Program-made: the position numbers and the translations under genes | NCBI GenBank assembly: GCA_021813125.1 | Contig: JAKALT010000004.1 | Span: 7,941-71,940 of the forward strand | DNA from: a bacterium | Lineage (GTDB): Bacteria; Patescibacteriota; Microgenomatia; Curtissbacterales; GWA2-41-24 | Direction of reading: 5' to 3' | DNA: 64,000 nucleotides | In this document: positions 1 through 64,000 of the stretch, one piece after another | How the letters are laid out: each line of letters starts with the position of its first letter | Position numbering within the stretch: position 1 is the first letter of the stretch | The notes under the pieces: generated by a model | Told to the model about the DNA's origin: nothing | The model's database searches: none | Seen by the model: only the letters and a program-made list of their open reading frames with translations

Positions 1-788
1 GCAACTTCAAAAAACTGATACGCCAGGCCGTAAAAGCCAACCTCGCGAGATGGCCAACTATAAGAGAGGATTAAAACATCGACCCTAAAATAAATCAGAT
101 TAAAAATCAATGCGACCCCAATTGGCCAGGCACCCTTTAGAAGTTTTCCGAACTCTATTTTGGAAAATTCCGGTATAAGTGAAACACTGTATTTTTTTAA
201 AATTAAAAAATAGGCAACTGCTACAAAAGTTATGCCTCCAAAAACATAGGCAGCAACATAGAGAAAGATTGAGGCCCGGGTTAAAACGGCAAAAATAGTA
301 ACCAAAAGTATTACAAAGGTCCCGATAATGCTGGCCAAGGTTGAGAGGTCATAGCGCAAGTTTTTTTGAAAAAAGGCGTTGGCGCTAGTAAAAAGTGCCT
401 GGGTAATAATTGTAAGTGAGGCGACAATAATTCCTAATTTGACAATAGGGCTGAATCCTAAACCTGAGGAAGGATTGTAAGGAAGCGCAAAACTTAAAGC
501 AATGGCAACTGCTGCCAAAAGTAATGACACCAATAGCCGCAAGCCGAAAAGGCAGCGAATCAAATTATTTGTTGCTGCTTTTGCTTCCAGTTTGATGTAA
601 ATTGCATTAAAACCAAAGTCTGCAAGAGTGTAAAAGTAACCGACGAAAGTAAAGACTTTGGTGAAATCTCCATAACCTGCAGGGCCCAGGGTGCGGCCGA
701 TTAAGATTGTTATCAGAAGACTTGATGAGGCTGTTACAAACTTGCCTAAAGTTTGTGAAGCAGTGTTGTAAATTACTTTTTTAAACAT
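1..788 (-). CDS. Polysaccharide biosynthesis / Wzx-like flippase, partial. The C-terminus runs off the window start.
   Basis: My own minus-strand translation starting at ATG 788 gives MFKKVIYNTASQTLGKFVTASSSLLITILIGRTLGPAGYGDF... with multiple TM helices. The N-terminal pattern is typical of the Polysacc_synt/MOP flippase family. There is no stop codon before position 1. Confidence 0.5.
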   Translation of the reverse strand, partial: MFKKVIYNTASQTLGKFVTASSSLLITILIGRTLGPAGYGDFTKVFTFVGYFYTLADFGFNAIYIKLEAKAATNNLIRCLFGLRLLVSLLLAAVAIALSFALPYNPSSGLGFSPIVKLGIIVASLTIITQALFTSANAFFQKNLRYDLSTLASIIGTFVILLVTIFAVLTRASIFLYVAAYVFGGITFVAVAYFLILKKYSVSLIPEFSKIEFGKLLKGAWPIGVALIFNLIYFRVDVLILSYSWPSREVGFYGLAYQFFEV

Positions 789-803
789 CTAAAGGTAAAT
801 ATA

Positions 804-2027
804 TCAGGAAGCGGATTGCTTTTGCGAACTTAAAATCCAGCTCAGCGAAAGCCAAAATATTAAGAGCCCCTGCTGGAGGGTCCAGAGGAAATGGTCTATT
901 GATGAAAAAATTAAAATGGCAATAAAAATGGCTGTTTTTTCTTTTGTTTGTGCCTTTTGGGAGACGGCAAAAAGAAAAAGCGTAAAAAACAAAAGCCCAA
1001 ATAAGCCATTTTCGGCAAGAACTAAAAGAAAAACGTTATGAACTGGCTGAAGAAGTCTAATCTGGGATATAGAAGTTAAATCCAGTTTGGAAAGCTCCAG
1101 TATAAAATTGCCTGCACCTACTCCAAATATAAGATTTTTGAGCGAAATGTTTAACGCAGCCTGGATTAAAGTTAGACGTTCGGCAACCGAAGCAACTTGG
1201 GTAGTTGTAGCAATTTTAGCCAAGAGCAGCACAATTAGGCCCAATAACATGCTTTTTAGTACAAACTCCTTAAGGTTATTTGACATGACTATAAAAGCCG
1301 TTATAAAAGTTAAGATTGCCCCTTTTGAAAAGGTAAGGACAGTTGCTGTTACACTTGTAAGAAACGTCGTTTTGTTTGGCTTTGAGGAAATTAAAATTAT
1401 TGTGTATATTACCAAAAATGCACCCAGAACGTTAGGGTGGGAGAAAGTTCCATATGGCCTTAGAAGTTGGTAACCAAAAAACTCAAAGTGGGCTATGTCG
1501 GGAGTAGTTGAGTTAAAAGATCTTTCACCCAAAATCCAAAGGCCTAAAGATCTTTGATATAAAAATTGCAAAAATACAACCACTGATTGCCATACAAGCG
1601 AAAAGGTAATTACCCCAGGAATTAATGCTTTGAGTTTATGATCTGAAAAATCATAAGCTGCAAAAACCGAAAGCAGGCCGAATTCGAAAATTTTTGCGAA
1701 CAGGTAAAGTGATGCTTGTTTCGAAACAGATGATATTAATGAATTGATTAATAAGAAGGCTAAAAAAGAAACAATACTTATAAGGTAAAACAACCTTTGA
1801 TTGTAAAATTTTTTAAAATCTGACCTTGTTTTTTTGCCACCTGCAAATATTCCAAAAACAGCAGTTACCAAGTAAGAAACAATAACTATGTCGGATAAAT
1901 ACAAATTTTGGGCACGGTAGTCTATTGGAATACCAAGCACATACGAATAATAGGGGAAAAAGAATTTGCCAAGCTGAATTGGAACGGCCGCTAAGATGAG
2001 CAGAAAGAGTATCTTTCTTTTTGGCAT
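804..2027 (-). CDS. O-antigen ligase / Wzy_C-family polytopic membrane protein
   Basis: 407-aa polytopic protein. It carries the PHNVFLLVLAENGLFG motif (H-N-x-x-L...E-x-G) characteristic of the O-antigen ligase/Wzy_C domain. Confidence 0.5.
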   Translation of the reverse strand: MPKRKILFLLILAAVPIQLGKFFFPYYSYVLGIPIDYRAQNLYLSDIVIVSYLVTAVFGIFAGGKKTRSDFKKFYNQRLFYLISIVSFLAFLLINSLISSVSKQASLYLFAKIFEFGLLSVFAAYDFSDHKLKALIPGVITFSLVWQSVVVFLQFLYQRSLGLWILGERSFNSTTPDIAHFEFFGYQLLRPYGTFSHPNVLGAFLVIYTIILISSKPNKTTFLTSVTATVLTFSKGAILTFITAFIVMSNNLKEFVLKSMLLGLIVLLLAKIATTTQVASVAERLTLIQAALNISLKNLIFGVGAGNFILELSKLDLTSISQIRLLQPVHNVFLLVLAENGLFGLLFFTLFLFAVSQKAQTKEKTAIFIAILIFSSIDHFLWTLQQGLLIFWLSLSWILSSQKQSAS

Positions 2028-2045
2028 TAAATTTTGTGGACAGCT

Positions 2046-2522
2046 TTATTTGGGTTTTATTATTAAATACCTGGCGTCGCCTTCACCCTCTGATATTGTG
2101 GTCACGGCTGGGTGATTTGTAAGATAGGCGTGGATTACTCTTCTTTCGGAAGGCTTAAGATTATAAAGAATTTCTTCTTTGCCGGTCTCTTCTACCCGTT
2201 GGGCTATTGAATCTGCCATTTTTTCCAATCTTTGCTCTTTTTGTTTACGCCAACCGTCAATATCGAGAAAAACCTCAAAGTCGTCATTTTTTGTTTGTGA
2301 TTTAAGCCGGACGGCCAAAACAAACTGCAAACTTTCGAGGTTTGCTCCGAGTTTGCCGATGAGAAGAGATGAGTCTTTTGATGACACATCCACAAAATAA
2401 GTGTTGTCTATTTTGGAAATTTCGGCTGTTGCGGAAACGTCCAGAAGTTCAATTAATTCCTTGACGTTTTGAGCAACCAAATTTTCGTCCAGCTTAACTG
2501 CTGATGTCTGTGTTTTTGGCAT
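2046..2522 (-). CDS. jag: Jag/KhpB-like RNA-binding protein with KH and R3H domains
   Basis: 158 aa located downstream of yidC, as in the conserved rnpA-yidC-jag arrangement. The C-terminal R3H-like region reads RVIHAYLTNHPAVTTISEGEGDARYLIIKP. Confidence 0.6.
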   Translation of the reverse strand: MPKTQTSAVKLDENLVAQNVKELIELLDVSATAEISKIDNTYFVDVSSKDSSLLIGKLGANLESLQFVLAVRLKSQTKNDDFEVFLDIDGWRKQKEQRLEKMADSIAQRVEETGKEEILYNLKPSERRVIHAYLTNHPAVTTISEGEGDARYLIIKPK

Positions 2523-2525
2523 ATA

Positions 2526-3365
2526 TCATTTCTTCCAATTTTCCGGCAGATATTTATTAAACGATCCTGCGCCAGAAATCAAATATTGTTGAATGATGCC
2601 GATTATAGTAAAAGTGTTCCAATAAAGCGAGAGGCCAACCGGGAATCCGTACGAAAAGAAAGCTATCATTGCCGGCATTATTAATGACATTTGTGATTGC
2701 ATGGAGGCCATTGCATCTTCCATACTTTCTTTTTCCTTTTCTTTGGTTTTAGGTTTTATGGCTTGAGTTTGGGCCGTTGGCATAAGCATTTTTGACTGAA
2801 CATATTGGAAAAGACCAGTTAAAATCGGGATTATCAAAATGAAAAAGCCAATATGGGCCCAGTCACTTGGTTTATTTTCAAGCCGCAATCCAAAAAAGAA
2901 CGTGTTGGGAATTTTATCAAGGTGCATGGCGGAAAAGTATATTTTAGAGTTGATCTTAGTTAGAAAATCTGTTTTTGTTGGATCAACTATTTCCAAAAGA
3001 ACTCTGTAAAGGGCAATAAACACAGGTATTTGAACTAACAACGGTAAACAGCCAGCCAGCGGGTTGACTCCGTGTTCCTTGTAAAGTTTGGTTACCTCCT
3101 CCTGGTGGCGAACTTTATCTTGACCGTGTTCGGCTTTAATTCGGTCAAGATGGGGCTTTAAGGCTGCCATCTTTTGAGTGCTCTTGAGCTGAGCCGCAGT
3201 AAGAGGCCAAAGGATAAGCCTTACAATGATTGTCAAAATAATTATTGCCAGTCCAAGAGCGCCAGGAATATGAATAAATAGAAAAACCTTATAAAAAACA
3301 ATAAGTAAGTTTAAGATTGGGGTTATAAGAAGTGCGTCAAACGGGTTCATATTAAGCTGGGTCAA
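2526..3365 (-). CDS. yidC: Membrane protein insertase YidC/Oxa1 family
   Basis: 279-aa polytopic protein. It sits in the conserved position between yidD/rnpA and jag, and its hydrophobic core resembles YidC. Confidence 0.7.
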
Positions 3366-3549
3366 AATAGGATCTTTTCGATAATGGATGGCAAGATAAA
3401 ACTCTCAAGGCTCCTTTTGCGGCACCTTTTATTAGCCCGTATTTGTTGATGGCGTCTAGCATATACTCGGAGCAGGTGGGGTCGTATCTGCATGCCCTGA
3501 CGTTAGACGGGAAAAGGATGTGATAAATGTTATACAAAATTCTGATCAT
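3352..3549 (-). CDS. yidD: Membrane protein insertion efficiency factor YidD
   Basis: 65 aa carrying the [10 protein letters not shown] motif that is the YidD hallmark. It overlaps the yidC start. Confidence 0.7.
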
Positions 3550-3551
3550 AT

Positions 3552-3836
3552 TTAGATAAGACTTTTTATTTGCGGCATAAGTTTTTTGGCAACGTCTGCT
3601 AATTTTAGTCCCGATAAGTCCTTTTTGACAATTATCCTTAGATCTCCTTTTAATTTCATATCTTGTAAAATTTCCCTGATCAATCTTTTTATCCTATTTC
3701 TTGAAACCGCCTTTGGGGCTGTTCTTTTGGTAATTATTATTGTCTGTTTTACTTTTTCCCCCTTCTTGAAGCTTATTACAAAATCGCCTGACTGGTTTTT
3801 TGATGGTAAACTTTCGCCTTTTGGGGAAAATGACAT
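3552..3836 (-). CDS. rnpA: RNase P protein component
   Basis: 94-aa basic protein immediately downstream of rpmH. It carries an IKRLIRE-type motif typical of RnpA. Confidence 0.7.
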
Positions 3837-3973
3837 TAAACGGCTAGCTTTGCCCTGCTTTTTGCCCTTCTTCTTTTGAGGACTTTTCTGCCGCCTGCGG
3901 TTTGCATTCGCTTTCTAAATCCGTGGGTTCTGGCCCTCTTTTTTTTCTTCGGTTGATAAGTGCGTTTTGGCAT
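3836..3973 (-). CDS. rpmH: 50S ribosomal protein L34
   Basis: [45 protein letters not shown] is the canonical L34 sequence. The listed ORF (to 4039) is over-extended, so the start is taken at the internal Met. Confidence 0.85.
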
Positions 3974-4029
3974 GGGAAAAGCATATATGAGAAGCTTAAA
4001 ATTTGCAAGAGGTGAGGCTAAATTTGTAG

Positions 4030-4038
4030 TTATCCACA
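4030..4038 (+). promoter_or_regulatory. Perfect DnaA box (TTATCCACA) in the rpmH-dnaA intergenic region. This is the likely oriC/dnaA promoter region.
   Basis: The 9-mer exactly matches the consensus DnaA box. A one-mismatch variant, TTATCAACA, occurs at 5651-5659 in the dnaA-dnaN spacer. Confidence 0.45.
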
Positions 4039-4189
4039 AAAATTTTAGCCGCTTGACAAGTGTTTATAAGTTTTGCAATGATAAATGCCGGAGCAAAAAA
4101 CAAGATCTTCTTTTCCTGCAAGATCAGATCTTCATAAGCCTGCAAGCGCGTTCGAGCGAAAGCTCCAAAAATTTATACATATTTATTGA

Positions 4190-5548
4190 ATGCAAAAAGA
4201 CGGACAAAAAGTCTGGAGTGATGTTTGCTCTCGGCTAAAACTACAAGTTTCTACGTCGGCTTTTAGGACCTGGTTTTCTGGGTCCTTTGTTTTGGACTCA
4301 AAGCAAGACGGCGGAAAAGTTCTTTTGGTTATTGGCCTAAAAAACAATTTCTTGAAGGAGCAGGTTGAAAACCGCTATATGGATATTGTTGCCCGGGCCA
4401 TTTCGGAGTGCGGCTACAAAGACACCTCGGCAATTTTTGTAGTCGCCAACAGAGAAGTGAAAGCCGATTCAATCGGGGCACCAATTTTTACAGGTATTGT
4501 GCCCGAGATGATTGTAAAAAATATCAGGTCTGATTCCCTTAATCCAAACCATACATTTAGTAATTTTGTCGTGGGGTATTCAAATAATCTCGCGTATTTG
4601 GCCGCTTCCAAGGTGGCCGGCAATTTAGGCGGAGCCTACAACCCCCTCATGATTTACGGCTCTGTCGGTGTCGGGAAAACCCATCTTTTGCAGGCTGTCG
4701 GGAACCAAGTGCTTTCAAGAGTGCTAGATTCTAAAGTACTTTACGTAACATCCGAAAAGTTTACAAATGATTTTTTAGAGTCGCTACGCAATAAAACACA
4801 GGCTTCTTTTAGACAAAAATACCGCAGCGTTGACCTCCTTTTGGTAGACGATATCCAATTCTTGGCCGGTAAAGAAAGCACTCAGGATGAATTTTTCCAC
4901 ACGTTTAACGAAATCTGCCTTTCGGGGAAGCAAGTCGTTTTGGCAAGCGATAGGCATCCAAAAGAGTTGGGTCGCCTTAAAGAAAGGTTAGTTAGTCGAT
5001 TTTTGGGTGGAATGACAGCTGATATCGGGTTACCTGATTTGGAAATGAGAATGGCAATTATTCGTGCAAAGTGCGCCGAGCGGGGGATAAAGCTTGACCA
5101 CGAGCTGGTCAGTTGGGTTGCCAAGGAAAGCACGGGTGGGGTAAGGGAACTTGAAGGTATGCTTACTTCAATGCTTGCCTACATGAAAATCAATGCCGGA
5201 AAAGCCACAGTTGAAGAGATTAAGTCGGCTGTTTCCAGTAATAGACCTTCTATTAAAAATCCGCCAACGCCAGGTAGGGTTATTGAGGCTGTTTGCCGAC
5301 ACTTTAAGGTTGACTCTATCTCTTTGCGCGGCTCAAGTCGAAAAGCAGCAATTGTTCTGGCAAGGCAAGTTCTAATGTACTTTTTGAGGACAGAGCTGGG
5401 TTTGCCCCTTGAGCAAATCGGTGACCTTGTTGGGGGCCGCGACCATTCTACTGTAATTCATGGAGTTGAAAAGATTTCCAGGTTGATTTCGGCAAGCCAA
5501 AAGAAGAAGGATGATATTTTGAGAATTCAGTCTTTAATCCACGCGTAA
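4190..5548 (+). CDS. dnaA: Chromosomal replication initiator DnaA
   Basis: Carries the AAA+ Walker A GSVGVGKTHLL and the Walker B region LLLVDDIQFL. The C-terminal DnaA box-binding domain reads VLARQVLMYFLRTELGLPLEQIGDLVGGRDHSTVIHG. Confidence 0.9.
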   Translation: MQKDGQKVWSDVCSRLKLQVSTSAFRTWFSGSFVLDSKQDGGKVLLVIGLKNNFLKEQVENRYMDIVARAISECGYKDTSAIFVVANREVKADSIGAPIFTGIVPEMIVKNIRSDSLNPNHTFSNFVVGYSNNLAYLAASKVAGNLGGAYNPLMIYGSVGVGKTHLLQAVGNQVLSRVLDSKVLYVTSEKFTNDFLESLRNKTQASFRQKYRSVDLLLVDDIQFLAGKESTQDEFFHTFNEICLSGKQVVLASDRHPKELGRLKERLVSRFLGGMTADIGLPDLEMRMAIIRAKCAERGIKLDHELVSWVAKESTGGVRELEGMLTSMLAYMKINAGKATVEEIKSAVSSNRPSIKNPPTPGRVIEAVCRHFKVDSISLRGSSRKAAIVLARQVLMYFLRTELGLPLEQIGDLVGGRDHSTVIHGVEKISRLISASQKKKDDILRIQSLIHA

Positions 5549-5773
5549 AGTAATTTTTTCCACGCAAGTTTTTTGTTTTTAACCCTAAAGCCTGGCTTTT
5601 ACACAATTTTTTGAACTCCAATTTAAATTTGCGGCCTGTGAGTTGTCAACTTATCAACATTACTTTAACTATGACTGCGGTTTAAAGAACCTATTTAGTA
5701 AGTGTAGATTTGAAGCTTTTATCTGTATATAATAGAGGTGCTATAATCCCCAAGGTCTGCCCCATGCACAATT

Positions 5774-6913
5774 ATGAAAGTGGTAATTTCTAAAGCCGAT
5801 CTTTTAAAAACACTTATTGTTGCAAGCAGGTCAATGCTTTCTAAGGCAAACTTACCGATTCTTTCAAATATTTTGATTGACGCGTCGGGCGGAAAGCTTG
5901 AGGTGGTTACCACCAATCTTGAAACCGCCGTTAAGGCAAGCGTTAAGTGCCAGGTGGATGCAGAGGGTAAAGTGACCGTTCCGGGCAAGGTTTTTCTGGA
6001 ATACGTGTCCCAGATACCCGAAGGGGAAATTTTGCTAGAAAAGCTCGGCGAGGAAGTGGTGGTTTCAACAAAAGGCTATAATGCGCGCTTTGCGACAATG
6101 CCTTCCGAGGAGTTTCCGGCGATACCAAAAATAACAGGCGGGAAGCTTTTAAATATTGATAGCCAAAAGTTTTTAGATAGTGTTACCAAGGTTTCTTTCG
6201 CTGCGGCCCAGGATGAAAGCAGGCCTGTTCTTTCCGGTGTTTTTGTAGAATTTAACAAAAAAGGCATGATTATGGTTGCAACGGATGGTTACCGGTTAAG
6301 CTATAACGAAACTGTAGTTGAGGCCGGTGAAGGATTATCGGGTCTTGGCTTGGTGATTCCCGCGAAGTCAATTGTTGAGGCTTCAAAAATAATTGGCGAA
6401 GCAGGAGAAGAGGGCGGAAAGGTGACTGTTGTAGTAGCTGAAAATCTTAGCCAGGTGAATTTTAAAATCGGAGAGGTGGAATTTACCTCCCGGCTTATCG
6501 AAGGCGAGTTCCCGGCATGGCAAAAGATAATCCCGACAAATTTTGCAACGAAGGCGGTTGTTCCCAAGCAGGATTTCATAAATGTTGTTCGGGCCGCCTC
6601 GATTTTTGCAAGGGAATCAGGAAGCATTGTCAAGCTTAAGCTTGAGCCTGGCAAGAATGGCCAGGGTAGCTTAGGTTTGAGTGCGGCGACAGCGCAGGTA
6701 GGCTCCGGAGATGCCCAGGTTTCTACTCAGCTAGACGGCAAGGGTGGGGAGATTGCTTTTAACTTCCGATATTTGCTGGAAGCGCTTTCGGTTATTGGTG
6801 GGGAAGACGTGGTTTTTGAGATGAACGAGAGCTTGAACCCCGGTAGGATGACGTCAACTGATCCCAAGGATAAGTTTTTCCATATTGTTATGCCTGTGCG
6901 GCTGCAAGGGTAA
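5774..6913 (+). CDS. dnaN: DNA polymerase III beta sliding clamp
   Basis: 379-aa three-domain clamp in the conserved position after dnaA. The sequence is typical of DnaN (LLKTLIVASRSM..., GYRLSYNE). Confidence 0.85.
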   Translation: MKVVISKADLLKTLIVASRSMLSKANLPILSNILIDASGGKLEVVTTNLETAVKASVKCQVDAEGKVTVPGKVFLEYVSQIPEGEILLEKLGEEVVVSTKGYNARFATMPSEEFPAIPKITGGKLLNIDSQKFLDSVTKVSFAAAQDESRPVLSGVFVEFNKKGMIMVATDGYRLSYNETVVEAGEGLSGLGLVIPAKSIVEASKIIGEAGEEGGKVTVVVAENLSQVNFKIGEVEFTSRLIEGEFPAWQKIIPTNFATKAVVPKQDFINVVRAASIFARESGSIVKLKLEPGKNGQGSLGLSAATAQVGSGDAQVSTQLDGKGGEIAFNFRYLLEALSVIGGEDVVFEMNESLNPGRMTSTDPKDKFFHIVMPVRLQG

Positions 6914-6924
6914 AATAGAGTTGT

Positions 6925-7230
6925 ATGTCATTTAAACCTGTAGGCAGCTTGATTAGCACTTCTGTTGTCCGTTCTAAAACTCCCGATGCGATTTTGGCCT
7001 TAAGGGTTAGGCAAATAGCAAAAGAGGCAATAAACAGAGAATTGTTTGATATGCCAAGGGATTTGCTTGCCGCAATTAAGGTTAAATCATACAGAAAGGG
7101 TGTCCTTATGGTATCTGCTCCACAACTTTTAGCTGCAGAACTTCAGATGCGCTCTGGTGGGCTGAAGGAAACTATTAATAGAGGGCTCGGCGGAAAGATT
7201 GTTAAGGGTTTACGGTTTCGGGTTTCTTGA
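6925..7230 (+). CDS. DUF721/DciA-like small protein
   Basis: 101 aa immediately after dnaN, ending in ...IVKGLRFRVS. This C-terminal pattern is typical of DUF721 proteins, which are found next to dnaN/recF. Confidence 0.45.
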   Translation: MSFKPVGSLISTSVVRSKTPDAILALRVRQIAKEAINRELFDMPRDLLAAIKVKSYRKGVLMVSAPQLLAAELQMRSGGLKETINRGLGGKIVKGLRFRVS

Positions 7231-8218
7231 AAAACTTTTCTTGAATTGCCGGTAAGGCAAAAGTGAGATAAACTTGTGAATTATTAACCGTTGCCTGGCC
7301 GTCAAAGGCCCAAATGGGCTGAATTGGGGCACTTAGGTCTGCCGGTATAAAGTAGGCAAGGCGAGGATTGTAGGCTGTTACTTTATCAATAGAGCTTATT
7401 TGCGAAGCATAACCGCCAAGACCTTCAATTAAAATTATGGACCCCTTCCCGTTTTGAAGGGCCTGAACAGCCTCGGCATATTTTATTAAGGGATATTTGC
7501 TAAGCGGTTTGGAGTTTTCCAGAGGGCTGAAATTAAAAGAGGTCACCTGGCCAGATATATCAACAGACGCATTAGTGGCGAAGGAGTTGGTGATTGTTGG
7601 TATTTCCGAGAAGGTATAGCCAAAGTTTAGATTTATTTGATCTGCTTGGTTTGGATCTTGGGTATCAACTATATTATCGCCAACAATAGCTTCGAGTTTG
7701 CTTTCTGCTAGATTAAGTCTGCTTGTATCAAGGCCAAGGCTTGATAAGTATTTTTTGGCAATTTCAGCTGCCTGATCCTTGTTGAATTTGCCTTTTTGGG
7801 GCTTAAGATTCAGTTTTTGGTAGGATATTGAATTTTTGTATACAGACAAAACACTATTTTGGCCTGCGTATATGTTACCCTGCCCCAGGTTCACATCTTT
7901 TGTTTGTATCGGGCTCTTGTCGATTCCGAGCTTAGAAGCAAGGGCGGCGGATTCTTTGAGGAAGTCATTGTTTTGTTTAATGGCATATGTCGGCAGCAAG
8001 TAAATGATATTTTTGGGTTCATTTAGGTTCTGGGTATCCAGGCTCTTTACTTTGATTGAGAATATAGCAAGTTGGGGCGGGTTTAATAAAGGAAGCTGAC
8101 TAATTTTTTTGTTTAGGTAAATTATTGTTATTGCAAAGATTAGAATAATAACCGCTGCCGAGGCTAGGATTATGCCGGTATATTTTTTTATAAATTGAGA
8201 AATTACAGTTAAGTTCAT
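7202..8218 (-). CDS. Membrane-anchored secreted hypothetical protein; last gene of the putative T4SS-like operon
   Basis: 338 aa with an N-terminal TM anchor and a hydrophilic ectodomain. Its start overlaps the upstream M23 gene by 4 nt. Confidence 0.4.
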   Translation of the reverse strand: MNLTVISQFIKKYTGIILASAAVIILIFAITIIYLNKKISQLPLLNPPQLAIFSIKVKSLDTQNLNEPKNIIYLLPTYAIKQNNDFLKESAALASKLGIDKSPIQTKDVNLGQGNIYAGQNSVLSVYKNSISYQKLNLKPQKGKFNKDQAAEIAKKYLSSLGLDTSRLNLAESKLEAIVGDNIVDTQDPNQADQINLNFGYTFSEIPTITNSFATNASVDISGQVTSFNFSPLENSKPLSKYPLIKYAEAVQALQNGKGSIILIEGLGGYASQISSIDKVTAYNPRLAYFIPADLSAPIQPIWAFDGQATVNNSQVYLTFALPAIQEKFFKKPETVNP

Positions 8219-8847
8219 GGTGCACTAGTTATTGTTATACCGCATGGGTCTGGATCGCAATATCTGGGAACAGAAACTGGAACATGCGGAGGGTCGCTTA
8301 TGGAATATGACCTATTTTGATACCTGTTAAATTGATAATGGGTGTGGGCTCCTGTGCCCTCCGTTCCAGAAAGACCTATTTGTTGTCCGAACACTACAGT
8401 GTCGCCAACATTAACATTGGTTGCAGAAAGATGCCAATAATAAACTACGTCAAGGCCTGGGCAATTTGGGGTTACAGTTATACGTTGGTCAAAGTTATCG
8501 CCTTTATTTTTAAAATTTTCAGTTACAGTGCCAGAGACAGTTGCGTAAACGGGGGTTCCAATTGGTGTGCCGATATCTATAGCTTCAAGTTCACCGTTAC
8601 CTATGAGTACCGGGGGGTCGCCATGAGAAGTGTGACCCATTGGCCCTTGAGTTATGTAACCTGTTGTGGCCCAGCCTTGCGGGCAATTACTGCTAACCGT
8701 GCCAATTTGCACTACTGCCCTTGCCGTGCCTTGATAAGTTGTGGCGGAGGATTGAATTGGGAAAATTGCTGAAACTAAAAAGAAAAAGGCGAGAAAGAGC
8801 TTTATTTTTAAGTTTGAGAGAACCTTAATCTTTAGTTTTTTTGTCAT
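8215..8847 (-). CDS. Peptidase M23 (LytM-type) family protein
   Basis: Signal peptide present. The motifs GHTSHGD...D and GTGAHTHYQF fit the M23 HxxxD / HxH zinc-site pattern. It is translationally coupled within the putative T4SS-like operon. Confidence 0.65.
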   Translation of the reverse strand: MTKKLKIKVLSNLKIKLFLAFFFLVSAIFPIQSSATTYQGTARAVVQIGTVSSNCPQGWATTGYITQGPMGHTSHGDPPVLIGNGELEAIDIGTPIGTPVYATVSGTVTENFKNKGDNFDQRITVTPNCPGLDVVYYWHLSATNVNVGDTVVFGQQIGLSGTEGTGAHTHYQFNRYQNRSYSISDPPHVPVSVPRYCDPDPCGITITSAP

Positions 8848-9428
8848 TGTTTTTCGAAAATGTATTTACCATTCTGCTTTACGACTTTAGGAAATTCTGC
8901 AGAAGGATTTAGCCAAGACTCGGCCGTTTTTTGGTTTTGAAAGTTGTCGGCCCAGATGATGTAGAGTGCGGACGGATTAACCCCGTTTGAGGTGAGAAAA
9001 TCGTAGAGAGAGCTTGCCGTATCCCGAAAATCCTGGACTGTTAGTGGAAATTTCGGGTCTTCTTTTAGGGTAGTAAAATCAATGCCAATTATCGCGACAT
9101 GAAGTTCGTAAAGATCGGGGGTTTTAACGAAGGCCAGGTAAGAAACTTTGGTGCCGGTTGAGGTTGTAATCGTTTGGTTGTGGGGCAGCTTAGGTTTTAT
9201 AAGGTCAAGGGCATTTTTGGACAGTTGTACTTCGGGGGCGGTTGTGTCGAGTTTACCGTTTGAAACAGGTTGTTGGCTCGATGGCGGAGGGGTATATCTT
9301 GGTTTTGCCCTACGGATCGCTTGTTGGGCAACTATTGCTATTGATAAGATGAGAATTACCAGGCCGGCCAACAAGAAAAACTTGTGGCGAATGAAGGTAT
9401 TTTGGATTTTGTTTAAAGAAAATGTCAT
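8844..9428 (-). CDS. Membrane-anchored hypothetical protein (T4SS-like operon)
   Basis: 194 aa with a single N-terminal TM and a 4-nt overlap with both neighbours. Confidence 0.4.
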   Translation of the reverse strand: MTFSLNKIQNTFIRHKFFLLAGLVILILSIAIVAQQAIRRAKPRYTPPPSSQQPVSNGKLDTTAPEVQLSKNALDLIKPKLPHNQTITTSTGTKVSYLAFVKTPDLYELHVAIIGIDFTTLKEDPKFPLTVQDFRDTASSLYDFLTSNGVNPSALYIIWADNFQNQKTAESWLNPSAEFPKVVKQNGKYIFEKQ

Positions 9429-11407
9429 GGGAAAGGGCCTGCCCCTGCTTTATAATACTCTTTTGCCGCTGTGGCAGCCCCGTCCCTGTCAAATAGTTTC
9501 GGAGGGTCACAGGGTATACCATGCACAACACCATCGGCATCCGTGTATTGGCCACAATAAATTTTGTACATGGTTTCGTGGGCAGTGTCGAAATGTGTCA
9601 TGACGTAGGAATCGTCAATGCCAATAGGTGGGTCTGGCGGTGAGGGACAAGGGCCGGTATATGGTACCGGCCGACCACAATTGTGGTTTCCGCCTCCGTT
9701 ATAATATGACATTGCGCCGACCATTTCATTAAAAGTAGCCGGGGGGCGGTTTCCAAAACCAAGATAACCCATTTTAACTTTAATCAGGTCGCCGGCGTAA
9801 TATGCGGTGTCTTGAAGGCTACTGAATTTACAGCCTGAGTTCCAAGTCCCGCCATAAGCCGTACAGTCTGCCGCGCTTGTTACATCTGGCTCTATCTCCA
9901 TTCCGAGAGTTCGCCCGCTTATAAAGGAACCGTCGTCGTACCAGCTGGCTTCAACATAATCTAAGCCAACAAGTAATTCACAAGCAACCCCGCTTTTCTG
10001 GGCGCCGTATACTGCAGCTGGGACTACTTGACCAGGAGAGTTTAGCCTGTTGAGGATGGTTGGAGAAACAGCCCCCACCGAAGGTGGTATTGGATTGGGT
10101 AATAGATTGGAGAATCCTGATCCTGCCCCGCAACTGCCGAGTGCCAGCGATTCTATATCGTAGTAAACATTGAACACATTTATAATACTGGCGTTTTGAA
10201 AATCGGGCGTGTTTTGGGCTTGGGTTGTAAAGTTAAACTTAATCTGTGCATTTGCATCTATAGTTGATGGGCAACTGGGGGTTGGGGAAATTGTAAGGGG
10301 GGCGGTTGAACCATTACTTTTGACAAGTGTTGTTAAGTCTTCACAAGTAACATTTATAAGCTTTACGGATTTGGCGGTAAGAGTTACTTCGAAATTGATA
10401 GTTTTGGGCAGGTCAGAATTTTGGAGACTTGAAGGTGTTGCGGTTTTTGTGACCGTCAAATAAGCACTCCCCGGTGGCGGAATGATATTTTGGCTTTTAT
10501 CTGTTTGGGTTGTGGCAAATTTTCCTGGAGTCAGGACACCGTTGTTAATAATTGTCATGGTTGCGGCTGCCGCGACAGTAGTGCCTACCGAAATGGCTGC
10601 TATTTTGCCTACGGCTACTGTTGAACCTCCCGAGAGCATTCCGAGTAGGTTGCTGCCGACACTAAGTGCGCTGCTTAAAAGCGAGCCTCCGGCACTGGTG
10701 AGCCCGTTGACAAACCAAGATCCTAGGCTGGTGAAGGTGCTGCCAAGTCCGGACCAGAATCCACTAGTAGAGATACTGCCAATAGGTATACCCTCAATGC
10801 GGGATACTATGGGATCTATGACATAATTGCCTATAACGTAACCCGCGAGGCCGCCAAGAATAGCAAACCCCGTTATTATTATTGGGGCGGATATTACTGC
10901 GACCGGTACCAAAAGGCATCCAAAGATTGTTGCTGCACAGACTCCAACTGCAAACGAAATAAATGAGCCTGCTACGTAGGTACCAACAATGGTGCCCGCG
11001 CCCGCGCCGATGCCGGTTGAAACCAAGCCCGCAGCGCCTTGATCAAGACCGAGTGCAATTAGAGCCCCTGCTATCCCCAGTAGGGTTGCTCCACCCAGGA
11101 AACCAATTAGCGCTCCCAGAGGCGGGGCGACTATTAATGAAATGCCAAAGGTGTATGGAGCAAGCGCGATTCCAACTTGAATTCCTATATATCCACCCCA
11201 TATAGCGCCCCCGACCCCGCCTGCTGTAGCGCCAACTTTGAACCCAGAGAGTGCAACTTTACCTAGGTGGTTGGCCCATGCTAGTGCGGTTAAAAATGCG
11301 GCTGAAACTCCGAGTGTGAGGTATTTTGCCGCTTTTTTTGAAAACTCCGCTACCTGGCTTTCAGGATTTAAATTTTTAAGCTTTTTGAGGTTGTCTAAAA
11401 GAGACAT
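9425..11407 (-). CDS. Glycine-zipper-rich polytopic membrane protein with a beta-rich ectodomain and a Cys-rich C-terminal domain that may be a cell-wall hydrolase (PrgK/TcpG-like role?)
   Basis: 660 aa. About 270 aa of repeated GxxxG-type hydrophobic helices are followed by a T/S-rich region. The C-terminal domain has many Cys, His and Trp residues (DYVEASWYDDGS..., NHNCGRPVPYTGPCP). It lies immediately downstream of VirB4. Confidence 0.4.
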   Translation of the reverse strand: MSLLDNLKKLKNLNPESQVAEFSKKAAKYLTLGVSAAFLTALAWANHLGKVALSGFKVGATAGGVGGAIWGGYIGIQVGIALAPYTFGISLIVAPPLGALIGFLGGATLLGIAGALIALGLDQGAAGLVSTGIGAGAGTIVGTYVAGSFISFAVGVCAATIFGCLLVPVAVISAPIIITGFAILGGLAGYVIGNYVIDPIVSRIEGIPIGSISTSGFWSGLGSTFTSLGSWFVNGLTSAGGSLLSSALSVGSNLLGMLSGGSTVAVGKIAAISVGTTVAAAATMTIINNGVLTPGKFATTQTDKSQNIIPPPGSAYLTVTKTATPSSLQNSDLPKTINFEVTLTAKSVKLINVTCEDLTTLVKSNGSTAPLTISPTPSCPSTIDANAQIKFNFTTQAQNTPDFQNASIINVFNVYYDIESLALGSCGAGSGFSNLLPNPIPPSVGAVSPTILNRLNSPGQVVPAAVYGAQKSGVACELLVGLDYVEASWYDDGSFISGRTLGMEIEPDVTSAADCTAYGGTWNSGCKFSSLQDTAYYAGDLIKVKMGYLGFGNRPPATFNEMVGAMSYYNGGGNHNCGRPVPYTGPCPSPPDPPIGIDDSYVMTHFDTAHETMYKIYCGQYTDADGVVHGIPCDPPKLFDRDGAATAAKEYYKAGAGPFP

Positions 11408-11523
11408 GGGTTTCTATTTAAATATACTAGTATGCCTTACTCTAAAGCAAAGAGATTTTGGGTGCAGAGGATTTAAGAAGGATGAACGCTTGGGTTGGGG
11501 GTGCCGCTTGCGCAAGTTGGTGA

Positions 11524-11571
11524 AGGTCAGGCCTTTTTCCATGAGAGACCGATAGCTAAGGCCTGACCTTG
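11524..11571. repeat. Palindromic intergenic element, copy 1 (AAGGTCAGGCCTT - 22-nt loop - AAGGCCTGACCTT)
   Basis: Perfect 13-bp inverted repeat lying between the 660-aa gene and virB4. Confidence 0.7.
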
Positions 11572-11602
11572 GCTTGACTAGTGCTGTTGGTTGTGGTGCG
11601 GA

Positions 11603-13507
11603 TCACTGATTCAACGAAGTTGGGGGTGATTGGTTTCCGTCGGTGCCTTTAGTTGCTTGTTGGTTTGCGGCTGAGTCGCTTTCAAATTGCTTGACGATCT
11701 CTTCTTGCGTATGCTGTTCCATTTGTTTGAGCTCTTCGGGGTTTGTGGTTACAAGTGAATGCTCCTCTTCCGATGCCATGACACGGACTGCAACATGGTT
11801 GGGGCCGGCAAAGAATATACCTTCTCCAACGTCGGCCGCCAAAAGAAGGTGTCTTTCTCCTTCTGAAAGATAAAAAACTTCGGCAACTTTGTCGATTGCT
11901 GCAGGTGACTGTTTCAGCAAAATTTGAAATGATGAGTTGGTAACAATTGCTTTGCCGTAGTCTGTGCTTAGAAAGTCTTCGACGTCCTGAGAAATTGTAG
12001 TCAGACCAAGGTAGTATTTACGGGCTCGTTTGGCGATTGAATAAAGAAAGGTGGCGCTTTCGGGAAACTGCATCATATACCAAGCCTCGTCGACGACTAA
12101 GAGGCGTTTTCTGATGTCGTTTTTGATCCTGGTCCAGATGAAATCCAAAATAAGATACATGGCGATGGGTCTTAGCTCCTCCTCTAAACTTTTTACGGAA
12201 AAGACGGTGAAGGTGTTTCGGAGGTCGATATTCGACTGCTGGTTGAAGATGCCGATAAGTGAGCCTTTAACGAATTTTTCAATGCGGTCTGCAAGGCTTT
12301 TGGCCTCGACTTCTTCCATGCCGAGTAAAACTTTGTAAAGATCCTCCATAAGTGGCGGTTCGTTTTTCTGGGTTGATGGGTCGGGAGTTATCCCTTTTTG
12401 CCTGTAAGTGTCGACTAGGGCTTTATCCAAAACGGCATCTTCGGCAGGACTCATGTTACCCATGACGACTTTAAAAAATCCATGGAGGGAAAGAATTTTA
12501 AGGCCCAGTTCATTTTCGCCTTCTTCATAAACCCCGGAAAGGTCAAAGGGATTAATTTTAGCGGGAGAATCGAAGCTAAAGGTGATGTATTCGCCACCTA
12601 TAGCATTGCAGAGATTTTTATATTCTTCTTCCGGGTCAATGACGAGGACTTCTGTTCCAAACATCAGAGATCTTAGGGCTTCAAGTTTGACAAGGTACGA
12701 TTTCCCGGCACCGGATTTGGCAAAGATTACCGAATTGGCGTTTTCCTGGGTGAATCGGTCGAAAATGACCAGGGAGCCGTTGTGCTCGTTTATTCCATAC
12801 ATGATGCCGGTGTTGGATGTTAAAGATGAGGAAATAAACGGAAAAGTTGTGGCAAGAGATGTAGTGTCCATGTTACGGGTTATGTAGAGATGATCCGTTT
12901 GCTGGGGGAGAGTCGTTTTGAATGCATCTTCCATTTGTAATGTGGCGTGTTTGGGCACAAGAAGAAGGGCGCCCATGGTTGATTCAACCTGCTTGGTGAC
13001 CAAATCCAATTCTTCTTTAGAGTCAGCAGGGATAGTGACATAAAGACCGAATTGAAAGAATCGTTCCTGGCCTTTGACCAGCTCTTCCTGCAGGAGCTGG
13101 GCGTCTTCCAGGGCTGCCTGGACGGCCGGGTCGAGAACTTTGCCATGCTGGATGTCCGATGCTATTGTTGCCTCCATTTCGGTGACTTTGCGCTTAAGAT
13201 CGTCCAGAACTCCTTTGGCTTCAACGGGATATTGATACATGGAAATTTCCAGAGTGTGAACAAAGTTGATTAACGGTGAGAGCCAATTAGCCTGGACGTA
13301 TCTGGGATAACCAACGACAAAAAGGGTTCGAAAGTAGGTTGAGCCTATTTTAATGTAGTCGAAATCGACTTCGATTGCCGGCGGGGCAATAATGTCTTTA
13401 ACGGAGACAACGCCTTTTGAAAGAGTTTGCGACCATTGCTTTTCCTTGTCGCTCAAAAGCTCTTGAGGATTTTTGGCTTTGGGTTTTAGGATGTTGACTA
13501 AATTCAT
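11603..13507 (-). CDS. virB4: Type IV secretion VirB4/TraC/PrgJ-family ATPase
   Basis: 634 aa. The N-terminus IAPPAIEVDFDYIKIGSTYFRTLFVVGYPRYV is typical of Gram-positive VirB4 homologues. Walker A is IFAKSGAGKSYLVK and Walker B is RLLVVDEAWYMM. Confidence 0.8.
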   Translation of the reverse strand: MNLVNILKPKAKNPQELLSDKEKQWSQTLSKGVVSVKDIIAPPAIEVDFDYIKIGSTYFRTLFVVGYPRYVQANWLSPLINFVHTLEISMYQYPVEAKGVLDDLKRKVTEMEATIASDIQHGKVLDPAVQAALEDAQLLQEELVKGQERFFQFGLYVTIPADSKEELDLVTKQVESTMGALLLVPKHATLQMEDAFKTTLPQQTDHLYITRNMDTTSLATTFPFISSSLTSNTGIMYGINEHNGSLVIFDRFTQENANSVIFAKSGAGKSYLVKLEALRSLMFGTEVLVIDPEEEYKNLCNAIGGEYITFSFDSPAKINPFDLSGVYEEGENELGLKILSLHGFFKVVMGNMSPAEDAVLDKALVDTYRQKGITPDPSTQKNEPPLMEDLYKVLLGMEEVEAKSLADRIEKFVKGSLIGIFNQQSNIDLRNTFTVFSVKSLEEELRPIAMYLILDFIWTRIKNDIRKRLLVVDEAWYMMQFPESATFLYSIAKRARKYYLGLTTISQDVEDFLSTDYGKAIVTNSSFQILLKQSPAAIDKVAEVFYLSEGERHLLLAADVGEGIFFAGPNHVAVRVMASEEEHSLVTTNPEELKQMEQHTQEEIVKQFESDSAANQQATKGTDGNQSPPTSLNQ

Positions 13508-14397
13508 TGTTGTGGCGGGTTTTGGTTTGGATTAAGTTGTTGCTCTCCGCGAATAGACTGGGCAGCTTTGGCGGTTGCCGTCTTAAGGTTTTCCAAAGCC
13601 TCCATTTGGGAAGGTGCAGGTGCCCGTTGGTTAATGTTTGGAAGGGAATCTGCGTAACCCGGTTGCGGTATCGGCTGGGAGGGTTCCTGGGTATAGGTTG
13701 GTTGCGGTTGAACCGGCGCTGGAGTTGGTACTTCCACCGCCGGTTCAACCATTGGTGTTGTGTAAGATGCTGAATCCAGAATTACCCTTTGAGTGCCTGT
13801 TGGCGCAGGATTATAGATGTCATAGAAGAGTTCAATTAGATCTTTTGTGGTTAGCTGCTTGGTTGTGAGACCAAGGCGGGCCGTCTGTTTTATTAAATGT
13901 TCCCGTTTTGGGGCAAGGGCAACTTTGGCGTCTTGGACCAGCTGTTCTTTATTGTTTGTTTTTACCGGTTTTTTGATGCCAGTTAAGCCAAGCTCGATTG
14001 GAGAAAAGCTGAGGACAAGATAAAAGCGTTTATCCAAAATGGTTTTTTGCTGAACGGTGGACTGGATAAAATCCATGTATTTTTGAATTTGACGCTTAAG
14101 GTCGGGATTCTGCTGGTTTCTTTCTGCTTCAACTAGATGTTGGTAATAGGCAGTGATGTCGGCTCTTTTGGATCGTATCAGAATTTGGATTGGAAACGTC
14201 AGCGAGTTTAAAAGGGCGCCATAAGCATAGATTGTGGCATCTTGTTCAGCTTCCGAGAGAATGTCGAAATTGACTGCAGTTGTTGCAAGGACCATGGCAA
14301 CCCAGCCTGTTTTTAAGATAACGAAGTCTTCGGTTATGTCTTCGATATCCAGATGTTCCTGGGTCGAAGCCTTAATTTTTTGGGCAGCTTGAGCCAT
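13504..14397 (-). CDS. Hypothetical T4SS-associated protein with a Pro/Gln-rich C-terminus
   Basis: 297 aa, translationally coupled upstream of virB4. It has no clear TM segment and ends in a low-complexity P/Q-rich tail. Confidence 0.4.
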   Translation of the reverse strand: MAQAAQKIKASTQEHLDIEDITEDFVILKTGWVAMVLATTAVNFDILSEAEQDATIYAYGALLNSLTFPIQILIRSKRADITAYYQHLVEAERNQQNPDLKRQIQKYMDFIQSTVQQKTILDKRFYLVLSFSPIELGLTGIKKPVKTNNKEQLVQDAKVALAPKREHLIKQTARLGLTTKQLTTKDLIELFYDIYNPAPTGTQRVILDSASYTTPMVEPAVEVPTPAPVQPQPTYTQEPSQPIPQPGYADSLPNINQRAPAPSQMEALENLKTATAKAAQSIRGEQQLNPNQNPPQQ

Positions 14398-15948
14398 TTA
14401 ATTTATCCTTTCTCCCCTGACTCCAATCGGGGCAAGCACTTGACCTGTTAGGTGAAGAGAAACCGGCTTAAAGGATGCAATGTCGCTTTCGGCTTCGATT
14501 GTGTAAGTGCCGCTAGACAAAGGGGTTGCAGAAAGAAACTGGCCAAGCTTGTTGGTTTTCAGGGCCCTTACCGGTATGCCGCTTTCGTCGCGGACCACCA
14601 GAACTGCTCCTTCGATCGGACTGCCTTTATCGTCGGTTACCAGGCCGGAAAGGACATTGGGTTTGTCGGTTAAGGGAATAATTTGAGCCTGCTGGACGCT
14701 CGGTGCAGCCTGAGTTTGTTGGTCTTTATCGGATATTGAAAACTGCGAAAATTCCCGTTTTTGCTGTTTTGGTTTTTCCTCCGTTTTCGGTGCGAGTTTA
14801 GCTGGATGCTGATCTGAATATTGGGTAGTTTCTTGCTTTGGCAGCTGTTTTGGTTGGACTTGAGGCTCAGTTGTTATTTGCGGCGCTGCTTGGACTTTTT
14901 CTTCCTGAATAGGCAGGACAACGGTTGGTGAGTTGTCTTCGAAATGGTATCTCTTTTTGAGCTCGTCGGAGATGTCAAATTTGCGCTCGCCGCGAATTGG
15001 AAGTTTGGAAAGGTCAAAATTGACAGGAGGTGCAAAGTGAAGTTTTCTGACTCTGGTATTACCCACTCCGTGAACAAGTCGAAATTGACCCTCGGAAATT
15101 TTGATAGGTATAACATTATCGAGTGAATAGTTGGTTTCCGATGCCAGATGAGCACTTGGCCTTGCCAGGTCAATTATTTCCTGAGGTTTGTGGTCCAGGC
15201 GCTTTTCGATGCCGGACAAGGTGAATTGTTTAGCTTGTGGCTGTATTTTTGCCCGAGTGAGGGCAGCGGGAGTCTTTTGGGAGATTATTTGTGGTCTCGG
15301 TTCGGGTTCCAAAACCGGAGCCGTTTGGCCTTGGGGAATTTCCTGAAGCGGACCGGAAACTTGCGGAAGTGACCCCAAAAGATAGCCGGACTCTCCTTGG
15401 CCGATCGCTACATATTTATCCTCCCAGGGACTTATCGGCCAAAGAATTGCAGGAGGTAGGTTACCTTCATACTGGCCGGCTGGGAAGCCAAGCCTGTCTA
15501 GTGCCAGTTGTTCTTTAATATCTAAGGAGGTGACGTTTTCTTTTGGAAGAGAACGTAGGTAGGCAATCATTCTTTCCCTGCCTTTTTCTGTTATTTCCTG
15601 GGGAATTTTAGCCTCTTTTTGGGGAGGTTTGGTGACCACGCTCAAAAAGCCCGGAATCCTTTTTTCTTTGATCCAAATCCTTTGGGTAGGGGCTGAGACC
15701 GCTTTGATAAAGGCAAAGATCCATTTATCAAAAGGCCTTCCACCGACAGGTACAAGAGCAATAAAAGCCCCGACGATGCCAATTGTTGCGGCCAAAGGCA
15801 AACGCAAAAGGGTTGGCAGGCCGGAAAAATAAACGAGTACGGCAATTGAAAGAGGGAATATTAAAGTTATAAACTGCCGTGCAGTGAGGTTGCCGAACAG
15901 TTTAAATTCAAAAGCCGCAATATGTTGCGGGACAGGATGCTGCTCCAT
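14398..15948 (-). CDS. PrgI/VirB3-like membrane protein fused to a long C-terminal extension with a carboxypeptidase-regulatory-like beta domain
   Basis: The N-terminal roughly 100 aa (AAFEFKLFGNLTARQFITLIFPLSIAVLVY...) match the PrgI-family pattern of two TM helices. The C-terminus SGLVTDDKGSPIEGAVLVVRDESGIPVRALKTNKLGQF resembles a CarboxypepD_reg-type fold. Confidence 0.5.
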   Translation of the reverse strand: MEQHPVPQHIAAFEFKLFGNLTARQFITLIFPLSIAVLVYFSGLPTLLRLPLAATIGIVGAFIALVPVGGRPFDKWIFAFIKAVSAPTQRIWIKEKRIPGFLSVVTKPPQKEAKIPQEITEKGRERMIAYLRSLPKENVTSLDIKEQLALDRLGFPAGQYEGNLPPAILWPISPWEDKYVAIGQGESGYLLGSLPQVSGPLQEIPQGQTAPVLEPEPRPQIISQKTPAALTRAKIQPQAKQFTLSGIEKRLDHKPQEIIDLARPSAHLASETNYSLDNVIPIKISEGQFRLVHGVGNTRVRKLHFAPPVNFDLSKLPIRGERKFDISDELKKRYHFEDNSPTVVLPIQEEKVQAAPQITTEPQVQPKQLPKQETTQYSDQHPAKLAPKTEEKPKQQKREFSQFSISDKDQQTQAAPSVQQAQIIPLTDKPNVLSGLVTDDKGSPIEGAVLVVRDESGIPVRALKTNKLGQFLSATPLSSGTYTIEAESDIASFKPVSLHLTGQVLAPIGVRGERIN

Positions 15949-16155
15949 AATAAATAAAATTCGAAATTCGAAATCCTAAATTCGAAAATTCTGATTTGTT
16001 CCGTGTTTCGATTTTCGCGCTTCGGATTTTTAGCCTATGGCTACCATAGCATATGAAACAAGAGGGTAAAAGTAGCGCACTTAGCCTCGAAAGTTGAGAA
16101 TTTTCACAAAAAATTAGTGATATGGTGGGATATCTTTTGGTCAGTAGAAGTTGTT

Positions 16156-16203
16156 AAGGTCAGGCCTTTTTCTTGCAAGAGGCGTTGGTTAAGGCCAGAC
16201 TTT
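16156..16203. repeat. Palindromic intergenic element, copy 2
   Basis: AAGGTCAGGCCTT...AAGGCCAGACTTT (two mismatches), lying between the PrgI-fusion gene and the AAA-wHTH gene. Confidence 0.6.
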
Positions 16204-16219
16204 TGCCAGGGATGGCTAT

Positions 16220-17476
16220 TTACGGTTCAAATTTAAGGCCTCGGCCTTTTACGGTCTGGATGTGTACAGGCTTGGCGGGTTCGTCTTCGATTTTCTTTCT
16301 AAGCCTGAAGACCATTTGATCTATTGCCTCATCACTTATTGCTTCCGAAGACTGGGTTTGTGGCCAGACGGCCTTTATGATCTGGTCCCGGTCGAGAACT
16401 TTTTTGGGATTTTCAATTAGAAACTTGAGCAGGCGATATTCCTGAGGAGAAAGAAGTTCGGAGATTATACTTTCCCCCTTTTTAATTTCGTTGGTTTGGG
16501 CGTCAAAAACAATCTTAGTTTGGAGATTTAATTTGGTTGTCTTTATAAATTCCTCAAAGATGGGGATAGTGATTTTATTTTGGTATGAAATTAGATCTAA
16601 ATTGATTAGAGTTTCGTCTATCTGGCTTGGAGTTTTACCCTGGGTAATTGTTAAAAGAGTTTGCTGTTCGACGCCGGTTAGAAATAGCCAAATTTCGTAT
16701 AAAGCCGCTTGTATTTGGTGATTTTTTAAAAGTTGGTTGGTTGTTGGGTCAACATTTTGGCCAAGAATAAGATCTGCTGCGATTTTGGTAAGTTTAGCAT
16801 GGCCACCTGTTATTTTGGTGATTTTGGACTTTTCGTCTTCCTTAAGCTTTTTGGAAAAAACTGCCTCAATTTGGGCAAAAAGATGGTTCAGGGCTGATTT
16901 CTCAAAGATTTTTAGGTAAATGGTATTGCCGATAAAAAAGTCCCAGTACTCTTTGAGGATTTCTTCATCAACCAGACCTGACAGATCTCTTCTGGTTGCA
17001 AAAACCACCGAGAATTTGTATTTAGCGATATTTTTGAGGTTTTTTAAGGTTTGGAAAAAAAACCTGGGAAGTTGGTTTTGGAACTCGTCAAAATGGTCAA
17101 GCAGAAAGATTAAGGTTTGACCCAAATCAGATAATTTATTGACTTCCTCTGAGAGCTGCTTAGTTAAAATTAATTGATCGTCGAGGCTTTTGGGGTCTTG
17201 GTCCATGGCAACTATAAGAAACCTCAAGATTTGAGTGTCGGTTAATTCTGAGAGTTCGAGCAGATTTAGGTATACAAAACGCAGGTTTTTTTCTTTTTCG
17301 CCGAGATGAAACCTCAAAAGGCTACGGTTGTGGGCCAGAAGCCTAAGGATTGTGGCCTTGCCGGCACCGGGAATGCAGATTAGCTGGCAAAATTTGCCGG
17401 TTGTAACGCAGTCTAGAACGGACTTGATTTCTGTTTTTCTAAAATCGTCAGGAAAAGCAGACTCAAAAATTTTCAC
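16220..17476 (-). CDS. AAA+ P-loop ATPase with a C-terminal OmpR/PhoB-type winged-helix DNA-binding domain; putative regulator
   Basis: Walker A is ICIPGAGKATILRLL. The C-terminal region EYRLLKFLIENPKKVLDRDQIIKAVW...QMVFRLRKKIE...IQTVKGRGLKF matches the trans_reg_C pattern. Confidence 0.55.
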   Translation of the reverse strand: MKIFESAFPDDFRKTEIKSVLDCVTTGKFCQLICIPGAGKATILRLLAHNRSLLRFHLGEKEKNLRFVYLNLLELSELTDTQILRFLIVAMDQDPKSLDDQLILTKQLSEEVNKLSDLGQTLIFLLDHFDEFQNQLPRFFFQTLKNLKNIAKYKFSVVFATRRDLSGLVDEEILKEYWDFFIGNTIYLKIFEKSALNHLFAQIEAVFSKKLKEDEKSKITKITGGHAKLTKIAADLILGQNVDPTTNQLLKNHQIQAALYEIWLFLTGVEQQTLLTITQGKTPSQIDETLINLDLISYQNKITIPIFEEFIKTTKLNLQTKIVFDAQTNEIKKGESIISELLSPQEYRLLKFLIENPKKVLDRDQIIKAVWPQTQSSEAISDEAIDQMVFRLRKKIEDEPAKPVHIQTVKGRGLKFEP

Positions 17477-17556
17477 TTAGTAATTATACCGCTGTTAGCT
17501 TCCTGTTAGCCAAATATCAAGCACAAACGTCTCTAGTTGGTTAATCTACGTGCAAC

Positions 17557-20500
17557 ATGGCTGAGCGAATTGTTGCATATGATGGCCAAAACGGCTACGC
17601 TCAAGATAGAGGTTTATTTAGTATGCCAGGCAAAGAGCCAGGTGAAACTCCGCGTCCAGAAATAACTCCACCAATAAAGCAGCCAAGAGGAGAAGCGCCG
17701 CAATTACTGGGTGGAGGTTTGGTGGATGAGCTTAGGAAAATTCAGGAACAATTAGGCAGACCTGAAGACAGGGCCGAAAAGCCTGAGGCTGACGAAGGAA
17801 GCCAAGCACGTAAAAGGTACAGGAGGCGAGGCCTGGAGCCTCGAGTGCCCAATGCTCCAGCTTCCGAGCCAACGATTGTGCCTACTGCCAAGGACCCCGT
17901 AATCATTCCCAGCTTTCCACATTTCGAGAACTGCTCTTCTGAACAGATTAAGGCAACGCTTGAAAGGCACGGTGTTAAAGTAGATGTTCCTTCGGAAGAA
18001 GAGTGGCGAAAAATGAATAAGCTTGAAAAAGCCAGGTGGGCTGAAAGCCATCACATTATCAACGTGACGGCAATTCCAGACGAAGTCACTGTTGCAAAAT
18101 CAACAAAGGGCGGCATTATTATAAGCGGCTTGAGGGAAGATTCCGCTGTGAACTCGCGTTATTTGGAAGAAGTTATTAAACAGTCGGGCCTGGAATTTGA
18201 TGTCGAGTTTCCGAAGGGATTTGATGAGAAGAGCTACAAGGATAAGCTTCGTTGGTGTAAAGACCATGGCTTAAAAATTGGCCCTGCCATTGCTGGCGCC
18301 GAGGTTGTGGGTACAGCTGTCCCGGTGCCTCCGCCCGCAATGTATGACGATAACGACAAGGTCGATGTAGCGACCGCGTACAGAAGGCTTGGAAAAATAA
18401 GAGATTCGGCCGAGCGGCTTGGTGTTACCCCTAATGTAACCGATATAGATCAGCTTCAAAGCAGAATAAGAAGTATTGATGCGCAAAGGAGGATTGCAGA
18501 ACTTGGTTCCAAGGAAGAAATCGAAAATAGATTAATCGAGCTTCAGCATATTGAAGCCAGATTTGGGCCAGTCGATTTTAAGGTAAAAGGTTTTGATGAA
18601 GAACAGAAGCTTCTTTACGAGATGATGAGAGTTTCAATTAACAAAGACGGCAGAATAAACGATGTTTTAGAAACGCTCCGAAACCTTGAAATCCAAATAG
18701 ATAAGGGAGAAATTTCAGCAGACGATCCCGAATACCGTGTCTGGAGAGGATATCTTAACCATATTTTGGGTCATGTTAGAACGAGCGAGGGGATCAAGAG
18801 AAATTTTCGTTTCGTTTTTAATGCATCAAAGGCGATTGATGACTTTGCAAAAGTCAATCATGATGGAGGAACTGATGTCCTCTTGAATAGGGTTATTTCA
18901 AAAAAAGAAAGAGATGATGTCCGTGATGCAACAGATAGTATTGACGCACACTTTCAAGGGAAAGAAGCTGCGTACAAGAATCCGGGGAAGAGGGATGCGT
19001 TAAGAACTCTTTACGAAGAGGTCGACACAGCAGCTACATCTTACAGAAGTTCTATTACATACGGTAGTTTGACTGGGATGAAAGACGTCGAAACGAGATT
19101 GTTCGACGTAGAAGGGGCGCCTGTTTACGAAGCGGCCAAAAATGAGCAAGCCGGCGAAAAAGGTTTAGTCGAATGGCATGCTGTTAAGACGCTTGAGGAG
19201 ATGAACATCCAGCAGATTGGTCAAAACGAAATGGATGTACCCTTGGATTGGCATGATTCAAAACGTAACGTGGACAATAACTTAAGGTATGCCGAATCCG
19301 GCGACTTCTCGGAACAAGACCTTAGGGCAATTCAGGATAGAATCAGCAAAATCCAATCTTCGTTGGCTCAGCGTGTTAATCAGATGAAGGGTGAAAGCGA
19401 AGCTGAAAAGGAAGAAAGAGGAAATGCGGAAGATATGCTTTCTGACATTAATGACCTTAAAGACGCTGTTTTGGCAATATACGATTTGAGGCTTGCGATG
19501 GAGGGTAAGGATATGAATCCTGAGGAGGTTGTGCAGCATTTTGGGAGCCACATTTGGAAGGACACCACTTTCCAGACGTATTTCAAGCGGTTTGCTAAAG
19601 ATGAAAATAACCAAGCTTTCAGGGACGGGAAAGGAGAATTCAATATTCAAGACAGGGCAATGCAAGTACTTTTCAAACAACTAGCACAAGAGAGGCGAGA
19701 TTTGAACCTACTGGAGGCTATGACTATAGTCGATATTACAACTGAGTTTAAACCTGGCGATGCAAGGTACGCTGAGATGGCGAGAATCATGGGTAGGGGC
19801 AATAGAACTAATGCATTTTCGCCGGACGAGGTGAAAAAAATAGAAGAGTTAAGAAAAGCAATGTATAGAGGTATGGAGAAACACCATTACAATCCAGGTG
19901 ATTGGGGTCAGGGCAATAGCAGCGAGATGTTGCAGGAAACGGGCCAAATGAAGGATGTTATTAATGACTGGTACAGAAATAACACATTTCTTGGAGCTTA
20001 CGGGACTTATGAAGGGGACGACCCTAAATATCAAGGGAAACAAAATATCGATTTTTTTAGAGGCAAGTTACTAGATGATTTTGAAGCCCGGCTTGTTGCT
20101 GATGGTGTAGATAAGGGTTCTATAGCAGAATACAAAAATTCGGGTCTTTTGAATCAGGTTGTTAACAATGCTTATCACCTCTCTTTTAGTTTGGGTGCTT
20201 TTTCTGACTATGACGGAATCCGTGTCTGGGACAGGAAAGCTGTTTGGTTTACAAACGAACAGCGCGGAGAAGTTTATAGGTTAGGTTCATACGTCTTTAA
20301 CAACGGTTCCAGCTGGTTCCATGGCCGAATGGTAGACCATTATACAGAATTTTTACAGGACGAATTTCGAGGTAGGCCGAGGGATGCCAATTTTGAGTTC
20401 ACAAAAAATATGATTGGTAAGAACAGATCAGTTTTAGGGCATAACCGTCTTCTTTCCAAAATAATACTGGACAATTTAAGCCAGGGATCAGTTGATCCAA

Positions 20501-21249
20501 CCGTTAAAGATAATTTGGTTGCTGGGCATAGCGAAACAGGTGTGTCTTACGATGGTCTACTTAAGGACAAAATGAAAAACATTGAGAATGGAAAGAGGCT
20601 GGATATAGAGGATAAAGACGACAAGTCATGGTTAAGAGGAGCTTCTGTCGAAGAGCTTATGCAAGACGGTGAGTTGACTTTGGAGGAAGTAAAGTGGAGT
20701 GAAATATTCAGCCATAATGATAAAGTTGTTAAGAAATTTAACATGGGCGATTGGTGGGGAGACCGGGCGGCAGCGCACAAATATTTTAATACAGAGGCTA
20801 TGCAGCAATACTTGAAGACACCTAACACCGATTTATTTTTCAAAATGAATGAAAGTATTTTCTATTCGAAGCGGGAAATTAGAATTCAGCCCTGGATGAA
20901 GCTTGTTATACCTGCCCACCAGGATTTGGGGCGGCATTGGCAGGAATGGTGGAAGCTTCCTTATGACATGCCGCACCGCGAAATAGAGAGAGTGATTGAC
21001 AAGGCCGCTAGACTCAATATGATTCGATATGCTTATGTTAGCAACATGAGGGGTCAATACTTAGGTTGGGGGCCGTTCAGCGGTAATGATTTTTTTGGTC
21101 TGGCTATGAAGGCTAGGTTTATCGCAGAGGCTGCGGATCGAGGTGCCCGGGAAACAGGTAAAGACAGTTGGCAGATGCCATTTGGATGGGGTTATGAGAT
21201 TTTCAGACTAGCTATGCAGCAGTCACAAGCCCAGCTAGCGGGCAAATAA
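17557..21249 (+). CDS. Large (1230 aa) acidic hydrophilic hypothetical protein
   Basis: Long uninterrupted ORF with no TM segments, no P-loop and a high D/E/K/R content. It is flanked by the palindromic elements. Confidence 0.5.
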   Translation: MAERIVAYDGQNGYAQDRGLFSMPGKEPGETPRPEITPPIKQPRGEAPQLLGGGLVDELRKIQEQLGRPEDRAEKPEADEGSQARKRYRRRGLEPRVPNAPASEPTIVPTAKDPVIIPSFPHFENCSSEQIKATLERHGVKVDVPSEEEWRKMNKLEKARWAESHHIINVTAIPDEVTVAKSTKGGIIISGLREDSAVNSRYLEEVIKQSGLEFDVEFPKGFDEKSYKDKLRWCKDHGLKIGPAIAGAEVVGTAVPVPPPAMYDDNDKVDVATAYRRLGKIRDSAERLGVTPNVTDIDQLQSRIRSIDAQRRIAELGSKEEIENRLIELQHIEARFGPVDFKVKGFDEEQKLLYEMMRVSINKDGRINDVLETLRNLEIQIDKGEISADDPEYRVWRGYLNHILGHVRTSEGIKRNFRFVFNASKAIDDFAKVNHDGGTDVLLNRVISKKERDDVRDATDSIDAHFQGKEAAYKNPGKRDALRTLYEEVDTAATSYRSSITYGSLTGMKDVETRLFDVEGAPVYEAAKNEQAGEKGLVEWHAVKTLEEMNIQQIGQNEMDVPLDWHDSKRNVDNNLRYAESGDFSEQDLRAIQDRISKIQSSLAQRVNQMKGESEAEKEERGNAEDMLSDINDLKDAVLAIYDLRLAMEGKDMNPEEVVQHFGSHIWKDTTFQTYFKRFAKDENNQAFRDGKGEFNIQDRAMQVLFKQLAQERRDLNLLEAMTIVDITTEFKPGDARYAEMARIMGRGNRTNAFSPDEVKKIEELRKAMYRGMEKHHYNPGDWGQGNSSEMLQETGQMKDVINDWYRNNTFLGAYGTYEGDDPKYQGKQNIDFFRGKLLDDFEARLVADGVDKGSIAEYKNSGLLNQVVNNAYHLSFSLGAFSDYDGIRVWDRKAVWFTNEQRGEVYRLGSYVFNNGSSWFHGRMVDHYTEFLQDEFRGRPRDANFEFTKNMIGKNRSVLGHNRLLSKIILDNLSQGSVDPTVKDNLVAGHSETGVSYDGLLKDKMKNIENGKRLDIEDKDDKSWLRGASVEELMQDGELTLEEVKWSEIFSHNDKVVKKFNMGDWWGDRAAAHKYFNTEAMQQYLKTPNTDLFFKMNESIFYSKREIRIQPWMKLVIPAHQDLGRHWQEWWKLPYDMPHREIERVIDKAARLNMIRYAYVSNMRGQYLGWGPFSGNDFFGLAMKARFIAEAADRGARETGKDSWQMPFGWGYEIFRLAMQQSQAQLAGK

Positions 21250-21265
21250 TTTTCCCGATCAAGTT

Positions 21266-23707
21266 TTAGGTTGGATTAGTTTCTTCTTGACCAGGCTGAT
21301 TGCCGCGTGGTCTAGCGAAAGCATCACTTATCCTCTTCGCTTGAGTCTTTTGTTGTTGCCTTTGCATAGCCCATCTTGCCGGGTATGCGGCGGCTGTTGC
21401 ACCGGCACCTAATGCTCCACCGATTGCTGCACCGGCGTTGAGGCCGCCCGGGCCGCCTTTGGCACCCATGGCGTTTTTAACCATTTCGGCGGCTGAGGGG
21501 GTGATAAGTAAGAAACCGATGCCGATTAATTTTGGTATTTCGCCCATACCGCCGGTTAGAAGCGGGAACTGGCCAACCTGCTCCGGGGTGATGATACCTT
21601 GTCCTTGGCCGCCGAGCGCTGAAATCCCGCCTATTATTCCGGCAAGCATGAACATCAGGGCAGTTACCGGAAAGACGGCGACATTGGAAGCCATTTGTTT
21701 AAACCATTCTTTGGCACCGTTATTGCCCGGTAGGGCTTGGATAAGGAAAAAGAAAGGGGCGAATATGGTCAGAATAATGATCATGACGTAGGCCATAAGA
21801 AGCATTAAAAAGACCCTGAACATAATATACAGTATAGTGGCGCCAACGACAAGTCCTGCAATAGTGCCACCGGTCCAGCCAATTGTCTTTTCTGCAAGAT
21901 CTCCGAGGATACCTCCAGGTAATTTTAATGATCCTTCTATGACACCGTCTATTGCTTTGGCCACAGTAAAAACAACTTGCTTCCATGTATCACCCCAAAG
22001 AAGTCCGAAGACATTATGCTGAAATATAAAATCACCTGTTGTTAGAAGCCCGGTTGCGACAAGAGCGCTTATCATAATATTTAAAAACAGGAACATCAGA
22101 TCGATCATGAAGCCGGCAATGGCATAGCTGAATGTGACCAAAATAAGGGCGACGACAATTCTGGGAATAGAATCCTGGACTGTGGCAACTGCTTGGGGTG
22201 AAATGTGGGCCCTGAACATGATCATAAAGCCCATGATAACGAAGACTAGGATGAATCCGATGTAGGAAATATTGCGGAAAGCGACCCAGATTTTTTGGAC
22301 CGGCCCGAGTGCCTGGTAGCCAATACCGCCTGGGTTGTTTCCTCCGGCACCGGCAAACGCGGGTTGGACCGGGTCAAGGTCATGGATTTTTTGGGCAAAA
22401 TATGTCACCCCGGAAGCAGGCGGTGCGGCGTAAAGTGATGCTACCATGCGGCCGGACAGGGCAAGAGCCCCTTTGCCGTTTATTGATGAGATTTTGTTTA
22501 AGTGCTGGTTTTTGCTAGAGCATCCAAAGAAGCTGAAGTACAGGAAGTCGAAAGTGTCGCCCCCCTGGTTATAAGTAAAGATGTTGCTGTCATAATAACC
22601 GTTTTGAATCGCGTCGTTGTTGACTGTGTCCAGCCAGGGGTTTTTCACTATTGGGCAATTTGAGGCACCTGCAACTGTGCTTGGAATCGTGAAATGGACA
22701 ACTGTTGAAACTGCGTTGAATATAGCAAAAACGGCGGCACAATATGATCCGTTTGGAAGCGACCATGACCAATTAGTTGTTGGAGATCCGACGGCGCCTA
22801 GAGCGCCACTATCTTTAACTACCGTTCCCGTGGTGTCGTCTTCTATGATGATACCGGCATTACCTGTTGCACCCACACCGGATGGGTCGGAAAAGGCGAA
22901 GGTAACAGTGTTCCCGCTAACATTGTCGGCGATTTTCCAGTCCGTGTTGGCTGGTGTGATATTGCAGCCAGTGCCAGGGGTTGGTGTTGGAGTTGGGCCG
23001 GCGGGGCCGACGTTTAAGATGTTGCTTGAAAGTCCTGGAATTACACATTGAGTCGGTGGGCTAGTGGAATTATCCTGGACAAAGACCGTATAATTTCCGC
23101 CGCTTGCAGGGGCGGTGAATGTTAAACTTGCAGCAGGGATATTACCACTTTGAGTAGCGGGATTTGATAAAACAGTACCCGAACTATCTTTTAAACCTGC
23201 TGTAAAAGGATTTCCGCTAACACCATTTATATTTTGTATGAAGAATTGTCCACTTGGCGCTACCGATGTAGGAGTGAACGTAAAGGCACACAATGGTGCA
23301 CCACTTACAGGAACTGTAAAAATTACTTCGTTAGAAACCAATGTCAAACCGACTACTATTGAAACCTTAAATCTACCGTCAGGAGGGTGAACTGCGATAT
23401 TCCAATCCGTTGTAGAAACAGTTAATTGGGTTTTACCCAGGAGAGATACACCATGTGCGGCACTGTCGTACACAGATGGGTGTGTGGGGTCGTCCCAATC
23501 AACGATTATCAAAACTGCGGCTGATGTGCCAGGATTGTCCCATTTAATGGTTACGTTGTTTCCTGACCAGGTTGGAGGATCAACTATATTGAAAAATGCG
23601 GCATTGGAAGGTTTAGTGGCAAAGCCCGATACAAGGAAAATAAAAGCGACGACGAAAAAGGATAGTAAGTATTTAGAAAACCACGGCAGTTTTAAATTGG
23701 GCTTCAT
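21266..23707 (-). CDS. Putative VirB6/TrbL-like T4SS channel protein with an N-terminal secreted beta-rich ectodomain
   Basis: 813 aa. A signal peptide is followed by about 450 aa of T/S/G-rich Ig-like region, then at least six TM helices and a Gly/Ala-rich C-terminal tail. The architecture resembles extended VirB6 homologues. Confidence 0.45.
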   Translation of the reverse strand: MKPNLKLPWFSKYLLSFFVVAFIFLVSGFATKPSNAAFFNIVDPPTWSGNNVTIKWDNPGTSAAVLIIVDWDDPTHPSVYDSAAHGVSLLGKTQLTVSTTDWNIAVHPPDGRFKVSIVVGLTLVSNEVIFTVPVSGAPLCAFTFTPTSVAPSGQFFIQNINGVSGNPFTAGLKDSSGTVLSNPATQSGNIPAASLTFTAPASGGNYTVFVQDNSTSPPTQCVIPGLSSNILNVGPAGPTPTPTPGTGCNITPANTDWKIADNVSGNTVTFAFSDPSGVGATGNAGIIIEDDTTGTVVKDSGALGAVGSPTTNWSWSLPNGSYCAAVFAIFNAVSTVVHFTIPSTVAGASNCPIVKNPWLDTVNNDAIQNGYYDSNIFTYNQGGDTFDFLYFSFFGCSSKNQHLNKISSINGKGALALSGRMVASLYAAPPASGVTYFAQKIHDLDPVQPAFAGAGGNNPGGIGYQALGPVQKIWVAFRNISYIGFILVFVIMGFMIMFRAHISPQAVATVQDSIPRIVVALILVTFSYAIAGFMIDLMFLFLNIMISALVATGLLTTGDFIFQHNVFGLLWGDTWKQVVFTVAKAIDGVIEGSLKLPGGILGDLAEKTIGWTGGTIAGLVVGATILYIMFRVFLMLLMAYVMIIILTIFAPFFFLIQALPGNNGAKEWFKQMASNVAVFPVTALMFMLAGIIGGISALGGQGQGIITPEQVGQFPLLTGGMGEIPKLIGIGFLLITPSAAEMVKNAMGAKGGPGGLNAGAAIGGALGAGATAAAYPARWAMQRQQQKTQAKRISDAFARPRGNQPGQEETNPT

Positions 23708-23823
23708 TGCAGGCTGTCCCTCCTACGCTAAAGCTACGAAGGATAAACCTTCGCTTTTTTAGACTCGAACTAATTCCATATTAGGCAGAAGGGCTATGGG
23801 AAGTCAAATAAAGATTGGAGATT

Positions 23824-23871
23824 AAGGTCAGGCCTTTTTCCAAGTCATGGCTTAGGATAAGGCCTGACCTT
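23824..23871. repeat. Palindromic intergenic element, copy 3
   Basis: AAGGTCAGGCCTT...AAGGCCTGACCTT, perfect, lying upstream of the VirB6-like gene. Confidence 0.7.
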
Positions 23872-24059
23872 GACAAAGGAATCTTAACGACTGAAAATTA
23901 GTTAATAAATTAATATTTGGTGCGGGGAAGTGTAGTTTGAATCTACCACTGTGCCGCAAGGGTAAACAAGTCCCAGTACCGCATCAAATTTTACTAAATC
24001 CCGAGCAGGATAATCGTCTAAATAAACGACTTTAACCTTCTTGGGATCAAGGAGGTTTT

Positions 24060-25331
24060 TTGTTGAAGGAAGCAAATGTTTGTCTGTTGAAGGCCGATGA
24101 TCCCTGCTACCGGAGTGAGGTAGAAGTTGACAGGTTCTCGGTAACGCCTCTAGAACCCGATGAGGCTGACCTGGCGTTTAGGCCGTCTCTTATTAAGCAT
24201 CGCTACAGTGAATTTATAAACTACGGATTTAATGAATTCGAATCATATTGCCGTACTTATAATTTGACCAGGAGTGATTTAACTTCTTACTTTTTGGAAC
24301 AATTTGCCAAAAAAAATTTGGTTGGTTTTGAATACCATTTTGAAACGACAGATGATGGGTCGGTTAATATGGTTTCCACCCATTACGAACAGTCTGGTGA
24401 CGTCTGCGATAGCTTCGCAAGAGCTCGAGACGAAAGGCGATTGGCTGGCTTAGATTCCTCACGTGAGGAGGCAGAGCTTGAAGGTGTAAGAAAGATAAAA
24501 TCAGAACTTCTACAAGAGGGAAAAGATGCAACTGTTCTTTTGGTAAGCAGGCCTCCTGAAAAAAATCAAAACCGTCCCGGTTATGCCGGCTACAGTTTCA
24601 TTTATTTTGGAAAATACGATACCAAGACCGGAAATCTGCCAATGTATGCTTGGAGAAATTACATGACAGTAGACGAGCAAAATGAGTTACGAAGAGAATT
24701 TTTAGGCTTTGAAACAGAGAAAATGAAGGATGCAAACGATTTTTTAAGAAATCCGGCTTTTTCCTTTGGAGAGGAAGGGAATTATGCCTTTGACAGATTA
24801 AGATTTCGGGCAGGAAAAGAAGTAGCAGATCTTTACGATTACAGGTCTGAAGTTGTTGATAGAGCTGCAAAGGAGCTTGTCGATCTTGCGGAAGCAGGGG
24901 TAAGCGATTGGCGTATGAACATCGCCCAAGCAAATATCGAACTTGATTTTATTGAGGCAATTGAAGGAAAACGCAGTTTAAAGTTAGAACCTTCGTCTAA
25001 AACGGAAAGTTTTAAATCCGATGCGGAGGCTTACGGATATATGGTGGCTAGAAAGAAAGATATGGAATCAAAATATAATTTGGCTTCTTATTCGGGTGGA
25101 GGCTGTGGGCGATCAATATTTGCTTCGGTTGGCGGTGAGGCCGAAGGCGCAATAGGTTTGATACCGACACTTGCTATTTCTGATTTGCACTTAAACGGTC
25201 GGGAATATTCAGCGAATTTTAATTGCCCGAAGTGTAACGGAAAGATTATATCTGGACGAGGAATTACCACTTGTCCGCACTGTGGATTTACCAAAGAACA
25301 AGCGGCCAAAGAAATGGGAATTGCCTGCTAG
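24060..25331 (+). CDS. Hypothetical protein with a C-terminal zinc ribbon
   Basis: 423 aa. The C-terminus CPKCNGKIISGRGITTCPHCG is a CxxC...CxxC ribbon. Confidence 0.4.
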   Translation: MLKEANVCLLKADDPCYRSEVEVDRFSVTPLEPDEADLAFRPSLIKHRYSEFINYGFNEFESYCRTYNLTRSDLTSYFLEQFAKKNLVGFEYHFETTDDGSVNMVSTHYEQSGDVCDSFARARDERRLAGLDSSREEAELEGVRKIKSELLQEGKDATVLLVSRPPEKNQNRPGYAGYSFIYFGKYDTKTGNLPMYAWRNYMTVDEQNELRREFLGFETEKMKDANDFLRNPAFSFGEEGNYAFDRLRFRAGKEVADLYDYRSEVVDRAAKELVDLAEAGVSDWRMNIAQANIELDFIEAIEGKRSLKLEPSSKTESFKSDAEAYGYMVARKKDMESKYNLASYSGGGCGRSIFASVGGEAEGAIGLIPTLAISDLHLNGREYSANFNCPKCNGKIISGRGITTCPHCGFTKEQAAKEMGIAC

Positions 25332-25370
25332 GGTATTACATTTGACAAATGACGGGCAGGCCACCAGGTA

Positions 25371-25416
25371 AAGGTCAGGCCTTTGTCAAGATCAACCAAA
25401 GTTAAGGCTTGACCTT
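25371..25416. repeat. Palindromic intergenic element, copy 4, in terminator-like position between convergent genes
   Basis: AAGGTCAGGCCTT...AAGGCTTGACCTT, lying between the 423-aa gene and the metzincin gene 3' ends. Confidence 0.6.
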
Positions 25417-25435
25417 GAACAAAGGTGTCTATGAC

Positions 25436-28400
25436 TCAGGTTGATTTATTGCTGGAGAAGATTACCAGGCCTGTCCCGCAATTTGGGGCACAAACTGTTT
25501 CTTGGTAAGTTGTTGAAGGTTGGAGGCCGGTGAAGGTTGCTTGAGGCAGTGTTGAGTTGTCGTTTATAGTCTGAGTCTTGCAAAGACTTCCTGCCGCACT
25601 GCAGCTTGAAAAAGAAGCAGGGTAAACAACGGCAACGTATGACCAACCCCAAGACATCGAGGCGCTGCCGTCCGCATTGGCTCTTGTACCGCCCGATTTT
25701 ATAATGGGCCCAGTTCCGTCTGTCACTCTCACCTCAAAGATGAGTGATGAGCCAGGCCAAAAGATAAACTTCGGAGTTGAACAGGAAAGACTAGTACTTC
25801 TGCAGTCGGAAGTTTTTTTGTTTACATCAACGAAACCGGCGTAACCCCATGGTCTTCCCCAGCTGAGGTTGAGGCTTGTATTCGGAGGGGTTGGTGTAGG
25901 GGTAGGCGTTGCCTTTGGGGTAGGTGTTGGTGTGGGCTTCGGGGTTGGAGTGGGTGTGGCTTCAGGAGGCAAAGTTGGAAGCGGTGTCGGTGTAGGTGTC
26001 GGACCGGGTGTCGGGGGTGGCGTGGGTGACGTTGTCGGATTTGGTGTCATGGTTGGTTTTGGGATACAGCTGGTATCGATATTTTGATAATGCTGCAGAA
26101 CAAGAGGTTTTAAGGCCATGTCACGGACGAACATTTTGAAACAGTCGGTTGAGCCGATTAAGGGCTGTTTACCTTCGCCAGTTGTATCGCCGAGAACGTT
26201 TGAAGTTGACACACCTAAGGAGGCGCCGCCTACCTGGCCAGGGAGTTTTTTGGTGAGGCCGGAGATAATCGATTCAGCCATTAATGATGCACATGTTTTA
26301 AGGGCGGGAAGGTTCAGTAAATTATCCTCTACACATTTCTTGATCTGTGGAAAGTTGTCAGATTCCGGCAGGTTAGCCCAGTTGAGTAAGCCGCTGCAAT
26401 CTCCAGCTTTGCATTGATCCAGTAAATCTTGGAGATGTGCAGCAAGAGGGTCTTGCTGGCCTTGATTAGCGCTTTGTAAGACAAGATTGGGTGTAAAAAA
26501 CGCGTAAACACCCGGCCGGCCGGTTTTTTGAATTGAATTTGGCCCATCAATATTCTCTGCAGTGTCCGAGGCAAGGGTGTGATTCCAGATTTCACCGATC
26601 CAGGGAATCCTAAACACCGGCCAGACACTGACTGTTGCCGTACAGGTTTCTATTCCTGCTGTTATTGCACAACTATCCCACTGGCCGTTGCCGGAGGTTG
26701 GCAAATCCATTTGTTTGGAAAAGGTAAATGTAATGTTGCAGACGACGTTGGTGTTTTGGGGATCCAGCTGATTTGGGTCGTTGGCGTTTGGTTGGCTGCA
26801 GGTGCCCGCAGGAAGTTGGCCCGCCGGAACTGCACAATAGGGGGCCGTCCCGGAGCGGCCGTTTCCGAGCACTTTTACGCATGTAGGATCAGAAGCAGCG
26901 TAGGCATTTTTGATCGGGTGGATGTTTTCGATTTGCAGGTAGCTGACGACCTTTTTTAAGGCTTTGGTTAGCGGGTTTTGGGAGGCCAGGAAAACGCATC
27001 TTTTGATGATTTTAGCGAGTACGTTTTGGGTGCCTTGAGTTGAGGCTTGAAGGATCAGGTTGTTTTGGGTAGACTGCGCGATTTTAGGGGCAAGCATCAT
27101 ATTGGTTATGCCGGTTGTGGCAGCAGCGCGGAAAGTGTCGGGCATAATGAAGGTAATTGGCGGTCTGGAGTCAAATGGCACTGGGCATGTTCCTCCATTT
27201 TTAATTTGCGTTATCATGTCGCTTCCAACACCTACTTTAAATTCCAGTTTTCCCTCGTAGTATTCGTTGTAGGCTGTTGGAATTTTTACCCAATAAGGCC
27301 CCCATGTTGACTGGAAATTAGCTGAATCTGGGTTTGGGGCCCCCCATTTTTGGACCATGTCATAGATTGTATGAGGGTTCAGGCCGTTAACATCGGTTAT
27401 GATACTTGTCGATTCGGCCAAAGTAGGCTTGTTGTAAACGTAGTTGACGTATTTGACTCTCAACTGGTTGGTCAAGACTTTTGAGCCCGCTTTTTGATTG
27501 GGGCCAAAAAAGTTGTCACGGTCTTCGGTTGTTACTGAGGTTAAAGGAGCTTGTTGGTGGTTTGGGTCCTGATAACGGCCTTCTGTGTAATTTGAATTAT
27601 TGTCGGCAAAAATTGCCTGCAGTTTGGACATGTCGAGGGTGAAGGTGAATTGTTTATTTGGAGGGTCTGTAACAGCTGTAACGGTTGAGCCGGGAGCGCC
27701 GGTACCTTTGATGGTAAATGTGAAGTTAGGGTCTTGAGGGTTGCCCTTGTCGTCTGTAATGTAATGGTCTGTCAGGTTATCGGTTTGAACTGCGTTACTG
27801 CAAGCTTCGGGTTTAGGTGGTGGGGGAGGCGTGGGGGTAGGATTAGGCGTTGGTGTGGGAGGTGTGCTAGAAAGTGTGATTCTAACCGCATTGGAAATTT
27901 GGGCTGTGAAGTAGGTTAAGGCTGCACAGAAAGTTCCGTTATAACCATTCCATATTTGCGAGTTGCCGCTTACATGGATATTCCCGCCGGTAGCCGGCAG
28001 TCCGGTATTAGCATCAATTATATTTAAATAAACTTCTTGAGATGAGAGTATTGGGAGGCTTAAAGAGCCGTTTTCAAAGGTGAAATTAGCGTTTGTGCCA
28101 CTTATTGATGGTGGATCTTTGAGCTTATACTGACCTGTGTTTATTTGGTTACACTCACCGGGAGGTGGCGGACCACCGATAGTGAAATTTGGTGTTTTTG
28201 CAAGGACAGAAAAGCCGTAAACCAACCCTCCGCAGTATGTACCTGGCGGCGCACTGTTCCAAATTGTTGTGTTTGGCGAGCCGATGGGTAGCGGACCTGA
28301 GTCGAAGGCGGGTGGCACGGTGAAGTCACAGTTGGGTGCTGCCCAAACCCCGAAGTTACCATTGGGAGGTGTATGGGAAAAGGTAACAGTGTTGCCGCTA

Positions 28401-30241
28401 ACGGAGGCACTAATAGACCATGTTGATGGTGTTGGTGATGGTGGAGGGGGCGCGCCAATTGTTACGGTTCCGGAAAGACCTGAGGCATCAATTGAGGTGA
28501 TTGAGATTGTTACACCGTTTGTGGGGTCGGAAAAGCTAGTACCGGGTTTAAAAGCGGCATCTATTAAATCTGTCCAGTCATTTGGGTCAGCTGATGTGGA
28601 ATCTGGTGTTGAGTCTATTAAATAACTGTGGATATCCCCTGGTTGGTTAAAACGAATTAGGGCGCCGTTTTGTCCCGCAGATGGAATTCCTGTATCTAAT
28701 CCAGTAGGTTGCCGCCATTCCACATAGTACCAGGATACAGTTCCCCCCATAGGTTCGGTGATCCTGGGTACTTTGATAACATTAATGCAGCTGGTACTTT
28801 CGAAAGGACACAGACGAAATGGGCTTGAACTGGTGATAGTTTGTGTATTTCCACTATTGAGCCACCCATAAATATCCTTGTGAGGAGCGTCCACATCGAA
28901 AACATCAACTCCCATTACAGAATAAAGACCGTTGTATTCCTGGGTTGTGCATCCTGTTGTGGTATATATTGCCGAGCCACAATCCCAGTCATTTGAATGG
29001 TCAGCACCTAGCTGGTGGCCAATTTCGTGTGTGAGGCCATGATTGCCAAAATTTTGATTACCGAAAGGGGTGACATAAGCACCATTAGTGGAAGATGTGA
29101 AACCTATGGTAACAGATTTTGTACCTGTGGAATCGACGATGGGGTACGTGACGGGAGGCATCCATGCAAACCCAAGTGAGGTATTGCAGTTAACTACGAA
29201 ATGTACATGTCCATATTGGGTAAAATCGACGCTTGCTGTTGAGGCATTGATGAAGTCAGGGATTTGGGTCCATAGTGCTACCGGATCATTATTACAACTG
29301 GTCCCTACATTTAATGGGATATTAAACCAACCGTATACGTCAGGTTGAATGTCTAGCTGGCCATTAGAGGAGGCTAAAAAAAAATTTTTCATAAAATTGA
29401 CATAACCTTCAACGTCGGTTTTTGAGCCATTTGGATATTCAGGAGGCTGGTCTTGCCAACGAACTAAAATAACGGCTACCTTTTGAGGGCCTGTGGAGAT
29501 AGATGTTCCCTGAACATTGCTTGTTTTGGAGTCTTTTACCAATACAGTGTTGTCCCACTTATAACCATCAACAGAAATTCTTGCTCCGTTTTGGTTAGGT
29601 TCATCAACGAACTTTAGAAGGTAAACTTCTTTCGGGCTTTGTTGGAGCATGTTTACTCTTTGAGGTTTCTCGTTGGCCTTTTCTATATATGTTTGAAGCA
29701 GAGTTCCTTCCTTGTTGAACGATTGTTCCAAGTCGTTTGGAGCTAAATCCTGAATAGGCTTGCGTTCGGCGTCGGGGATTGACAAGGCTAAGGCTTCGGA
29801 TATTTTATCTTCCTTGATTAGGGATAAAACTTCTTTTTTACGAGCTGCTGCTGTTTCTTTTATTTTCGATTCTAAAGCTTCTTTTTCCTTCCCTTGTGAT
29901 TTTTCATACTTTTTAGCCAGGGAAACTAATTCGGAGGTATCTTTTTGAGCCTGGGTGACAGTTGATGGAGCTGGCGAAGGTTTATGTTTTAAAAGTTTAA
30001 AGCCGAATATTAAGACAGATATTATGGACACTAAAAGCAGGACAATTAGGCTTATCTTGCGGAGAAATTTGAAATTTGGTGGAGGTTTTTGCGGATTTGG
30101 CGGCTGGTTTTGGAATTTGGTACCGGGATTTTCACCAAGCTGATTTGCAGTCGGTGACTGGAGACCGCCATTTAATGTCCCTTCGAGGCTGAAAGGCGTG
30201 GCCATACAAACAGTGTACATTTGATATATAACGTGTGACAA
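25436..30241 (-). CDS. Giant membrane-anchored metzincin-type zinc metalloprotease (1601 aa) with multiple beta-rich domains and Pro/Thr linkers
   Basis: HEIGHQLGADH (aa 405-415) matches the HExxHxxGxxH metzincin motif. A candidate Met-turn, LYSVMG, lies about 30 aa downstream. An N-terminal TM anchor spans aa 61-83. PTPTPTP linkers are present, and the C-terminal region is Cys-rich. Confidence 0.6.
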   Translation of the reverse strand: MSHVIYQMYTVCMATPFSLEGTLNGGLQSPTANQLGENPGTKFQNQPPNPQKPPPNFKFLRKISLIVLLLVSIISVLIFGFKLLKHKPSPAPSTVTQAQKDTSELVSLAKKYEKSQGKEKEALESKIKETAAARKKEVLSLIKEDKISEALALSIPDAERKPIQDLAPNDLEQSFNKEGTLLQTYIEKANEKPQRVNMLQQSPKEVYLLKFVDEPNQNGARISVDGYKWDNTVLVKDSKTSNVQGTSISTGPQKVAVILVRWQDQPPEYPNGSKTDVEGYVNFMKNFFLASSNGQLDIQPDVYGWFNIPLNVGTSCNNDPVALWTQIPDFINASTASVDFTQYGHVHFVVNCNTSLGFAWMPPVTYPIVDSTGTKSVTIGFTSSTNGAYVTPFGNQNFGNHGLTHEIGHQLGADHSNDWDCGSAIYTTTGCTTQEYNGLYSVMGVDVFDVDAPHKDIYGWLNSGNTQTITSSSPFRLCPFESTSCINVIKVPRITEPMGGTVSWYYVEWRQPTGLDTGIPSAGQNGALIRFNQPGDIHSYLIDSTPDSTSADPNDWTDLIDAAFKPGTSFSDPTNGVTISITSIDASGLSGTVTIGAPPPPSPTPSTWSISASVSGNTVTFSHTPPNGNFGVWAAPNCDFTVPPAFDSGPLPIGSPNTTIWNSAPPGTYCGGLVYGFSVLAKTPNFTIGGPPPPGECNQINTGQYKLKDPPSISGTNANFTFENGSLSLPILSSQEVYLNIIDANTGLPATGGNIHVSGNSQIWNGYNGTFCAALTYFTAQISNAVRITLSSTPPTPTPNPTPTPPPPPKPEACSNAVQTDNLTDHYITDDKGNPQDPNFTFTIKGTGAPGSTVTAVTDPPNKQFTFTLDMSKLQAIFADNNSNYTEGRYQDPNHQQAPLTSVTTEDRDNFFGPNQKAGSKVLTNQLRVKYVNYVYNKPTLAESTSIITDVNGLNPHTIYDMVQKWGAPNPDSANFQSTWGPYWVKIPTAYNEYYEGKLEFKVGVGSDMITQIKNGGTCPVPFDSRPPITFIMPDTFRAAATTGITNMMLAPKIAQSTQNNLILQASTQGTQNVLAKIIKRCVFLASQNPLTKALKKVVSYLQIENIHPIKNAYAASDPTCVKVLGNGRSGTAPYCAVPAGQLPAGTCSQPNANDPNQLDPQNTNVVCNITFTFSKQMDLPTSGNGQWDSCAITAGIETCTATVSVWPVFRIPWIGEIWNHTLASDTAENIDGPNSIQKTGRPGVYAFFTPNLVLQSANQGQQDPLAAHLQDLLDQCKAGDCSGLLNWANLPESDNFPQIKKCVEDNLLNLPALKTCASLMAESIISGLTKKLPGQVGGASLGVSTSNVLGDTTGEGKQPLIGSTDCFKMFVRDMALKPLVLQHYQNIDTSCIPKPTMTPNPTTSPTPPPTPGPTPTPTPLPTLPPEATPTPTPKPTPTPTPKATPTPTPTPPNTSLNLSWGRPWGYAGFVDVNKKTSDCRSTSLSCSTPKFIFWPGSSLIFEVRVTDGTGPIIKSGGTRANADGSASMSWGWSYVAVVYPASFSSCSAAGSLCKTQTINDNSTLPQATFTGLQPSTTYQETVCAPNCGTGLVIFSSNKST

Positions 30242-30268
30242 GTGACATGGGATAATCGTGGGTAATCT

Positions 30269-30628
30269 CTAGCTTGTAAACCTTACGTTTGAGAGGTCAA
30301 ACCCCAGAAGATTTTGAAGAAGCAGAATTATAAGCCAGGAAACTACCACCAAAATAATGCCAATTAGGGCATAAGTCATGGTGTTTCTGGCTCCAGCCGT
30401 AGCTTTCGGGTCTCCTCCGGACATCAGAAACTGAAAACCGCCAACCAGCAACATAAAGAAAAAGGCAATCCCAGCAGCCGGGGCCAAAAGGCCAATGATG
30501 TTTTTTATAACGTTTACAATATCCGCCAATTGGGCAGGCGTGTTGGGATCGCCCGGAACTGTACAGCCCGACAATACAAGTGCCAAGGCCGAAAAGGCAA
30601 TGAAATGCCTCAGCTTGTTGAAAACCAT
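30269..30628 (-). CDS. VirB2/TrbC-like (T4SS-type) pilin-like small protein
   Basis: 119 aa. A lipoprotein-like signal peptide (LSGC) is followed by two hydrophobic helices flanking the loop MSGGDPKATAGAR. Confidence 0.5.
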   Translation of the reverse strand: MVFNKLRHFIAFSALALVLSGCTVPGDPNTPAQLADIVNVIKNIIGLLAPAAGIAFFFMLLVGGFQFLMSGGDPKATAGARNTMTYALIGIILVVVSWLIILLLQNLLGFDLSNVRFTS

Positions 30629-31032
30629 TATGATCCAGCGACAGTTGGAATGGTTAATGATCCAGAGATGATTGTGACACCAAAGAATGTTTCAACAAGT
30701 TTGATGATTGCAAATGCCAGCAGAACGATAACCAAACCGATTAGGGCGGCTGTGATCATACCTCGTGCTCCGGCAACAGACTTTTCGTCTCCTCCTGCCG
30801 TGATCCACCTGAGACCACCGATCAAAAGGAAGATGAAGGCCAAAACGAAAGCGATCAAAAGAATGAACCTGATGACGGCTCTGACAATTTGGATGATGTC
30901 CGTGTTACCTTGAAGCTCACTTGGTACGATGTTTTGAGCAAAGACTGCCATTGGCAGAGTCATTGCTGCTGCTTGCAGTGCGGCGAAGCCGATTAATTTT
31001 TTAGCTTTTGACATATTTTCACCTCCTTTCAA
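30628..31032 (-). CDS. VirB2/TrbC-like pilin-like small protein
   Basis: 134 aa. A signal peptide is followed by two helices flanking TAGGDEKSVAGAR. It shares the AFAIIKLVETFFGVTI segment with the next gene. Confidence 0.5.
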   Translation of the reverse strand: MKGGENMSKAKKLIGFAALQAAAMTLPMAVFAQNIVPSELQGNTDIIQIVRAVIRFILLIAFVLAFIFLLIGGLRWITAGGDEKSVAGARGMITAALIGLVIVLLAFAIIKLVETFFGVTIISGSLTIPTVAGS

Positions 31033-31084
31033 AGTAAGTTACTTGCGAATAAAGTCTAGAACAAAAACTCATTTTTGCGCCCTA

Positions 31085-31423
31085 TTATCTTGTCGGTAGC
31101 TGGAAGCCGCCGGAAACAATTGTGACGCCAAAAAAAGTCTCTACTAATTTGATTATAGCAAAGGCACCGAGGACTACAATCATGCCAATCAAGCCCCAAT
31201 AAATTTGTGCCCAGGCGGAGGAAACAGATTTGGAATCGCTCCCTGATGTTATGAAGCGAAAACCTGCCAGAATTATCCAGATAAAAGAGAGTATGAAGCC
31301 GCCAATTAAGAGCATCGATATTGAACCTCGAATTAATCCGGCGACAAAGTTGGAGGGATTGCCGCCTACTGTCGGGACACCGCCCGGAGGATTGATTGTA
31401 CCTAGTTGGGCAAGATTAGTCAT
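31085..31423 (-). CDS. VirB2/TrbC-like pilin-like small protein
   Basis: 112 aa. Two hydrophobic helices flank TSGSDSKSVSSA, and the second helix is paralogous to that of the 30628-31032 gene. Confidence 0.45.
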   Translation of the reverse strand: MTNLAQLGTINPPGGVPTVGGNPSNFVAGLIRGSISMLLIGGFILSFIWIILAGFRFITSGSDSKSVSSAWAQIYWGLIGMIVVLGAFAIIKLVETFFGVTIVSGGFQLPTR

Positions 31424-32469
31424 TAGGTGATTGGTATATTAGACTGCAAAAAGTACTGTAAAATCCTGACTATCACAAAAGCCAAAACTATGACTGCAAT
31501 TCCAATGATAGCATAGGTTAAGGTACCCTTGGCGCTTGCAAGTTTTTTCTCATCACCTGAGGATGTTGCAAATTTAAAGCCTGCCAAAACAATGAAGAAA
31601 AGCGCTAAGGCACCTGCAAGGCTGACTAAGACTAACAGTACATCTGAGACAAGCTGCCCAAATGACCCAAAACGTTTAGCGGGTTGAAAAACGTCCATGA
31701 TATTGAAAGGCGGAGCAGGGTTGTCGGGGTTATTCCAGTTATTACAATTGTCGGGGGCGGTAAATGGGACAGTATTAGATATATCAACCCAGGCTAAACG
31801 TAGCACTGCCGTGTCTGCCCCTTTCTGGTGGGCAGTATAAGTGACAGAGGTGACACCATCGGGGATGATTGGGGAAGTATACCCAGCTCCCAAAACAGCC
31901 AGGGCACTATTGTGACCGGCACCAGGTGTACCGTCCTTTCTTGCAATAGAAAAAACAAAGTCGCAGCCGGCTGAACTTTGCAGAGCCAATGTGAAATTAA
32001 TTGCATCCCCCGGCGGCGGAGTAGGAGGAGGACCGCAGGTTGGTGCCGTGACGCTGGCCGGGGTTGGATAGGTATCGACAAGCCCATTCCAAATCCGCCA
32101 TTCATAGGTTACTCCGGGTGCGAACCCGCCTGACTCGTAGCTGAAAGGTCCTATCCCAATATTTGTTATTCCTGAAAGACCACCCCAGGTGTATGATGTG
32201 GTGGTTCCGGGGATATACTGACCTGGATGAGTGGCGTCCGGCCACGCTGCTCCTGGTTCTCTGACATCAAGATAATAATAACTGCTTATTTCGCTATCGT
32301 TCCATTCAAATTTGATAAACCCTGCATCCCCAAAGCATCCGGCTGTGGCAGTTAGATTGTAAGGAGTTGCAAAAACTGGTTTTGCTCCTTTTGCTAGGAA
32401 AACTGCAGCGAATACTAAGACGAAAGAAAATGAGATTAGGGTTTTTGCGAGTTTGCTATTAAGAAACAC
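31423..32469 (-). CDS. Secreted beta-rich protein with a C-terminal pilin-like module (putative adhesin-pilin fusion)
   Basis: 348 aa. A signal peptide is followed by a P/T/G-rich ectodomain. The C-terminus reads FIVLAGFKFATSSGDEKKLASAKGTLTYAIIGIAVIVLAF. There is a 1-nt overlap with the downstream gene. Confidence 0.5.
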   Translation of the reverse strand: MFLNSKLAKTLISFSFVLVFAAVFLAKGAKPVFATPYNLTATAGCFGDAGFIKFEWNDSEISSYYYLDVREPGAAWPDATHPGQYIPGTTTSYTWGGLSGITNIGIGPFSYESGGFAPGVTYEWRIWNGLVDTYPTPASVTAPTCGPPPTPPPGDAINFTLALQSSAGCDFVFSIARKDGTPGAGHNSALAVLGAGYTSPIIPDGVTSVTYTAHQKGADTAVLRLAWVDISNTVPFTAPDNCNNWNNPDNPAPPFNIMDVFQPAKRFGSFGQLVSDVLLVLVSLAGALALFFIVLAGFKFATSSGDEKKLASAKGTLTYAIIGIAVIVLAFVIVRILQYFLQSNIPIT

Positions 32470-34963
32470 CGGTGCCTCCTAAAAATAGTTTATCGACAAT
32501 TTGCAAAACTGCAAAGGCAAGGATAATAACGGCGAGGCCAATAAGGGCGAAAATGAGTCGATTTCTCGCCGAGGCTGCCGCTTCCGGGTTGCCGGAAGAT
32601 GTTATGAATTGAATTCCTGAGATGACGATTATGATAATCGAGAGGAATCCGGCTATGCCAAATATGTATGGCAGAATTGCAGAAATTATTCCGCCGGGTG
32701 TTGCAAGCGCACAGTTTTTTATCGGCCCCTGGACTACGCCTGCACCTCCCGGGAAAGCAAGCCAGCCGCATTTGTTGTTTTGAGGCAAAGTAAAGTCGAC
32801 AACTCCTGACTCTTCTGACATAAAAACCACAACAACAGCTTGATGATGTCCGTTAGGTAGGGCATTGAAGCGGACAATACCGCCGCCTGCTGGGACCGGT
32901 TGGCTTAAGCCGTCAAGGTCTTTAATTGCGACAATGGCTTCACCGCCTATTCCGGGACAATTATCAGTTGGGCATTTTACATTAAAGATGGCATCGTTTC
33001 CGTTTATGACACTGGCAAGATACATGGTCCATTGGATGGCGTCGGTTTTGCAGGGAACGTCTATATTAACTGGGTTAGAAACTTGGTTTGCAGCATAGAT
33101 TATTTCCGCGGTGTAGCTGGCGGGTGTTGCCGGTGCGTCCCAGACGACGCTGGAGACATTTTCTGGTATCGAGATTTCCGCGCCGGTTTCGTTGATGTGG
33201 ATGACGCTACTTTTTCCGGAATTGGGTGAGATGCCGAAAATCACTTTGTACTCAAAGCAATTGGTAATTGAAAGTGTCCAGGTGTTGCCCGGGGGCGGGT
33301 TGACGGTAAAAAACTGGGTATTGGAAACTGCTACTCCGAATGCCAGCTGAGCGCAATAGTCGCCAACAGGCGGGAAGTTCCAAGTGACTTGAGTATTGCC
33401 CGATGCTATGGCGCCGCTATCAAACGGTCTTGGTAAAACACCCCAGTTACAGACGTCCCCGCTGCGTGGAGCAACAACAAGGGCAATATTGCCATTTGAT
33501 TCTGGGGTAAATGAAAATAGGACGGATAGTTGATTACTGGCAACATTTGGCGGGTCCAGATGCCAAGTTGCGACTGCTTTTACGGTGAGGGTGTTTGTTG
33601 CACCTACCGTAAGGGCACAAAGGTTTTTGGTGACATCGTCCCTCGCCCCAACGAGATAAGTTGTGTCGCTTGGCACATTAGGGGCTGTTAGCGGAATATT
33701 GCCAAGCCCGGTTCTGGTCCCACTACTTGGAGCCGAAAGGGAATCAATCGCAGCAAAGAATGTATGGGTTGAGTCACCACTTATGATTGAAACAGTTATG
33801 CTTCCCCCCTCGTCTACTGTTGTTGGAGAGAAATTGTAACTGCATGGGGTAGGCGGGTTGACGTTGATAACAACAGAATCGCTGGCGCTTCCGCCGGGCC
33901 CATTACAATTTAAAGTGTACGTGGTATCTATGATTAAGCTAGGTGTGGGTTGACCGGGTGATGACGTACCACTCCAACCTCCAGGAGATACGGAGCATGT
34001 TGTGGAGTTTGTTGAGGACCAGGTAAGAGTGGCAGTAGCACCATAGCTAATGGTTATGGGGCCATTGGAACCGTTAGCTTTAATATCGGCAGTTGGTGCT
34101 GGTGCAGTTACTGTTACCGAACACGTGGCATTTTGGGTACCGCTTGTGACAGTGACGGTTTTGGTCCCGGCAGTTGAATAATTCGTTGCAAAGTTCGAGC
34201 CAGACCCAGAAGATGGTGTCCCTCCGGGTGCTGACCAGCTGAATGTTCCGGTGCCTGCCGCGGCTGTGAAATTGGCGTTGACTCCAGTTGTAACTGTTTG
34301 TGTTGGCGGTGAACAGGTAGGTGCCGGAGGCGGGGCGACATTAACTGTGACGGAGGCCGTAGCAGTTCCACTGACATTGGTGCAGGTTAAGGTGAAGGTA
34401 GTTGTGGATATAAGGTTGCCGGTTGGTTGGGTACCGCTTGTGGCAACGGATGTGCCATTTAGAGTGCAGGTATCTGCGTTTGTTGAAGTCCAGGTTAAGT
34501 CTGTTGACGTGTTATATGGAATATTGGTGCTGGCTGCGGTTATGGAGACAGTTGGTACGGGAGGGGCGATGACGGTGATTGTGATACCGGTAGTTGGAGA
34601 ACAGATTTCCGGAAATGGGGTGAGGGGGTTTGATGTTCCGGCTACAACTAAGAATGATCCAGAATATGATCGTGGGTCACCAGCACCAAATAGATCATCA
34701 AGGTTTACTGTGGTGGTGAAGGAATTGCTGGGTGTATTAAAGTTTGTGGGAAAGAGACTGCTGTCATATTTAATTACGTAATCCACGTTTGGTTGGAGGT
34801 TTTGGACTGTTACATTAAAAGACCCATGGGCGACAACTTCCGTTGTTGAGACAATCAACTGACAGCCGGCTTGGGCTTCTATAGGTTTTGGAGAAGCGGC
34901 AAAAGGCAGCAATATGAGAACAAACGTAAACAAAACGGCAGCTAACTTCAGGAACAGTTTCAT
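32459..34963 (-). CDS. Large secreted multi-Ig-like-domain protein with a C-terminal pilin-like module
   Basis: 834 aa. A signal peptide is followed by about 700 aa of T/S-rich repeated beta domains. The C-terminus reads IIVISGIQFITSSGNPEAAASARNRLIFALIGLAVIILAF. Confidence 0.5.
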   Translation of the reverse strand: MKLFLKLAAVLFTFVLILLPFAASPKPIEAQAGCQLIVSTTEVVAHGSFNVTVQNLQPNVDYVIKYDSSLFPTNFNTPSNSFTTTVNLDDLFGAGDPRSYSGSFLVVAGTSNPLTPFPEICSPTTGITITVIAPPVPTVSITAASTNIPYNTSTDLTWTSTNADTCTLNGTSVATSGTQPTGNLISTTTFTLTCTNVSGTATASVTVNVAPPPAPTCSPPTQTVTTGVNANFTAAAGTGTFSWSAPGGTPSSGSGSNFATNYSTAGTKTVTVTSGTQNATCSVTVTAPAPTADIKANGSNGPITISYGATATLTWSSTNSTTCSVSPGGWSGTSSPGQPTPSLIIDTTYTLNCNGPGGSASDSVVINVNPPTPCSYNFSPTTVDEGGSITVSIISGDSTHTFFAAIDSLSAPSSGTRTGLGNIPLTAPNVPSDTTYLVGARDDVTKNLCALTVGATNTLTVKAVATWHLDPPNVASNQLSVLFSFTPESNGNIALVVAPRSGDVCNWGVLPRPFDSGAIASGNTQVTWNFPPVGDYCAQLAFGVAVSNTQFFTVNPPPGNTWTLSITNCFEYKVIFGISPNSGKSSVIHINETGAEISIPENVSSVVWDAPATPASYTAEIIYAANQVSNPVNIDVPCKTDAIQWTMYLASVINGNDAIFNVKCPTDNCPGIGGEAIVAIKDLDGLSQPVPAGGGIVRFNALPNGHHQAVVVVFMSEESGVVDFTLPQNNKCGWLAFPGGAGVVQGPIKNCALATPGGIISAILPYIFGIAGFLSIIIIVISGIQFITSSGNPEAAASARNRLIFALIGLAVIILAFAVLQIVDKLFLGGTGVS

Positions 34964-35016
34964 CTCGGCTTAACTTAAATGTAGCATTTTTCGAAGATTG
35001 ACGCTAAAAGTAGCGA

Positions 35017-35946
35017 TTAAGAATTGTATACAAGCCCCGGTATAGGAACAATGGCAACACCTAAAAATTGCATAATTATCACGGAAAAGGCTATGAAAAG
35101 TGCTCCGGCTATGGCAGCGACGATCATTTCCCGGCCTCCCGACATTTTTTGAGGGTCGCCAGACGAAGTCATAACACGTATTGATCCGATGACCATAAGA
35201 ATTAAAGCGATGCCTCCCGATATACCGAGGGCAATGCGAAGAAGCGTTGTTGCAAAATCACCAATTTTAATAGGTATTGTGCCTATTGCTGTTTCGCACC
35301 CAGCCTTGCATGGGTTGAAACCTGCACTTGAAGTGCTACCAACGCTACCACTACCAATTCCATTTATAGGGTCTGCTATTGCAGCATAATGTTGGCACTG
35401 TGCAAGGTCGGTATAGGTACTGGGATATGAAGATACGCGGCATTGATAAGTATTGTTTGTATCCACATATATTTCATAATATGTGGTATCTGGAGGGTGA
35501 AAGTAGGGATCCTTGGAAGAATCATAAGGAATAGGGTCTGCGGTAGTACTCCCGCAATCGATCTCCTTTCCACTTATGAGTAGTTGCTTGTAATCAAAAG
35601 TATATGATCCACCGCTATATGGGATTTTGCCAGCAATTGAATAAGTTGTGCTTATTGCTGAATTGTAGGATATGTTTGTTATTTTAGTTTTACCTTTGTA
35701 TATTATTCCGAGCGAGTACCAGTCACCAGTATCGTAATAACCGGGGTTAGCTGCACCGGTCACCACAGCATTATTGAAAAAAAGCATGATCTGAGTTCCG
35801 TCTGAAGAAACCATGGAGAATACATAGGCAAGTTGACAAGTATCTGCTTGAGCATTTGGAGGTTTTATTAATACTGTTCCAAGGGTTAATAGAAAAATAA
35901 TGGCAAACGATAAAAAACCAGGAACAAACTTGAGGAGCAGTTTCAT
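35017..35946 (-). CDS. Secreted protein with a C-terminal pilin-like module
   Basis: 309 aa. The C-terminal roughly 95 aa (CKAGCETAIGTIPIKIGDFATTLL...VMTSSGDPQKMSGGR...) are about 90% identical to the C-terminus of the 36068-37432 gene. Confidence 0.5.
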   Translation of the reverse strand: MKLLLKFVPGFLSFAIIFLLTLGTVLIKPPNAQADTCQLAYVFSMVSSDGTQIMLFFNNAVVTGAANPGYYDTGDWYSLGIIYKGKTKITNISYNSAISTTYSIAGKIPYSGGSYTFDYKQLLISGKEIDCGSTTADPIPYDSSKDPYFHPPDTTYYEIYVDTNNTYQCRVSSYPSTYTDLAQCQHYAAIADPINGIGSGSVGSTSSAGFNPCKAGCETAIGTIPIKIGDFATTLLRIALGISGGIALILMVIGSIRVMTSSGDPQKMSGGREMIVAAIAGALFIAFSVIIMQFLGVAIVPIPGLVYNS

Positions 35947-36000
35947 ACGCTTATCTCAAATGTAGCATTTTTGGAGCTTTACCGCTAAGTTGCCAGGATA

Positions 36001-36045
36001 AAGGTCAGGCCTTTGCTAAGGATCGCCCAAGTTAAGCCTGACCTT
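36001..36045. repeat. Palindromic intergenic element, copy 5
   Basis: AAGGTCAGGCCTT...AAGCCTGACCTT, lying inside the pilin-module array between the 309-aa and 454-aa genes. Confidence 0.6.
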
Positions 36046-36067
36046 AGCTTTTGATATGGCTCCGATT

Positions 36068-37432
36068 TTAGCCTGTGAAGTAGCCCAGTCCCGGTATTGG
36101 AACAATGGCAATGCCTATGAATTGCATAATCATAACGGAAAAAGCGATAAAAAGGGCACCGGCTATTGCTGCAACAATCATATCCCGACCACCAGCCATT
36201 TTTTGAGGATCACCAGATGAAGTCATAACACGTATTGATCCGATGACCATAAGGATTAAAACGATACCACCCGAAATGCCCAGAGCAATTTTCAAAAGAG
36301 TACTGGCAAAGTCGCCAAGATTGATAGGAATAGTGCCCAATGCTGTTTGACAGATGCCGCCGTTACACGGGTTCTTGCCCGCGCCGCCGCCAGCAGCAAC
36401 ACCGATGGAAAGACTATTTGTGCATTGAACCTGGCTTGGTGACCCTGGTAAGTCTGTAATATTGACAGCGTAAGTACCGACAAGCGCATCTTTAGGGATT
36501 GTTACCATGGCACCCCCTTGGGTATAGTGTATGGCTGGATCAAGTTCTACTACTCTGAACGTAGCAATATTTTTGTAATCGGGCGTACCATTTACATTTA
36601 CAAGCTCTACGGGATAATCGCCAACCGGGAACTGCTGTCCTATTACAGCAAAATCATCTCCCGCTTTTAGACCAGGTGAAGAAGCGTCGCACTTGGCAAG
36701 GGTTAAACTGACTTGAAGGTCAGGCGTACAGGTAACCGGTGGACTGGTTTCGACAACGACCGTATAAGTTCCCGGGGCAATACTTTGGGGCAGGTTAAAA
36801 TCGGATAACCAAAAATCCCAGGGGAAGCTAATGTAACTTACGCTCCCTATGTGATAGTAGCCCGGATTGATATCAACGGCATACGAAGCGTTTTTGTCGT
36901 CAAGAGCTGAGCCGTGCAGGGTCACACCAAATTTACCCCCCGGTGTGTCTTGCGGTGTTTGCACGGTGCAACCTAGGGGTATGTTGGGTTTGTTTCCGGG
37001 TGAGCCGTCGCCGAATATTACTGTGTATGAGATATCGTTACCACATGTGGTTCCATCCTGGTCTTTGACAGTAATTGTTAATGTGTCGGCATTTAGGTCA
37101 AATCCACCAAACTGTAGATCGGAGAGCGGGATTTTTTCGTAGTATGAATTGCTGCTGTCTAGAATACCAATGTCGGAATGACCGGTAGGGTCAGTGATTC
37201 GAAAATTATAGTTGTTGCCCGGCGTATGGATTGTCATCCAAAATTCAAGGGGAGGGCTTGTAGCGTTTGCTGGATATACGTGCTGATTAATCCAGAAATT
37301 GCAAGTTGCTGCATCTGCCGGTTTTGGGTTTTGCGCAATTAAAACTGCATAAAATAGGATTGGAAGCGTCAAGAAGACTACAAGCCTAAAGAAGGCCTTT
37401 ATTTGCATGCTTAATTTCAGTTTAGCACCCAT
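36068..37432 (-). CDS. Secreted protein with a C-terminal pilin-like module
   Basis: 454 aa with a signal anchor and an ectodomain. The C-terminus reads CNGGICQTALGTIPINLGDFASTLL...VMTSSGDPQKMAGGR.... It is the first gene of the array. Confidence 0.5.
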   Translation of the reverse strand: MGAKLKLSMQIKAFFRLVVFLTLPILFYAVLIAQNPKPADAATCNFWINQHVYPANATSPPLEFWMTIHTPGNNYNFRITDPTGHSDIGILDSSNSYYEKIPLSDLQFGGFDLNADTLTITVKDQDGTTCGNDISYTVIFGDGSPGNKPNIPLGCTVQTPQDTPGGKFGVTLHGSALDDKNASYAVDINPGYYHIGSVSYISFPWDFWLSDFNLPQSIAPGTYTVVVETSPPVTCTPDLQVSLTLAKCDASSPGLKAGDDFAVIGQQFPVGDYPVELVNVNGTPDYKNIATFRVVELDPAIHYTQGGAMVTIPKDALVGTYAVNITDLPGSPSQVQCTNSLSIGVAAGGGAGKNPCNGGICQTALGTIPINLGDFASTLLKIALGISGGIVLILMVIGSIRVMTSSGDPQKMAGGRDMIVAAIAGALFIAFSVMIMQFIGIAIVPIPGLGYFTG

Positions 37433-37582
37433 TTTGGGTTGGCGTCTAATTGGTTTGGTCTAACGACGCAAGACTAGGATTTACCGGGTCGGTATATCAG
37501 CAGGTCGCCTTGGCACCTTTCAGTCACATTAAAGGCGCTGTTCTGATATACCCGATGCTGACGCATCAGTTATATCAGCCAA

Positions 37583-39283
37583 TTGCGAGCAATTTCTGAT
37601 GTATCCCATCACTATGTGATGGGATATAATGTGTGGGCTCCAATGAGGAAAGTTTTTGCCCTGATTTTACTGGTTTTGTTGCTTGGTCTGTTTTTTATTC
37701 ATAATGTCAGGGCCGATGAACTTGAAGATTTGCAAAAGCAGATAAACGACCTTCAACACCAACTGGATCTTTCTAAAAACGCAACAACGCCGCTTGAGTC
37801 TCAGGTGAAGGATCTGGACGGTCAACTTTCGGCAATCGGGGCAAGACTTAATGCGATTTCTGCCGATTTGGTGCAAAGCGAGAAGGATATTTTGGAGCAG
37901 AAAAAAGTTTTGGCAGGAACTGTTAGGAATTATTACATCCAGAGTTTTGTGGATATTCCGCTTTTGACGCTTTTTGCGACAAGAGACGCAACGGATACTC
38001 TAAGAATTATTGCTTTTCAACAACTTTCCAGTAAAAGTGACCGGGAGATAATTTCGACTATTTCCGAGCGGGTTGCCAAGCTTGCCGATGATAAAAAACG
38101 TTTGGCTTCGGCTAAAGCCCAAATAGATAAACAGTCACAATTTTTAAAAGGGGAGATTGCTTCGGCAAAATCGTTCCAGAGCCAGCTTGAAGGTCAGATT
38201 TCGGCTCTAAGTGCCAGGCAACAGGAAATTTTGTCGGAAAAGTCTGGCACATTTCAAACGACGGTTGGGGATGTTCCTCTAGCTGACGATGTTGCGAGCA
38301 GGCCGGATTACAATCCCGGTTTTTCACCCGCATTTGCTGCATTTTCTTTTGGAGCTCCACACTTTAAAGGAATGAGCCAGTACGGTGCGTTGGGGAGGTC
38401 AAAACAGGGGCAAAGTTATGAGCAGATTTTGAAGGCATATTATGGAGGAGGGATTGAAATTAAGGACCAGGATCCAAACACCCAGATCAATGTGGAAGGA
38501 TATGGTACGTATTCTCTCGAGGAGTATGCAAAGCGAATATACGAGATGCCTGGAAGCTGGGGAGATGAAGGAGGAATGGAAGCACTAAAGGCACAAGCTA
38601 TTGCGGCAAGAAGCTACGTATTGGCACGCGGCGGGTCGATTTGTGCAACAGAATCATGTCAAGTATTCAAGCCGGAACCAAAAGGAGGTAATTGGGAACA
38701 GGCGGTCAATGCGACGCGGGGCAAAGTTTTGTATGCAAATGGCCAGCCGTTTTCGACTTGGTACGCTTCAACTTCAGGAGGATATCAGGAATCTTATAGC
38801 TCAAACGGTTATTCAACGCCAGGTTTTTGGGATACTCCAAACGGGCGAAGCGGTTGGACGAGTCAGGCTTATGAAAAAATTGCGGGCAGTCCATGGTTTT
38901 ATAAGGGTTGGTACAGGAGTAGATCAGGTGATAGTTGTGGTAGAAGTCATCCGTGGTTGACCAGCGAGGAGATGGCAGATATTTTGAACGGCTGGAAAGT
39001 GCTCTCTGAAGGGGGAGGCGATGGCTCGAGAGTGACACCATTAGGTTCCTGCTGGGGCGGAAATCCGTATAGTATGGGTGAACTCCGCTCGATTGGTGGG
39101 TTCACAAGTGTGTCAGGTGTAAGCGTTTCATACTCTGATGGCGGAGTCACTGCGAGTGTTGTATTTCAAACTAATAAAGGAAGTGTGACTATTAATGGCA
39201 ATGATTTTTATAAAGTATTTAATTTGCGAGCACCAGGGAGAATATCTTTGAAGTCTGGCCTTTACAACATAGAGAAGAAGTAA
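37583..39283 (+). CDS. SpoIID/LytB-domain protein (peptidoglycan remodelling) with an N-terminal coiled-coil
   Basis: GMSQYGALGRSKQGQSYEQILKAYYGG matches the SpoIID/LytB signature. The signal peptide starts at the internal Met (MRKVFALILLVLLLG), so the real start is probably near 37643. Confidence 0.55.
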   Translation: MRAISDVSHHYVMGYNVWAPMRKVFALILLVLLLGLFFIHNVRADELEDLQKQINDLQHQLDLSKNATTPLESQVKDLDGQLSAIGARLNAISADLVQSEKDILEQKKVLAGTVRNYYIQSFVDIPLLTLFATRDATDTLRIIAFQQLSSKSDREIISTISERVAKLADDKKRLASAKAQIDKQSQFLKGEIASAKSFQSQLEGQISALSARQQEILSEKSGTFQTTVGDVPLADDVASRPDYNPGFSPAFAAFSFGAPHFKGMSQYGALGRSKQGQSYEQILKAYYGGGIEIKDQDPNTQINVEGYGTYSLEEYAKRIYEMPGSWGDEGGMEALKAQAIAARSYVLARGGSICATESCQVFKPEPKGGNWEQAVNATRGKVLYANGQPFSTWYASTSGGYQESYSSNGYSTPGFWDTPNGRSGWTSQAYEKIAGSPWFYKGWYRSRSGDSCGRSHPWLTSEEMADILNGWKVLSEGGGDGSRVTPLGSCWGGNPYSMGELRSIGGFTSVSGVSVSYSDGGVTASVVFQTNKGSVTINGNDFYKVFNLRAPGRISLKSGLYNIEKK

Positions 39284-39313
39284 TCCCAAAATTGTTATAT
39301 TGTTAACAATGCA

Positions 39314-40690
39314 ATGATAATGGGCTTGATTATCAAGTACAGATTTCACTTATTGATATTTTTGCTAAGCTTTTTGGTTTTGACCCGTTTTAACATTGAC
39401 GGCGATTTGGGTTGGCATATAGCCTATGGCCGCGAATTTTTAAGGTCGGGTGTTATTATTGCCAACGACCCTTTTTCCTGGACAATAAAAGGCCACTTTT
39501 GGGCTAATTCTTACTTTTTTTACCAAATTTTAGTTGCCTGGCTTTTTGAAAATGCCGGCTATTTGGCAACTGTAATTTTATTTGGGGTTATCTCTGCAGC
39601 GCCGGTGGTTTTGCTCTTGCCAAAAAAGTTAAATAAGTTGGCGCCTTTTGCGGTTTTGGTTGGCGTTTTGATGGCTTCTGCAAGCCTTGGTATAAAACCG
39701 CACACTTTCGATTTTTTGTTTTATGCAATTTTATTGTTTTTGATCGAACGTAAACTTTACAAAAACTTTAAGCTTGTGCCATTTTGGTTTTTATTTTTTG
39801 CCATTTGGGCAAATTTTCATGTCGGGTTTTTAATTGGCCTTTTTGCTTTTTCGGGCTTTGTTGTTTTGGATTTACTCAAGCGAAAAAAGTTTCCCGGTTA
39901 TGAGTCGGCTTTGCTTTTAGCAGTTGCATGGTTGGGAACACTGGCAACGCCATTTAATTTCCAAATTTGGAAAGCAATTTTTTTTGATTCTACGAGTCCA
40001 TTGGGACTACTTTATGTTTATGAGTGGCAACCTATCATTTATTCTCTGAAATTCACTTTACTTTTTGTTTTAAGCGGTTTAATTTTTCTTTACATTTTTC
40101 GAAAAAAATACCAAAAAATTGACCCTGAGTGGTTTCTTTTGGGGACGGTTCTTTTTATGCTGCCTTTTATAAGCACCTTTTATCTGATTTTTTGGGCTGA
40201 GTATTTCATTTTTATCACTTCTCGATATTTTGATATAAAAACCGATTTGTCTAAAATTTTGATTACTTTGATACTGGTTGTTTTGGTTTTGGGGGCGATT
40301 ATTAACTTTGGAAAGCAGCTTACCAAGTCAAAGACCTTAAATGAGCGGTTTATGGCAGACGGTTATCCGGTTGAAGCGATGAATTATATTGTGTCACATG
40401 GCTATACAGACCAACTTTTTAACCATTTTAATTGGGGCGGATTTATCGATTGGCAGTATCCAAATGTTACGGTTTTTATTGACGGCAGAATGAATGGCTG
40501 GAGACAAGACGATGGAAGATACATTTTTGACGAATTCATTCAAATTGTGCGGGGCAAGTGCGATTCATTTTCCAGGTACGATCCTAAAGTTGCGCTTGTG
40601 ACCAAAGGTTCCAGCGAAAAATGTTTCAGCGGGTGGCGGACTGTATATTCAGATAGTATTTCAAAAGTTTTGGTAAAGCAGAATGAATAA
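39314..40690 (+). CDS. Polytopic membrane protein, possibly a GT-C-type glycosyltransferase
   Basis: 458 aa with at least nine TM helices and a C-terminal soluble domain. Confidence 0.35.
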   Translation: MIMGLIIKYRFHLLIFLLSFLVLTRFNIDGDLGWHIAYGREFLRSGVIIANDPFSWTIKGHFWANSYFFYQILVAWLFENAGYLATVILFGVISAAPVVLLLPKKLNKLAPFAVLVGVLMASASLGIKPHTFDFLFYAILLFLIERKLYKNFKLVPFWFLFFAIWANFHVGFLIGLFAFSGFVVLDLLKRKKFPGYESALLLAVAWLGTLATPFNFQIWKAIFFDSTSPLGLLYVYEWQPIIYSLKFTLLFVLSGLIFLYIFRKKYQKIDPEWFLLGTVLFMLPFISTFYLIFWAEYFIFITSRYFDIKTDLSKILITLILVVLVLGAIINFGKQLTKSKTLNERFMADGYPVEAMNYIVSHGYTDQLFNHFNWGGFIDWQYPNVTVFIDGRMNGWRQDDGRYIFDEFIQIVRGKCDSFSRYDPKVALVTKGSSEKCFSGWRTVYSDSISKVLVKQNE

Positions 40691-40722
40691 TTTTGCCTTT
40701 TGGAAGTTTATAATGGATTTAG

Positions 40723-41328
40723 ATGGACGAAAATACCGTTAAGCCTAAGCGAAGCCGCAACCCTTTTGCTATGTTTGCGCTTGCGCCCTTGGGGGTTTCT
40801 TTTGATGAGCAGGATGAGGGTGAAGATATTGTGCTACTTTTGCGGGCTCATATTGTGACTTTGGTGCCTGCGTTTTTGGAGTTTATTGTGTTTAGCATAC
40901 TTCCTTTTGTGGTGATCCCTGTTGGATCATTAATTGGCTTTAATATATCTGGCTTTTTCGGTGCAACGCAGCTTTGGATTTTAATTATTTGCTGGTATGT
41001 ATTTTTAGCGGGTTTTGTGTTTTTCCGGTTTATTTTTTGGTATTTTAACGTTTATCTTTTGACAAATGAAAGAATTATAGACTTTGATTTTCGGGGAATT
41101 TTACACAAGGAAACATCTTATGCAAATTTGACGCAAATTCAGGATGTGTCGCCGAGGATTATCGGTTTTTTTGGAACGTTTTTTCACTACGGCAATGTTT
41201 ATATTCAAACGGCAGGCGAAAAACCCGAATTTGAATTCATGAATGTGGCAAGGCCAGACGATGTGGCACGCACAATATTGGGAGAAGTCAGAGATGAGGA
41301 GACAGAAGCGCCTGGGGAGATACGTTAA
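40723..41328 (+). CDS. Membrane protein with a bacterial PH (bPH_2, YdbS/YdbT-like) domain
   Basis: Two TM helices are followed by TNERIIDFDFRGILHKETSYANLTQIQDV...GNVYIQTAGEKPEFEF, which is typical of bPH_2. Confidence 0.5.
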   Translation: MDENTVKPKRSRNPFAMFALAPLGVSFDEQDEGEDIVLLLRAHIVTLVPAFLEFIVFSILPFVVIPVGSLIGFNISGFFGATQLWILIICWYVFLAGFVFFRFIFWYFNVYLLTNERIIDFDFRGILHKETSYANLTQIQDVSPRIIGFFGTFFHYGNVYIQTAGEKPEFEFMNVARPDDVARTILGEVRDEETEAPGEIR

Positions 41329-41561
41329 TGGTTGTTGACGGAGCTGCAATTTTTCCCGGTTTGGGTTTGGCTATTGCCGTAAAAGCGATTTTAATTTTAC
41401 TTTTGGTCTTTAATCTAGTTTTTTCACTTATTATTTTTCGACAGATACAACTTATGGGCAAGCGCCTCCCGACACCATTGGAACCTTTTTTGAGATTTAT
41501 TGCAACAATTTATATCGGTGTGGCAGCTGCGGTTTTACTTCTGGTTATAGGGGTGTTTTAA
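41328..41561 (+). CDS. Small two-TM membrane protein
   Basis: 77-aa hydrophobic protein whose ATG overlaps the stop of the preceding gene. Confidence 0.35.
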   Translation: MVVDGAAIFPGLGLAIAVKAILILLLVFNLVFSLIIFRQIQLMGKRLPTPLEPFLRFIATIYIGVAAAVLLLVIGVF

Positions 41562-41562
41562 G

Positions 41563-43473
41563 ATGGATAGTCAAATTTCTGTTGGGATTGAAAAAATCCA
41601 TGGCCAGGCCGACTCAAACGCTGCCTGTGGAATTTTTACGAAAAGGATAACTTTCGAGGGTGGAGTAGTTGGAACGATAGTCAGCACTATTTTGGTTTTA
41701 GGATCAGAGGGAGATGATAACCAAACTTATCTTCGGGATATTTTTGAATTATCAGCCGAGAAATTGGAAAACGGTGACGGTAAACCACTTGAGGTTTTAA
41801 AAGAAGCCGGTGAGGCATGCCGCAGTTATATTGAGCAAAGAAATCTTAACGTAAGCTTTGTAAATGCGCTTGTTTATAAAAATGCTTTCTATTTCGGCAG
41901 ATATAAGGAAGACGTGCGCATTTGGGTGTTTGCCGGTAAGAATTCGTCGGAGCTTAAATTTGAATACGGTTCCGGACTTTTAAACCCGACACAGATTTTT
42001 TTAATAGGGACTCAAAAGTTTTTTTTGACTTTTGACACTTCTGTTCTTTCCGGAGGTGCCGCCTTAGATTTGGAAGGAATAATAGACGGACTGGCAACAG
42101 AAATTTCGGCTGAGGAGAGCCAAAGCGAAATAGGGGTGGCGATTGTTTACGTTAAGAACGAGGGGGAGAACTTGGTTCCTGTTGATAAAGGTGAGAAGTT
42201 AGAGGGAAAGGTTGACCAGAAATTGGAAGTTTCTCCAGATGTGGCAGTAGAAGAGGTTGAAAAGAGACAAGATGGGCAAGAGTTACCGCCGCAGTTTCCA
42301 ACAGTGCAGAGTAGTGGAAACCGGCTGGCATTTGTAAGTTTTTTCCTATCATCTTCCATTTCGACAATAGTCAGAATCGCCAAGACGGTTATCTCTGAGG
42401 CCGGCAAGCTAAAAAGGGGTGACGGTATGGCTATTTTGAGGTTAAGGCGCAATATAGTAGTGGTTGCCTTTCTGATACTTTTGATTTTAGGAATTTCAGT
42501 TCTTGTTGCAATTCGTTCGGAAGGCAGCAAGAAAAAGCTTGTCGATTTTAACGATCACATGAAAGCGGCGTCTTCTAAGCTTGCAGAAGGAGAAGCGATA
42601 TTGGATCTTAATCGTGACAGAGCAAGAACGGCGCTTTCGGATGCAGACAGAGAAGTAAAGGCGGCTTTGGTTATAGAGCCAAAAAGTGCTGATGCTCGTG
42701 ATTTGGAAACTAAAATCTCTGAAAAGCTTAAAGCAACCGAAGATAAAACAGGTGTTAACTTTCAAACGTTTGCCGATTTGAGTGAGCCGGTTTTTGGCCT
42801 TTCCGCTTCGGGAAATAATTTGGTAGCCTTTTCAAGCAGCAAGATGTACCAGATTGATAGTGATGGTAAGGTCAAGGACAAAACGGATACGGGAGGCAAT
42901 GTTAATAGCGGTTTTTTTACAAATGACAGCGGTTTTTTCATAAGCGGAGGAAAAGTTTTCAGGCAAGGTTTTTCCGATAGTAAGCCAAAGGAAATTGCAG
43001 ACAGCGGCGGTTATACCGATATATCTGTGTTTTTGGGTAATGTCTATCTTTTGGGTTCCAGCCAAATAGCAAAATACGTTCCAATTGAGGGCGGTTATGC
43101 CAAAAGCGTTGATTATCTTAACAATCCGGAACAGTTTTCCATAAATTCACGTTTGGCAATTGACGGATCTGTTTGGGTTACAAACGGAAAAAACGTTAAT
43201 AAGTATATGAGGGGAGCGAAGGAAGACTTTTCTATTACGGGGCTCCAAGACACTAATGGAGAATTCGGAGAAATATTTACCAGTCCGCAAAGTGACAACT
43301 TGTATGTTGTCGATATTTCCAATTCTGCACTTTTGGTAATTAACAAGGACGGTGTTTACCAGAAGGCTTACCAGTCACCGGAATTTGCTAAAGCAACTTC
43401 TATAGTAGTTGATGAGTCGGCCGGGAAAATGTATATTTCCAGTGGTAGCAAGATTTTGCAGGCCAGCCTCTAG
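41563..43473 (+). CDS. Hypothetical membrane-spanning protein with a C-terminal beta-propeller-like ectodomain
   Basis: 636 aa with a central TM segment. The C-terminal repeats resemble NHL/YVTN-like strands (LYVVDISNSALLVINKDG..., KMYISSGSKILQ). Confidence 0.4.
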   Translation: MDSQISVGIEKIHGQADSNAACGIFTKRITFEGGVVGTIVSTILVLGSEGDDNQTYLRDIFELSAEKLENGDGKPLEVLKEAGEACRSYIEQRNLNVSFVNALVYKNAFYFGRYKEDVRIWVFAGKNSSELKFEYGSGLLNPTQIFLIGTQKFFLTFDTSVLSGGAALDLEGIIDGLATEISAEESQSEIGVAIVYVKNEGENLVPVDKGEKLEGKVDQKLEVSPDVAVEEVEKRQDGQELPPQFPTVQSSGNRLAFVSFFLSSSISTIVRIAKTVISEAGKLKRGDGMAILRLRRNIVVVAFLILLILGISVLVAIRSEGSKKKLVDFNDHMKAASSKLAEGEAILDLNRDRARTALSDADREVKAALVIEPKSADARDLETKISEKLKATEDKTGVNFQTFADLSEPVFGLSASGNNLVAFSSSKMYQIDSDGKVKDKTDTGGNVNSGFFTNDSGFFISGGKVFRQGFSDSKPKEIADSGGYTDISVFLGNVYLLGSSQIAKYVPIEGGYAKSVDYLNNPEQFSINSRLAIDGSVWVTNGKNVNKYMRGAKEDFSITGLQDTNGEFGEIFTSPQSDNLYVVDISNSALLVINKDGVYQKAYQSPEFAKATSIVVDESAGKMYISSGSKILQASL

Positions 43474-43498
43474 AATTTCTGCCTTGATTTGAGAATAT

Positions 43499-43930
43499 AT
43501 GAAAATTTTCAACCGCAAAGCCCGTTTTAAATACCAGTTTTTAGAAAAAGCCGAAGCAGGAATTGTTTTGACGGGAGCTGATATTAAATCGATTAGGGCA
43601 GGTCGGGTTGATCTTTCGGAGGCCTTTGCCAGGATTCGTGACGGGGAGGTTTTTTTGGTGAATGCCAATATATTGCCATGGATGGGATCGCAGAAGTATG
43701 GTGATCCACGAAGGGATAGAAAGTTGCTACTTCACAGGAAGCAGATCCTGAATTGGCAGGGAAAAATGTCCGGCGGCAATTTGGCACTCGTGCCTGTTTC
43801 GATATATTTGAAGGGAAATTTGGCAAAGGTGGAGCTGGCGCTTTCCAAGTCCAAAGCGAAATTTGATAAACGTGCGGCTCTCCGCAAAAAGACAATCAAG
43901 CGCGATATTGAACGGGAAATAAGGGGATAA
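43499..43930 (+). CDS. smpB: SsrA-binding protein SmpB
   Basis: Canonical SmpB sequence (AGIVLTGADIKSIRAGRVDLSEAFARIRDGEVFLVNANI...KLLLHRKQI). Confidence 0.85.
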   Translation: MKIFNRKARFKYQFLEKAEAGIVLTGADIKSIRAGRVDLSEAFARIRDGEVFLVNANILPWMGSQKYGDPRRDRKLLLHRKQILNWQGKMSGGNLALVPVSIYLKGNLAKVELALSKSKAKFDKRAALRKKTIKRDIEREIRG

Positions 43931-43946
43931 AAGTAGGTCTTTACGG

Positions 43947-44222
43947 CTATTTAGGGAAAACAAATTCCACCCTAACGAAATCCGGTTTTGCGGCTATGGC
44001 ACGCAGCAGGTCAACACCCGACAATCCTTGTGCAACGACCCTATACCACGGTCTTTCATCTTCTGGTTTACTTCCTAGATTGGTATATGTCCACCAGCCC
44101 GGGTAATGCTGATTCCTTGCATCATCCAAACCTTCAGAAACTAGGCCCGCGAAGACCTCGCGAATGGTGCCGGCTTGTGAGTCGGTTATTTTTAATCTGT
44201 CCGATTCAATTGCGTTTGCCAT
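43947..44222 (-). CDS. Hypothetical small protein
   Basis: 91-aa hydrophilic ORF. It is preferred over the overlapping plus-strand ORF, whose composition looks spurious. Confidence 0.3.
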   Translation of the reverse strand: MANAIESDRLKITDSQAGTIREVFAGLVSEGLDDARNQHYPGWWTYTNLGSKPEDERPWYRVVAQGLSGVDLLRAIAAKPDFVRVEFVFPK

Positions 44223-44229
44223 ATTTTGT

Positions 44230-44642
44230 GGAGATGCCGGGTATTGGGCCCGGGTCCAGAATTACAATTTGTAAACATCTACAAGCTTAGTTTATCTATT
44301 AAATCTTGCCGCAATTTAAAACCGATAAACAGGATAAATTTTGGCAAAGACCAAATTTTTGCCCACCCGTTTGGTCAAAACGACTGGACTATCCCGGCTG
44401 AGTTATTGCCCAAAAAGTTCCACCGGGAAAAAACTTTAAGGACAAGCCTTATTGCTACTTAAAAATTGTTAAGCAGCTAAAAAGGCTGGAGCTGCGCTAG
44501 GAGCAAATGCGCTCCTAATAAACGCAATTCCTTGTGCAATTTTAGATTTTGCACGTAATTTTGAACCAAAGCCTGACGCGCTTTAGATTCGTATTCGGCT
44601 TGCAGTTTGTCAAAGTGCGATCCTGTCGAAACAATACATCCC
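44230..44642 (-). ncRNA. ssrA: Putative tmRNA (ssrA)
   Basis: The minus-strand 5' end GGGGATGTATTGTTTCGACAGG resembles the tmRNA 5' end GGGGCTGATTCTGGATTCGACGGG. An internal reading frame ends ...GCT CCA GCC TTT TTA GCT GCT TAA, giving a tag ...APAFLAA*. The 3' end CATCTCCA pairs with the 5' GGGGATG. The gene is adjacent to smpB. Confidence 0.5.
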
Positions 44643-44699
44643 CAGGAAGCGAAATTATAGCAAAGAATAGATCTATTTTCAAAATTGATATCATGAATT

Positions 44700-45371
44700 A
44701 TGGATCTTCTTGATTTCATTTTCCCGAAAACTTGTGTTTCGTGTGGAAAGATTGGGAGTTATATTTGCCGAAAGTGTTTTTCCAAGATTGAATTTGTTGG
44801 AAATCCGGTTTGTCCCGAATGTCAACGCCAGGCAATTGGCGGGAAGACACACCCCGGTTGCAAGAGAAAATACGGACTTGATGGTCTAGTTGTGGCCACA
44901 AAATATAAAGGTCCGGTTAGAGCGGCAATCCAAAAAGTTAAATATCGGTTTGTTTGGGATATTCACAAAGTATTAGTTGATTTAGTTGCCGATTCTATCT
45001 GGCGATACAGCTTGCCAAAAAATGTAGTTTTGACCTCCATCCCGCTTTTTGTGCAACGCAAAAGGTGGAGAGGATTTAACCAGGCCGAGCTTTTAGCTCG
45101 AGATCTGGCAAAACGGTTCGGGGAAAAATACCAGAGCGATTTATTGGTCAGGGTTGTGGACACAAAGACGCAAGTTGGACTATCACGCGAGGAAAGAAAA
45201 GTAAATATAAAGGGAGCATTTAAAATATCTCAAAACTCAAACGTCAAATCGCAAAATTTTATTATTGTAGATGATGTATACACAACGGGAGCGACAATGA
45301 AAGAGGCGTGCAAAGTATTAAAGCGTGCGGGTGCCGGTGAGGTATGGGCAATGGCCGTTGCTTTGGACTAA
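44700..45371 (+). CDS. comFC: ComF-family phosphoribosyltransferase (competence protein ComFC-like)
   Basis: The N-terminal zinc finger reads CVSCGK...CRKCF...CPECQ. The PRTase motif is IIVDDVYTTGATM. Confidence 0.7.
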   Translation: MDLLDFIFPKTCVSCGKIGSYICRKCFSKIEFVGNPVCPECQRQAIGGKTHPGCKRKYGLDGLVVATKYKGPVRAAIQKVKYRFVWDIHKVLVDLVADSIWRYSLPKNVVLTSIPLFVQRKRWRGFNQAELLARDLAKRFGEKYQSDLLVRVVDTKTQVGLSREERKVNIKGAFKISQNSNVKSQNFIIVDDVYTTGATMKEACKVLKRAGAGEVWAMAVALD

Positions 45372-46531
45372 ACCATTATTTTTGCCAGATATAGGATTGA
45401 GAAATAAACTGAGAAAAATACTCCCCAAAAAACCAAAAGGTAGAGGTATTTCAAGTTAAGTTTTTTTACAGGACCGGCAAGCAACAAAAAGATGAACGGA
45501 AAAAAATCGAGTGCGTAGCGGTATCCTACTTGTCTTTGGCCAATACCGTAATATGTGATTATCGGAATGAGAATGATAAGTGAAGTTATTGCGGACATTT
45601 TTATTAACTCTTTTTTGTAGTCGGCCCAAAAAACAAGGAATAGTATTGGTGAGAGAAATAAAATGCTTAAACCGTAGCTGTCAAATGTCAGGTAAGGGAA
45701 TTTTAAATCGTGTGAGTTGTCTTTGAAGATCGGTTCCGGCCCTTTAAGGATCATGTAGTATAAATTTGCCGGTAAATGTTTTATAGAAAACAGACCGGTA
45801 TTTCTTCTTTGCAGAGCTTCTTGGGGAACGATTTGATACCTGTAACCCTGTTCTAACGGGTTTTGAAATCTTAATTGGTTATAGATCCCTAATAAAAATA
45901 GACAAACTACGATTGGGGTTAAAAACTTCAGTAAATTTCCCAAATTGAACGGTTTTTTTGCAAGGAAATAGAGAAAGAAAATTGCGGTTGCTGCCAAATT
46001 TAATCGAGTAGCGATGGCAAAGGCGAGCAGAAGACCGATTAAGAGATAGCGTTTTTTAGTTAAAAATTCATAAATTACCAGAATCAGTATGCTGCAGACG
46101 ACAGTTTGGGCAAAATACCATGATCCCGGAAGCGATGCCAGGGGAAAGTATATTGAGCCAAAAATAAAAAAAGTCGCAAGAAGGATTGAGCGTTTTTTAT
46201 CAAGACCAAGAACAGTCGCTATTTTTGTAAGGAAGTAGAAATTAATGATGCTTAGCGGAAATGAAATAAACCCCTGATAAAAGTTTTTGAAAACGGCTAC
46301 AAAGGGAATAAGAATTATGGCTGGAAATGGTCCAAGCGGCCAATAATATTTGCCGTTGAAATAGGCGAAGTCGGAAACATTTTTAGGAACGGAGGTAGTT
46401 GAGAGGTTTCCCGAAATAAATGACCTGGCGAGAAAGACGAAATGTTGGGACGAATCTACTTCAAGATTTAAAACAAGAAGGATTGTAAAAAGCAGGAGGA
46501 GAATGTATGTTAGGGGATTTTTGTAGGACAT
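45368..46531 (-). CDS. GT-C family glycosyltransferase (PMT_2/ArnT-like, GT39/GT83-like) membrane protein
   Basis: 387-aa polytopic protein whose pattern is typical of PMT_2-family mannosyltransferase-like proteins. Confidence 0.5.
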   Translation of the reverse strand: MSYKNPLTYILLLLFTILLVLNLEVDSSQHFVFLARSFISGNLSTTSVPKNVSDFAYFNGKYYWPLGPFPAIILIPFVAVFKNFYQGFISFPLSIINFYFLTKIATVLGLDKKRSILLATFFIFGSIYFPLASLPGSWYFAQTVVCSILILVIYEFLTKKRYLLIGLLLAFAIATRLNLAATAIFFLYFLAKKPFNLGNLLKFLTPIVVCLFLLGIYNQLRFQNPLEQGYRYQIVPQEALQRRNTGLFSIKHLPANLYYMILKGPEPIFKDNSHDLKFPYLTFDSYGLSILFLSPILFLVFWADYKKELIKMSAITSLIILIPIITYYGIGQRQVGYRYALDFFPFIFLLLAGPVKKLNLKYLYLLVFWGVFFSVYFSILYLAKIMV

Positions 46532-46591
46532 CAGCTCTGCTTTAATTATACAGTTGAAGGCTTGATGTCGATCGAGGGACTTTGTTGAGTG

Positions 46592-46676
46592 CGGAGAGGG
46601 TGGGATTCGAACCCACGGTAGCTTGCGCTACAGTCGTTTTCAAGACGACCGCACTAGTCCACTATGCGACCTCTCC
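46592..46676 (-). tRNA. tRNA-Ser(TGA)
   Basis: Minus-strand reading GGAGAGGTCGCATAGTGGACTAGTGCGGTCGTCTTGAAAACGAC-(long variable arm)-GTGGGTTCGAATCCCACCCTCTCCG. The anticodon loop is CTTGAAA with discriminator G. Confidence 0.8.
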
Positions 46677-46682
46677 AAATAG

Positions 46683-46772
46683 CGGAGGAGGTGGGATTCG
46701 AACCCACGTGAGCCGTTTATAGGCTCGCGAGTTTAGCAAACTCGTGCAATGGACCAGCTATGCGACTCCTCC
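46683..46772 (-). tRNA. tRNA-Ser(GCT)
   Basis: Minus-strand reading GGAGGAGTCGCATAGCTGGTCCATTGCACGAGTTTGCTAAACTCG-(long variable arm)-GTGGGTTCGAATCCCACCTCCTCCG. The anticodon loop is TTGCTAA. Confidence 0.8.
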
Positions 46773-47381
46773 TTGAGAACAAAAACCTTCAAAAATGCCT
46801 AGTAATCTAAGTTGTATTTTATTGTCTATATACCTTAGGCTGCACGTACCAGGATAATTTTGACGTTTCATTTTACCACGCGGTTGTGTTACTGTGGGCT
46901 TTAAAAATTTTCCGGTTGGTATTTCCAACAAACGGCTCCAGTATTTTATAAGTTTTGAATAGGTATGGGTATTGTGTATTTGAAGTTGAACGCGAAGTTT
47001 ATTCTCATCAAGTTTGAACCCTTTCCTTAAAAGAAAGAGGAAAGTTTTAACCAGGCTAGGGTCGCTATTTACAAAAGCTATTATGTTTGTTGCAGGGTAT
47101 TTTGCGCCTTCACAACCATATAAAAGTGCAGCGAGAAATTTGGCCATATCGCTAGATATTGCTTTTTGTTCCGGGACTAAATTTAAGTCAAGGCGTTTAG
47201 TTTTCTCTCTGCGTAATTTGTTATTAGTGATAAGAGATTGTTTTCTGTCAATTCTCAGATCAATGCACCAATTTCTAACACTACTGGAAGGTACATTTAA
47301 CAATTTGCTTATCTCGTAAAGAGAAAGTTGTTTTTCCCTTAGTTCTCGTGCTTCAGAGACAACTGAACTCGGGTATTTCAT
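46758..47381 (-). CDS. HTH-domain protein with a single degenerate LAGLIDADG-like motif (homing-endonuclease-related?)
   Basis: 207 aa. The N-terminal HTH reads LSLYEISKLLNVPSSSVRNW. The motif KFLAALLYGCEGAK resembles one LAGLIDADG block. It lies next to the tRNA-Ser pair, and its last 15 nt overlap tRNA-Ser(GCT). Confidence 0.35.
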   Translation of the reverse strand: MKYPSSVVSEARELREKQLSLYEISKLLNVPSSSVRNWCIDLRIDRKQSLITNNKLRREKTKRLDLNLVPEQKAISSDMAKFLAALLYGCEGAKYPATNIIAFVNSDPSLVKTFLFLLRKGFKLDENKLRVQLQIHNTHTYSKLIKYWSRLLEIPTGKFLKPTVTQPRGKMKRQNYPGTCSLRYIDNKIQLRLLGIFEGFCSQGGVA

Positions 47382-47518
47382 TGGATTAACTGCACGGTTT
47401 TAGTATATCATTATCTTTGCTTTTAGAAGAAAGGCTAGCTGTGTTCTGAATTTAGCTAGGTCGAACAAAAGTCAGAACCAATTTTGGGATTTTGTGTTAA
47501 ACTCTAAATATAACTGCC

Positions 47519-48094
47519 GTGGCGAAGTTTATAAGAAATAACCCTGAACTTGACAGCGAACCGCAGCGGATTCTTTCCAAAGAAGAACTTGATACAAAGC
47601 ATCAAGTAGCACTTGAGGCAAAAACAATTATTTCATGGAAATCCCCTGTGAGAGTTTTTAAAGCCAGATCCCGTCAATATTTTATTAAAGTCGGGCTTTA
47701 TGGGTTGGTTTTTATGCTGGCGGCTATCGCGTTTGGAGAGTTTCTGTTGGTTGGTGTAATAATGGCCGTTATTTTTCTGGTGTATGTTTTGGCCTCCGTT
47801 GCCCCTGAGACAATTGATCATAGGATTACCGGTATGGGAATTGTATCCGGGGACCGATCGTTTTTATGGGATGATTTGGATTCGTTCTGGTTTGATAGGC
47901 GTGGTGACGACAGGCTTTTGGTTGTACAAACTAAACTGCGATTTCCATCGAGACTGATTATCCTTTTGACGACGGTTTCCGAGCGGGCGCTTTTGGATAT
48001 TTTAGAAAAGCATCTGCATTACCACAGAGGGCCTGTGCATACTTTATTTGATAAGTGGGCTTTATTCTTACAGGAACGAGTCAATTTGGAGTAG
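47519..48094 (+). CDS. Hypothetical protein with two central TM helices
   Basis: 191-aa ORF. Its 3' end is tandemly duplicated in the downstream spacer. Confidence 0.4.
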   Translation: MAKFIRNNPELDSEPQRILSKEELDTKHQVALEAKTIISWKSPVRVFKARSRQYFIKVGLYGLVFMLAAIAFGEFLLVGVIMAVIFLVYVLASVAPETIDHRITGMGIVSGDRSFLWDDLDSFWFDRRGDDRLLVVQTKLRFPSRLIILLTTVSERALLDILEKHLHYHRGPVHTLFDKWALFLQERVNLE

Positions 48095-48257
48095 CCCACT
48101 TGCAGTCCTCGGCTTTGCCTGCGGGTCTAAAGTGGGCGTTATTCCTTCAGGAAAGAGTCAATCTAGAGTAGCCAACGACCTCACTTAGCTTACTGAAGCA
48201 AATTCTCGAATATAATTAGAAAAAGTTTGGCGCAAAAGTTATAATTAGCACGCATTT

Positions 48258-48331
48258 GCGCCCATAGCTCAATTGGATAGAGCACAACCTTGCGGAGGTT
48301 GCGGTTGGGGGTTCGAGTCCCTTTGGGCGCA
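48258..48331 (+). tRNA. tRNA-Arg(GCG)
   Basis: GCGCCCATAGCTCAATTGGATAGAGCACAACCTTGCGGAGGTTG...GGGGGTTCGAGTCCCTTTGGGCGCA. The anticodon loop is TTGCGGA. Confidence 0.7.
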
Positions 48332-48339
48332 CAGATAGG

Positions 48340-48429
48340 GGAGGCGTCGCATAGTGGACTAGTGCGGTCGTTTCGAAAACGACTATCGGGGCAACTCGAT
48401 CAGAGGTTCGAATCCTCTCGCCTCCGCCA
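48340..48429 (+). tRNA. tRNA-Ser(CGA) with an encoded CCA
   Basis: GGAGGCGTCGCATAGTGGACTAGTGCGGTCGTTTCGAAAACGAC-(long variable arm)-AGAGGTTCGAATCCTCTCGCCTCCGCCA. Confidence 0.8.
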
Positions 48430-48432
48430 GGT

Positions 48433-48864
48433 ATGAGATTAGCTATAGTTTGCAGCCTCACATTTTTTTTGGAGGCCGGCGAAATTAAAAGGAAACTGGA
48501 AGAAAAAGGCCATAGTGTGAGCCTTCCATATTCAGTAGAGAGACTTCTAAAGGGAGAACTAAAGATTGAAAAGATTAATAAAATGAAGCAGGATGGAAGT
48601 TTCAATAAATACGTCAGATCGAATGATTTAATCAGGCGAAATTGGATAAGGATGAAAAATGATGATGCTATTCTGGTTATTAATTTGGAGAAGAAAGGTA
48701 TTAAGGGATATGTCGGCGGTAATACTTTTCTTGAAATGGGGTTAGCTTTTGTAAACCACATGAAGATTTTCTTATGGGACCCGATTCCAAATATGGAGTA
48801 CTCGGATGAAATACACTCTATGGATCCTGTAGTTATAAATGGAAATATCGATCAGGTTATGTAA
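48433..48864 (+). CDS. Hypothetical protein, possibly nucleoside 2-deoxyribosyltransferase-like
   Basis: 143-aa ORF starting right after the tRNA. It resembles small Rossmann-like proteins (ILVINLEKKGIKGYVGGNTFLEMGLAF), but the call is uncertain. Confidence 0.3.
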   Translation: MRLAIVCSLTFFLEAGEIKRKLEEKGHSVSLPYSVERLLKGELKIEKINKMKQDGSFNKYVRSNDLIRRNWIRMKNDDAILVINLEKKGIKGYVGGNTFLEMGLAFVNHMKIFLWDPIPNMEYSDEIHSMDPVVINGNIDQVM

Positions 48865-48901
48865 ATATTAAAAAATTCTCCGTATTTGATAGAATTTTAT
48901 T

Positions 48902-49198
48902 GTGGAGTATTTCCGAAATAAGGTTGTTAATGTTGTTGTAATTTTCGCCGCTTCTTTTTTTGTTGGTGCGCAATGGCCGAGAACAGAAATTGACCGACAA
49001 GCGTGGGGCTTCCCCTTTGTTTATAAATGGGTAATGAAGCCCGAATTCACTTTTCCCGAGCAAATAAACTCGCACTTCAGCCTTTTTTTTCTGGCGCTTA
49101 ATGTTCTTCTTCTGTTTTTGGCGGGGATTATGACCTGGTTTCTTGTAAGCTGGGCAATTTGGTTTATTCGGCAGATTACATATAAAATCAGCGCTTAG
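48902..49198 (+). CDS. Small membrane protein (hypothetical)
   Basis: 98 aa with two or three TM helices. It is preferred over the overlapping minus-strand ORF, which is K/R-rich low-complexity sequence. Confidence 0.3.
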   Translation: MEYFRNKVVNVVVIFAASFFVGAQWPRTEIDRQAWGFPFVYKWVMKPEFTFPEQINSHFSLFFLALNVLLLFLAGIMTWFLVSWAIWFIRQITYKISA

Positions 49199-49239
49199 TC
49201 TCCGCACGAAAATTCCCTATCTGGTAAAATCTTGCTGTT

Positions 49240-49665
49240 ATGGTTAAACGCGTATTTTCGGCCGGCGGGATAGTAATAAAAATAGAAGATAGTGTTATAA
49301 AAGTTCTAGTGACCCAACACTCCGGACACCACGGATGGGATTTTCCAAAAGGCCATTTGGAAGCTGGTGAAAGTAGCGAGCAAGCAGCTCTGAGGGAGGT
49401 TGAGGAGGAAACCGGTGTCCGCGGGAAGATTTTGGAGAAAGTTGGGCAAACACAGTATTTTTACTTTGAAGAGAGCCAGAAAGTTTTTAAGACAGTAACG
49501 TTTTTTTTGATGGAATATATTTCCGAAGGCAAAGCTTCAACAGCGTTTGAGGTAAGTGATAAAGTTTGGCTTCCGGTTGGCGAGGTTGAGAAAAAATTGA
49601 CATTTAAGGACACAAAAAGACTTTGGGAAGAGGCAAAAGAAAAGATCGGGGAGTTAAACTATTGA
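49240..49665 (+). CDS. NUDIX hydrolase
   Basis: The Nudix box GHLEAGESSEQAALREVEEETGV fits GX5EX7REUXEEXGU. Confidence 0.75.
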   Translation: MVKRVFSAGGIVIKIEDSVIKVLVTQHSGHHGWDFPKGHLEAGESSEQAALREVEEETGVRGKILEKVGQTQYFYFEESQKVFKTVTFFLMEYISEGKASTAFEVSDKVWLPVGEVEKKLTFKDTKRLWEEAKEKIGELNY

Positions 49666-49689
49666 TTTCGGGTTTAATTCGGAATAAAA

Positions 49690-50448
49690 TTGATTGTGAA
49701 ATCAAACCTATTAAAGTATCCTCTTAAAAGTCATAGAAAAGAAATTTTAATTCCTCAGGAATCTGTATATCTTGCAGAGTTCATGGGAATTGTTTTTGGA
49801 GATGGGGGAATTAACAATGATTGGCAACTGGTTATATCTTTGAATAGTGAACGAGACCTTGAGTACAGCAAGTACGTAGTTAAACTTATTAAAACCCTTT
49901 TTAGTCTCGAAATTTCTATAAGAAAAAGACCAAGACAGAATACACTTGTAATCGTTTGTTCGAGTATGAATTTACTCGATTTTTTAATTGAAAAAGGGGC
50001 GGTTAAGGGTAATAAAATCCGACAAAAATTCGATATTCCTAAGTGGATAAGTGGGAACAGTAGTTATGAAAAGGCGTTTGTAAGAGGAGTGGTTGATACT
50101 GATGGATGTTTATATACCCACAAACATAAGGTTGCAGGTAAGGTCTATACAAATATAGGATTTTGTTTTGCAAGTTCTTCGCCACCTCTTTTAAAAAGTG
50201 TTGGGAATATACTTCGTTTGGTGGGAATCGAACCACACATTAAGTATGAGAAAAATAGTATCTATTTGTATAGCAGTAAAGCCGTGTTAAAATATCTTCA
50301 AATTTTTGGATCTTCCAATCCTAGAGTCTTAAATAAGTATATAAACTGGAGAGGTGCTGGAGTGGACGATCAGGCAGACCTGGAAAGTCTGTATAGCCGC
50401 AAGGTTATCGTGGGTTCGAATCCCACCCTCTCCGCTTTAAATAATTAA
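49690..50448 (+). CDS. Double-motif LAGLIDADG homing endonuclease family protein; the ORF runs through a tRNA-Ser gene
   Basis: Motif 1 is LAEFMGIVFGDGG and motif 2 is FVRGVVDTDGCL. The last roughly 33 codons are encoded by the tRNA-Ser(GGA) sequence (...VIVGSNPTLSA). Confidence 0.6.
   Translation: MIVKSNLLKYPLKSHRKEILIPQESVYLAEFMGIVFGDGGINNDWQLVISLNSERDLEYSKYVVKLIKTLFSLEISIRKRPRQNTLVIVCSSMNLLDFLIEKGAVKGNKIRQKFDIPKWISGNSSYEKAFVRGVVDTDGCLYTHKHKVAGKVYTNIGFCFASSSPPLLKSVGNILRLVGIEPHIKYEKNSIYLYSSKAVLKYLQIFGSSNPRVLNKYINWRGAGVDDQADLESLYSRKVIVGSNPTLSALNN
50348..50434 (+). tRNA. tRNA-Ser(GGA)
   Basis: GGAGAGGTGCTGGAGTGGACGATCAGGCAGACCTGGAAAGTCTG-(long variable arm)-GTGGGTTCGAATCCCACCCTCTCCG. The anticodon stem is CAGAC/GTCTG and the loop is CTGGAAA. 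Confidence 0.7.
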
Positions 50449-50775
50449 ATGAAAGATTCTCTATTTAATAAATTACCCTTAGCCTTTGTGATTGCTGGTT
50501 TGTGGTCAGCTATAGGTTTTGTCGGGATGGTTATGGGTACAGGTTGTTTTGGTCCAGGTGGCTTAAGCGGTCACCTTTTTCAAACAGATTGTTCATTGAT
50601 ATACAGAGCATTAGTTGTTGTAATGGCTTTACCTTATTTCCTTATGGGTCTAGTCTTGAGATCTATTGAGAGTTGGGATGCTATAGTATTTATGTTTTCT
50701 GGTTTTGTTTTTTCGCTTATATTATCTTTTTTGTTGGTTAATTTAATCTCATTTTTTTGGGCAAAGAAGAAATAG
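50449..50775 (+). CDS. Small polytopic membrane protein
   Basis: 108 aa with three hydrophobic helices. Confidence 0.35.
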   Translation: MKDSLFNKLPLAFVIAGLWSAIGFVGMVMGTGCFGPGGLSGHLFQTDCSLIYRALVVVMALPYFLMGLVLRSIESWDAIVFMFSGFVFSLILSFLLVNLISFFWAKKK

Positions 50776-50875
50776 TCGATTATAAAACAAAATATTGGAC
50801 ATTTTGATATTTGAGCAGGTTGGAACAAAAGGTAGTTAATAACTGTAGGTTGCTTGGTATATAATTCGGGACGAG

Positions 50876-52732
50876 ATGGATCAGAAGGACGAAGTTAAAA
50901 GCAAGGTTGATATTGTTGAGGTAATCTCATCCTATGTTCCCCTTAAAAAAGCCGGGCGAAATTTTTCGGGATTGTGCCCATTCCATAGCGAAAAGACGCC
51001 TTCGTTTATGGTTTCTGCCGAGCGGCAGGTTTTTAAATGCTTCGGGTGCGGTGAATCCGGCGACGTTTTTACATTTTTGGAAAAAATTGAGGGTTGGGAA
51101 TTTCGAGAATCACTTGAGGAGCTTGCCTCGCGGGTTGGGGTAAAGCTTAAATCATTTGCTCCGAGTGCCCAGTCGAGGGAAAAGGAGAAAATTCTAGCGA
51201 TAAATGAACTGTCCGGCAAGTTTTACGGGCATATTTTAAACAAGCACGGGTTGGGTGAGAGAGCCAGAAAATATTTGGAAGACAGGGGTGTCAAGCCAAA
51301 GGCATGGGCAGATTACGGGTTGGGTTTTGCACCGGCCGGGTGGCAAAATCTTCTGGACTTTTTGGTAAAACGCGGTTTTTCGGGGGCTGATATTGCGGCA
51401 TCGGGTTTGGTAATCGCAAGACAAGGGTATAGCAAAGAAGGAGAGTCATTTTACGACAGGTTCAGGGGCCGGTTGATTTTTCCCTTGAAGGATGCGAGGG
51501 GAGTGATACTTGGTTTTTCGGCAAGAGTGATAGACGATGCAACATTTGACAAGAAACAAGAGACAAGAAACGAGCCGAAGTATGTTAATTCACCGGAAAC
51601 TCCGGTTTTTAACAAAGGCTCTCTTCTTTTCGGGTTGGATGTTGCCAAAACCTCAATTCGCAGTAAAAACGAAGCCCTTTTGGTGGAAGGTGAATTTGAT
51701 GTTATATCGGCCCACCAGGCAGGTGTTGAGAACGTCGTAGCTTCCAAGGGTACGGCTTTAACCGAAAAGCAGGTAGCGCTGGTTTCGAGGATGTGTGAGA
51801 ATGTGGCGCTTTGTTTTGACGGCGATATAGCAGGTGATGCGGCCGCAAGGAGAGGAATTGAGCTTTTGGATATGGCAGGTGTTTTAGTCAAAGTGGTCAA
51901 ACTTGGTAAGTTTAAAGACCCGGATGAGTTTATTAAAAGCGATAGCGCCGGTTTTAAAAAAGCAATTAGTTCTGCCGAAAATATTTACGATTTTTATATA
52001 GAGTCTGCGCTTTCACGGTTTGACGGCACGACGGCTGAGGGCAAAAAGAAAATCGGGGGAGAAGTGCTTGGAGTCTTTGCAAAAATTTCAGACGATATGG
52101 TTCGGGCCCATTACATCGAGAAGCTTTCAAGGGTATTGGATTTGGATGTTGGTCTTGTTGCCCAGGCGGTCGAAAAACGTTTGCCTGCAGGGGTTATTGA
52201 ATCCGGGCAAGCTTCATCTTTGGGAGGTACAGGTAGCAAAGACGGAGCGAGTTTGGAAAGGTATTTTTTGGCACTTTTAGTTTCCGGGGATAGTTTGGAG
52301 ACAGAAGTTTTGGGTTTTTTGAATAATGACGATTTTAGTGACACACGGGCAAAAACTTTCTTTATTTGGCTTCATGATATAATAACTGCTCCAAAGAGAA
52401 GAAAAGGGAAACAATCGACCAAAAAAACTTTGCTTAGCCAGAAGAGTTTAGCAGTTCTTTTGCGTAAGCTGCCTTCTGATTTAGCAAGTTTTGTTGATGA
52501 TTTATTTCTTCTTAATATAAGCCCGGCACTTTCAGACAAGGATTTATGGACTTCTGAGGTGAAGGGTGTTTCTGGTAGGATAAAACGTATAGCTTTAAAG
52601 AGAAAGCTCGGGGAGCTTTCCCATGATATAAAAATTGCAGAAGCGAGATCTGATGTTCGTGAAGCCGCAATTTTAACGAAGAAGTTTAGTGAACTTTCGA
52701 AAACTTTAAAGGGAGGTTTAAATAATGCCTAA
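50876..52732 (+). CDS. dnaG: DNA primase DnaG
   Basis: The CHC2 zinc finger reads [30 protein letters not shown]. The Toprim region reads [16 protein letters not shown]...[12 protein letters not shown]. Confidence 0.85.
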
Positions 52733-53852
52733 GAAGGCAGCAAGTCAAAAAACAAAGGAAGAAAAGACCGGGAAAAATATCGATGTAAAAGCCGAGATTA
52801 GAAAGCTTTTGAAGCGTGGCCGAGAGCAGGGATTTATCGCTCAAGAAGACGTTTTGGCAATTTTCCCAGCACCGGAGGATTCAATTGCCGAAATAGATGA
52901 ACTTTTCCATAGATGCCTTGAAGAGGGTATTGACGTTTTTGACACTACGGAAATCGACGTTTCAGATGCAACAAAGTCGGTAACAGAACTAGAAAAGGAG
53001 CTGGAGAGCCTGGCTTCTTTGGAAGAAGGTTATCTTTCGGATCCGGTGAGGATGTATCTTAGGGAAATTGGCCGTGTTTCACTTTTGACATATGAAGAGG
53101 AAGTTTCTTTGGCAAAGAGAGTTGAGAAATCTGACAGACGAGCCCGCGAGAAACTAATCAACGCCAATTTAAGACTTGTTGTTTCCATTGCCAAAAAATA
53201 TGTTAACCGGGGCTTGACGCTTTTGGATTTGATTGAGGAGGGAAACATTGGTTTGATGCGGGCGGTTGCCAAGTACGACTGGAGACGCGGATATAAGTTT
53301 TCGACTTATGCAACATGGTGGATCAGGCAGGCAATAACCAGGGCGATTGCCGACCAGGCAAGGACGATTCGGATTCCGGTTCACATGGTTGAGACAATTA
53401 ACAAATTCAACCGTGTTTCCAGAAAGCTGATGCAGGAGTTGGGGAGGGAGCCAACGCCCGAAGAGGTGGCAATGGAGATGGAAGTGCCGCCGGAAAAGGT
53501 TAGAGAGATTATCAAAGTTTCGCAGGAACCGGCATCTCTGGAAGCACCGGTTGGAGAGGAAGAGGATTCAAGGCTTGGGGATTTTATCCAGGATGCTTCT
53601 GCAGGCCCAACAGACCAGGCGACGCAGGCGCTTTTAAAAGATGACATCCGCGAAATGCTGGCGACCCTTTCTCCGAGAGAAGCCAAGGTTTTGGAATACC
53701 GGTTTGGACTTGAGGACGGTAAGCAGAGGACACTGGAGGAAGTAGGCAAAGAATTTGGTGTGACCCGCGAGCGAATCAGGCAAATTGAGGCTAAGGCTAT
53801 CCGCAAACTAAGGCATCCCACCCGGGCGAAGAAGCTAAGGGATTACCTTTAA
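52725..53852 (+). CDS. rpoD: RNA polymerase sigma-70 factor RpoD
   Basis: Region 2 reads [54 protein letters not shown]. Region 4 reads [29 protein letters not shown]. Confidence 0.9.
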
Positions 53853-53911
53853 AATTTTCAATTAATAATTTCTAATTTTCAATTGCCGGCTAAGGTGGTT
53901 TAATAAGCCTA

Positions 53912-56350
53912 ATGAAATTGGCAATCGGGGCAAAGTTTCTTGTTGGAATTTTTGCAATATTTACCCTACTTTCATTAGTTTTATTCTGGCCGATATTTTT
54001 GGGAAAAGTTAATTTAAACGGCAATTTACTGGTTTCGTTTTACCCGTTTTTCGGCCAAAATCTGCCTTATAAAAATATAATAGGTTTAGATCAACTGAGG
54101 TTATATTTTCCGAATTATCCTTTAATTTTTGACCAGTTGAGGCATTTTGAAATTCCTTTGTGGAATCCTTACATTTTTGCAGGAAATTTAAATTTAGCCA
54201 GTTTGCAGAGCGCTGTATTTTATCCTCTTAACGTTTTCGGGTTACTACTTCCTATCTTTTGTTTCTGGCATTTGATGAGGGTGACGCCGATCATTTTGGG
54301 TGCGTTTTTTATGTTTTTGTATCTTTCGAATTTAAAGTTTTCTAAGGCAGCTTCTTTTTTTGGATCCATAGCTTTTGGTTTTAGCCCGTTTATTTTAACT
54401 TGGGGCGAGGAGCAGGTAATAACACCGCATTCGGTTATCTGGCTGCCTCTAATTTTGCTTTGTATCGATAAACTCGGAGGTTTTAACGCGACAAATGACT
54501 CATTTTTTAGGAAACTTTGTTTTTTGGTAATTAGCCTTTCGGTTGCTTTTTCTGTCTTTGCGGGTTTTGTGCAAACCACAATTTATGTTGTGGCGGTTTG
54601 TATGCTTTATGCCATTTTTAGGTTTTGGGAAGGCGGGCAAAAAGTTAAAACCCTGGCGGTTGTTTTAGGGGCTGTCTTGGTTGGAATTCTTGTATCTGCA
54701 ATCCAGCTTGTACCAACGGCCGAACTGTATTTTTTTTCGGCCAGATCGGTTGTGGCATCGCGGGATATTTTACATAAGTTTTTGCTGCCGCCCGAATCAC
54801 TTTTGAGTTACCTGGCACCTGATTTTTTCGGCAATCCGGCAACCTGGAATTTTTTCAGAAACGGCGTTTCAACCTATTACGAGAGCATAATGTTTGTGGG
54901 CACACCGGTTTTAATATTTGCGCTTTATGAGATTTGGGAAGGCAGGCGCGAGAGGTTTTCCAAGTTTTATTTTCTTTTAGGCTTTTTTGCTTTGGTGCTA
55001 ACGTTAGATAGCCCAATTGCGAGGCTGTTTCTGCTTTTGCCGGTTCCGGTGCTTTCAACATCGATTGCCAACAGGCTGCTTTTTATAACCACATTTAGCT
55101 TGGCGGTTTTGGGATCAATGGGGATGGAAAGGTGGTTTCGGGCAAAAGACAAAAAGATTTTAAAGTATGTTTTTGTGGTTTTAATATTTTACCTTGCAAC
55201 TTTTGCTTACCTTTTGGGAGTTAGATTTTTGGGGTTTGCCTACTTTATTTCCGGGGCAATGGGCCAGAACATAACTTACAAGATAAGCGTTAGAAATTTG
55301 GTTGTTCCGTTTGCATTCTTTCTGGCTAGCTCTATATTGGTGACTTTTGCCTTTTTTGTTAAACAGGTAAGGATAAGGATTTGGGTTGGTTTGGTTTTGA
55401 CGGTTTTTTTGTATGTTCAACTTTTTCTTTTTGCTTCAAAATATTTTTCATTTACCGATGCCGGCAATGTATTTCCCTTGAATCCGGTTTTATCTTATAT
55501 TCAAAGAAATCAGGGCTATTTCCGCTCTTGGGGGATAGGCAAGGTTTACCTTGAAAATAATTTTGCAACCCAGTACCGTATATTTTCCCCGGAAGGTTAC
55601 GATTCTTTAAACATCCTTTCTTACGCTGAATTTACCCAGGCAATGCAAAACGGGGGAATGGGAGATGTCAGTTTCCGGGCAGATGCGGGTTTGGGAAGAG
55701 GCGATACGGATAAGTTGCTGGCAAATACCAACCGGAGGAAACTGATTGATTTTGTAGGAGTCAAATATGTTGTTGCCAATCAGGATGATTTTGAAATGAT
55801 GGATAAAAATAACTTCAAGAGAGTTTTTGAAAGCGGTAATTTGGGTGTTTTTGAAAATAACGAGGTTTTGCCAAGAGTGTTTTTGGCCTCAAATTACGAA
55901 GGGCCGCCGGAGGTGGATCCGACTAACAAGACGACCGATGTAATAAACGCCGAAAGAAGAAAACTGATTCCCGAAAAGCTTTTGTCTTCGGATTTTGACT
56001 TTAGAAACGTTTTGGTTTTGGAAAAACCGTCACCAGTCTCGGCCCAATATGGTCCCGGCTCTGCCGAGATAATAAGCTACCGGCCACAGGAAGTAATTGT
56101 CAAAACCGAGTCGGATGAGCCGAAGCTTTTGTTTCTTTCGGACAATTACTATCCGGGTTGGAAGGCTAAAGTTGACGGTAACGAAGTGGAAATATTACGG
56201 GCGGACTACACTTTCAGGGCGGTGCCCTTAGTGCCGGGGGTGCATACAGTAAGGTTTTATTTTGATAGTGATTCTTTTAGGCTTGGAGCAATAATTTCTT
56301 TGGCAAGTTTAATTTTTATGGGAGGATTCTTATACATTAGAAGGATTTAA
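53912..56350 (+). CDS. Large polytopic membrane protein (YfhO-like / GT-C-like) with a C-terminal extracytoplasmic domain
   Basis: 812 aa with at least twelve TM helices followed by about 250 aa of soluble C-terminal domain. Confidence 0.4.
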   Translation: MKLAIGAKFLVGIFAIFTLLSLVLFWPIFLGKVNLNGNLLVSFYPFFGQNLPYKNIIGLDQLRLYFPNYPLIFDQLRHFEIPLWNPYIFAGNLNLASLQSAVFYPLNVFGLLLPIFCFWHLMRVTPIILGAFFMFLYLSNLKFSKAASFFGSIAFGFSPFILTWGEEQVITPHSVIWLPLILLCIDKLGGFNATNDSFFRKLCFLVISLSVAFSVFAGFVQTTIYVVAVCMLYAIFRFWEGGQKVKTLAVVLGAVLVGILVSAIQLVPTAELYFFSARSVVASRDILHKFLLPPESLLSYLAPDFFGNPATWNFFRNGVSTYYESIMFVGTPVLIFALYEIWEGRRERFSKFYFLLGFFALVLTLDSPIARLFLLLPVPVLSTSIANRLLFITTFSLAVLGSMGMERWFRAKDKKILKYVFVVLIFYLATFAYLLGVRFLGFAYFISGAMGQNITYKISVRNLVVPFAFFLASSILVTFAFFVKQVRIRIWVGLVLTVFLYVQLFLFASKYFSFTDAGNVFPLNPVLSYIQRNQGYFRSWGIGKVYLENNFATQYRIFSPEGYDSLNILSYAEFTQAMQNGGMGDVSFRADAGLGRGDTDKLLANTNRRKLIDFVGVKYVVANQDDFEMMDKNNFKRVFESGNLGVFENNEVLPRVFLASNYEGPPEVDPTNKTTDVINAERRKLIPEKLLSSDFDFRNVLVLEKPSPVSAQYGPGSAEIISYRPQEVIVKTESDEPKLLFLSDNYYPGWKAKVDGNEVEILRADYTFRAVPLVPGVHTVRFYFDSDSFRLGAIISLASLIFMGGFLYIRRI

Positions 56351-56379
56351 TAAGAAAGCTTATTATTCGAGGACTCGCT

Positions 56380-57966
56380 ATGAAAAAGATCAATTGGTTT
56401 CTGGTTCTAATTTTTCTTCTGGCATTTGTGCTTCGTGTTTACATGCTAAACACGATTCCTGCTGGTTTCCAAAGTGATGGGATCGATGTAGGTTATGTTG
56501 GGAAATTTCTTGTTTTGAACGGTCGGGATACTGCAGGCAATGTTTTGCCGCTTGCTTTCAATAAATTTGGTGATTTCCGGCCAACAGGCCTTTTTTATCT
56601 TTCAGGGCTTGTACAGTTGGTTTTAGGGTCCAGCGTTTTTGCTGTCGGACTTGTAACTGCCTTTTTTGGAGCGGCTTCGGTTTTTGTCGTATTTGCATTT
56701 GCAGGCGAGCTTTTTAAAAAGCGGCAAATCGCTTATTTTTCAAGTCTGTTTTTGGCAGTTTTGCCGTGGGATATTGTGTTATCCCGTGCAACACATGAGG
56801 CTATCGTCGGCTACTTTTTTACGATTTTGGGTTTTTACTGCCTTTTGAAGTTTACCTACGATGAAAAAAGGAAAAAGTATCTTATATATGGCGCATTGCT
56901 GCTTCTGGTTTCATACCTTTTTTACCATGGTTTAAGGACTTTAACGCCGCTTTTGCTTTTAGCATTTTGGGTGTTTTACAGAAGCCGCGATTTGGCGAAA
57001 TTAACTATTTTGTTTTTCATTTTGACTTTTTTGATAGTTATTTCCCCTTACGGCGGCGGCAGGTTAGGGCAGATTGTATTTTACAAAAGTCCCGGCGCTT
57101 CCCAAAAGTTGCAGGAGCTTCCGTACGCCGACAGCAGCGTTAAAATGGCTAGAATCTTCCACAATAAAGCAGTTGTTTACAGCCGAGATCTGGTTTCAAC
57201 CTGGGTTGAGCATTTTTCTCCGAGTTTCCTCCTGCTGAAAGGGGGTTATCCCGAAAGATACATGGTGCCGGAGGCGGGGCTTGCCTATTTCACTTTGATT
57301 TTGGTAGTAATTGCAGGTCTTGTCTATATTGCCAAAAAGCCCCGCGAAGTAGGTCTTATCGCTGCCTGGCTTTTAGTTTCCCCGGTGCAGGCGGCGTTAA
57401 CTTACGAGGATATTCCTTCTGTAACCCGCGCTTCGTTTATGATTTTTCCCCTGGTAATTTTAGGCGGAGTTGGTTTGTGGTGGATCCTTGAGCTTTTAAA
57501 AAAACCTTTATGGAGGAGAATGTTCTTGGCAATATTTTTTCTTCTGATGACTTTGGAGATTATCTATTTTATGCACCAGTATCTTGTACACCAGAAGGGT
57601 TATAAAGGTTTTTTTAGGGGGGAGGGCAATACGGAGATCAGCCGCTATATTATTGCCAACCAGAAGAATTATGATTTGATTTTGGCCCCTTTTGAGGACA
57701 ACATGCCTTTTTACTTTCTGTTTTTTGGAAACCATTTCGAAAGGAACATAAGAGTTGATATTGTCGATAGTTCTTCCGGATTTAGCTACCAAAACGTTAA
57801 ATATTTGAGGATCAGTTGCTCTTCGCAAGAAGCTTCCAAGTATTTGGGTCAAAAGGTGTTTTATATTGATGAGCCGAGCTGTGAGGAGAGACCAAATCTT
57901 AAGGAGATATACAGGGTTAAAAGAACCGATTTGACAGACGCCTGGGTAGCGAGGGCGGCAAAGTAA
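56380..57966 (+). CDS. GT-C family glycosyltransferase (ArnT/PMT-like)
   Basis: The N-terminus FVLRVYMLNTIPAGFQSDGIDVGYVG...NVLPLAFNKFGDFRPTGLFYLSG is typical of GT39/GT83 enzymes. The protein is polytopic. Confidence 0.5.
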   Translation: MKKINWFLVLIFLLAFVLRVYMLNTIPAGFQSDGIDVGYVGKFLVLNGRDTAGNVLPLAFNKFGDFRPTGLFYLSGLVQLVLGSSVFAVGLVTAFFGAASVFVVFAFAGELFKKRQIAYFSSLFLAVLPWDIVLSRATHEAIVGYFFTILGFYCLLKFTYDEKRKKYLIYGALLLLVSYLFYHGLRTLTPLLLLAFWVFYRSRDLAKLTILFFILTFLIVISPYGGGRLGQIVFYKSPGASQKLQELPYADSSVKMARIFHNKAVVYSRDLVSTWVEHFSPSFLLLKGGYPERYMVPEAGLAYFTLILVVIAGLVYIAKKPREVGLIAAWLLVSPVQAALTYEDIPSVTRASFMIFPLVILGGVGLWWILELLKKPLWRRMFLAIFFLLMTLEIIYFMHQYLVHQKGYKGFFRGEGNTEISRYIIANQKNYDLILAPFEDNMPFYFLFFGNHFERNIRVDIVDSSSGFSYQNVKYLRISCSSQEASKYLGQKVFYIDEPSCEERPNLKEIYRVKRTDLTDAWVARAAK

Positions 57967-58701
57967 TTACTTCAGCTCAAAGTCCACTAGAAGGTTGATG
58001 GTTACATCGTTCTGGCCGGGCTGGATCTGGCTTTGTTTCATCATTAAATCTTCGCTTCCTACTGCCATCATAGGCATGGGGTAGGCGTAGTCGCCTTGTT
58101 CTTTTATCGACACCACTTTGCCAACAGATCTTCCGGAGGCCTGAGCCAACTCTTTGGCTTTGACCTTGGCATTATCAACCGCATTCTGGCGGGCCTGTGA
58201 TTTGGCGGCTTCGAGTTTGGTGTCGTCAACTGTCAGCTGAGGACCGTAAATGTTGGTTGCACCGTTTGAGGTTAAAGCCGCAGTAACCGCATCGGCATTT
58301 TTGAGATTACGGATGGTAATTTCCAGCGATGTTGAAAAAGAATTGGTGTTTGGCCTTGGCGGGATTGGGTACATCATAGGTTGGGCACCGTAGCTTTGGT
58401 TACCGGAGATATAGTTGGTTTTGATGTCTTTTTCGTCCAGTCCAAGCGTTTTGAGTTTGGAAACGACGGCGTCTACTTTTTTCTGGTTTTCGGCCCGGGC
58501 CTGATCCAGATTTTGATTATTAGACTGGATGTTGGCGGTTATTTTGGCAATCGAGGGGACTGCTTCTGCTTTTCCTTGAGCCGATACGGAAATTGTCTGG
58601 ACTGTTTTTGTTTGCCACGGTTTTACCCAAATAACCACAAGGGCGATTACCAAAACAACAATTGGCCAAAGAAGGGAAGCTGTTACTTTCGGGGGTTTCA
58701 C
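57967..58701 (-). CDS. SIMPL-domain (DUF541) periplasmic protein
   Basis: 244 aa with an N-terminal TM. The pattern SVSAQGKAEAVPSIAKITANIQSNNQNLDQARAENQKKVDAVVSKLKTLGLDEKDIKT is typical of the SIMPL family. Confidence 0.5.
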   Translation of the reverse strand: MKPPKVTASLLWPIVVLVIALVVIWVKPWQTKTVQTISVSAQGKAEAVPSIAKITANIQSNNQNLDQARAENQKKVDAVVSKLKTLGLDEKDIKTNYISGNQSYGAQPMMYPIPPRPNTNSFSTSLEITIRNLKNADAVTAALTSNGATNIYGPQLTVDDTKLEAAKSQARQNAVDNAKVKAKELAQASGRSVGKVVSIKEQGDYAYPMPMMAVGSEDLMMKQSQIQPGQNDVTINLLVDFELK

Positions 58702-59038
58702 ATTTTTTATTTTAGCAGATTATTGTAAAAGTTCACGTTTATGTCTAAAATTTGCAACATGAGGGCTGAGAGACCTTTAAGTGTATTGTCTGCTGTTGCC
58801 GCGATTGGAATTGCTATTTTACCGGCAGATAATGCGACTGCTCGCAAAACTCCAGGCGGGGAGACGATGATTTTACGTCAGGGTGTCATGCCGCCAGAAG
58901 ATAGGCTAAAGCCAAAACTTCCGGGAAAACTAAAACTTGAGCCAAAAACCACTTAATTGAAGCAGTGATTGCTTCATGTTAAAATCACATCTGCACTTTG
59001 ACAATCCGCGATAGCTCAATGGTAGAGCGTCCCGCTGT

Positions 59039-59554
59039 GAAGATTTATTTGGTATACTCAAGTGTGTATGCCAGATAAGAGAACTTATGCTGACCGCGCC
59101 GAATATTTAAAGCGAGCAGTTACAAAGCGAAGAAGAAAGCTTAAACAACTGGTTGTCGAATACAAAGGCGGTAAGTGCATTCTTTGTGGGTATAACAAAT
59201 CAATGTGGGTTCTCGAATTACACCATGTTGATAGCAGTACTAAAGAATTTAATATGTCTGTTAGGGGTTTAACTCGTTCTTGGGAAAAAATCAAAGCAGA
59301 AGCAGACAAATGTATTCTTGTATGTGCAAATTGTCACAGGGAAGTGCATGCAGGCATTACGCAGCTCCCGAAAGAAATTTTCGGGATGAAAAATCGGGCT
59401 AATTCGGGGAAACCCTGAAACGGGTAATCCCGAGCTAAATGCACGTTCATGTAAACTGAACGTACTAAATGTGTAGAGACTATATACCCGGGGCCTAAGT
59501 CAAAAGATATGGTCATGAGATAGTCCACTCCTTTTGGTAACAAGAGGGTTTGTG
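59039..59554 (+). mobile_element. Putative group I intron within the tRNA anticodon loop, carrying an HNH homing endonuclease ORF
   Basis: A 516-nt insertion separates two perfectly complementary tRNA halves. The 5' exon ends in U and the intron's final nucleotide is G, which are group I splice-site conventions. It contains a 118-aa HNH ORF. Confidence 0.45.
59062..59418 (+). CDS. HNH endonuclease (intron-encoded)
   Basis: CILCGYNKSMWVLELHHVDSSTKEFNMSVRGLTRSWEKIKAEADKCILVCANCHREVHAG contains the CxxC...HH...CxxCH HNH motif. Confidence 0.7.
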   Translation: MCMPDKRTYADRAEYLKRAVTKRRRKLKQLVVEYKGGKCILCGYNKSMWVLELHHVDSSTKEFNMSVRGLTRSWEKIKAEADKCILVCANCHREVHAGITQLPKEIFGMKNRANSGKP

Positions 59555-59603
59555 TAACGGGAGGGTTGTAGGTTCGAGTCCTACTCGCGGAGCAAATTTT
59601 TGT

Positions 59604-60707
59604 TTAAGCCTGTTTCAAAATGCTGATATACCTTGGGGTAATATAAATATATCTGTTTTTTCCAGTCTGTTTATGTTTCATGGTGATTTTCTCTTTTTCT
59701 AAATCTGATAAATATTTACGTGCTGTCATCGGGCTTACCCTGACAGCTTTTTCAAAATCTTTCTGTGTGAAATACACATTGGAGAAAAGATAATCGACCA
59801 GTTCTGAACTATATAAATAATTAAGATTATCCCTCATTACCTGTTTTGCTGAGTTAATTGCCCTCCTTATTTTTTCAAGAATCTCACAGGTATATTTTGC
59901 CTGTTCGGTAGTAGCACGGGTGATATACAGCACCCAGTCCCTCCAATTGTTATCAGAAGTAACCGCCCTTAATTTTTGATAGTATTCATCTCGATGTTCC
60001 AGGATATAGTGACTAATGAATAGCACAGGTACGGGCAATTTACGCTGTTTCATAAGATATAAAGGCATAAGCATTCTGCCGGTACGTCCATTACCATCAC
60101 TAAACGGGTGTATTGCTTCAAATTGATAATGCAGGATAGCCATTCGGGCAAACACCTCATGAATGGGAGCAGCCTCGTTGAAGTATTTTTCAAAATTGTG
60201 CAAAAAATCTCTAAGTCTGCTCTCGCCCTCGGGTGGGGTGTAATATATTTTTTTTGTCACTGGATTACTTAGTTGTGTGCCGGATAATGTTCGAATTCCT
60301 GATTTGGTAGGTTCAATTACCTTTTGCAGAGCGACATAATCATTAGTTGTTAAAAATCCGTTGGTTGATAGTTTGCTTGCACCATCCATTAATGCATTAG
60401 TGTAGTTTAAGGCTTCCTTTTCGGCGGGACTTAGTTCCCGTTCTTCCATTATTTTTGCATAGTACACACTATCGTTAGTTGTAACGATATTTTCTACTCC
60501 TGAACTTGATACTGCCTCTGGAACGAATAGAGGTGACAGTAAATCCAGGGTGTTTGAAATACTCCGACTGCTTAAAGTAAGCATTGTCTTTAATTGCGAT
60601 ATTGCGTCGCTTGCCTCTAATGTCGCCAATAGTAGCTCTTGATCTTTTAAATCCACTTTGGGTGGAAGTAGGGGCAAATCGTTATAAGGTTTGTTTACGT
60701 CATACAT
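59604..60707 (-). CDS. fic: Fic/DOC family protein
   Basis: Carries the Fic motif HPFSDGNGRTGR, with a C-terminal winged-helix-like region. Confidence 0.8.
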   Translation of the reverse strand: MYDVNKPYNDLPLLPPKVDLKDQELLLATLEASDAISQLKTMLTLSSRSISNTLDLLSPLFVPEAVSSSGVENIVTTNDSVYYAKIMEERELSPAEKEALNYTNALMDGASKLSTNGFLTTNDYVALQKVIEPTKSGIRTLSGTQLSNPVTKKIYYTPPEGESRLRDFLHNFEKYFNEAAPIHEVFARMAILHYQFEAIHPFSDGNGRTGRMLMPLYLMKQRKLPVPVLFISHYILEHRDEYYQKLRAVTSDNNWRDWVLYITRATTEQAKYTCEILEKIRRAINSAKQVMRDNLNYLYSSELVDYLFSNVYFTQKDFEKAVRVSPMTARKYLSDLEKEKITMKHKQTGKNRYIYITPRYISILKQA

Positions 60708-60822
60708 GCTAGTACTATATAAATATATGTGTATATTATAAAGTACTCAGCTCACTATGTCTAGAGAGTATAAAGTACTCGATACCCCGAGTTGGGCAAT
60801 AGAACTCTGATATACTTTTTGC

Positions 60823-61392
60823 ATGAATAACACATTTTATTTTCTAAGGCATGGAGAGACGAAAGTCGATAGAGATGTTCCTATCAGCAAGTGGGTGCTT
60901 TCGGAAAGAGGAGAAGCGCAAGCAAAACAACTTGCCCAAGAGGGCGTTTTTAAGGATGTTGACTTAATTTTTTCATCAACTGAGAAAAAAGCTTACCAAA
61001 CCGCTTTGCCAATTGCCGAAAGTTTAGGTAAAGAAGTAGCAAAGCTAGAAGAAATTGTTGAGCTTGATCGGGATAAAGGTAATTTTATGGAAGCTGAAGA
61101 ATATGAGAAGACAATTGAGGAATGCTTAAAGCATCAATCGGAATCAGTTAATAAATGGGAAACTGCTGTCCATGCTTTAGATAGGTTTTTAGATAAGATC
61201 GACGAGTTAGATAGAAAGTACGATAACAAGAAAATACTTGTGGTTGGGCATGGTTTTACTATCAATTTGTACTTTGCAAAGCTCTTGGGTGTTTTGGATA
61301 AAGTTTACGAAAGGCTAGAGACTAACGATTTTGCCGATTGGGGTATAGTGAAGAATCAGTTGGTGATGAAAGATATTACTGAGGCAGTTTAA
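60823..61392 (+). CDS. Histidine phosphatase family (phosphoglycerate mutase-like) protein
   Basis: The N-terminal motif FYFLRHGET is the RHG catalytic motif. A later segment reads VVGHGFTI. Confidence 0.65.
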   Translation: MNNTFYFLRHGETKVDRDVPISKWVLSERGEAQAKQLAQEGVFKDVDLIFSSTEKKAYQTALPIAESLGKEVAKLEEIVELDRDKGNFMEAEEYEKTIEECLKHQSESVNKWETAVHALDRFLDKIDELDRKYDNKKILVVGHGFTINLYFAKLLGVLDKVYERLETNDFADWGIVKNQLVMKDITEAV

Positions 61393-61850
61393 GCTGTATG
61401 AGTAGTAGTTGGAATAATTGGAGTAACTTTATCTGAAGGATTGAAAGGTTGTAAAATGCCATTTCTCATTAAAACCACTGTCTTTACTCCTTGTCTTCGA
61501 ATTCGAGATACCTCGATTGGGTCAAGACCAGAAGGTAATATTCCGTTGTTAGCTTCAAGTTCATAAACTTTTCCATCAGGATAAATGGTAGAAATGACCT
61601 GTTTGTTTGGCCCGAATTTAATATCTTGGCCATTAAGTTTGCCGGAACCGGTAATTATGCGGTAAGTGGAGATTGCAACAAGTCCGGTCCAACCCAATTT
61701 CCAGCCTTGTTTTACTAACTCGTCAGGTTGCTGGCCACTATAAGGTTCTGTGTGCACTGCCACTAAGCTGTTTGTGGAGAATTGGTAGGTCAGGAAATCA
61801 ACTTTGGCTTCAATTTCCACCTCTGGGTTATTTAATGCTTCTTTTGGCAT
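61389..61850 (-). CDS. Hypothetical protein
   Basis: 153-aa ORF with a 4-nt overlap with the upstream gene. No motif was recognised. Confidence 0.35.
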   Translation of the reverse strand: MPKEALNNPEVEIEAKVDFLTYQFSTNSLVAVHTEPYSGQQPDELVKQGWKLGWTGLVAISTYRIITGSGKLNGQDIKFGPNKQVISTIYPDGKVYELEANNGILPSGLDPIEVSRIRRQGVKTVVLMRNGILQPFNPSDKVTPIIPTTTHTA

Positions 61851-61994
61851 CTTTGCGTTGGTAAATATATATTATCTTATAGGCTTTGTCAAGCTTGATA
61901 GAGGTTTTTCGTCAGTGATACAAACACTACGGGTTTTTTCGGATTTTTTGCCCTTCGGTAAACTCAGGATAAACTTCTGATATAATCATAAATT

Positions 61995-62438
61995 ATGAAA
62001 GACACCAAAAATAAAAAGCTCAGGGGATTTTCGGACGAAGAACGGGCTGCGATGCAGCAACGCGCCAGGGAACTTGCAGCGGAGGCCAGGTCAAACAAGA
62101 ATAAAGCTCAAGGGGAAAGTGACGTTCTTGCTGCGATTGCCGCAATGTCGGAGCCGGACCGCAGCATTGCCAAACGGTTGCATGTGATCATTAAGAAGAC
62201 TGCCCCAGACCTTTCACCGAAAACCTGGTATGGATTTCCTGCATATGCTAAAGGAGATAAGGTAGTTTGTTTTTTCCAATTCGCAGGGAAGTTCAAAACC
62301 AGGTACGCAACACTTGGCTTCAATGATATTGCCAAACTCGACGATGGGAATATGTGGCCGGTTGCATTCGCGCTGAAGAAATTGACACCTGTCGAGGAGA
62401 AAAAAATCGTTGCGCTTGTTAAAAAAGCCGTGAGCTGA
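61995..62438 (+). CDS. DUF1801/YdhG-like small protein
   Basis: 147 aa. The segment [34 protein letters not shown] resembles DUF1801. Confidence 0.35.
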
Positions 62439-62496
62439 GAACACAAATTTTGCCCTATAGTTTGACTGTTTAGCTTTGATTTAATATAATCATCAA

Positions 62497-62979
62497 ATGA
62501 CTGAGCAAACAGGGGGACAGAACACCCATATAACCCAAGAACCTTCATCTAGAGAAATAGTAACTCGAACTCAATTTTCCGAACGCGCCCGCGGGCTTTT
62601 GCGAGAACCTTTAAAGGGTGTATTAGCAATAGTAGGACCGGATGGCAGAATAGTCCAGACAGAGATGTGGTATGACCTTCAAGAGGATGGTACGATTTTA
62701 ATGAACACAACTAAATTTAGGCGTAAATATGCGCATTTGCAACGAAATCCATCTGTGTCTTTATTGATATCTCGAGGTAATTATCAATATGTAACTATGA
62801 ATGGGGCAGTTACCTTAAATGACAATCCTGAAATTGCTCAACAAGATATAAGGTATCTAGCTGAACGCTATCTAGGCAAAGAAGAAGCAGATAAAATTAT
62901 GCAGGATGAATTCTCAAAGGAAGAAAGAGTCAGTATTGTGCTAACACCTACAAAAATAACAGAATACTTTTCTAGCTAG
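62497..62979 (+). CDS. Pyridoxamine 5'-phosphate oxidase-like FMN-binding split-barrel protein
   Basis: 160 aa. The segment LAIVGPDGRIVQTEMWYDLQEDGTILMNTTKFRRKYAHLQRNPSVSLLI is typical of the PNPOx-like fold. Confidence 0.5.
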   Translation: MTEQTGGQNTHITQEPSSREIVTRTQFSERARGLLREPLKGVLAIVGPDGRIVQTEMWYDLQEDGTILMNTTKFRRKYAHLQRNPSVSLLISRGNYQYVTMNGAVTLNDNPEIAQQDIRYLAERYLGKEEADKIMQDEFSKEERVSIVLTPTKITEYFSS

Positions 62980-63032
62980 GTAACATTCATGGCGGTAGAT
63001 TGGCCGCTTTGCAGTTTATTAATCTTTTTCGT

Positions 63033-63130
63033 TGTACTCTACTTTTAAAATTAAATTAGGTTTAACACCTGCTACTGCGGGCAAGAGGTGATTTAAGACT
63101 TGTTCGGCAGTCATGCGGTGAGCTGAGGGT
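63033..63130. repeat. Roughly 98-nt direct repeat, copy A (copy B at 63590-63690, about 80% identical)
   Basis: TTGTTGTACTCTACTTT...AGGTTTAACACCTGCTACTGCGGGCAAGAGGTGATTTAAGACTTGTTCGGCAGTCAT aligns with TTGTTGTAATCTACTTT...AGGTTTAATGCCGGCAAGTGCAGGTAAAAGGTGATTTAGGACTTGTTCGGCAGTCAT. On the minus strand each copy encodes a short peptide (31 and 39 aa) beginning MTAEQVLNHLLPA. Confidence 0.5.
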
Positions 63131-63197
63131 TGAGTTTGCCACAGACAGCTATCTCAATTCAAAGTCGGACGATCGAACCTTTTGATATAATCCACTT

Positions 63198-63512
63198 ATG
63201 ACTGAAATTGGTGAAACTCCACCTCCACAATCTGAACAGCCAGGGCCTCAAAGTGATAGAGAACATCGATCCTCTAGTCTAGATTACATCAAGAAAGCAC
63301 AAAACGCAGTTAGGATGAACGAAATGGCAAATCGGGAATTAAAAAGAGTTTTGCGTGATCAGGGGATGACCGAAGGAGAAATAGAAAAGGCAACAAGCCC
63401 CGTAACTCAAGAAAAACAACAACAATTTGCGGAACATGTAATAAAATCGCGAAAGAGTTTGTTAAACCGTGGATTGTTGGGGAAATTTTTTGGTTGGCTA
63501 GAGGGGGACTAA
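63198..63512 (+). CDS. Hypothetical small charged protein
   Basis: 104-aa ORF. Confidence 0.3.
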   Translation: MTEIGETPPPQSEQPGPQSDREHRSSSLDYIKKAQNAVRMNEMANRELKRVLRDQGMTEGEIEKATSPVTQEKQQQFAEHVIKSRKSLLNRGLLGKFFGWLEGD

Positions 63513-63589
63513 GCTACTGAATAATTTTTGACTTCACTCGTGATGTGGCGCTTATCATTTTCTGTATTGCTTTAGTTCCAAATCTTCTT

Positions 63590-63690
63590 TGTTGTAATCT
63601 ACTTTGACTGTGAGATTAGGTTTAATGCCGGCAAGTGCAGGTAAAAGGTGATTTAGGACTTGTTCGGCAGTCATCCGGAAAGTTTTGCCG
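63590..63690. repeat. Roughly 98-nt direct repeat, copy B
   Basis: See copy A. Confidence 0.5.
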
Positions 63691-63780
63691 CGGGCGGAGA
63701 TTTTTAGTAGACCAATGCGGCCACTTGCACTAAATTTTTCGATGAGATATAAAGACTCTTCATAGTTAGGAGGTGAAAAT

Positions 63781-64000
63781 ATGCCAAGTATTATTAAAAA
63801 AAGCTTTGATTCTCCAGATAAAACTTCAAGCCCTGCAGAAAAAATGAAGGTAGATTTTGTCGAAGTAGGAGACCTAAAAATCCAGAAAGTGACCGCGGAG
63901 CCAGGATGGCAATGGTCAAAACATTTGAAGCCGGTGGTTGGAGGGGAAAGCTGTCAGGTTAATCACAGGATACATTTGTTGTCAGGGAAACTCATGTCGA
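63781..64000 (+). CDS. Hypothetical protein, partial; the C-terminus runs off the window end
   Basis: AGGAGGTG lies 6 nt upstream of the ATG at 63781. The ORF MPSIIKKSFDSPDKTSSPAEKMKVDFVEVGDLKIQ... remains open to the window end. Confidence 0.35.
   Translation, partial: MPSIIKKSFDSPDKTSSPAEKMKVDFVEVGDLKIQKVTAEPGWQWSKHLKPVVGGESCQVNHRIHLLSGKLMS

Follow-up and report, generated by a model that had tools for sequence, protein, structure and literature searches.

Two adjacent genes of a Curtissbacteria-like Patescibacterium, here called A and B, probably encode modular VirB2-like pilins of a chromosomal monoderm-type T4SS, in which a conserved pilin module undergoes gene conversion and recombination while differing N-terminal heads are displayed. 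The genes lie in a 64,000-nt stretch of DNA (the window). Judged by profile comparison and predicted structure, the part they share is a VirB2-like T4SS_pilin (PF18895) two-helix module behind a small Cys-loop hairpin.

The pilin array and its T4SS neighbourhood

A and B are the first two of seven consecutive minus-strand genes (30269-37432) that make up a pilin array. These genes, and the T4SS core genes of the window as recognised by Pfam and NCBIfam, are as follows.

36068..37432, minus strand: gene B, array position 1, ORF of 454 aa
35017..35946, minus strand: gene A, array position 2, ORF of 309 aa with the layout of gene B and another ectodomain
32459-34963, minus strand: array position 3 pilin gene, 834 aa, T4SS_pilin-type hairpin at the end
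31423-32469, minus strand: array position 4 pilin gene, 348 aa, T4SS_pilin-type hairpin at the end
31085-31423, minus strand: array position 5 pilin gene, 112 aa, T4SS_pilin-type hairpin at the end
30628-31032, minus strand: array position 6 pilin gene, 134 aa, T4SS_pilin-type hairpin at the end
30269-30628, minus strand: array position 7 pilin gene, 119 aa, T4SS_pilin-type hairpin at the end
14398-15948, minus strand: PrgI/VirB3-like gene
13504-14397, minus strand: TrsD-like gene
11603-13507, minus strand: VirB4-like ATPase gene

The core genes (11603-15948) lie about 14 kb from the array, within roughly 10 genes, and are presumably the ones that the array serves; tandem pilin genes near T4SS genes, the arrangement by which a Patescibacteria T4SS pilin array is recognised, are present here. 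Four of the seven array genes carry N-terminal ectodomains of 200-740 aa, and the array gene order is kept in the related genomes L003, L007, L009 and L011.

In gene B, the signal peptide is followed by an all-beta ectodomain, then a Cys-loop and lastly the VirB2-like pilin hairpin. Its real start may be Met9 (ATG at 37408), a residue without variation in the alignment of this ectodomain type (A2). A full-length orthologue of gene B is found in L003 (39% identity, E 3e-84), and the orthologue of gene A in L011, P0002, is 86% identical. The parts of the two genes that are compared below have these coordinates.

36377..37309, minus strand: gene B ectodomain, residues about 42-352, predicted all-beta with low confidence
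36068..36376, minus strand: gene B Cys-loop NPCNGGICQTALG and two-helix pilin module, holding repeat copy 36080-36348
35320..35841, minus strand: gene A ectodomain, residues 36-209, of a very rare family
35017..35319, minus strand: gene A Cys-loop NPCKAGCETAIG and pilin module, holding repeat copy 35026-35294

A conserved pilin module joined to unrelated ectodomains

BLASTP aligned the C-termini of A and B alone (82/98 identical, 84%, E 1e-51), every other HSP having E>0.4, and an independent repeat search returned, as the only repeat between the two genes, a 269-nt direct repeat of 80% identity (35026-35294 and 36080-36348). Protein identity is 86% over 88 module residues and 88% over an 80-residue core. 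The initial annotation had described a C-terminal block of about 90% identity; the block is real, and the strings quoted for it match residues 213-305 of A and 356-449 of B exactly, while the percentage was slightly generous against the measured 84-88%. Its account of the DNA, about 80% identity with mostly synonymous changes, agrees with our count of 211 identical nucleotides in 264 (79.9%), the 53 differences falling 8/3/42 at codon positions 1/2/3. By the NG86 method, the 80-codon core of A and B gave dS 1.07, dN 0.077 and omega 0.07. The comparison of dN/dS between module and ectodomain that the annotation had proposed, made here with gene A and its orthologue, gave omega 0.064 for the module and 0.18 for the ectodomain. 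Loop and helix residues of the module are near-invariant in 42 sequences. The strong purifying selection that had been proposed for the pilin body is supported by these values.

That this body is a pilin, as had also been claimed, is indicated by several profile searches. Pfam PF18895 (T4SS_pilin) matches six of the seven array genes, of which A (25.1 bits) and B (25.9 bits) fall just under the 26.6 gathering threshold and four others score 29-39 bits; precomputed PF18895.6 matches are on record for A, B and most module homologues. With hhalign, the module profile of the A/B subfamily matched the short pilins of the arrays (probability 98.2%, E 2.7e-14) and the position-3 and position-4 modules (98.8%, E 8e-17). 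Both proteins have the topology of VirB2, that is, a signal peptide and two hydrophobic helices separated by a short polar/basic loop, which in A and B reads SSGDPQKM(S/A)GGR. AF2 models of gene A place a hairpin at E216-225 and helices at 228-260 and 265-294 (pLDDT 80-91, helices 86-91), and those of gene B place helices at 372-404 and 409-442. When the whole gene A model was searched against the PDB with Foldseek, only generic helical hairpins were returned (best E 0.74) and none was significant; the best pilin match, the Aeropyrum conjugation pilin 8dfu, was likewise non-significant (probability 0.87, TM 0.60, E 2.2). The Cys-loop hairpin follows the disulfide-type pattern NPC-x3-15-C-x-TA-x-G, and in gene A the junction residues N211, P212, C213, C217, T219 and A220 show little or no variation. 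Some lineages have a Ca-binding-like insert in this motif.

The N-terminal parts of A and B have only a generic layout in common: a hydrophobic N-terminal helix with an A-x-A site, forming the signal peptide, and then a Cys. Homology between these parts, which the annotation had named as the observation that would speak for simple diverged duplicates, was not detectable (BLASTP non-significant; hhalign probability 0.5%, E 0.11), and the gene A ectodomain, of about 175 aa, is shorter than that of gene B, of about 310 aa. Its proposal of unrelated ectodomains combined with one body by domain shuffling is borne out more widely: at least 26 BLAST-unrelated N-terminal types occur among 62 proteins with an A/B-type module, and the module tree conflicts with the relationships of the ectodomains. 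Modularity, in the sense of unrelated ectodomains on one module subfamily, is supported by these sequence comparisons. A HMMER search with the gene A ectodomain over 1.84 billion representatives returned only three proteins. Besides the gene A protein these are P0062 (42% identity) and P0063 (34%), whose C-terminal ends belong to the gene A module family. Homology of the gene B ectodomain is confined to the position-1 ectodomain of L003 and L009, and the ectodomain type in the slot adjoining SpoIID varies from one Curtissbacteria genome to another. Searches of the ectodomains with Pfam (to E<=1) and NCBIfam returned no credible family and no recognised adhesin domain. The variable-tip adhesins that the annotation had suggested are not supported, no observation putting either protein at the tip of a pilus. 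A fold search of the ectodomains would not be meaningful because their AF2 pLDDT lies below 50-68, the alignments being shallow. An apparent difference between the position-1 cassettes of L003 and L009 (374 and 318 aa) was set aside as a matter of start-codon calling, the stop-to-stop ORFs being identical. Diversifying selection on the ectodomain was considered as well, and the omega of 0.18 between gene A orthologues, which is purifying, speaks against it.

Gene conversion within the array and exchange between lineages

The sequence features that bear on recombination are the following.

35165..35199, no strand assigned: 35-nt identical run, gene A copy, encoding LMVIGSIRVMTS in helix 1; candidate short gene-conversion tract
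36219..36253, no strand assigned: 35-nt identical run, gene B copy, partner of 35165-35199
35233..35985, minus strand: gene A tract recently shared with the L011 lineage, from dS contrast, breakpoint test and three-way site switch
35958..35972, minus strand: AAAAATGCTACATTT, extended -10-like element that precedes the gene A start by about 12 nt; putative promoter

The 35-nt identical stretch reported in the initial annotation was found in both module copies, and it is longer than expected by chance (codon-column shuffles, P=0.003-0.005). The run is specific to the window genome, since relatives differ at synonymous sites inside it; because of this same variation we rejected the idea that it is a functional element at the nucleotide level. 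The paralogue pair of L007 has an independent perfect tract of 80 nt that ends at the stop codon (P<5e-5). Module copies cluster by genome, while ectodomains cluster by gene position. In neighbour-joining trees of the module, which rest on about 80 codons with synonymous sites near saturation (dS about 1), bootstrap support is 99-100% for the two-copy clade and 100% for the L007 pair, and for the L003 pair it is 51-81% with amino-acid and 1st+2nd-position data and 21% with all nucleotides, so that the window and L003 pairs count as only moderately supported. The positional orthologues W_1 and L003_1, whose ectodomains are orthologous (39%, E 3e-84), group in 0-5% of replicates. Together, the grouping of modules by genome and the tracts of perfect identity indicate gene conversion. 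The local conversion that had been raised as a possibility is thus supported by sequence comparison as a process that keeps the two module copies within a genome alike. We dropped dating of the duplication from dS, most cross-genome pairs being saturated.

The comparison with orthologous loci that the annotation had suggested points to recombination with a diverged lineage inside gene A, over its 5' three quarters and with a breakpoint in the module. The tract shared with L011 runs from about 35 nt of upstream element through signal peptide, ectodomain and Cys-loop into the first 17-27 or so module codons. Its 3' breakpoint interval (approximately 35197-35235) falls within the module, adjacent to the 35-nt run. 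Between gene A and its L011 orthologue dS is 0.23-0.41 inside the tract vs 1.34 in the remaining module. A maximum-chi2 test on third positions placed a breakpoint at codon 238, with 21% differences vs 61% downstream (permutation p<0.0005), and the ratio of informative sites in a three-way comparison changes from 18:4 to 8:25 (Fisher p=3e-5). Flanking genes of the window and L011 are saturated (pS 0.63-0.89), the background divergence for this comparison being that of one 4.3-kb L011 contig. For this one case, the sequence data support a recent exchange of the promoter-proximal region, signal peptide and ectodomain of gene A with another lineage. Since the extreme C-terminus continues to cluster with the same orthologue, we favour homologous replacement of the 5' part of an existing gene over insertion of an additional cassette.

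The region upstream of gene A is conserved with L011. AAAAATGCTACATTT occurs a second time, in identical form, ahead of the position-3 pilin gene (34977-34991), and the element may act as a promoter; consensus scans for promoters and terminators gave counts not above shuffled expectation. 23S_rRNA_IVP/Avd-like genes are present in related arrays, and a diversity-generating retroelement was considered for this reason. Such an element is unlikely: the gene lists of the related loci with these genes contain no reverse transcriptase (in the window itself, scans covered all but some 16 ORFs, which lie away from the array and T4SS regions), and the only repeats in the window are the module copies and the short upstream elements. 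A tblastn search of the window for a homologue of the L011 IVP gene found none.

We consider it improbable that A and B are simple tandem duplicates whose N-termini diverged by very fast evolution, without shuffling or recombination. The two do agree in overall layout (signal peptide, A-x-A, Cys, all-beta region, module), and a weak alignment of 25% over 134 residues can be made (E 0.48). The ectodomains, however, are not fast-evolving: the gene A type is recognisable at 34-42% in distant lineages and has an omega of 0.18, and the gene B type is 39% identical in L003. The unequal ectodomain lengths and the hhalign result also count against duplication alone, and recombination is needed to account for the dS step within gene A and for the disagreement of the module tree with the ectodomain relationships. 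That the arrangement is an artefact of assembly or binning, a chimeric contig joining paralogous module copies, is barely conceivable. Repeated segments of 269 nt are able to mislead short-read assemblers, but copies that are 80% identical are too divergent for collapse, the same arrangement is present on a 131.6-kb ENA contig and in an NCBI MAG, and the two-gene layout recurs in the independent genomes L003, L007, L009 and L011.

Possible function and comparison with known systems

As modular pilins, A and B would each consist of a Sec signal peptide, a lineage-variable all-beta ectodomain, the Cys-loop hairpin, TM1, a basic loop (SSGDPQK..GGR) and TM2. The hairpin topology predicts that both termini lie outside the cell, so that the ectodomain would hang on the outer face. 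The three short array pilins might form a filament or channel, into which the ectodomain-bearing paralogues could be built as sparse or terminal subunits by way of the same hairpin, or these paralogues might stay anchored in the membrane; in either position they could present alternative binding domains towards a host cell. Two genes with one interchangeable body would then offer two surface specificities in the same structural slot. Recombination inside the module can separate an ectodomain from the 3' portion of its module, within an array as well as between lineages.

A rather unlikely but weightier alternative is that the two-helix module is a membrane anchor only, and that A and B are tethered surface proteins (adhesins or enzymes) that never polymerise and owe their place in the array to shared anchor ancestry. 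A pilus is undemonstrated for the Patescibacteria T4SS (PMC12857230), A and B score just under the Pfam cutoff, and, going by published conjugative-pilus structures, a VirB2-type filament would leave little room for an N-terminal domain of 20-70 kDa on every subunit. Against an anchor stand the conservation of the module beyond what an anchor needs (omega 0.06-0.07, with near-invariant loop and helix residues in the 42 sequences), its homology to the bare pilins of 112-134 aa in the same operon-like array, and the seven-gene order conserved across genomes. It is quite improbable, more so than simple duplication, that the ectodomain is a cleaved passenger or pro-domain, with a cut near NPC..C.TA.G freeing a secreted protein and a mature short pilin, and the fusion acting as a device for co-export. 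VirB2/TrbC/TraA pilins mature from precursors with long leaders, and few parts of the protein are as conserved as the junction motif. But neither a protease site nor a dedicated peptidase was identified, AF2 models the motif not as a linker but as an ordered beta-hairpin lying against the helices (pLDDT 80-86), and the Ca-binding-like insert of some lineages suggests a structural role.

If A and B are modular pilins, it is possible, as a more tentative proposal, that they are the first VirB2-family pilins with swappable binding domains and that they determine host range. The body would serve as a recombination handle, conversion would keep its copies compatible and crossovers would move ectodomains between slots and lineages; recombined heads may change what the cell attaches to. 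Patescibacteria, which account for much of bacterial diversity, live attached to host cells, and in the one genetically tractable species the T4SS and pilin array are essential. Some array members appear to be pilin bodies with large domains that recombination can uncouple, and the DNA traces of gene conversion and gene flow at the module junction point to the array as a site that may encode and diversify partner specificity.

Pilin arrays as such are already known. VirB2-like arrays of 2-11 genes have been described in Patescibacteria and are reportedly abundant in Microgenomatia (PMC12102498, Quinonero-Coronel et al. 2025), and that of Southlakia epibionticum is essential (PMC10633639, Wang et al. 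2023; PMC12857230). Like the array described here, these are chromosomal tandem PF18895 paralogues near TrsD/VirB4/PrgI, without an obvious relaxase. The published array pilins are small, structurally conserved and divergent in sequence (mean identity 25%, maximum 54%), whereas the window array has large ectodomains on four of seven genes, a module pair that is 84-88% identical with conversion tracts, and ectodomain exchange between lineages. We did not find ectodomains, a near-identical module pair, conversion tracts or ectodomain exchange in the published descriptions of Patescibacteria pilin arrays that we consulted; the signs of gene conversion between array paralogues, the recent exchange between lineages inside gene A and the finding of at least 26 unrelated ectodomain types on one module subfamily all appear to be new.

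The Mycoplasma ICE pilin-like protein (NCBIfam NF045849, Mbov_0395 family) weakly matches array pilins 3, 4, 5 and 7 (E 2e-8 to 2e-5), all under the family cutoff (24-34 bits vs 40), and does not match A or B; its family members are short and, unlike A and B, without ectodomains. These weak matches fit the proposed monoderm (MPF-FATA-related) ancestry. The Bartonella Trw and Anaplasma T4SS VirB2/VirB5 proteins likewise show tandem pilin gene amplification with variable surface parts (PMC3556328; PMC12857230), for which, as for A and B, diversification of host-cell binding or antigenicity has been proposed. In those diderm pathogens variation is limited to short hypervariable stretches of small pilins, whereas here whole folded domains are replaced in a monoderm-type system. 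The type IV pilins PilB and PilC of Streptococcus sanguinis also combine a conserved polymerisation module with a variable functional or adhesive module, are encoded beside plain pilins and are incorporated as minor subunits (PMC8179133, PMC9934059). Type 4 pilins belong to an unrelated superfamily, with an N-terminal alpha-1 helix, processing by prepilin peptidase and the extra module at the C-terminus, whereas A and B have a C-terminal VirB2-type hairpin body, a Sec signal peptide and the extra module at the N-terminus. The likeness is one of analogy only, and if our reading of A and B is true, the modular pilin principle would extend from type IV pili to the VirB2 family.

Two adjacent pilin genes and their setting

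The features discussed here are located in the window as follows.
30269-37432, minus strand: array of seven consecutive pilin genes headed by genes B and A (products of 454, 309, 834, 348, 112, 134 and 119 aa)
36068-37432, minus strand: gene B, array position 1, an ORF of 454 aa adjacent to gene A
35017-35946, minus strand: gene A, array position 2, an ORF of 309 aa
36080-36348 and 35026-35294: 269-nt repeat (80%) in genes B and A
36219-36253 and 35165-35199: 35-nt run identical in genes B and A (exact string match)
11603-15948: TrsD-like, VirB4-like and PrgI-like genes

By BLASTP the two proteins align only in their C-termini (82/98 identical, E 1e-51), in which the peptides quoted in the initial annotation were found exactly; all remaining HSPs have E>0.4. 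The near-identity proposed there stands, with its figure of about 90% corrected to 84-88%. The module DNA, as had been estimated, is about 80% identical (79.9% across 88 aligned codons) and differs mostly at synonymous sites (8/3/42 differences at codon positions 1/2/3), and the reported 35-nt stretch is present exactly in both genes. The 269-nt repeat was the sole sequence common to both genes in an independent repeat search, and a profile-profile comparison (hhalign) of the ectodomains, the variable N-terminal parts, was negative (probability 0.5%), in keeping with unrelated N-terminal parts. Omega is 0.07 over the 80-codon module core (NG86; dN 0.077, dS 1.07), the strong purifying selection that had been anticipated, and selection on the ectodomains is weaker yet still purifying (0.18). 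The VirB2-type hairpin is thus conserved under strong constraint.

Pfam assigns PF18895 (T4SS_pilin) to the C-termini of A, B and four of the five further downstream array genes, with 25.1 and 25.9 bits for genes A and B, both below the cutoff of 26.6, and 29-39 bits for the other four. In an hhalign comparison, the short array pilins match the A/B-type module profile (probability 98.2%, E 2.7e-14). The AlphaFold2 model of the module has a small beta-hairpin and then two long helices with a four-residue turn (pLDDT 80-91); the ectodomain models are all-beta at low confidence, so these folds are predicted only.

The array is flanked by the housekeeping genes SpoIID, SmpB, DnaG and sigma-70. The exact sequence also occurs in MAG GCA_027346405.1 and in a 131.6-kb ENA contig, and nearly all genomes carrying the module subfamily are Candidatus Curtissbacteria MAGs. 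The TrsD-like gene (13504-14397) lies directly upstream of the VirB4-like ATPase gene (11603-13507, minus strand) and overlaps it, a gene order described as typical of Patescibacteria T4SS (PMC12102498). Within the array, 11 nt are shared by genes 3/4 (32459-32469) and a single base, stop to start, by genes 4/5 (31423) and by genes 6/7 (30628), which suggests translational coupling in the downstream part; genes 1, 2 and 3 are separated by spacers of 53-121 nt, each with its own upstream element. Pilin 5 (31085-31423, minus strand; 112 aa) differs from its neighbours in lacking both a signal peptide and a hydrophobic leader at the N-terminus. It was missed by Pfam and weakly matches NCBIfam NF045849 (Mycoplasma ICE pilin-like protein, E 7e-6), and its conservation falls from 78-88% in L003 and L007, which are close relatives, to 54-64% in remoter Curtissbacteria. 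Immediately downstream of the array, a 1601-aa protein (25436-30241, minus strand) has an N-terminal TM segment, Pro/Thr-rich linkers and a metzincin-type HEIGHQLGADH motif with weak Reprolysin matches; its counterparts in relatives (775-1312 aa) are homologous in part only.

One module, many ectodomains

A database search with gene A returned 51 proteins, covered at full length by its orthologue P0002 alone; P0036 has a listed coverage of 70%, yet its ectodomain clusters with another type. The remaining matches span only the last ~100 residues, and the gene B search gave the same pattern. The N-terminal parts of 62 module-bearing proteins form 26 BLAST-level clusters, bearing out the proposed fusion of unrelated ectodomains onto a pilin body. 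An exhaustive HMMER search of 1.84 billion representatives with the gene A ectodomain found three proteins (gene A itself, P0062 and P0063), all ending in the A/B module family. Syntenic loci share a fixed layout of divergently transcribed SpoIID, array and giant secreted protein. Curtissbacteria mostly have a single module gene, in the first slot, with an ectodomain type that varies by genome; two occur only in the window genome, L003 (identical to L009 and L013), L007 and L011.

Ectodomains track gene position: the position-1 proteins of the window and L003 are 39% identical over their full length (E 3e-84), and the position-2 proteins of L003 and L007 38% (E 4e-59). Modules, unlike ectodomains, group by genome in neighbor-joining trees, which rest on only ~80 codons with saturated synonymous sites. 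Bootstrap values are 99-100% for the two-copy clade, 100% for the L007 pair, 51-81% for the L003 pair (amino acids, first plus second positions; 21% with all nucleotides), 42-64% for gene B with gene A and its L011 orthologue, and 0-5% for gene B with its positional orthologue in L003. Lineage-specific features are found in both copies; for example, in L007 both modules have DTNGDGKVDTC inserted in the Cys-loop and the sequence PKNVAAG in the loop between the helices. The L007 pair shares an 80-nt perfect tract reaching the stop codon (shuffle P<5e-5), with abundant synonymous differences outside it, and the 35-nt tract of the window pair has shuffle P=0.003-0.005. This 35-nt run is not a conserved nucleotide element, because relatives differ at synonymous sites within it. 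We conclude that the paralogous modules undergo gene conversion, as had been suspected, and, since overall dS is about 1, that most conversion is old or confined to short tracts.

The Cys-loop insert, D-x-N/D-G-D-G-K-x-D, is found in one lineage (L007 module genes, 10001-12529; P0008-P0014; P0059), where it precedes the pilin helices and looks like the calcium-binding loop of a dockerin or EF-hand. PF00404 has precomputed matches on P0014, P0031 and P0047, and PF13202 on P0014.

Recombination at the ectodomain-module junction

The gene A orthologue on the 4.3-kb L011 contig is 86% identical. Between the window and L011, dS is 0.23 in the gene A signal peptide and 0.41 in the ectodomain, upstream of the breakpoint, versus 1.34 in the module. 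In the surrounding genes, pS is 0.63-0.89 in every 60-codon window of the position-3 gene save a final 12-codon remnant, 0.63 in the last 25 codons of the position-1 gene and 0.71 at the position-4 gene start. A max-chi-square scan places a shift in third-position divergence at codon 238 (21% vs 61%, permutation p<0.0005), and conservation extends ~35 nt upstream of the start codon. L011 is at least as distant as L003 and L007, because its position-3 protein is just 60% identical to that of the window (L003 67%, L007 72%); L003 and L007 have a different ectodomain at position 2. In a three-way comparison, informative sites favor the orthologue 18:4 in gene A module codons 0-27 and the in-genome paralogue 25:8 from codon 27, where the 35-nt run begins (Fisher p=3e-5 for the switch); the extreme C-terminal residues of gene A still agree with the orthologue (...YNS and ...YNG). 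This is most simply explained if the gene was already orthologous and had its 5' ~750 nt replaced by homologous recombination, with the crossover falling within the conserved module. The comparison of orthologous loci, proposed earlier as a check for cassette exchange, thus shows recombination at the ectodomain-module junction, between lineages and within gene A, in one case only and against the background of one short contig.

The SpoIID gene adjoining the array (37583-39283, plus strand) was compared with L003, L010, L015 and L024. Its protein is 82-83% identical to those of L010/L015-type Curtissbacteria and only 59% to that of L003, which is nearest for all other flanking genes and pilins 5-7 (SmpB 97%, pilins 88-94%). 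This pattern suggests lateral replacement of SpoIID itself and hence a possible recombination hot spot at the SpoIID-pilin1-pilin2 junction.

The extended -10-like (TGCTACATT) 15-mer AAAAATGCTACATTT occurs at 35958-35972 and 34977-34991 (minus strand). Exact copies lie ~12-25 nt upstream of the position-3 gene in all relatives (L003, L007, L009, L011), and upstream of position 2 in the window and L011 only; the first ~12 codons are common to gene A and the position-3 gene. A diverged copy ahead of gene B Met9 suggests that gene B may start at 37408. A small 23S_rRNA_IVP (four-helix-bundle) gene occupies varying sites within or beside the array in relatives (L011 109-480, between pilin genes 1 and 2; L010 11497-11865; after the array in L005 and L007). 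In L011 the ATG of this gene is preceded by the 15-mer GACTAAAGACTAATG, which also stands before the annotated pilin 2 start in L007 (11210-11224) and looks like a remnant there; the window does not have the gene.

Proposed roles and comparison with known systems

All of the evidence is computational, and the topology proposed for A and B draws on VirB2/TraA biology. After Sec export, the ectodomain and C-terminus would face outward and the basic loop the cytoplasm or filament lumen. Since a filament would not accommodate a large domain on each subunit, A and B more probably act as sparse or terminal subunits or stay in the membrane, and the three pilins of 112-134 aa would make up the bulk. 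An interchangeable body in two genes with different heads could provide two surface specificities. The pilus-tip location and adhesin role suggested earlier are hypotheses.

VirB2-like pilin arrays of 2-11 genes are published for Patescibacteria, especially Microgenomatia (PMC12102498), and the array is essential in Southlakia (PMC10633639; review PMC12857230), so this kind of locus is known and the present one belongs to that class. These accounts make no mention of large N-terminal ectodomains on pilins, near-identical modules within one array or recombination signatures. The maximum pilin identity published for Patescibacteria arrays is 54%, compared with 84-88% for the gene A and B modules. 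Functionally, the closest analogues are modular type IV pilins in Streptococcus sanguinis (PMC8179133), whose filament family is unrelated.

Follow-up and report, generated by a model that had tools for sequence, protein, structure and literature searches.

Why should the reading frame of an endonuclease gene continue, without a stop codon, into and through an intact tRNA gene? The question is raised by a LAGLIDADG ORF that lies directly upstream of a tRNA-Ser(GGA) gene in the stretch of Patescibacteriota DNA analysed here (64,000 nt, referred to below as the window). The original prediction was that the endonuclease gene had inserted just upstream of the tRNA and lost its stop codon, or that it uses the tRNA as a 3′ processing signal. 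The locus is considered below first within the window, and then in relation to the corresponding loci of other Patescibacteria.

The endonuclease ORF and the tRNA that it enters

The ORF (49690..50448, + strand) comprises 252 codons and a TAA stop, and was characterised from the ORF listing, Pfam, homologues, AlphaFold and Foldseek. The start as listed is a TTG that was chosen mechanically; the public gene call (P0001) begins two codons downstream at GTG 49696, and this is probably the real start. Codons 1–219 (49690–50346) encode the folded portion of the protein. The first LAGLIDADG motif (LAEFMGIVFGDGG; 49771..49809, + strand, residues 28–40) contains the acidic residue D38, and the second (FVRGVVDTDGC; 50077..50109, + strand, residues 130–140) contains D138. 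In a 99-sequence alignment D38 and G39 of motif 1 are invariant, with G37 and G40 at least 90% conserved, and G133, D136, T137, D138 and G139 of motif 2 are all invariant. Residues 126–218 match the Pfam family LAGLIDADG_3 (PF14528) with a score of 34.4 bits against a cut-off of 22.5, and there are 353 homologues with ~60% identity.

The AlphaFold model has a pLDDT of 88, with values of ~90 or more across roughly residues 21–220. The top Foldseek match is I-Tsp061I (E = 1e-11, TM 0.76 on the target), and further matches are the TliVMA intein endonuclease, I-DmoI and I-AniI. The fold comparison was needed because a PDB sequence search with the family profile returned I-Tsp061I only, with an E value of 0.75. 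Judged by its motifs, profile match and predicted fold, the ORF encodes a two-motif monomeric LAGLIDADG endonuclease, presumably active in DNA cleavage. The Pfam match to WhiA is below threshold (17.1 vs 23.2 bits), and by Pfam and AlphaFold there is no C-terminal HTH such as that of WhiA, the protein ending with the LAGLIDADG fold.

Rfam detects no intron at 49.6–50.5 kb, and does find a group I intron elsewhere in the window (at 59322–59547). The ORF is not intron- or intein-encoded; the tRNA downstream is unbroken and extein-like flanks are absent. The stop codon of a NUDIX gene is located 24 nt upstream of the ORF. A promoter-like sequence TTGATT-17-TAAAAT (49662..49690, + strand) ending 5 nt ahead of GTG 49696 is a weak match to the consensus and is not above chance, the scan having given 7 sites where 10.2 were expected.

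The tRNA-Ser(GGA) gene is intact (50348..50435, + strand, by ARAGORN; Rfam RF00005, 53.3 bits at 50348–50434), and both programs find the cloverleaf, long variable arm and GGA anticodon of a type II tRNA. Bases 1 and 2 of the tRNA fall within codon 220 (TGG, 50347–50349). The D loop (GGAGTGGACGATCAGG) contains no in-frame stop, so that the ORF runs through the whole tRNA. The first in-frame stop is the TAA at 50446–50448, 10 nt past the tRNA, and this abuts the ATG of the next gene (50449). Codons 220–252 (WRGAGVDDQADLESLYSRKVIVGSNPTLSALNN) and the stop (50347..50448, + strand) thus form a tRNA-encoded tail. Both the Pfam match and the high-confidence region of the model terminate at residue 218–220, exactly where the tRNA starts. 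Along residues 221–252 the mean pLDDT drops to 66, 56, 41 and 37, and the sequence of the tail is conserved no more than that of the tRNA itself dictates. The 33-residue tail is probably unstructured and functionless.

NCBI, ENA and Logan records supplied contigs that had been assembled separately from several samples; in every overlap these match the window with 100% identity, and L078/L084, L079 and L085 among them span the entire ORF and tRNA. A sequencing or assembly error concealing a stop before 50348, the doubt attached to the original prediction, is ruled out by these base-identical independent assemblies. The double-motif endonuclease gene, the 33 terminal codons that are tRNA sequence and the read-through itself were therefore all correctly described. 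The ORF of the closest relative (L001) likewise crosses the whole of its tRNA.

The junction, stubs and empty sites in related genomes

Comparison with related genomes, proposed with the original prediction, was based on 68 Patescibacteria loci with a visible downstream tRNA. The linked tRNA is tRNA-Ser(GGA) in 66 and tRNA-Ser(CGA) in two, and shares the strand of the ORF in every case. At 56 of the 66 tRNA-Ser(GGA) loci, which are drawn from all CPR classes, the end of the ORF falls within that tRNA. The end lies 14–26 nt into the tRNA at 49 loci and 44–53 nt into it at five, and the whole tRNA is crossed at two; at six loci the ORF stops 4–76 nt ahead of the tRNA. The usual stop is a TAA or TGA within the D loop (the 14–26 nt group). 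The Trp codon T|GG that spans the junction is in register in nearly all members of the family, and W220 is at least 90% conserved. A lone open frame across an 88-nt tRNA would be unremarkable; an in-register junction repeated at 56 of 66 loci exceeds chance. The ORF–tRNA junction is a conserved architecture in dozens of CPR bacteria, and not a local accident. Full read-through is its rarer state (2/66 loci, and ~10/120 homologous proteins), and in the window is probably a minor, neutral variant.

Upstream of the gene, about a third of the related loci retain an orphan 5′ stub (~nt 1–25) from another tRNA-Ser, one of CPR-typical sequence. Near-exact stubs (GTCGCATAGTGGTCTAG, with two or fewer mismatches in 17) occur at 17 loci about 40–85 nt upstream of the ORF, and decayed copies at ~10 more. 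Each stub is followed by an inverted copy (GCACTAGACC) and then by TGnTATAAT, located 6–9 nt ahead of the ATG in the related loci. The 5′ end of the linked tRNA itself is repeated directly upstream at a few loci only (L006 and L022); such a direct repeat was rejected as a general upstream feature, as most stubs have the other type of D arm. The stubs mark a tRNA gene that was already in place as the site of insertion. In the replacement tRNAs the acceptor stem is matched internally, suggesting that the whole tRNA was replaced.

In a metagenome scan the exact D arm of the stubs was found in at least 120 tRNA-Ser(GGA) genes, all uninterrupted. Of 60 loci fetched with 750 nt or more of sequence upstream, a sample that was chosen by the stub pattern, none has this endonuclease gene. 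The empty locus L106 is syntenic with six filled loci (L061, L032, L047, L050, L071 and L024), and the same promoter and leader precede the stub of L061 and the tRNA of L106. Empty and filled alleles are both found at one defined tRNA site, in genomes related to that of the window rather than in its own species. The pairs have 70–79% nucleotide identity, a divergence too high to define the right-hand boundary of the cassette. The module of stub, hairpin and promoter is absent in the window (the closest approach to the stub motif differs at 8 of 17 positions), and the window locus has no empty-site relative, so that insertion there is inferred from the other genomes.

Two elements of the original prediction are altered by these loci. 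The family normally has no stop ahead of the tRNA and borrows the TAA or TGA of the D loop, so the gene has not lost its stop; and insertion was not just upstream of the tRNA, the related loci pointing to a site near nt 25 of a resident tRNA-Ser(GGA) gene and to the arrival of a replacement tRNA with the insert. Use of the tRNA as a 3′ processing signal is a possibility that found no support.

The D arm of the tRNA-Ser(GGA) in the window (GTGCTGGAGTGGACGATCAGGC, type A) differs from those of the other three tRNA-Ser genes of the genome. Two of these served as within-genome comparators (both identified by ARAGORN): tRNA-Ser(TGA) (46591..46676, − strand) has the CPR-typical type B D arm (GTCGCATAGTGGACTAGTGCG), as does tRNA-Ser(CGA) (48340..48429, + strand). 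Of 66 endonuclease-linked tRNAs 58 are not of the stub type, having about nine differences from the D arm of stubs and empty sites, and none fits the pattern used for finding the empty-site tRNAs. The window genome, L001 and L002 each have a stub-type D arm in two or more of the other tRNA-Ser genes, but not in the tRNA-Ser(GGA) linked to the endonuclease gene. L059 has its endonuclease gene at a tRNA-Ser(CGA), the D arm of which is non-stub; its tRNA-Ser(GGA) has no endonuclease gene and is of the stub type. The type A D arm is also found without an endonuclease gene, in the tRNA-Ser(CGA) of L002 and the tRNA-Ser(GCT) of L001. Eight of the 66 linked tRNAs have a stub-like D arm, and ~12% of the homologues end in WRGRIVV or WRGRLVV, which encode such an arm; any immunity conferred by the D arm would therefore not be absolute.

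A probable homing cassette and the alternatives

The ORF probably encodes the endonuclease of a LAGLIDADG homing cassette that has no intron (it is 'free-standing') and is specialised for the tRNA-Ser(GGA) gene of Patescibacteria. The enzyme would recognise the resident, CPR-typical tRNA-Ser(GGA) gene by its D arm (TCGCATAGYGGTCTAGTGCG), cutting near the end of the arm at about nt 20–26. Repair would then copy in the cassette, which comprises the short inverted D-loop copy, the promoter, the endonuclease ORF and a substitute tRNA-Ser(GGA) whose D arm is of another sequence and should escape recognition. The resident tRNA would persist merely as the ~25-nt 5′ stub upstream. Space would be saved by placing the final codons and stop of the ORF within the first 14–26 nt of the replacement tRNA, the Trp codon bridging the ORF and tRNA bases 1 and 2. 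The cassette in the window would be an old one, with no stub left.

The divergence of the gene bears on its mobility. Compared with L001, the endonuclease gene of the window has a dS of 0.31 and dN/dS of 0.13, while the dS values of flanking genes are 0.96 (NUDIX), 2.05 (DnaG), 3.6 and 2.65; the trend is the same between the window and L002. Its synonymous divergence is 3–10 times below that of the flanking genes, from which it follows that the endonuclease copies are younger than the host genomes. As to co-conversion of flanking markers, the dS of the adjacent NUDIX gene is intermediate, and the tRNA is a mosaic among the window, L001 and L002. Over all loci, a partial-Mantel test of whether the 5′ part of the tRNA or its anticodon and variable arms tracks the endonuclease gene did not discriminate between them (r 0.09 vs 0.09, p ~0.06 for both). 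As hosts diverge, the identity of the protein declines about as fast as that of RpoD, which fits mostly vertical descent with occasional transfer only. Six of the 66 copies are broken, four by frameshifts and two by internal deletions, and the adjoining tRNA is intact each time. A phage or viral origin was rejected, since neither 50,697 phage records nor the IMG/VR contigs yielded a relative.

The overlap might also be a selected device for expression. This is compatible with homing, and is possible though rather doubtful. RNase P processing and trans-translation are established biology; with the stop codon inside the tRNA, or past it in the window, cleavage by RNase P at tRNA +1 would generate a non-stop endonuclease mRNA, to be dealt with by tmRNA/SmpB. 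Full-length enzyme would then arise from unprocessed precursor only, keeping a toxic nuclease scarce, and conversely a ribosome entering the tRNA would delay its maturation. The constant register of the junction and the conservation of W220 are consistent with such a device, and a tmRNA is encoded in the genome (44226–44643, by Rfam). So is a second tRNA-linked gene, ORF2 (46758..47381, − strand, 207 aa), encoding an N-terminal HTH and one LAGLIDADG-like domain (LLYGCEGAKY). Its 3′ end GGA GGA GTC GCA TAG is nt 1–15 of tRNA-Ser(GCT) (46682..46772, − strand, by ARAGORN and Rfam), giving an overlap at 46758–46772. ORF2 and its distant relatives have the same kind of tRNA overlap in a different frame, which also favours selection for expression. 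However, the six loci where the ORF stops short of the tRNA indicate that the overlap is not obligatory, the tail in the window is predicted to be unstructured, and economy of space in a cassette having a tRNA at its 3′ end explains the overlap equally well.

It is improbable that the gene is instead a domesticated one, a vertically inherited host factor for tRNA-Ser(GGA) such as a regulator or a processing or maturation factor, kept by co-transcription. WhiA provides a precedent for a domesticated LAGLIDADG protein. The strong purifying selection, the identity of 45–60% across CPR classes (comparable to RpoD, and scaling with host divergence), the same dnaG–rpoD neighbourhood in several distant lineages and the lack of copies in phage or viral collections would all be in keeping with this. 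Yet WhiA has lost its catalytic acidic residues, whereas both are invariant here. Moreover, the low dS makes the copies younger than their genomes, broken copies are found beside intact tRNAs, many CPR genomes have the tRNA without the endonuclease gene, and the stubs point to insertion into an earlier tRNA gene. Scarcely credible is an ordinary endonuclease gene that happens to lie beside a tRNA, its stop removed by an assembly or gene-calling error, for while a single open frame over 88 nt is not improbable and the listed TTG start is mechanical, the independent assemblies are identical, the junction recurs in all CPR classes, and the domain and confident model end at the tRNA start.

The homing cassette may, more tentatively, exemplify a natural 'home-and-rescue' drive in CPR. 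A superfamily of LAGLIDADG cassettes would invade tRNA-Trp and the essential genes of tRNAs whose variable arm is long (the Ser isoacceptors and perhaps Tyr), cutting the resident gene and installing a recoded, cleavage-resistant tRNA. Completion of the ORF by the tRNA would tie enzyme output to RNase P, with the non-stop mRNA rescued by tmRNA, and the conserved stub hairpin beside the promoter would serve as operator or insulator.

Relation to known mobile endonuclease genes

In T-even phages, SegF and the Mob genes are free-standing homing endonuclease genes. T4 SegB is another, located in the tRNA gene cluster and homing without an intron (PMC2330249). Like the T4 Seg and Mob genes, that studied here lies between genes and not in an intron or intein, and is linked to tRNA genes. 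In T4 a nearby endonuclease-free allele is cut, the flanks are co-converted, and the gene's own allele is protected by sequence differences; the same may apply here. Unlike the T4 enzymes (GIY-YIG or HNH, in a phage) that studied here is of the LAGLIDADG type and encoded in a CPR cellular chromosome, and unlike anything in reports on SegB the cassette appears to interrupt its target tRNA, leaving a 5′ stub and supplying a replacement tRNA that the ORF overlaps.

The rRNA genes of CPR bacteria have group I introns and insertion sequences in which LAGLIDADG endonucleases are encoded (PMC11270868). The present enzyme has the same fold as those endonucleases and the archaeal I-Tsp061I and I-DmoI, with LAGLIDADG_3-type relatives and a conserved structural-RNA gene as its putative target, and it shares its host group with the CPR rRNA-intron enzymes. 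It differs from the rRNA-intron enzymes in that no intron or ribozyme surrounds the gene, and the target would be restored by a replacement segment rather than by splicing.

The tRNA-Asn(GTT) gene in the window is interrupted by a group I intron carrying an HNH gene (59039–59554; Rfam match 59322–59547), which had been counted in the original prediction with the tRNA-Ser loci. Group I introns in Patescibacteria tRNA genes are a type already described (PMC13011429). They resemble the element studied here in being mobile elements in a tRNA gene of the same phylum, but are spliced ribozymes at position 35/36 of the anticodon loop with HNH endonucleases, whereas the present element has no ribozyme.

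Some mobile endonuclease ORFs of fungal mitochondria carry a replacement gene end, as in the C-terminal replacement of Allomyces atp6. In common with these, the present cassette would be inserted into an essential gene and supply a substitute, leaving the displaced part as a pseudogene fragment. In the fungal elements it is the 3′ end of a protein gene that is replaced, in frame, whereas the present cassette would replace a tRNA gene in its 5′ part or entirely, and its ORF reads into the tRNA. Synthetic 'cleave-and-rescue' or 'home-and-rescue' drives combine a nuclease that destroys an essential gene with a linked, recoded and resistant copy. The similarity is one of logic only, a nuclease linked to a recoded copy of its target at the same locus; unlike those drives the present system is natural, protein-guided and prokaryotic, and its replacement tRNA would be resistant by virtue of its sequence differences.

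No description of the ORF–tRNA cassette arrangement was found in the literature searched, the coverage of which was incomplete. On the usual view, homing endonuclease genes enter essential genes harmlessly only by way of an intron or intein, the exception being the free-standing genes of phages, which lie next to their targets. The cassette would be a third solution, in cellular genomes, whereby an essential tRNA gene is broken and the substitute tRNA doubles as the coding end of the endonuclease. It would account for a gene family that is widespread yet unannotated in the very small CPR genomes, for the unlikeness that tRNA-Ser(GGA) can show to its sister tRNAs there, and for gene calls with odd tails such as 'WRGARVV' or '...GSNPxxSA'. 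New LAGLIDADG scaffolds, for which a candidate target is defined, would also become available, as would a counterpart in nature of the engineered cleave-and-rescue drives.

The endonuclease ORF and its tRNA

The LAGLIDADG endonuclease ORF occupies positions 49690..50448 of the forward strand and comprises 252 codons, with a TTG start in the ORF listing; in the identical public protein (P0001) the start is called at the GTG at 49696. ARAGORN locates tRNA-Ser(GGA) on the same strand at 50348-50435, where the Rfam tRNA model scores 53.3 bits. Codon 220 (TGG, 50347-50349) contributes its last two bases as bases 1 and 2 of the tRNA, and the frame then stays open across the tRNA as far as the first stop, TAA at 50446-50448. 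The reading of the ORF through the tRNA, noticed originally from the sequence alone, is thus borne out by the ORF, ARAGORN, Rfam and the sequence. A sequencing error at the missing stop, the objection raised with that observation, is dismissed: separate assemblies of several samples gave contigs that agree with the window at 100% throughout their overlap, and three of these contigs cover the whole ORF and tRNA. In several samples short-read contigs (L081, L086 and L087) break within the T arm or the 3′ strand of the acceptor stem (ends at window 50406-50435), most simply explained by a k-mer common to other tRNAs of the metagenome. The stop directly precedes the ATG of a gene for a 108-aa membrane protein (50449-50775), forming TAAATG at 50446-50451, so that the frame read through the tRNA closes just where the following gene starts. 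Translational coupling may account for this junction, or it may be a coincidence.

The product belongs to the LAGLIDADG endonucleases by motif (residues 28-40 and 130-140), by profile (residues 126-218 match Pfam LAGLIDADG_3 above the curated threshold) and by fold. The acidic residues of the two motifs, D38 and D138, are invariant in an alignment of 99 homologues. An AlphaFold model made from this alignment has a block-mean pLDDT of ~90 or more over roughly residues 21-220, and drops to 66, 56, 41 and 37 across residues 221-252, precisely the stretch that the tRNA encodes. In the model the folded part of the enzyme therefore ends where the tRNA begins. Foldseek matches the model to I-Tsp061I (E 1e-11), the endonuclease domain of the TliVMA intein, I-DmoI and I-AniI. 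Given the invariant aspartates, the confident model and these matches, the product is a compact, monomeric and probably active LAGLIDADG endonuclease. No intron or intein was found around the gene at the window locus.

A search of 5.8 billion proteins returned 353 homologues of ~55-65% identity, those with names coming from genomes of Curtiss-, Woese-, Uhr-, Falkow- and Andersenbacteria, Saccharimonadales and 'Patescibacteria group'. Most have 218-225 aa and terminate in W-R-G-A-R/G-V-V, which is the translated 5′ end of the tRNA (tGG AGA GGT GCC CGA GTG GTT, then TAA/TGA). Of 77 related genome loci fetched and analysed with ARAGORN, 68 show a tRNA downstream, in every case on the same strand: tRNA-Ser(GGA) in 66 and tRNA-Ser(CGA) in two. 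The ORF ends inside tRNA-Ser(GGA) in 56 of the 66, after 14-26 nt at a stop in the D loop (49 loci), after 44-53 nt (5 loci) or after the whole tRNA (2 loci). Its stop lies 4-76 nt short of the tRNA in six, and in four the ORF is frameshifted. The window has the rarer state with no stop in the D loop, which is GGAGTGGACGATCAGG; that of L002, a further relative with the gene, is GAGTGGTTGAATAGG and provides a TAG stop. The 33-residue tail is specific to this lineage (it is common to L001, the closest relative) and is dictated by the tRNA sequence; predicted to be unstructured, it would most simply be a neutral by-product of the D-loop variant. Whole-tRNA read-through is a minor variant of the architecture, and the original interpretation of the locus is supported in part. 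The gene call of one homologue (P0019, 272 aa, on an 850-kb contig) opens with ...SSVDRASACGAGGRRFESSRDH... within its N-terminal 50 residues, resembling the T arm of a preceding tRNA in translation; this gene seems to lie directly 3′ of another tRNA.

The upstream stub, and empty and filled loci

A near-exact copy of GTCGCATAGTGGTCTAG (at most 2 mismatches in 17) lies ~40-85 nt upstream of the ORF in 17 loci, preceded by the 5′ strand of an acceptor stem (for example GGAGGCGTCGCATAGTGGTCTAGTGC), and ~10 further loci have decayed copies. This stub corresponds to tRNA-Ser from nt 1 to ~25, that is the acceptor 5′ strand and the whole D arm, the latter termed type B. On its 3′ side comes an AT-rich spacer of ~14 nt, then (GC)ACTAGACC, an inverted copy pairing with the stub D loop, and then TGnTATAAT, located 6-9 nt before the endonuclease ATG. 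All 10 cases tested folded into the hairpin of stub and inverted copy (z -1.6 to -5.6), and additional pairs of its stem co-vary (GTGT/ACAC, TCTAT/ATAGA). The conserved hairpin, with the stub D loop (GGTCTAGTGC) and the inverted copy (GCACTAGACC) abutting the extended -10 box, is found ~20-85 nt upstream of the ATG in L026, L027, L029, L034, L036, L039, L040, L048, L051, L061, L063, L074 and others. It could be an autorepression operator, an insulator that stops read-through begun at the former tRNA promoter, or the scar of the original insertion. The short distance from the -10 box to the ATG suggests leaderless mRNAs. The order stub, hairpin, promoter, ORF and tRNA is widely conserved.

The D arm of the endonuclease-linked tRNA is of a different type, A (for example GTGCGAGAGCGGTTTAATCGGC), in 58 of the 66 loci. 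In the window genome the tRNA-Ser genes TGA, GCT and CGA are type B, and only the linked GGA gene is type A. Likewise, at least two other tRNA-Ser genes are type B in L001 and L002, where the linked GGA gene is non-B; in L059 the endonuclease gene is at a tRNA-Ser(CGA) with a non-B D arm, and the endonuclease-free tRNA-Ser(GGA) is type B. Loci with the ORF stop before the tRNA (L050; L022, L042, L051, L060) have a stub-like (type B) linked tRNA, and the interval between ORF and tRNA in L050 (~4612-4653) retains a remnant of a type-A 5′ end, tGGAAGAGTGCAC. These features suggest secondary recombination among stub, cassette and tRNA.

Metagenome contigs were scanned for uninterrupted type-B tRNA-Ser(GGA) with the pattern TCGCATAGYGGTCTAGTGCG-N5-YTGGAAA, giving at least 120 contigs. 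Of 80 loci fetched from these, 78 contain an intact tRNA-Ser(GGA), and the family 1 endonuclease gene (relatives of the window ORF) is absent from all 60 type-B loci whose upstream sequence extends for 750 nt or more. Several empty loci are syntenic with filled ones, and empty L106 has 70-79% nucleotide identity to the flanks of filled L061, L032, L047, L050, L071 and L024. L106 runs from the upstream gene through a TGCTATAAC box, a short leader hairpin and 'gaagca' into the tRNA; in L061 these elements recur from the gene to 'gaagca' and lead into the stub GGAGGCGTCGCATAGTGGTCTAGT, with the cassette beyond it. Downstream of the linked tRNA, L032 agrees with what follows the L106 tRNA. The gene thus entered a tRNA gene already in place, and comparison of empty and filled sites puts the left cassette junction at ~tRNA nt 24-26. 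In the linked tRNAs the acceptor stem is complementary within itself and unlike that of the stub; the whole tRNA was therefore probably replaced or co-converted.

Age of the copies and other tRNA-linked genes

The endonuclease gene of the window differs from that of L001 by dN 0.04 and dS 0.31 (dN/dS 0.13), compared with neighbour dS values of 0.96 (NUDIX, immediately upstream), 2.05 (DnaG), 3.6 and 2.65. Against L002 its dS is 1.27, with neighbours from 2.2 to saturation. Since its dS is below that of the neighbours, the copies are by this measure younger than the surrounding genomes, and the dN/dS ratio indicates purifying selection; this is the pattern expected of an element still moving or recently converted. 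The tRNA is a mosaic. Compared with L002, the anticodon and variable arms are identical (35/35), the D arm 75% and the endonuclease gene 73%; compared with L001 the D arm is 85%, the endonuclease gene 87%, and the anticodon and variable arms 66%. In a global test over 62 loci the 5′ part of the tRNA tracked the endonuclease gene no better than the anticodon and variable arms did. Broken copies comprise four that are frameshifted and two internally deleted (one without motif 2), each beside an intact tRNA. No endonuclease relatives were found in the phage records and viral contigs searched. Against mobility, protein identity drops as the hosts diverge, roughly as fast as that of RpoD, so much of the inheritance is probably vertical.

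A second gene, ORF2 (46758-47381, reverse strand), encodes an HTH plus one LAGLIDADG-like domain and matches nothing in Pfam, and its end overlaps the 5′ part of tRNA-Ser(GCT) (46682-46772, reverse strand). It finishes GGA GGA GTC GCA TAG, these 15 bases being nt 1-15 of the tRNA; the type-B D loop supplies this TAG stop, read in a frame different from that of family 1. Many of its 25 homologues have a C-terminal GGVA or GEVA. Among its relatives, L208 shares 15 nt with tRNA-Ser(GCT) and L213 shares 15 nt with tRNA-Trp(CCA); only 4 nt separate the end of the gene from the following tRNA-Ser(GCT) in L211, L214 lies directly after tRNA-Ser(GCT), and in L111, a type-B scan locus, the gene stands ~40 nt before tRNA-Ser(GGA) in place of a family 1 gene. 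An ORF2-type gene is absent from the same tRNA pair in L001. ORF2 represents a second, unrelated-looking family. On its upstream side the window has a CTAGCT...AGCTAG inverted repeat (47459-47435) together with TGATATACT (47410-47402), which recall the stub-hairpin-promoter module of family 1. A large serine recombinase adjoins the ORF2-tRNA-Ser(GCT)/Ser(TGA) pair in L211 (2657-4318, reverse strand), and L209 has a GIY-YIG gene (595-813) close to this same cluster. The tRNA-Ser clusters of these genomes attract several kinds of mobile gene.

The proposal that tRNA-Ser loci are recurrent endonuclease targets is supported and can be widened; the HNH intron adduced for it lies instead in tRNA-Asn(GTT) (59005-59594, forward strand; exon 1 59005-59038, exon 2 from 59555). 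A group I intron (Rfam match 59322-59547) interrupts that gene after anticodon position 35 and carries an HNH endonuclease ORF (from 59068, 115 aa); once joined, the exons are recognised as tRNA-Asn by ARAGORN. It fits an intron class already described (PMC13011429). Elsewhere the window has an AdoCbl-II (cobalamin) riboswitch aptamer (23908-23989, forward strand), which scores 41.8 bits where the gathering score is 36.5.

Searched exhaustively with HMMER, family 1 gave 840 cluster representatives at E 1e-10 or better, mostly of ~330 aa with an extra N-terminal region. Among the 149 representatives new to this search (P0146-P0294, as proteins alone), at least 36 have C-termini resembling translated tRNA 5′ ends, with tails such as ...GEVA, ...EEYRSGHNG, ...GRVPKR and ...ERCRSG. 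EEYRSGHNG matches tRNA-Ser(CGA) of L059, and GRVPKR is possibly the 5′ end of tRNA-Tyr. The running of the ORF into the tRNA may be typical of a much larger superfamily.

Proposed homing and known systems

Empty and filled alleles both occur and differ in D arm, and the copies of the gene are young and subject to decay. With reasonable confidence we regard the locus as a homing cassette. The enzyme would cut a type-B tRNA-Ser(GGA) gene near the end of the D arm, the palindromic CTAG at nt 20-23 being a candidate 4-nt overhang. The cassette would be copied in by repair from the gene-bearing allele, with the stub as left homology arm and the 3′ part of the tRNA or the downstream flank as the right. 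The replacement tRNA would escape cutting because ~9 positions of its D arm differ, and the ORF would end in this tRNA because the tRNA is the 3′ end of the cassette.

In the biology of RNase P and trans-translation, non-stop messages are substrates of tmRNA. It follows from the arrangement that 5′ processing of the tRNA strips the stop codon from the endonuclease message, so that complete protein would come from the unprocessed precursor only and processed messages would be non-stop tmRNA substrates. This loss of the stop may be a selected control or a side effect. The tmRNA gene (44226-44643, reverse strand; Rfam, 111.7 bits), 5 kb from the endonuclease locus, is relevant only for this reason.

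The proposed mode of working is like that of the free-standing homing endonucleases of T-even phages, the nearest case being T4 SegB, in a tRNA cluster (PMC2330249); the cassette differs from SegB in enzyme class and host, and in that it interrupts and replaces the target gene itself, with an ORF overlapping the tRNA. In logic it is like engineered cleave-and-rescue drives. It also resembles mitochondrial mobile ORFs, which bring a replacement gene end. In the part of the literature covered, papers on CPR (Patescibacteria) rRNA insertions and tRNA introns make no mention of the ORF-tRNA arrangement, and the cases of intron-less homing at tRNA genes found there are only from phages and organelles. 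The architecture is a widespread, apparently undescribed route by which a homing endonuclease gene enters an essential tRNA gene without an intron.

What the first reader, a model, noticed from the sequence alone, without database searches (positions are those of the whole stretch)
59005..59592. tRNA gene, probably Asn(GTT), split in the anticodon loop by a roughly 516-nt group-I-like intron carrying an HNH endonuclease
The two tRNA halves are perfectly complementary in the acceptor and anticodon stems. The insertion follows a U and ends with a G, which matches group I splice-site rules. Inside the insertion is a 118-aa HNH endonuclease ORF. Splicing after U35 yields the loop CUGUUAA, which together with discriminator G fits Asn. 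Group I introns in bacterial tRNA genes are known for only a few isoacceptors (Leu, fMet, Arg, Ile), so a Asn(GTT) or Thr(UGU) host would be unusual.
Basis: partly seen in the sequence, partly recalled or inferred. Interest (0 to 1): 0.7.

Follow-up and report, generated by a model that had tools for sequence, protein, structure and literature searches.

The report
Intron-split tRNA-Asn gene with homing endonuclease
This is a real asparagine tRNA gene of a tiny-genome (Patescibacteria) bacterium, interrupted in its anticodon loop by a self-splicing group I intron that carries its own DNA-cutting "homing" enzyme; this kind of element was published in 2025-2026, so the locus is a good new example, not a discovery.

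Summary
The tRNA gene spans 59005-59592 (+) and is split by a 516-nt insertion (59039-59554). The insertion is a group I intron: Rfam Intron_gpI scores 66.7 bits against a gathering score of 50. It has a U•G pair at the 5' splice site, a terminal G, and helices P1-P9.

The host is tRNA-Asn(GUU), split between positions 35 and 36. It is not tRNA-Thr(UGU), which is what ARAGORN calls. Close relatives carry an uninterrupted tRNA-Asn(GTT) at the same chromosomal position. Of 120 metagenomic tRNAs sharing its T arm and acceptor stem, 103 are intronless Asn and none is Thr.

A 116-aa HNH endonuclease gene (59068-59418) sits in the P1 loop. Its last codons overlap P1' through P5.

The host organism is Curtissbacteria-like (Patescibacteria). 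tRNA-Asn 35/36 group I introns in this phylum, some carrying HNH genes, were described and shown to self-splice in vitro by Nakagawa et al. (mSystems 2026; preprint 2025). Williams listed the type in 2020.

Side observations go beyond those papers. The HNH family occurs in at least 552 species genomes. It also occurs free-standing beside tRNA-Asn genes, and it carries a conserved extended -10-like motif.

The parts
58957..58985 (+). Promoter-like site for the tRNA gene (TTGAAG-17-TAAAAT, with TG before the -10 hexamer). It ends 20 nt upstream of the tRNA 5' end.
   Evidence: Consensus scan only. That it is the tRNA promoter is inferred.
59005..59038 (+). tRNA-Asn(GUU) 5' exon: acceptor 5' strand, D arm, anticodon stem 5' strand, and loop nucleotides C32 U33 G34 U35.
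59039..59554 (+). Group I intron, 516 nt, from G(+1) to the terminal G at 59554.
   Evidence: Rfam RF00028 at 66.7 bits; boundary reading conserved in 62/62 loci; pair counts; alignment to in-vitro-validated introns.
59034..59039 (+). P1 5' strand (GCUGU|G). U59038 forms the U•G wobble at the 5' splice site.
   Evidence: Read by hand. The same GCUGU/GCAGC pairing is present in the validated intron of GCA_016700035.1. The pair is invariant, so no covariation is possible.
59050..59058 (+). Extended -10-like motif TGGTATACT, 9 nt upstream of the HEG start codon. Candidate internal promoter giving a near-leaderless HEG mRNA.
   Evidence: Motif TGnTAnAnT is present in 33/74 related loci versus 2.4% of control 40-mers, with modal spacing 9-10 nt. 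It also precedes free-standing copies. Promoter function is inferred.
59068..59418 (+). HNH homing endonuclease gene (116 aa plus stop; alternative GTG start at 59062) in the loop of P1. The last ~19 codons overlap P1', P2, P3, P4 and P5.
59360..59365 (+). P1 3' strand / internal guide sequence (C GCAGC). G59361 pairs with U59038. It also encodes part of the conserved protein motif T-Q-L.
   Evidence: GCAGC is invariant in 41/41 aligned introns.
59366..59386 (+). P2 hairpin (UCCCGAAA / UUUCGGGA) with a GAAA-type loop.
   Evidence: Recovered by MFE folding; compensatory changes in the four WIN-class sequences.
59394..59398 (+). P3 5' strand (UCGGG). It pairs with 59487-59491 (CCCGG).
   Evidence: Compensatory changes: WIN UCGGG/CCCGG, L006 UCAGG/CCUGA, L009 and L019 CCAGG/CCUGG.
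59403..59434 (+). P4 (59403-59409 with 59428-59434), J4/5 AAA, P5 (59413-59415 with 59422-59424), J5/4 UAA.
   Evidence: P4 is paired in 96% of cells, with 5 of 7 pairs changed on both sides. P5 is paired in 88% of cells.
59435..59471 (+). P6 region with a 7-bp P6a hairpin (59443-59449 with 59457-59463).
   Evidence: MFE fold. The hairpin is absent in L006 and variable in other loci.
59476..59482 (+). P7 5' strand (G A-bulge GACUA). It pairs with 59521-59526 (UAGUCC). This is the presumed guanosine-binding helix.
   Evidence: All six pairs are invariant in 41/41 sequences. The binding-site role comes from general knowledge of group I introns.
59487..59491 (+). P3 3' strand (CCCGG). It follows P7 after only 4 nt, so there are no P7.1/P7.2 hairpins.
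59492..59514 (+). P8 hairpin containing CCUAAG...UAUGG, which resembles the 11-nt GAAA-tetraloop receptor.
   Evidence: Read from the sequence. The helix covaries. The receptor reading rests on my recall of the Azoarcus intron and was not tested.
59521..59526 (+). P7 3' strand (UAGUCC).
59529..59548 (+). P9 hairpin (UCCUUUUG GUAA CAAGAGGG) with a GNRA loop.
   Evidence: 7 of 8 pairs show changes on both sides. Also recovered.
59554..59554 (+). Terminal G of the intron (omega G).
   Evidence: Invariant in 41/41 sequences and present in 62/62 loci.
59555..59592 (+). tRNA-Asn 3' exon: U36 A37 A38, anticodon stem 3' strand, variable loop, T arm, acceptor 3' strand, discriminator G59592. No encoded CCA.

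Best explanation
The locus is the tRNA-Asn(GUU) gene of a Curtissbacteria-like member of the Patescibacteria. It is interrupted between anticodon-loop positions 35 and 36 by a compact 516-nt group I intron.

Proposed mechanism:
1. The gene is transcribed as one precursor, probably from the promoter-like site at 58957-58985.
2. The ribozyme folds. P1 is formed by exon GCUGU plus the first intron G, paired with CGCAGC at 59360-59365. P2-P9 lie in 59366-59548.
3. An external guanosine attacks after U59038.
4. The terminal G59554 then takes the same site, and the exons are joined to give the anticodon loop CUGUUAA.

The 116-aa HNH protein encoded in the P1 loop is a homing endonuclease. It most likely cuts intronless tRNA-Asn genes, such as those found at the same locus in relatives, so that repair copies the intron in. 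It appears to have its own extended -10 promoter. Its 3' end is translated through P1'-P5, so translation and ribozyme folding on one RNA molecule should exclude each other.

Shown here: the sequence features, homology, covariation, the insertion site, and the presence/absence polymorphism.
Shown by others, for homologues only: accurate self-splicing in vitro.
Inferred: splicing of this particular copy, endonuclease activity and target, and promoter use.
For: Intron identity:
- Rfam Intron_gpI hit at 66.7 bits against a gathering score of 50.
- On 41 related introns, 75.8% of cells are paired versus 64.7% in shuffles (0/500 shuffles reach the observed value). The covariation score is 0.296 versus 0.05-0.18 when partners are slid by 1-3 columns. 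P4, P5 and P9 covary and P7 is invariant.
- P2, P3, P5, P8 and P9 show compensatory changes among the four closest cores.
- The core is collinear with, and 67% identical to, the tRNA-Asp intron of GCA_001029755.1. It is 56% identical to the tRNA-Asn intron of GCA_016700035.1. Both of those splice accurately in vitro.

Host tRNA and splice site:
- CTGT|...G|TAA holds in 62/62 loci.
- 103 of 120 tRNAs with the same T arm and acceptor are intronless Asn, and none is Thr. The best is 70/72 identical.
- The syntenic tRNA after the SIMPL gene is an intronless tRNA-Asn(GTT) in L206, L209 and L211, whose RpoD is 97, 93 and 92% identical to the window's.

Host phylum:
- The best named RpoD hits are Candidatus Curtissbacteria, at 88-92% identity.

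Endonuclease:
- PHROG HNH families match at E = 1e-31.
- The CxxC...HH...CxNCH..H motif is invariant in 30 homologues.
- The protein is 56-66% identical to the intron-encoded HNH proteins in the published set.
- Against homologues, pN is 0.13-0.19 while pS is 0.65-0.94, which indicates purifying selection.
- About 70 of 80 genomic homologues lie in the same P1-loop position of a split tRNA-Asn.
Against: - There are no RNA data for this organism, so splicing of this copy is inferred.
- A P10 pairing is not evident. Only a 3-bp UAA/UUA pairing with a 1-nt offset is possible, and it is not conserved across loci.
- P6 proper is at most 1-2 bp.
- Pfam HNH (PF01844) scores below its cut-off: 15.4 against 21.4 bits.
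- Fold matches are all HNH nucleases but weak: best E = 0.076, model pLDDT 71.6.
- MFE folding recovers P2, P6a and P9 but not the P4/P5 and P7 pairings of the hand model.
- I could not check whether the genome has a second, intronless tRNA-Asn. None is in the window.
- The MAFFT alignment is poor for P2, P3 and P8 across the different core classes. For those three helices, support rests on the four WIN-class sequences, plus an MFE fold for P2.
Confidence: 0.9

Rival explanations
1. The host is tRNA-Thr(UGU), with the intron between positions 33 and 34 (splice after CU, 3' exon UGUAA). This is what ARAGORN calls.
For: This boundary also has a U before the 5' site and a G at the 3' end in this window, because the sequence GU/UG is repeated at both junctions.
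Against: - In related loci the Thr reading would often need an intron ending in A or T, for example L011, L006 and L034. The Asn reading keeps U(-1) and the terminal G in 62/62 loci.
- In the P1 model, U35 is the base that pairs with G as a wobble. U33 pairs with A.
- All 103 intronless tRNAs with this T arm, acceptor stem and discriminator G read CTGTTAA.
- The syntenic gene in relatives is Asn(GTT).
- Nakagawa et al. sequenced the spliced product of homologues, found 35/36, and describe this exact miscall.
Confidence: 0.02
2. The element is a decayed insertion. The ribozyme no longer splices, and the split gene is a tRNA pseudogene inactivated by a homing-endonuclease cassette.
For: There is no expression or splicing data for this organism. 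P10 and P6 are weak. The rest of the genome, which might hold another tRNA-Asn, could not be examined.
Against: - All core helices and all positions that are invariant in 41 relatives are intact, and the Rfam score is above the gathering score.
- The exons are undamaged: every stem is perfect, and the spliced tRNA is 70/72 identical to intronless alleles.
- The locus is the syntenic and apparently regular tRNA-Asn locus of this lineage.
- Nakagawa et al. report that genomes rarely hold both an intron-containing and an intronless copy for the same anticodon.
Confidence: 0.05
3. The intron splices, but the HNH protein no longer acts as a mobility factor. It would be either an immobile passenger or retained for another role, for example helping splicing or acting on other DNA.
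For: [quoted passage not shown] Endonuclease activity and target are untested. Strong purifying selection is also compatible with a host-beneficial role.
Against: - The catalytic and zinc-binding residues are all conserved.
- The protein is 74-79% identical in the nine representative MAGs compared, which carry several different Patescibacteria labels, while synonymous sites are saturated.
- Close relatives lack the intron at the same locus.
- The same gene is found in three different ribozyme core classes and free-standing next to tRNA-Asn genes. This pattern is what an active mobile gene would produce.
Confidence: 0.15

Closest known systems
Group I introns at position 35/36 of tRNA-Asn(GUU) in Patescibacteria (Nakagawa, Amikura, Omae, Suzuki; mSystems 2026, PMC13011429; bioRxiv 10.1101/2025.07.03.662931)
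   Same: - Same phylum, same tRNA and same insertion site.
- Same P1 pairing (GCUGU/GCAGC).
- Same ARAGORN Thr(UGU) 33/34 miscall.
- Same HNH family, 56-66% identical, in the same place in the intron-bearing cases GCA_016699425.1, GCA_001029735.1 and GCA_000503835.1.
   Different: - This copy is from a draft Curtissbacteria-like MAG (GCA_027346405.1) that was not in their set of complete genomes.
- Its ribozyme core lacks the two hairpins between P7 and P3' that the published tRNA-Asn introns I examined have.
- This combination of core type plus HNH gene in tRNA-Asn is not among the published rows I could read.
tRNA-Asp(GUC) 35/36 intron of GCA_001029755.1 (Microgenomatia), shown to self-splice in vitro by Nakagawa et al.
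   Same: It is the closest ribozyme core. It is collinear and 67% identical over 197 aligned positions. It has the same J3/4-P4-J4/5 sequence (GGCUAAUUCGGGGAAACC) and the same GUGUAGAGACUAUAUACC segment, and it also has no P7.1/P7.2.
   Different: It sits in tRNA-Asp, has no endonuclease gene (196 nt), and its P8 is a plain hairpin.
[quoted passage not shown]
   Same: A bioinformatic catalogue that extended intron-split bacterial tRNAs from 4 to 21 cases. According to Nakagawa et al. it includes the type 'Asn.4Ug', with the splice after the fourth loop nucleotide, U before it and G at the end. This is the same type as here.
   Different: It has no experiments, and the text I could read contains no analysis of the endonuclease.
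Classical bacterial tRNA group I introns: tRNA-Leu(UAA) and tRNA-fMet of cyanobacteria, tRNA-Ile of Azoarcus, tRNA-Arg of Agrobacterium (from my own knowledge and the introduction of PMC13011429)
   Same: Self-splicing introns in the anticodon loop. The core is compact, with P3' directly after P7. A GNRA loop on P9 and a receptor-like motif in P8 resemble the Azoarcus architecture, which I am recalling, not testing.
   Different: - The insertion positions differ: 34/35, 33/34 and 36/37.
- Those introns are classed IC3, whereas the Patescibacteria ones were classed IA by Nakagawa et al.
- The endonucleases differ: the cyanobacterial tRNA-fMet intron carries a PD-(D/E)XK enzyme and tRNA-Arg(CCU) introns carry LAGLIDADG enzymes.
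Free-standing homing endonucleases that target intron insertion sites ('collaborative homing', cyanophage psbA; recalled from the literature, not read here)
   Same: In 10 of 80 related loci the same HNH gene lies outside the intron, next to a tRNA-Asn gene that is either intronless or carries an endonuclease-less intron.
   Different: This does not apply to the window itself, where the gene is inside the intron. Action in trans is untested.

Membership tests
Group I intron (Rfam RF00028) | Covariance-model score at or above the curated gathering score | tested here: met
   66.7 bits against 50, E = 1e-14, model positions 1-253.
Group I intron (Rfam RF00028) | U at -1 forming a U•G wobble in P1 with an internal guide sequence | tested here: met
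   U59038 pairs with G59361 within GCUGU|G / CGCAGC. The GCAGC strand is invariant in 41 relatives. There is no covariation because the anticodon loop is invariant.
Group I intron (Rfam RF00028) | Terminal G (omega G) before the 3' splice site | tested here: met
   G59554. It is conserved in 62/62 loci.
Group I intron (Rfam RF00028) | Conserved core helices P3-P9, including the P3/P7 pseudoknot, supported by covariation | tested here: met
   P4 is 96% paired with 5/7 pairs changed on both sides. P5 and P9 covary and P7 is invariant. P3 and P8 covary among WIN, L006, L009 and L019 only.
Group I intron (Rfam RF00028) | P10 pairing of the guide sequence with the 3' exon | tested here: inconclusive
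   Only UAA/UUA with a 1-nt offset is possible, and it is not conserved among relatives. The in-vitro-validated homologues also lack an obvious P10, so this is not disqualifying.
Group I intron (Rfam RF00028) | Guanosine-dependent self-splicing | not testable with these tools
   Shown in vitro for homologues in GCA_016700035.1 and GCA_001029755.1, not for this copy.
Patescibacteria tRNA-Asn(GUU) 35/36 introns (Nakagawa et al. 2026) | Host genome belongs to Patescibacteria | tested here: met
   The RpoD encoded in the window is 88-92% identical to proteins named Candidatus Curtissbacteria. Homologues of the endonuclease mostly carry Patescibacteria-group names or are unnamed; some MAGs carry other phylum labels.
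Patescibacteria tRNA-Asn(GUU) 35/36 introns (Nakagawa et al. 2026) | Exons form a tRNA-Asn(GUU) matching intronless homologues when joined at 35/36 | tested here: met
   70/72 identity to intronless L103. 103 intronless Asn and no Thr among tRNAs with the same body. Intronless Asn at the syntenic locus in L206, L209 and L211.
Patescibacteria tRNA-Asn(GUU) 35/36 introns (Nakagawa et al. 2026) | Ribozyme homologous to the published introns | tested here: met
   56% identity to the validated Asn intron and 67% to the validated Asp intron, collinear with the latter.
Group I subgroup IA (assignment given to the Patescibacteria tRNA introns by Nakagawa et al.) | Extra hairpins P7.1/P7.2 between P7 and P3' (as I recall the definition of IA), or a match to subgroup covariance models | tested here: not met
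   Only 4 nt (UAUA) separate P7 from P3' in the window, while most relatives have about 40-60 nt there. Subgroup covariance models were not available, so the formal class is open. I do not assign a subgroup.
HNH (beta-beta-alpha-Me) endonuclease | Catalytic His-His...Asn...His motif with flanking CxxC zinc ligands | tested here: met
   C37, C40, H52, H53, C86, N88, C89, H90 and H94 are invariant in 30 homologues. PHROG HNH families match at E = 1e-31.
HNH (beta-beta-alpha-Me) endonuclease | Pfam PF01844 above its gathering score | tested here: not met
   15.4 bits against 21.4, E = 0.02. One homologue cluster (P0098) carries a precomputed PF01844 hit.
HNH (beta-beta-alpha-Me) endonuclease | HNH fold | tested here: inconclusive
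   AlphaFold model pLDDT 71.6. The 34 best Foldseek PDB hits are all HNH-type nucleases (Cap5, Cas9 HNH domain, T4 endonuclease VII, Gme HNH), but the best E is 0.076. The profile search hits the group II intron maturase endonuclease domain 6me0 at E = 0.004.
Homing endonuclease (functional class) | Cleaves the intronless allele near the insertion site and promotes intron gain | not testable with these tools
   Indirect evidence only: presence/absence polymorphism at the orthologous locus, purifying selection, and wide distribution.

The most novel reading that the evidence does not exclude
The HNH gene may be an autonomous cassette with its own promoter that moves independently of the ribozyme. 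In the related loci it sits in the P1 loop of at least three structurally different ribozyme cores. It also occurs free-standing next to tRNA-Asn genes that are intronless or carry endonuclease-less introns. It is present in at least 552 species genomes and is under strong purifying selection.

If it also acts in trans on endonuclease-less introns, then tRNA-Asn introns of Patescibacteria would be much more mobile than the published survey of complete genomes concluded. That survey found 4 endonuclease-bearing introns and judged horizontal transfer 'likely infrequent'.
Probability: 0.4. Interest if true: 0.5.

Novelty: new member of a known kind. Interest (0 to 1): 0.27.

Why it matters
For this window, the practical point is annotation. 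Standard tools either miss the gene (default ARAGORN) or call it tRNA-Thr. As a result the genome would appear to lack tRNA-Asn, and completeness estimates would suffer. The literature already makes this point.

The locus adds a draft-genome example in Microgenomatia that combines the compact ribozyme core, previously seen in the spliced tRNA-Asp intron, with the HNH gene. Close relatives have the same locus without the intron, which is the raw material for studying gain and loss.

The wider pattern seen while checking it is a testable lead on how these introns spread in a phylum with very small genomes. That pattern consists of the very common HNH family, its free-standing copies beside the target gene, and the conserved promoter-like motif.

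Tried and rejected
- **Default ARAGORN** finds nothing at the locus. With introns allowed it gives Thr(UGU), which I rejected on comparative grounds.
- **Pfam on the ORF** gives nothing at E <= 0.01 and only sub-threshold HNH hits at E <= 10. I used PHROGs and the alignment motifs instead.
- **My first regex for split tRNAs** required perfect stems and missed most loci. I replaced it by normalising the ARAGORN calls.
- **The Rfam alignment** places a 'P1' at 59326-59370 inside the ORF. I rejected it in favour of the exon-containing P1, which matches the validated homologues.
- **The MAFFT alignment of 41 cores** misaligns P2, P3 and P8 because the cores fall into different length classes. Their low paired percentages (62, 52 and 25%) are alignment artefacts, not evidence against those helices. 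I checked them in the four-sequence alignment.
- **MFE folding** does not reproduce P4/P5 or P7, as expected for a pseudoknotted ribozyme.
- **Fold search** gave only weak E-values.
- **IC3 (Azoarcus-like) assignment:** I considered it because the core lacks P7.1/P7.2, but did not adopt it. The nearest relative was grouped by Nakagawa et al. with introns they class as IA, and I had no subgroup models.
- **Prophage or integrative-element origin of the insertion:** rejected for the window. A serine-recombinase island abuts the tRNA-Asn in relatives L206-L208, but nothing comparable is in the window.
Full report
**1. The observation**

The sequence at 59005-59592 contains two halves of a tRNA. 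The 5' half is 59005-59038: TCCGCGA-TA-GCTC-AATGGTA-GAGC-G-TCCCG-CTGT. The 3' half is 59555-59592: TAA-CGGGA-GGGTT-GTAGG-TTCGAGT-CCTAC-TCGCGGA-G. All four stems pair perfectly.

Default ARAGORN reports five other tRNAs in the window and nothing here. With introns allowed, it reports a split tRNA with a 516-nt intron.

Rfam's group I intron model matches 59322-59547 at 66.7 bits, against a gathering score of 50 (E = 1e-14).

An ORF runs 59062-59418 (118 aa from GTG). The start used by the gene caller and by all homologues is ATG 59068, giving 116 aa.

**2. Which tRNA, and where exactly is the intron?**

Because GU/UG is repeated at both junctions, two readings satisfy the U(-1)/terminal-G rule in this window:
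- Splice after U33, giving Thr(UGU).
- Splice after U35, giving Asn(GUU).

Four lines of evidence settle it for Asn.

(a) I fetched 80 genomic loci that encode relatives of the ORF. In the 62 with a long split tRNA, the reading CTGT|...G|TAA is possible in all 62. The Thr reading would often need an intron ending in A or T.

(b) The only U that faces a G in the P1 pairing is U35. The pairing is GCUGU|G at 59034-59039 with CGCAGC at 59360-59365. The same GCUGU/GCAGC pairing is seen in an intron whose spliced product has been sequenced.

(c) A metagenome scan for the window's 3' exon body (TAA, ten free bases, then the T arm, acceptor strand and discriminator G) returned 120 stretches. Of these, 103 are uninterrupted tRNAs. 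All 103 read CTGTTAA and none reads CTTGTAA. The closest, L103, is 70/72 identical to the window's spliced tRNA.

(d) The RpoD gene of the window (52725-53852) has relatives at 97, 93 and 92% identity on long contigs. In those contigs the gene order RpoD-YfhO-...-SIMPL is kept. The tRNA right after the SIMPL gene is an intronless tRNA-Asn(GTT): L206 15685-15757, L209 16842-16915 and L211 14691-14763.

The intron is therefore 59039-59554, between positions 35 and 36 of tRNA-Asn(GUU). The orthologous locus is polymorphic for its presence.

**3. Anatomy of the intron**

By hand, guided by the Rfam alignment and relatives:

| Element | Coordinates | Notes |
|---|---|---|
| P1 | 59034-59039 with 59360-59365 | The whole ORF lies in its loop |
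| P2 | 59366-59386 | 8 bp, GAAA-type loop |
| P3 | 59394-59398 with 59487-59491 | |
| P4 | 59403-59409 with 59428-59434 | |
| J4/5 | between P4 and P5 | AAA |
| P5 | 59413-59415 with 59422-59424 | |
| P6a | 59443-59463 | Hairpin |
| P7 | 59476-59482 with 59521-59526 | Bulged A |
| P8 | 59492-59514 | Contains CCUAAG...UAUGG |
| P9 | 59529-59548 | GUAA loop |
| Terminal G | 59554 | |

On a 41-sequence alignment, the named structure has 75.8% of cells paired, against 64.7% in shuffles (0 of 500 shuffles reach it). Its covariation score is 0.296, against 0.05-0.18 when partners are slid by 1-3 columns.
- P4 is 96% paired, with five of seven pairs changed on both sides.
- P5 and P9 covary.
- P7 is invariant.

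P2, P3 and P8 score poorly there. This is because MAFFT cannot align cores of different length classes. Among the four closest cores (WIN, L006, L009, L019) they show clean compensatory changes. For P3 these are UCGGG/CCCGG, UCAGG/CCUGA and CCAGG/CCUGG.

A P10 pairing is not evident.

MFE folding gives z = -3.8. It recovers P2, P6a and P9 but not the pseudoknotted core.

**4. Core classes**

The related introns fall into at least three length classes. Most have about 40-60 nt, forming two hairpins, between P7 and P3'. The window, L006, L009 and L019 have only UAUA there. A third set (L012, L015, L039 and others) is also short but has different P3/P4 sequences.

The window's class is not new. 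The same core sequence is present in the supplementary table of Nakagawa et al., in two tRNA-Asp(GUC) 35/36 introns of Microgenomatia. One of them (GCA_001029755.1) is the construct they spliced in vitro.

The window core is collinear with that intron and 67% identical to it. It is 56% identical to the spliced tRNA-Asn intron of GCA_016700035.1.

I could not run subgroup models, so I leave the IA/IC label open.

**5. The ORF**

Sequence-family evidence:
- Pfam gives only a sub-threshold HNH hit.
- PHROG HNH families match at 1e-31.
- The alignment of 30 homologues keeps CxxC, HH, CxNCH and H invariant.
- A profile search of solved structures hits the endonuclease domain of a group II intron maturase and McrA.
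- An AlphaFold model (pLDDT 71.6) matches HNH nucleases, but weakly, with best E = 0.076.

Distribution and conservation:
- The family is large: 3456 clusters at E <= 1e-3.
- At least 552 species-representative genomes encode it. Those with phylum-level names are mostly Patescibacteria lineages.
- The window protein is 56-66% identical to the HNH proteins of the published endonuclease-bearing tRNA-Asn introns.
- Against nine homologues, nonsynonymous differences are 0.13-0.19 per site while synonymous sites are saturated at 0.65-0.94. This indicates purifying selection.

The ORF's last ~19 codons run through P1', P2, P3, P4 and into L5. The conserved peptide I-T-Q-L-P is encoded by AUU ACG CAG CUC CCG, which is the guide sequence and the start of P2. 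The stop codon is the UGA in the P5 loop.

**6. Host**

The window comes from MAG GCA_027346405.1. Named RpoD relatives at 88-92% identity are Candidatus Curtissbacteria, that is Microgenomatia within Patescibacteria.

**7. Comparison with what is known**

Nakagawa et al. (mSystems 2026, PMC13011429; preprint July 2025) analysed 95 complete Patescibacteria genomes. They report the following:
- 15 tRNA-Asn(GUU) and 3 tRNA-Asp(GUC) genes have group I introns at 35/36.
- ARAGORN and tFind often miscall these as Thr(UGU) or Ala(UGC) at 33/34.
- Two examples splice precisely in vitro, and a terminal G-to-C mutant does not.
- Four of the tRNA-Asn introns carry HNH genes.

Williams (2020 preprint) had already extended intron-split bacterial tRNAs to 21 cases. 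Per Nakagawa et al., that list includes the type 'Asn.4Ug'.

The window's element meets every testable membership feature of this group. Its argument for interest, that only Leu, fMet, Arg and Ile hosts are known, is out of date.

**8. Mechanism**

The most likely mechanism is standard group I self-splicing, which restores tRNA-Asn, combined with endonuclease-driven homing into intronless tRNA-Asn alleles. Each step is marked as shown, shown for homologues, or inferred in the Best explanation section. The rivals are Thr host, dead pseudogene and inactive endonuclease. I rate them at 0.02, 0.05 and 0.15.

**9. Things seen on the way that go beyond the papers**

(i) The endonuclease-bearing form is very common in draft genomes. 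About 70 of the best 80 loci have the gene in the P1 loop of a split tRNA-Asn.

(ii) In 10 of the 80 loci the same gene is free-standing:
- Just upstream of a tRNA-Asn that carries an endonuclease-less intron: L009, L019, L024, L038 and L059. Rfam confirms the intron in L009, L019 and L024.
- Next to an intact tRNA-Asn: L014 and L042.
- Downstream of, or divergent from, an intron: L032, L036 and L072.

(iii) An extended -10-like motif (TGGTATACT in the window, 59050-59058) lies 9-10 nt before the start codon in 33 of 74 loci. It occurs in 2.4% of control 40-mers. It also precedes the free-standing copies.

Together these suggest a self-contained endonuclease cassette that moves independently of the ribozyme. 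I give this reading a probability of about 0.4.

**10. Verdict**

The feature is real and was interpreted correctly. It is a new member of a recently published kind. Interest for the window itself is low to moderate. The side observations are leads, not results.

Noticed in passing
window 59050-59058; L006-L085 upstream of each HNH start: A conserved extended -10-like motif (TGGTATACT / TGnTATAAT) lies 9-10 nt before the endonuclease ATG in 33 of 74 loci, against 2.4% of control 40-mers. It also precedes free-standing copies. This suggests an internal promoter and a near-leaderless mRNA.
   Followed up: partly
L009 1501-2141, L019 1501-2147, L024 1501-2155, L038, L059: The same HNH gene lies free-standing 30-100 nt upstream of a tRNA-Asn gene whose group I intron (175-244 nt) has no endonuclease gene. 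Rfam confirms the introns in L009, L019 and L024.
   Followed up: partly
L014 1501-1969; L042 1306-1794: The HNH gene lies next to an uninterrupted tRNA-Asn(GTT): upstream of it in L014 and downstream of it in L042. In L042 and L036 a short copy of the tRNA 3' end (..CCCGCGGAGC) follows the HNH gene, which looks like a target-site or attachment-site repeat.
   Followed up: no
alignment A2 of L006-L084: One endonuclease family is associated with at least three different ribozyme core classes at the same tRNA-Asn site: with two hairpins between P7 and P3' (the majority), and two compact classes without them. The protein (74-79% identical in the nine loci compared) is better conserved than the RNA around it.
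   Followed up: partly
L206-L208, 15685-21128: In the closest relatives (RpoD 97% identical), a large serine recombinase gene (562 aa) and small phage-like genes, including a LexA-like repressor, abut the 3' end of the intronless tRNA-Asn. This suggests an integrated element using this tRNA gene. Their tRNA-Asn is also only 56/72 identical to the window's.
   Followed up: no
L087, L098, L105, L129, L135, L136, L145, L198: Metagenomic tRNA-Asn genes with the same T arm and acceptor carry introns of 259-575 nt that end in ...ACCG|TAA. This 3' end differs from the window's class. I did not examine them further.
   Followed up: no
window 59366-59386 and 59492-59514: The window and L006 have a GAAA loop on P2 together with a CCUAAG...UAUGG (receptor-like) motif in P8. 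L009 and L019 have GUAA on P2 and a plain P8 helix. This is consistent with an L2-P8 tertiary contact that covaries, but it rests on four sequences and on recall of the Azoarcus intron.
   Followed up: partly
window 44226-44643 (-): tmRNA gene (Rfam 111.7 bits), next to an SmpB gene in the syntenic loci.
   Followed up: no
window 23908-23989 (+): AdoCbl-II cobalamin riboswitch match (41.8 bits against a gathering score of 36.5), upstream of the ORF at 24060-25331.
   Followed up: no
window 46591-50435: Cluster of four tRNA-Ser genes (tga, gct, cga, gga) and tRNA-Arg(gcg). The cluster is conserved in the syntenic loci of relatives.
   Followed up: no
window 58741-58956 (+): A 71-aa ORF with no Pfam hit lies between the SIMPL gene and the tRNA-Asn promoter-like site. 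It is called as a gene in the source records, and relatives have a different small ORF there.
   Followed up: no
window 59435-59441 and 59465-59471: The heptamer CTAAATG occurs twice, flanking the P6a hairpin. L006 has a single copy and no hairpin, so P6a may be an insertion with a duplicated junction.
   Followed up: no
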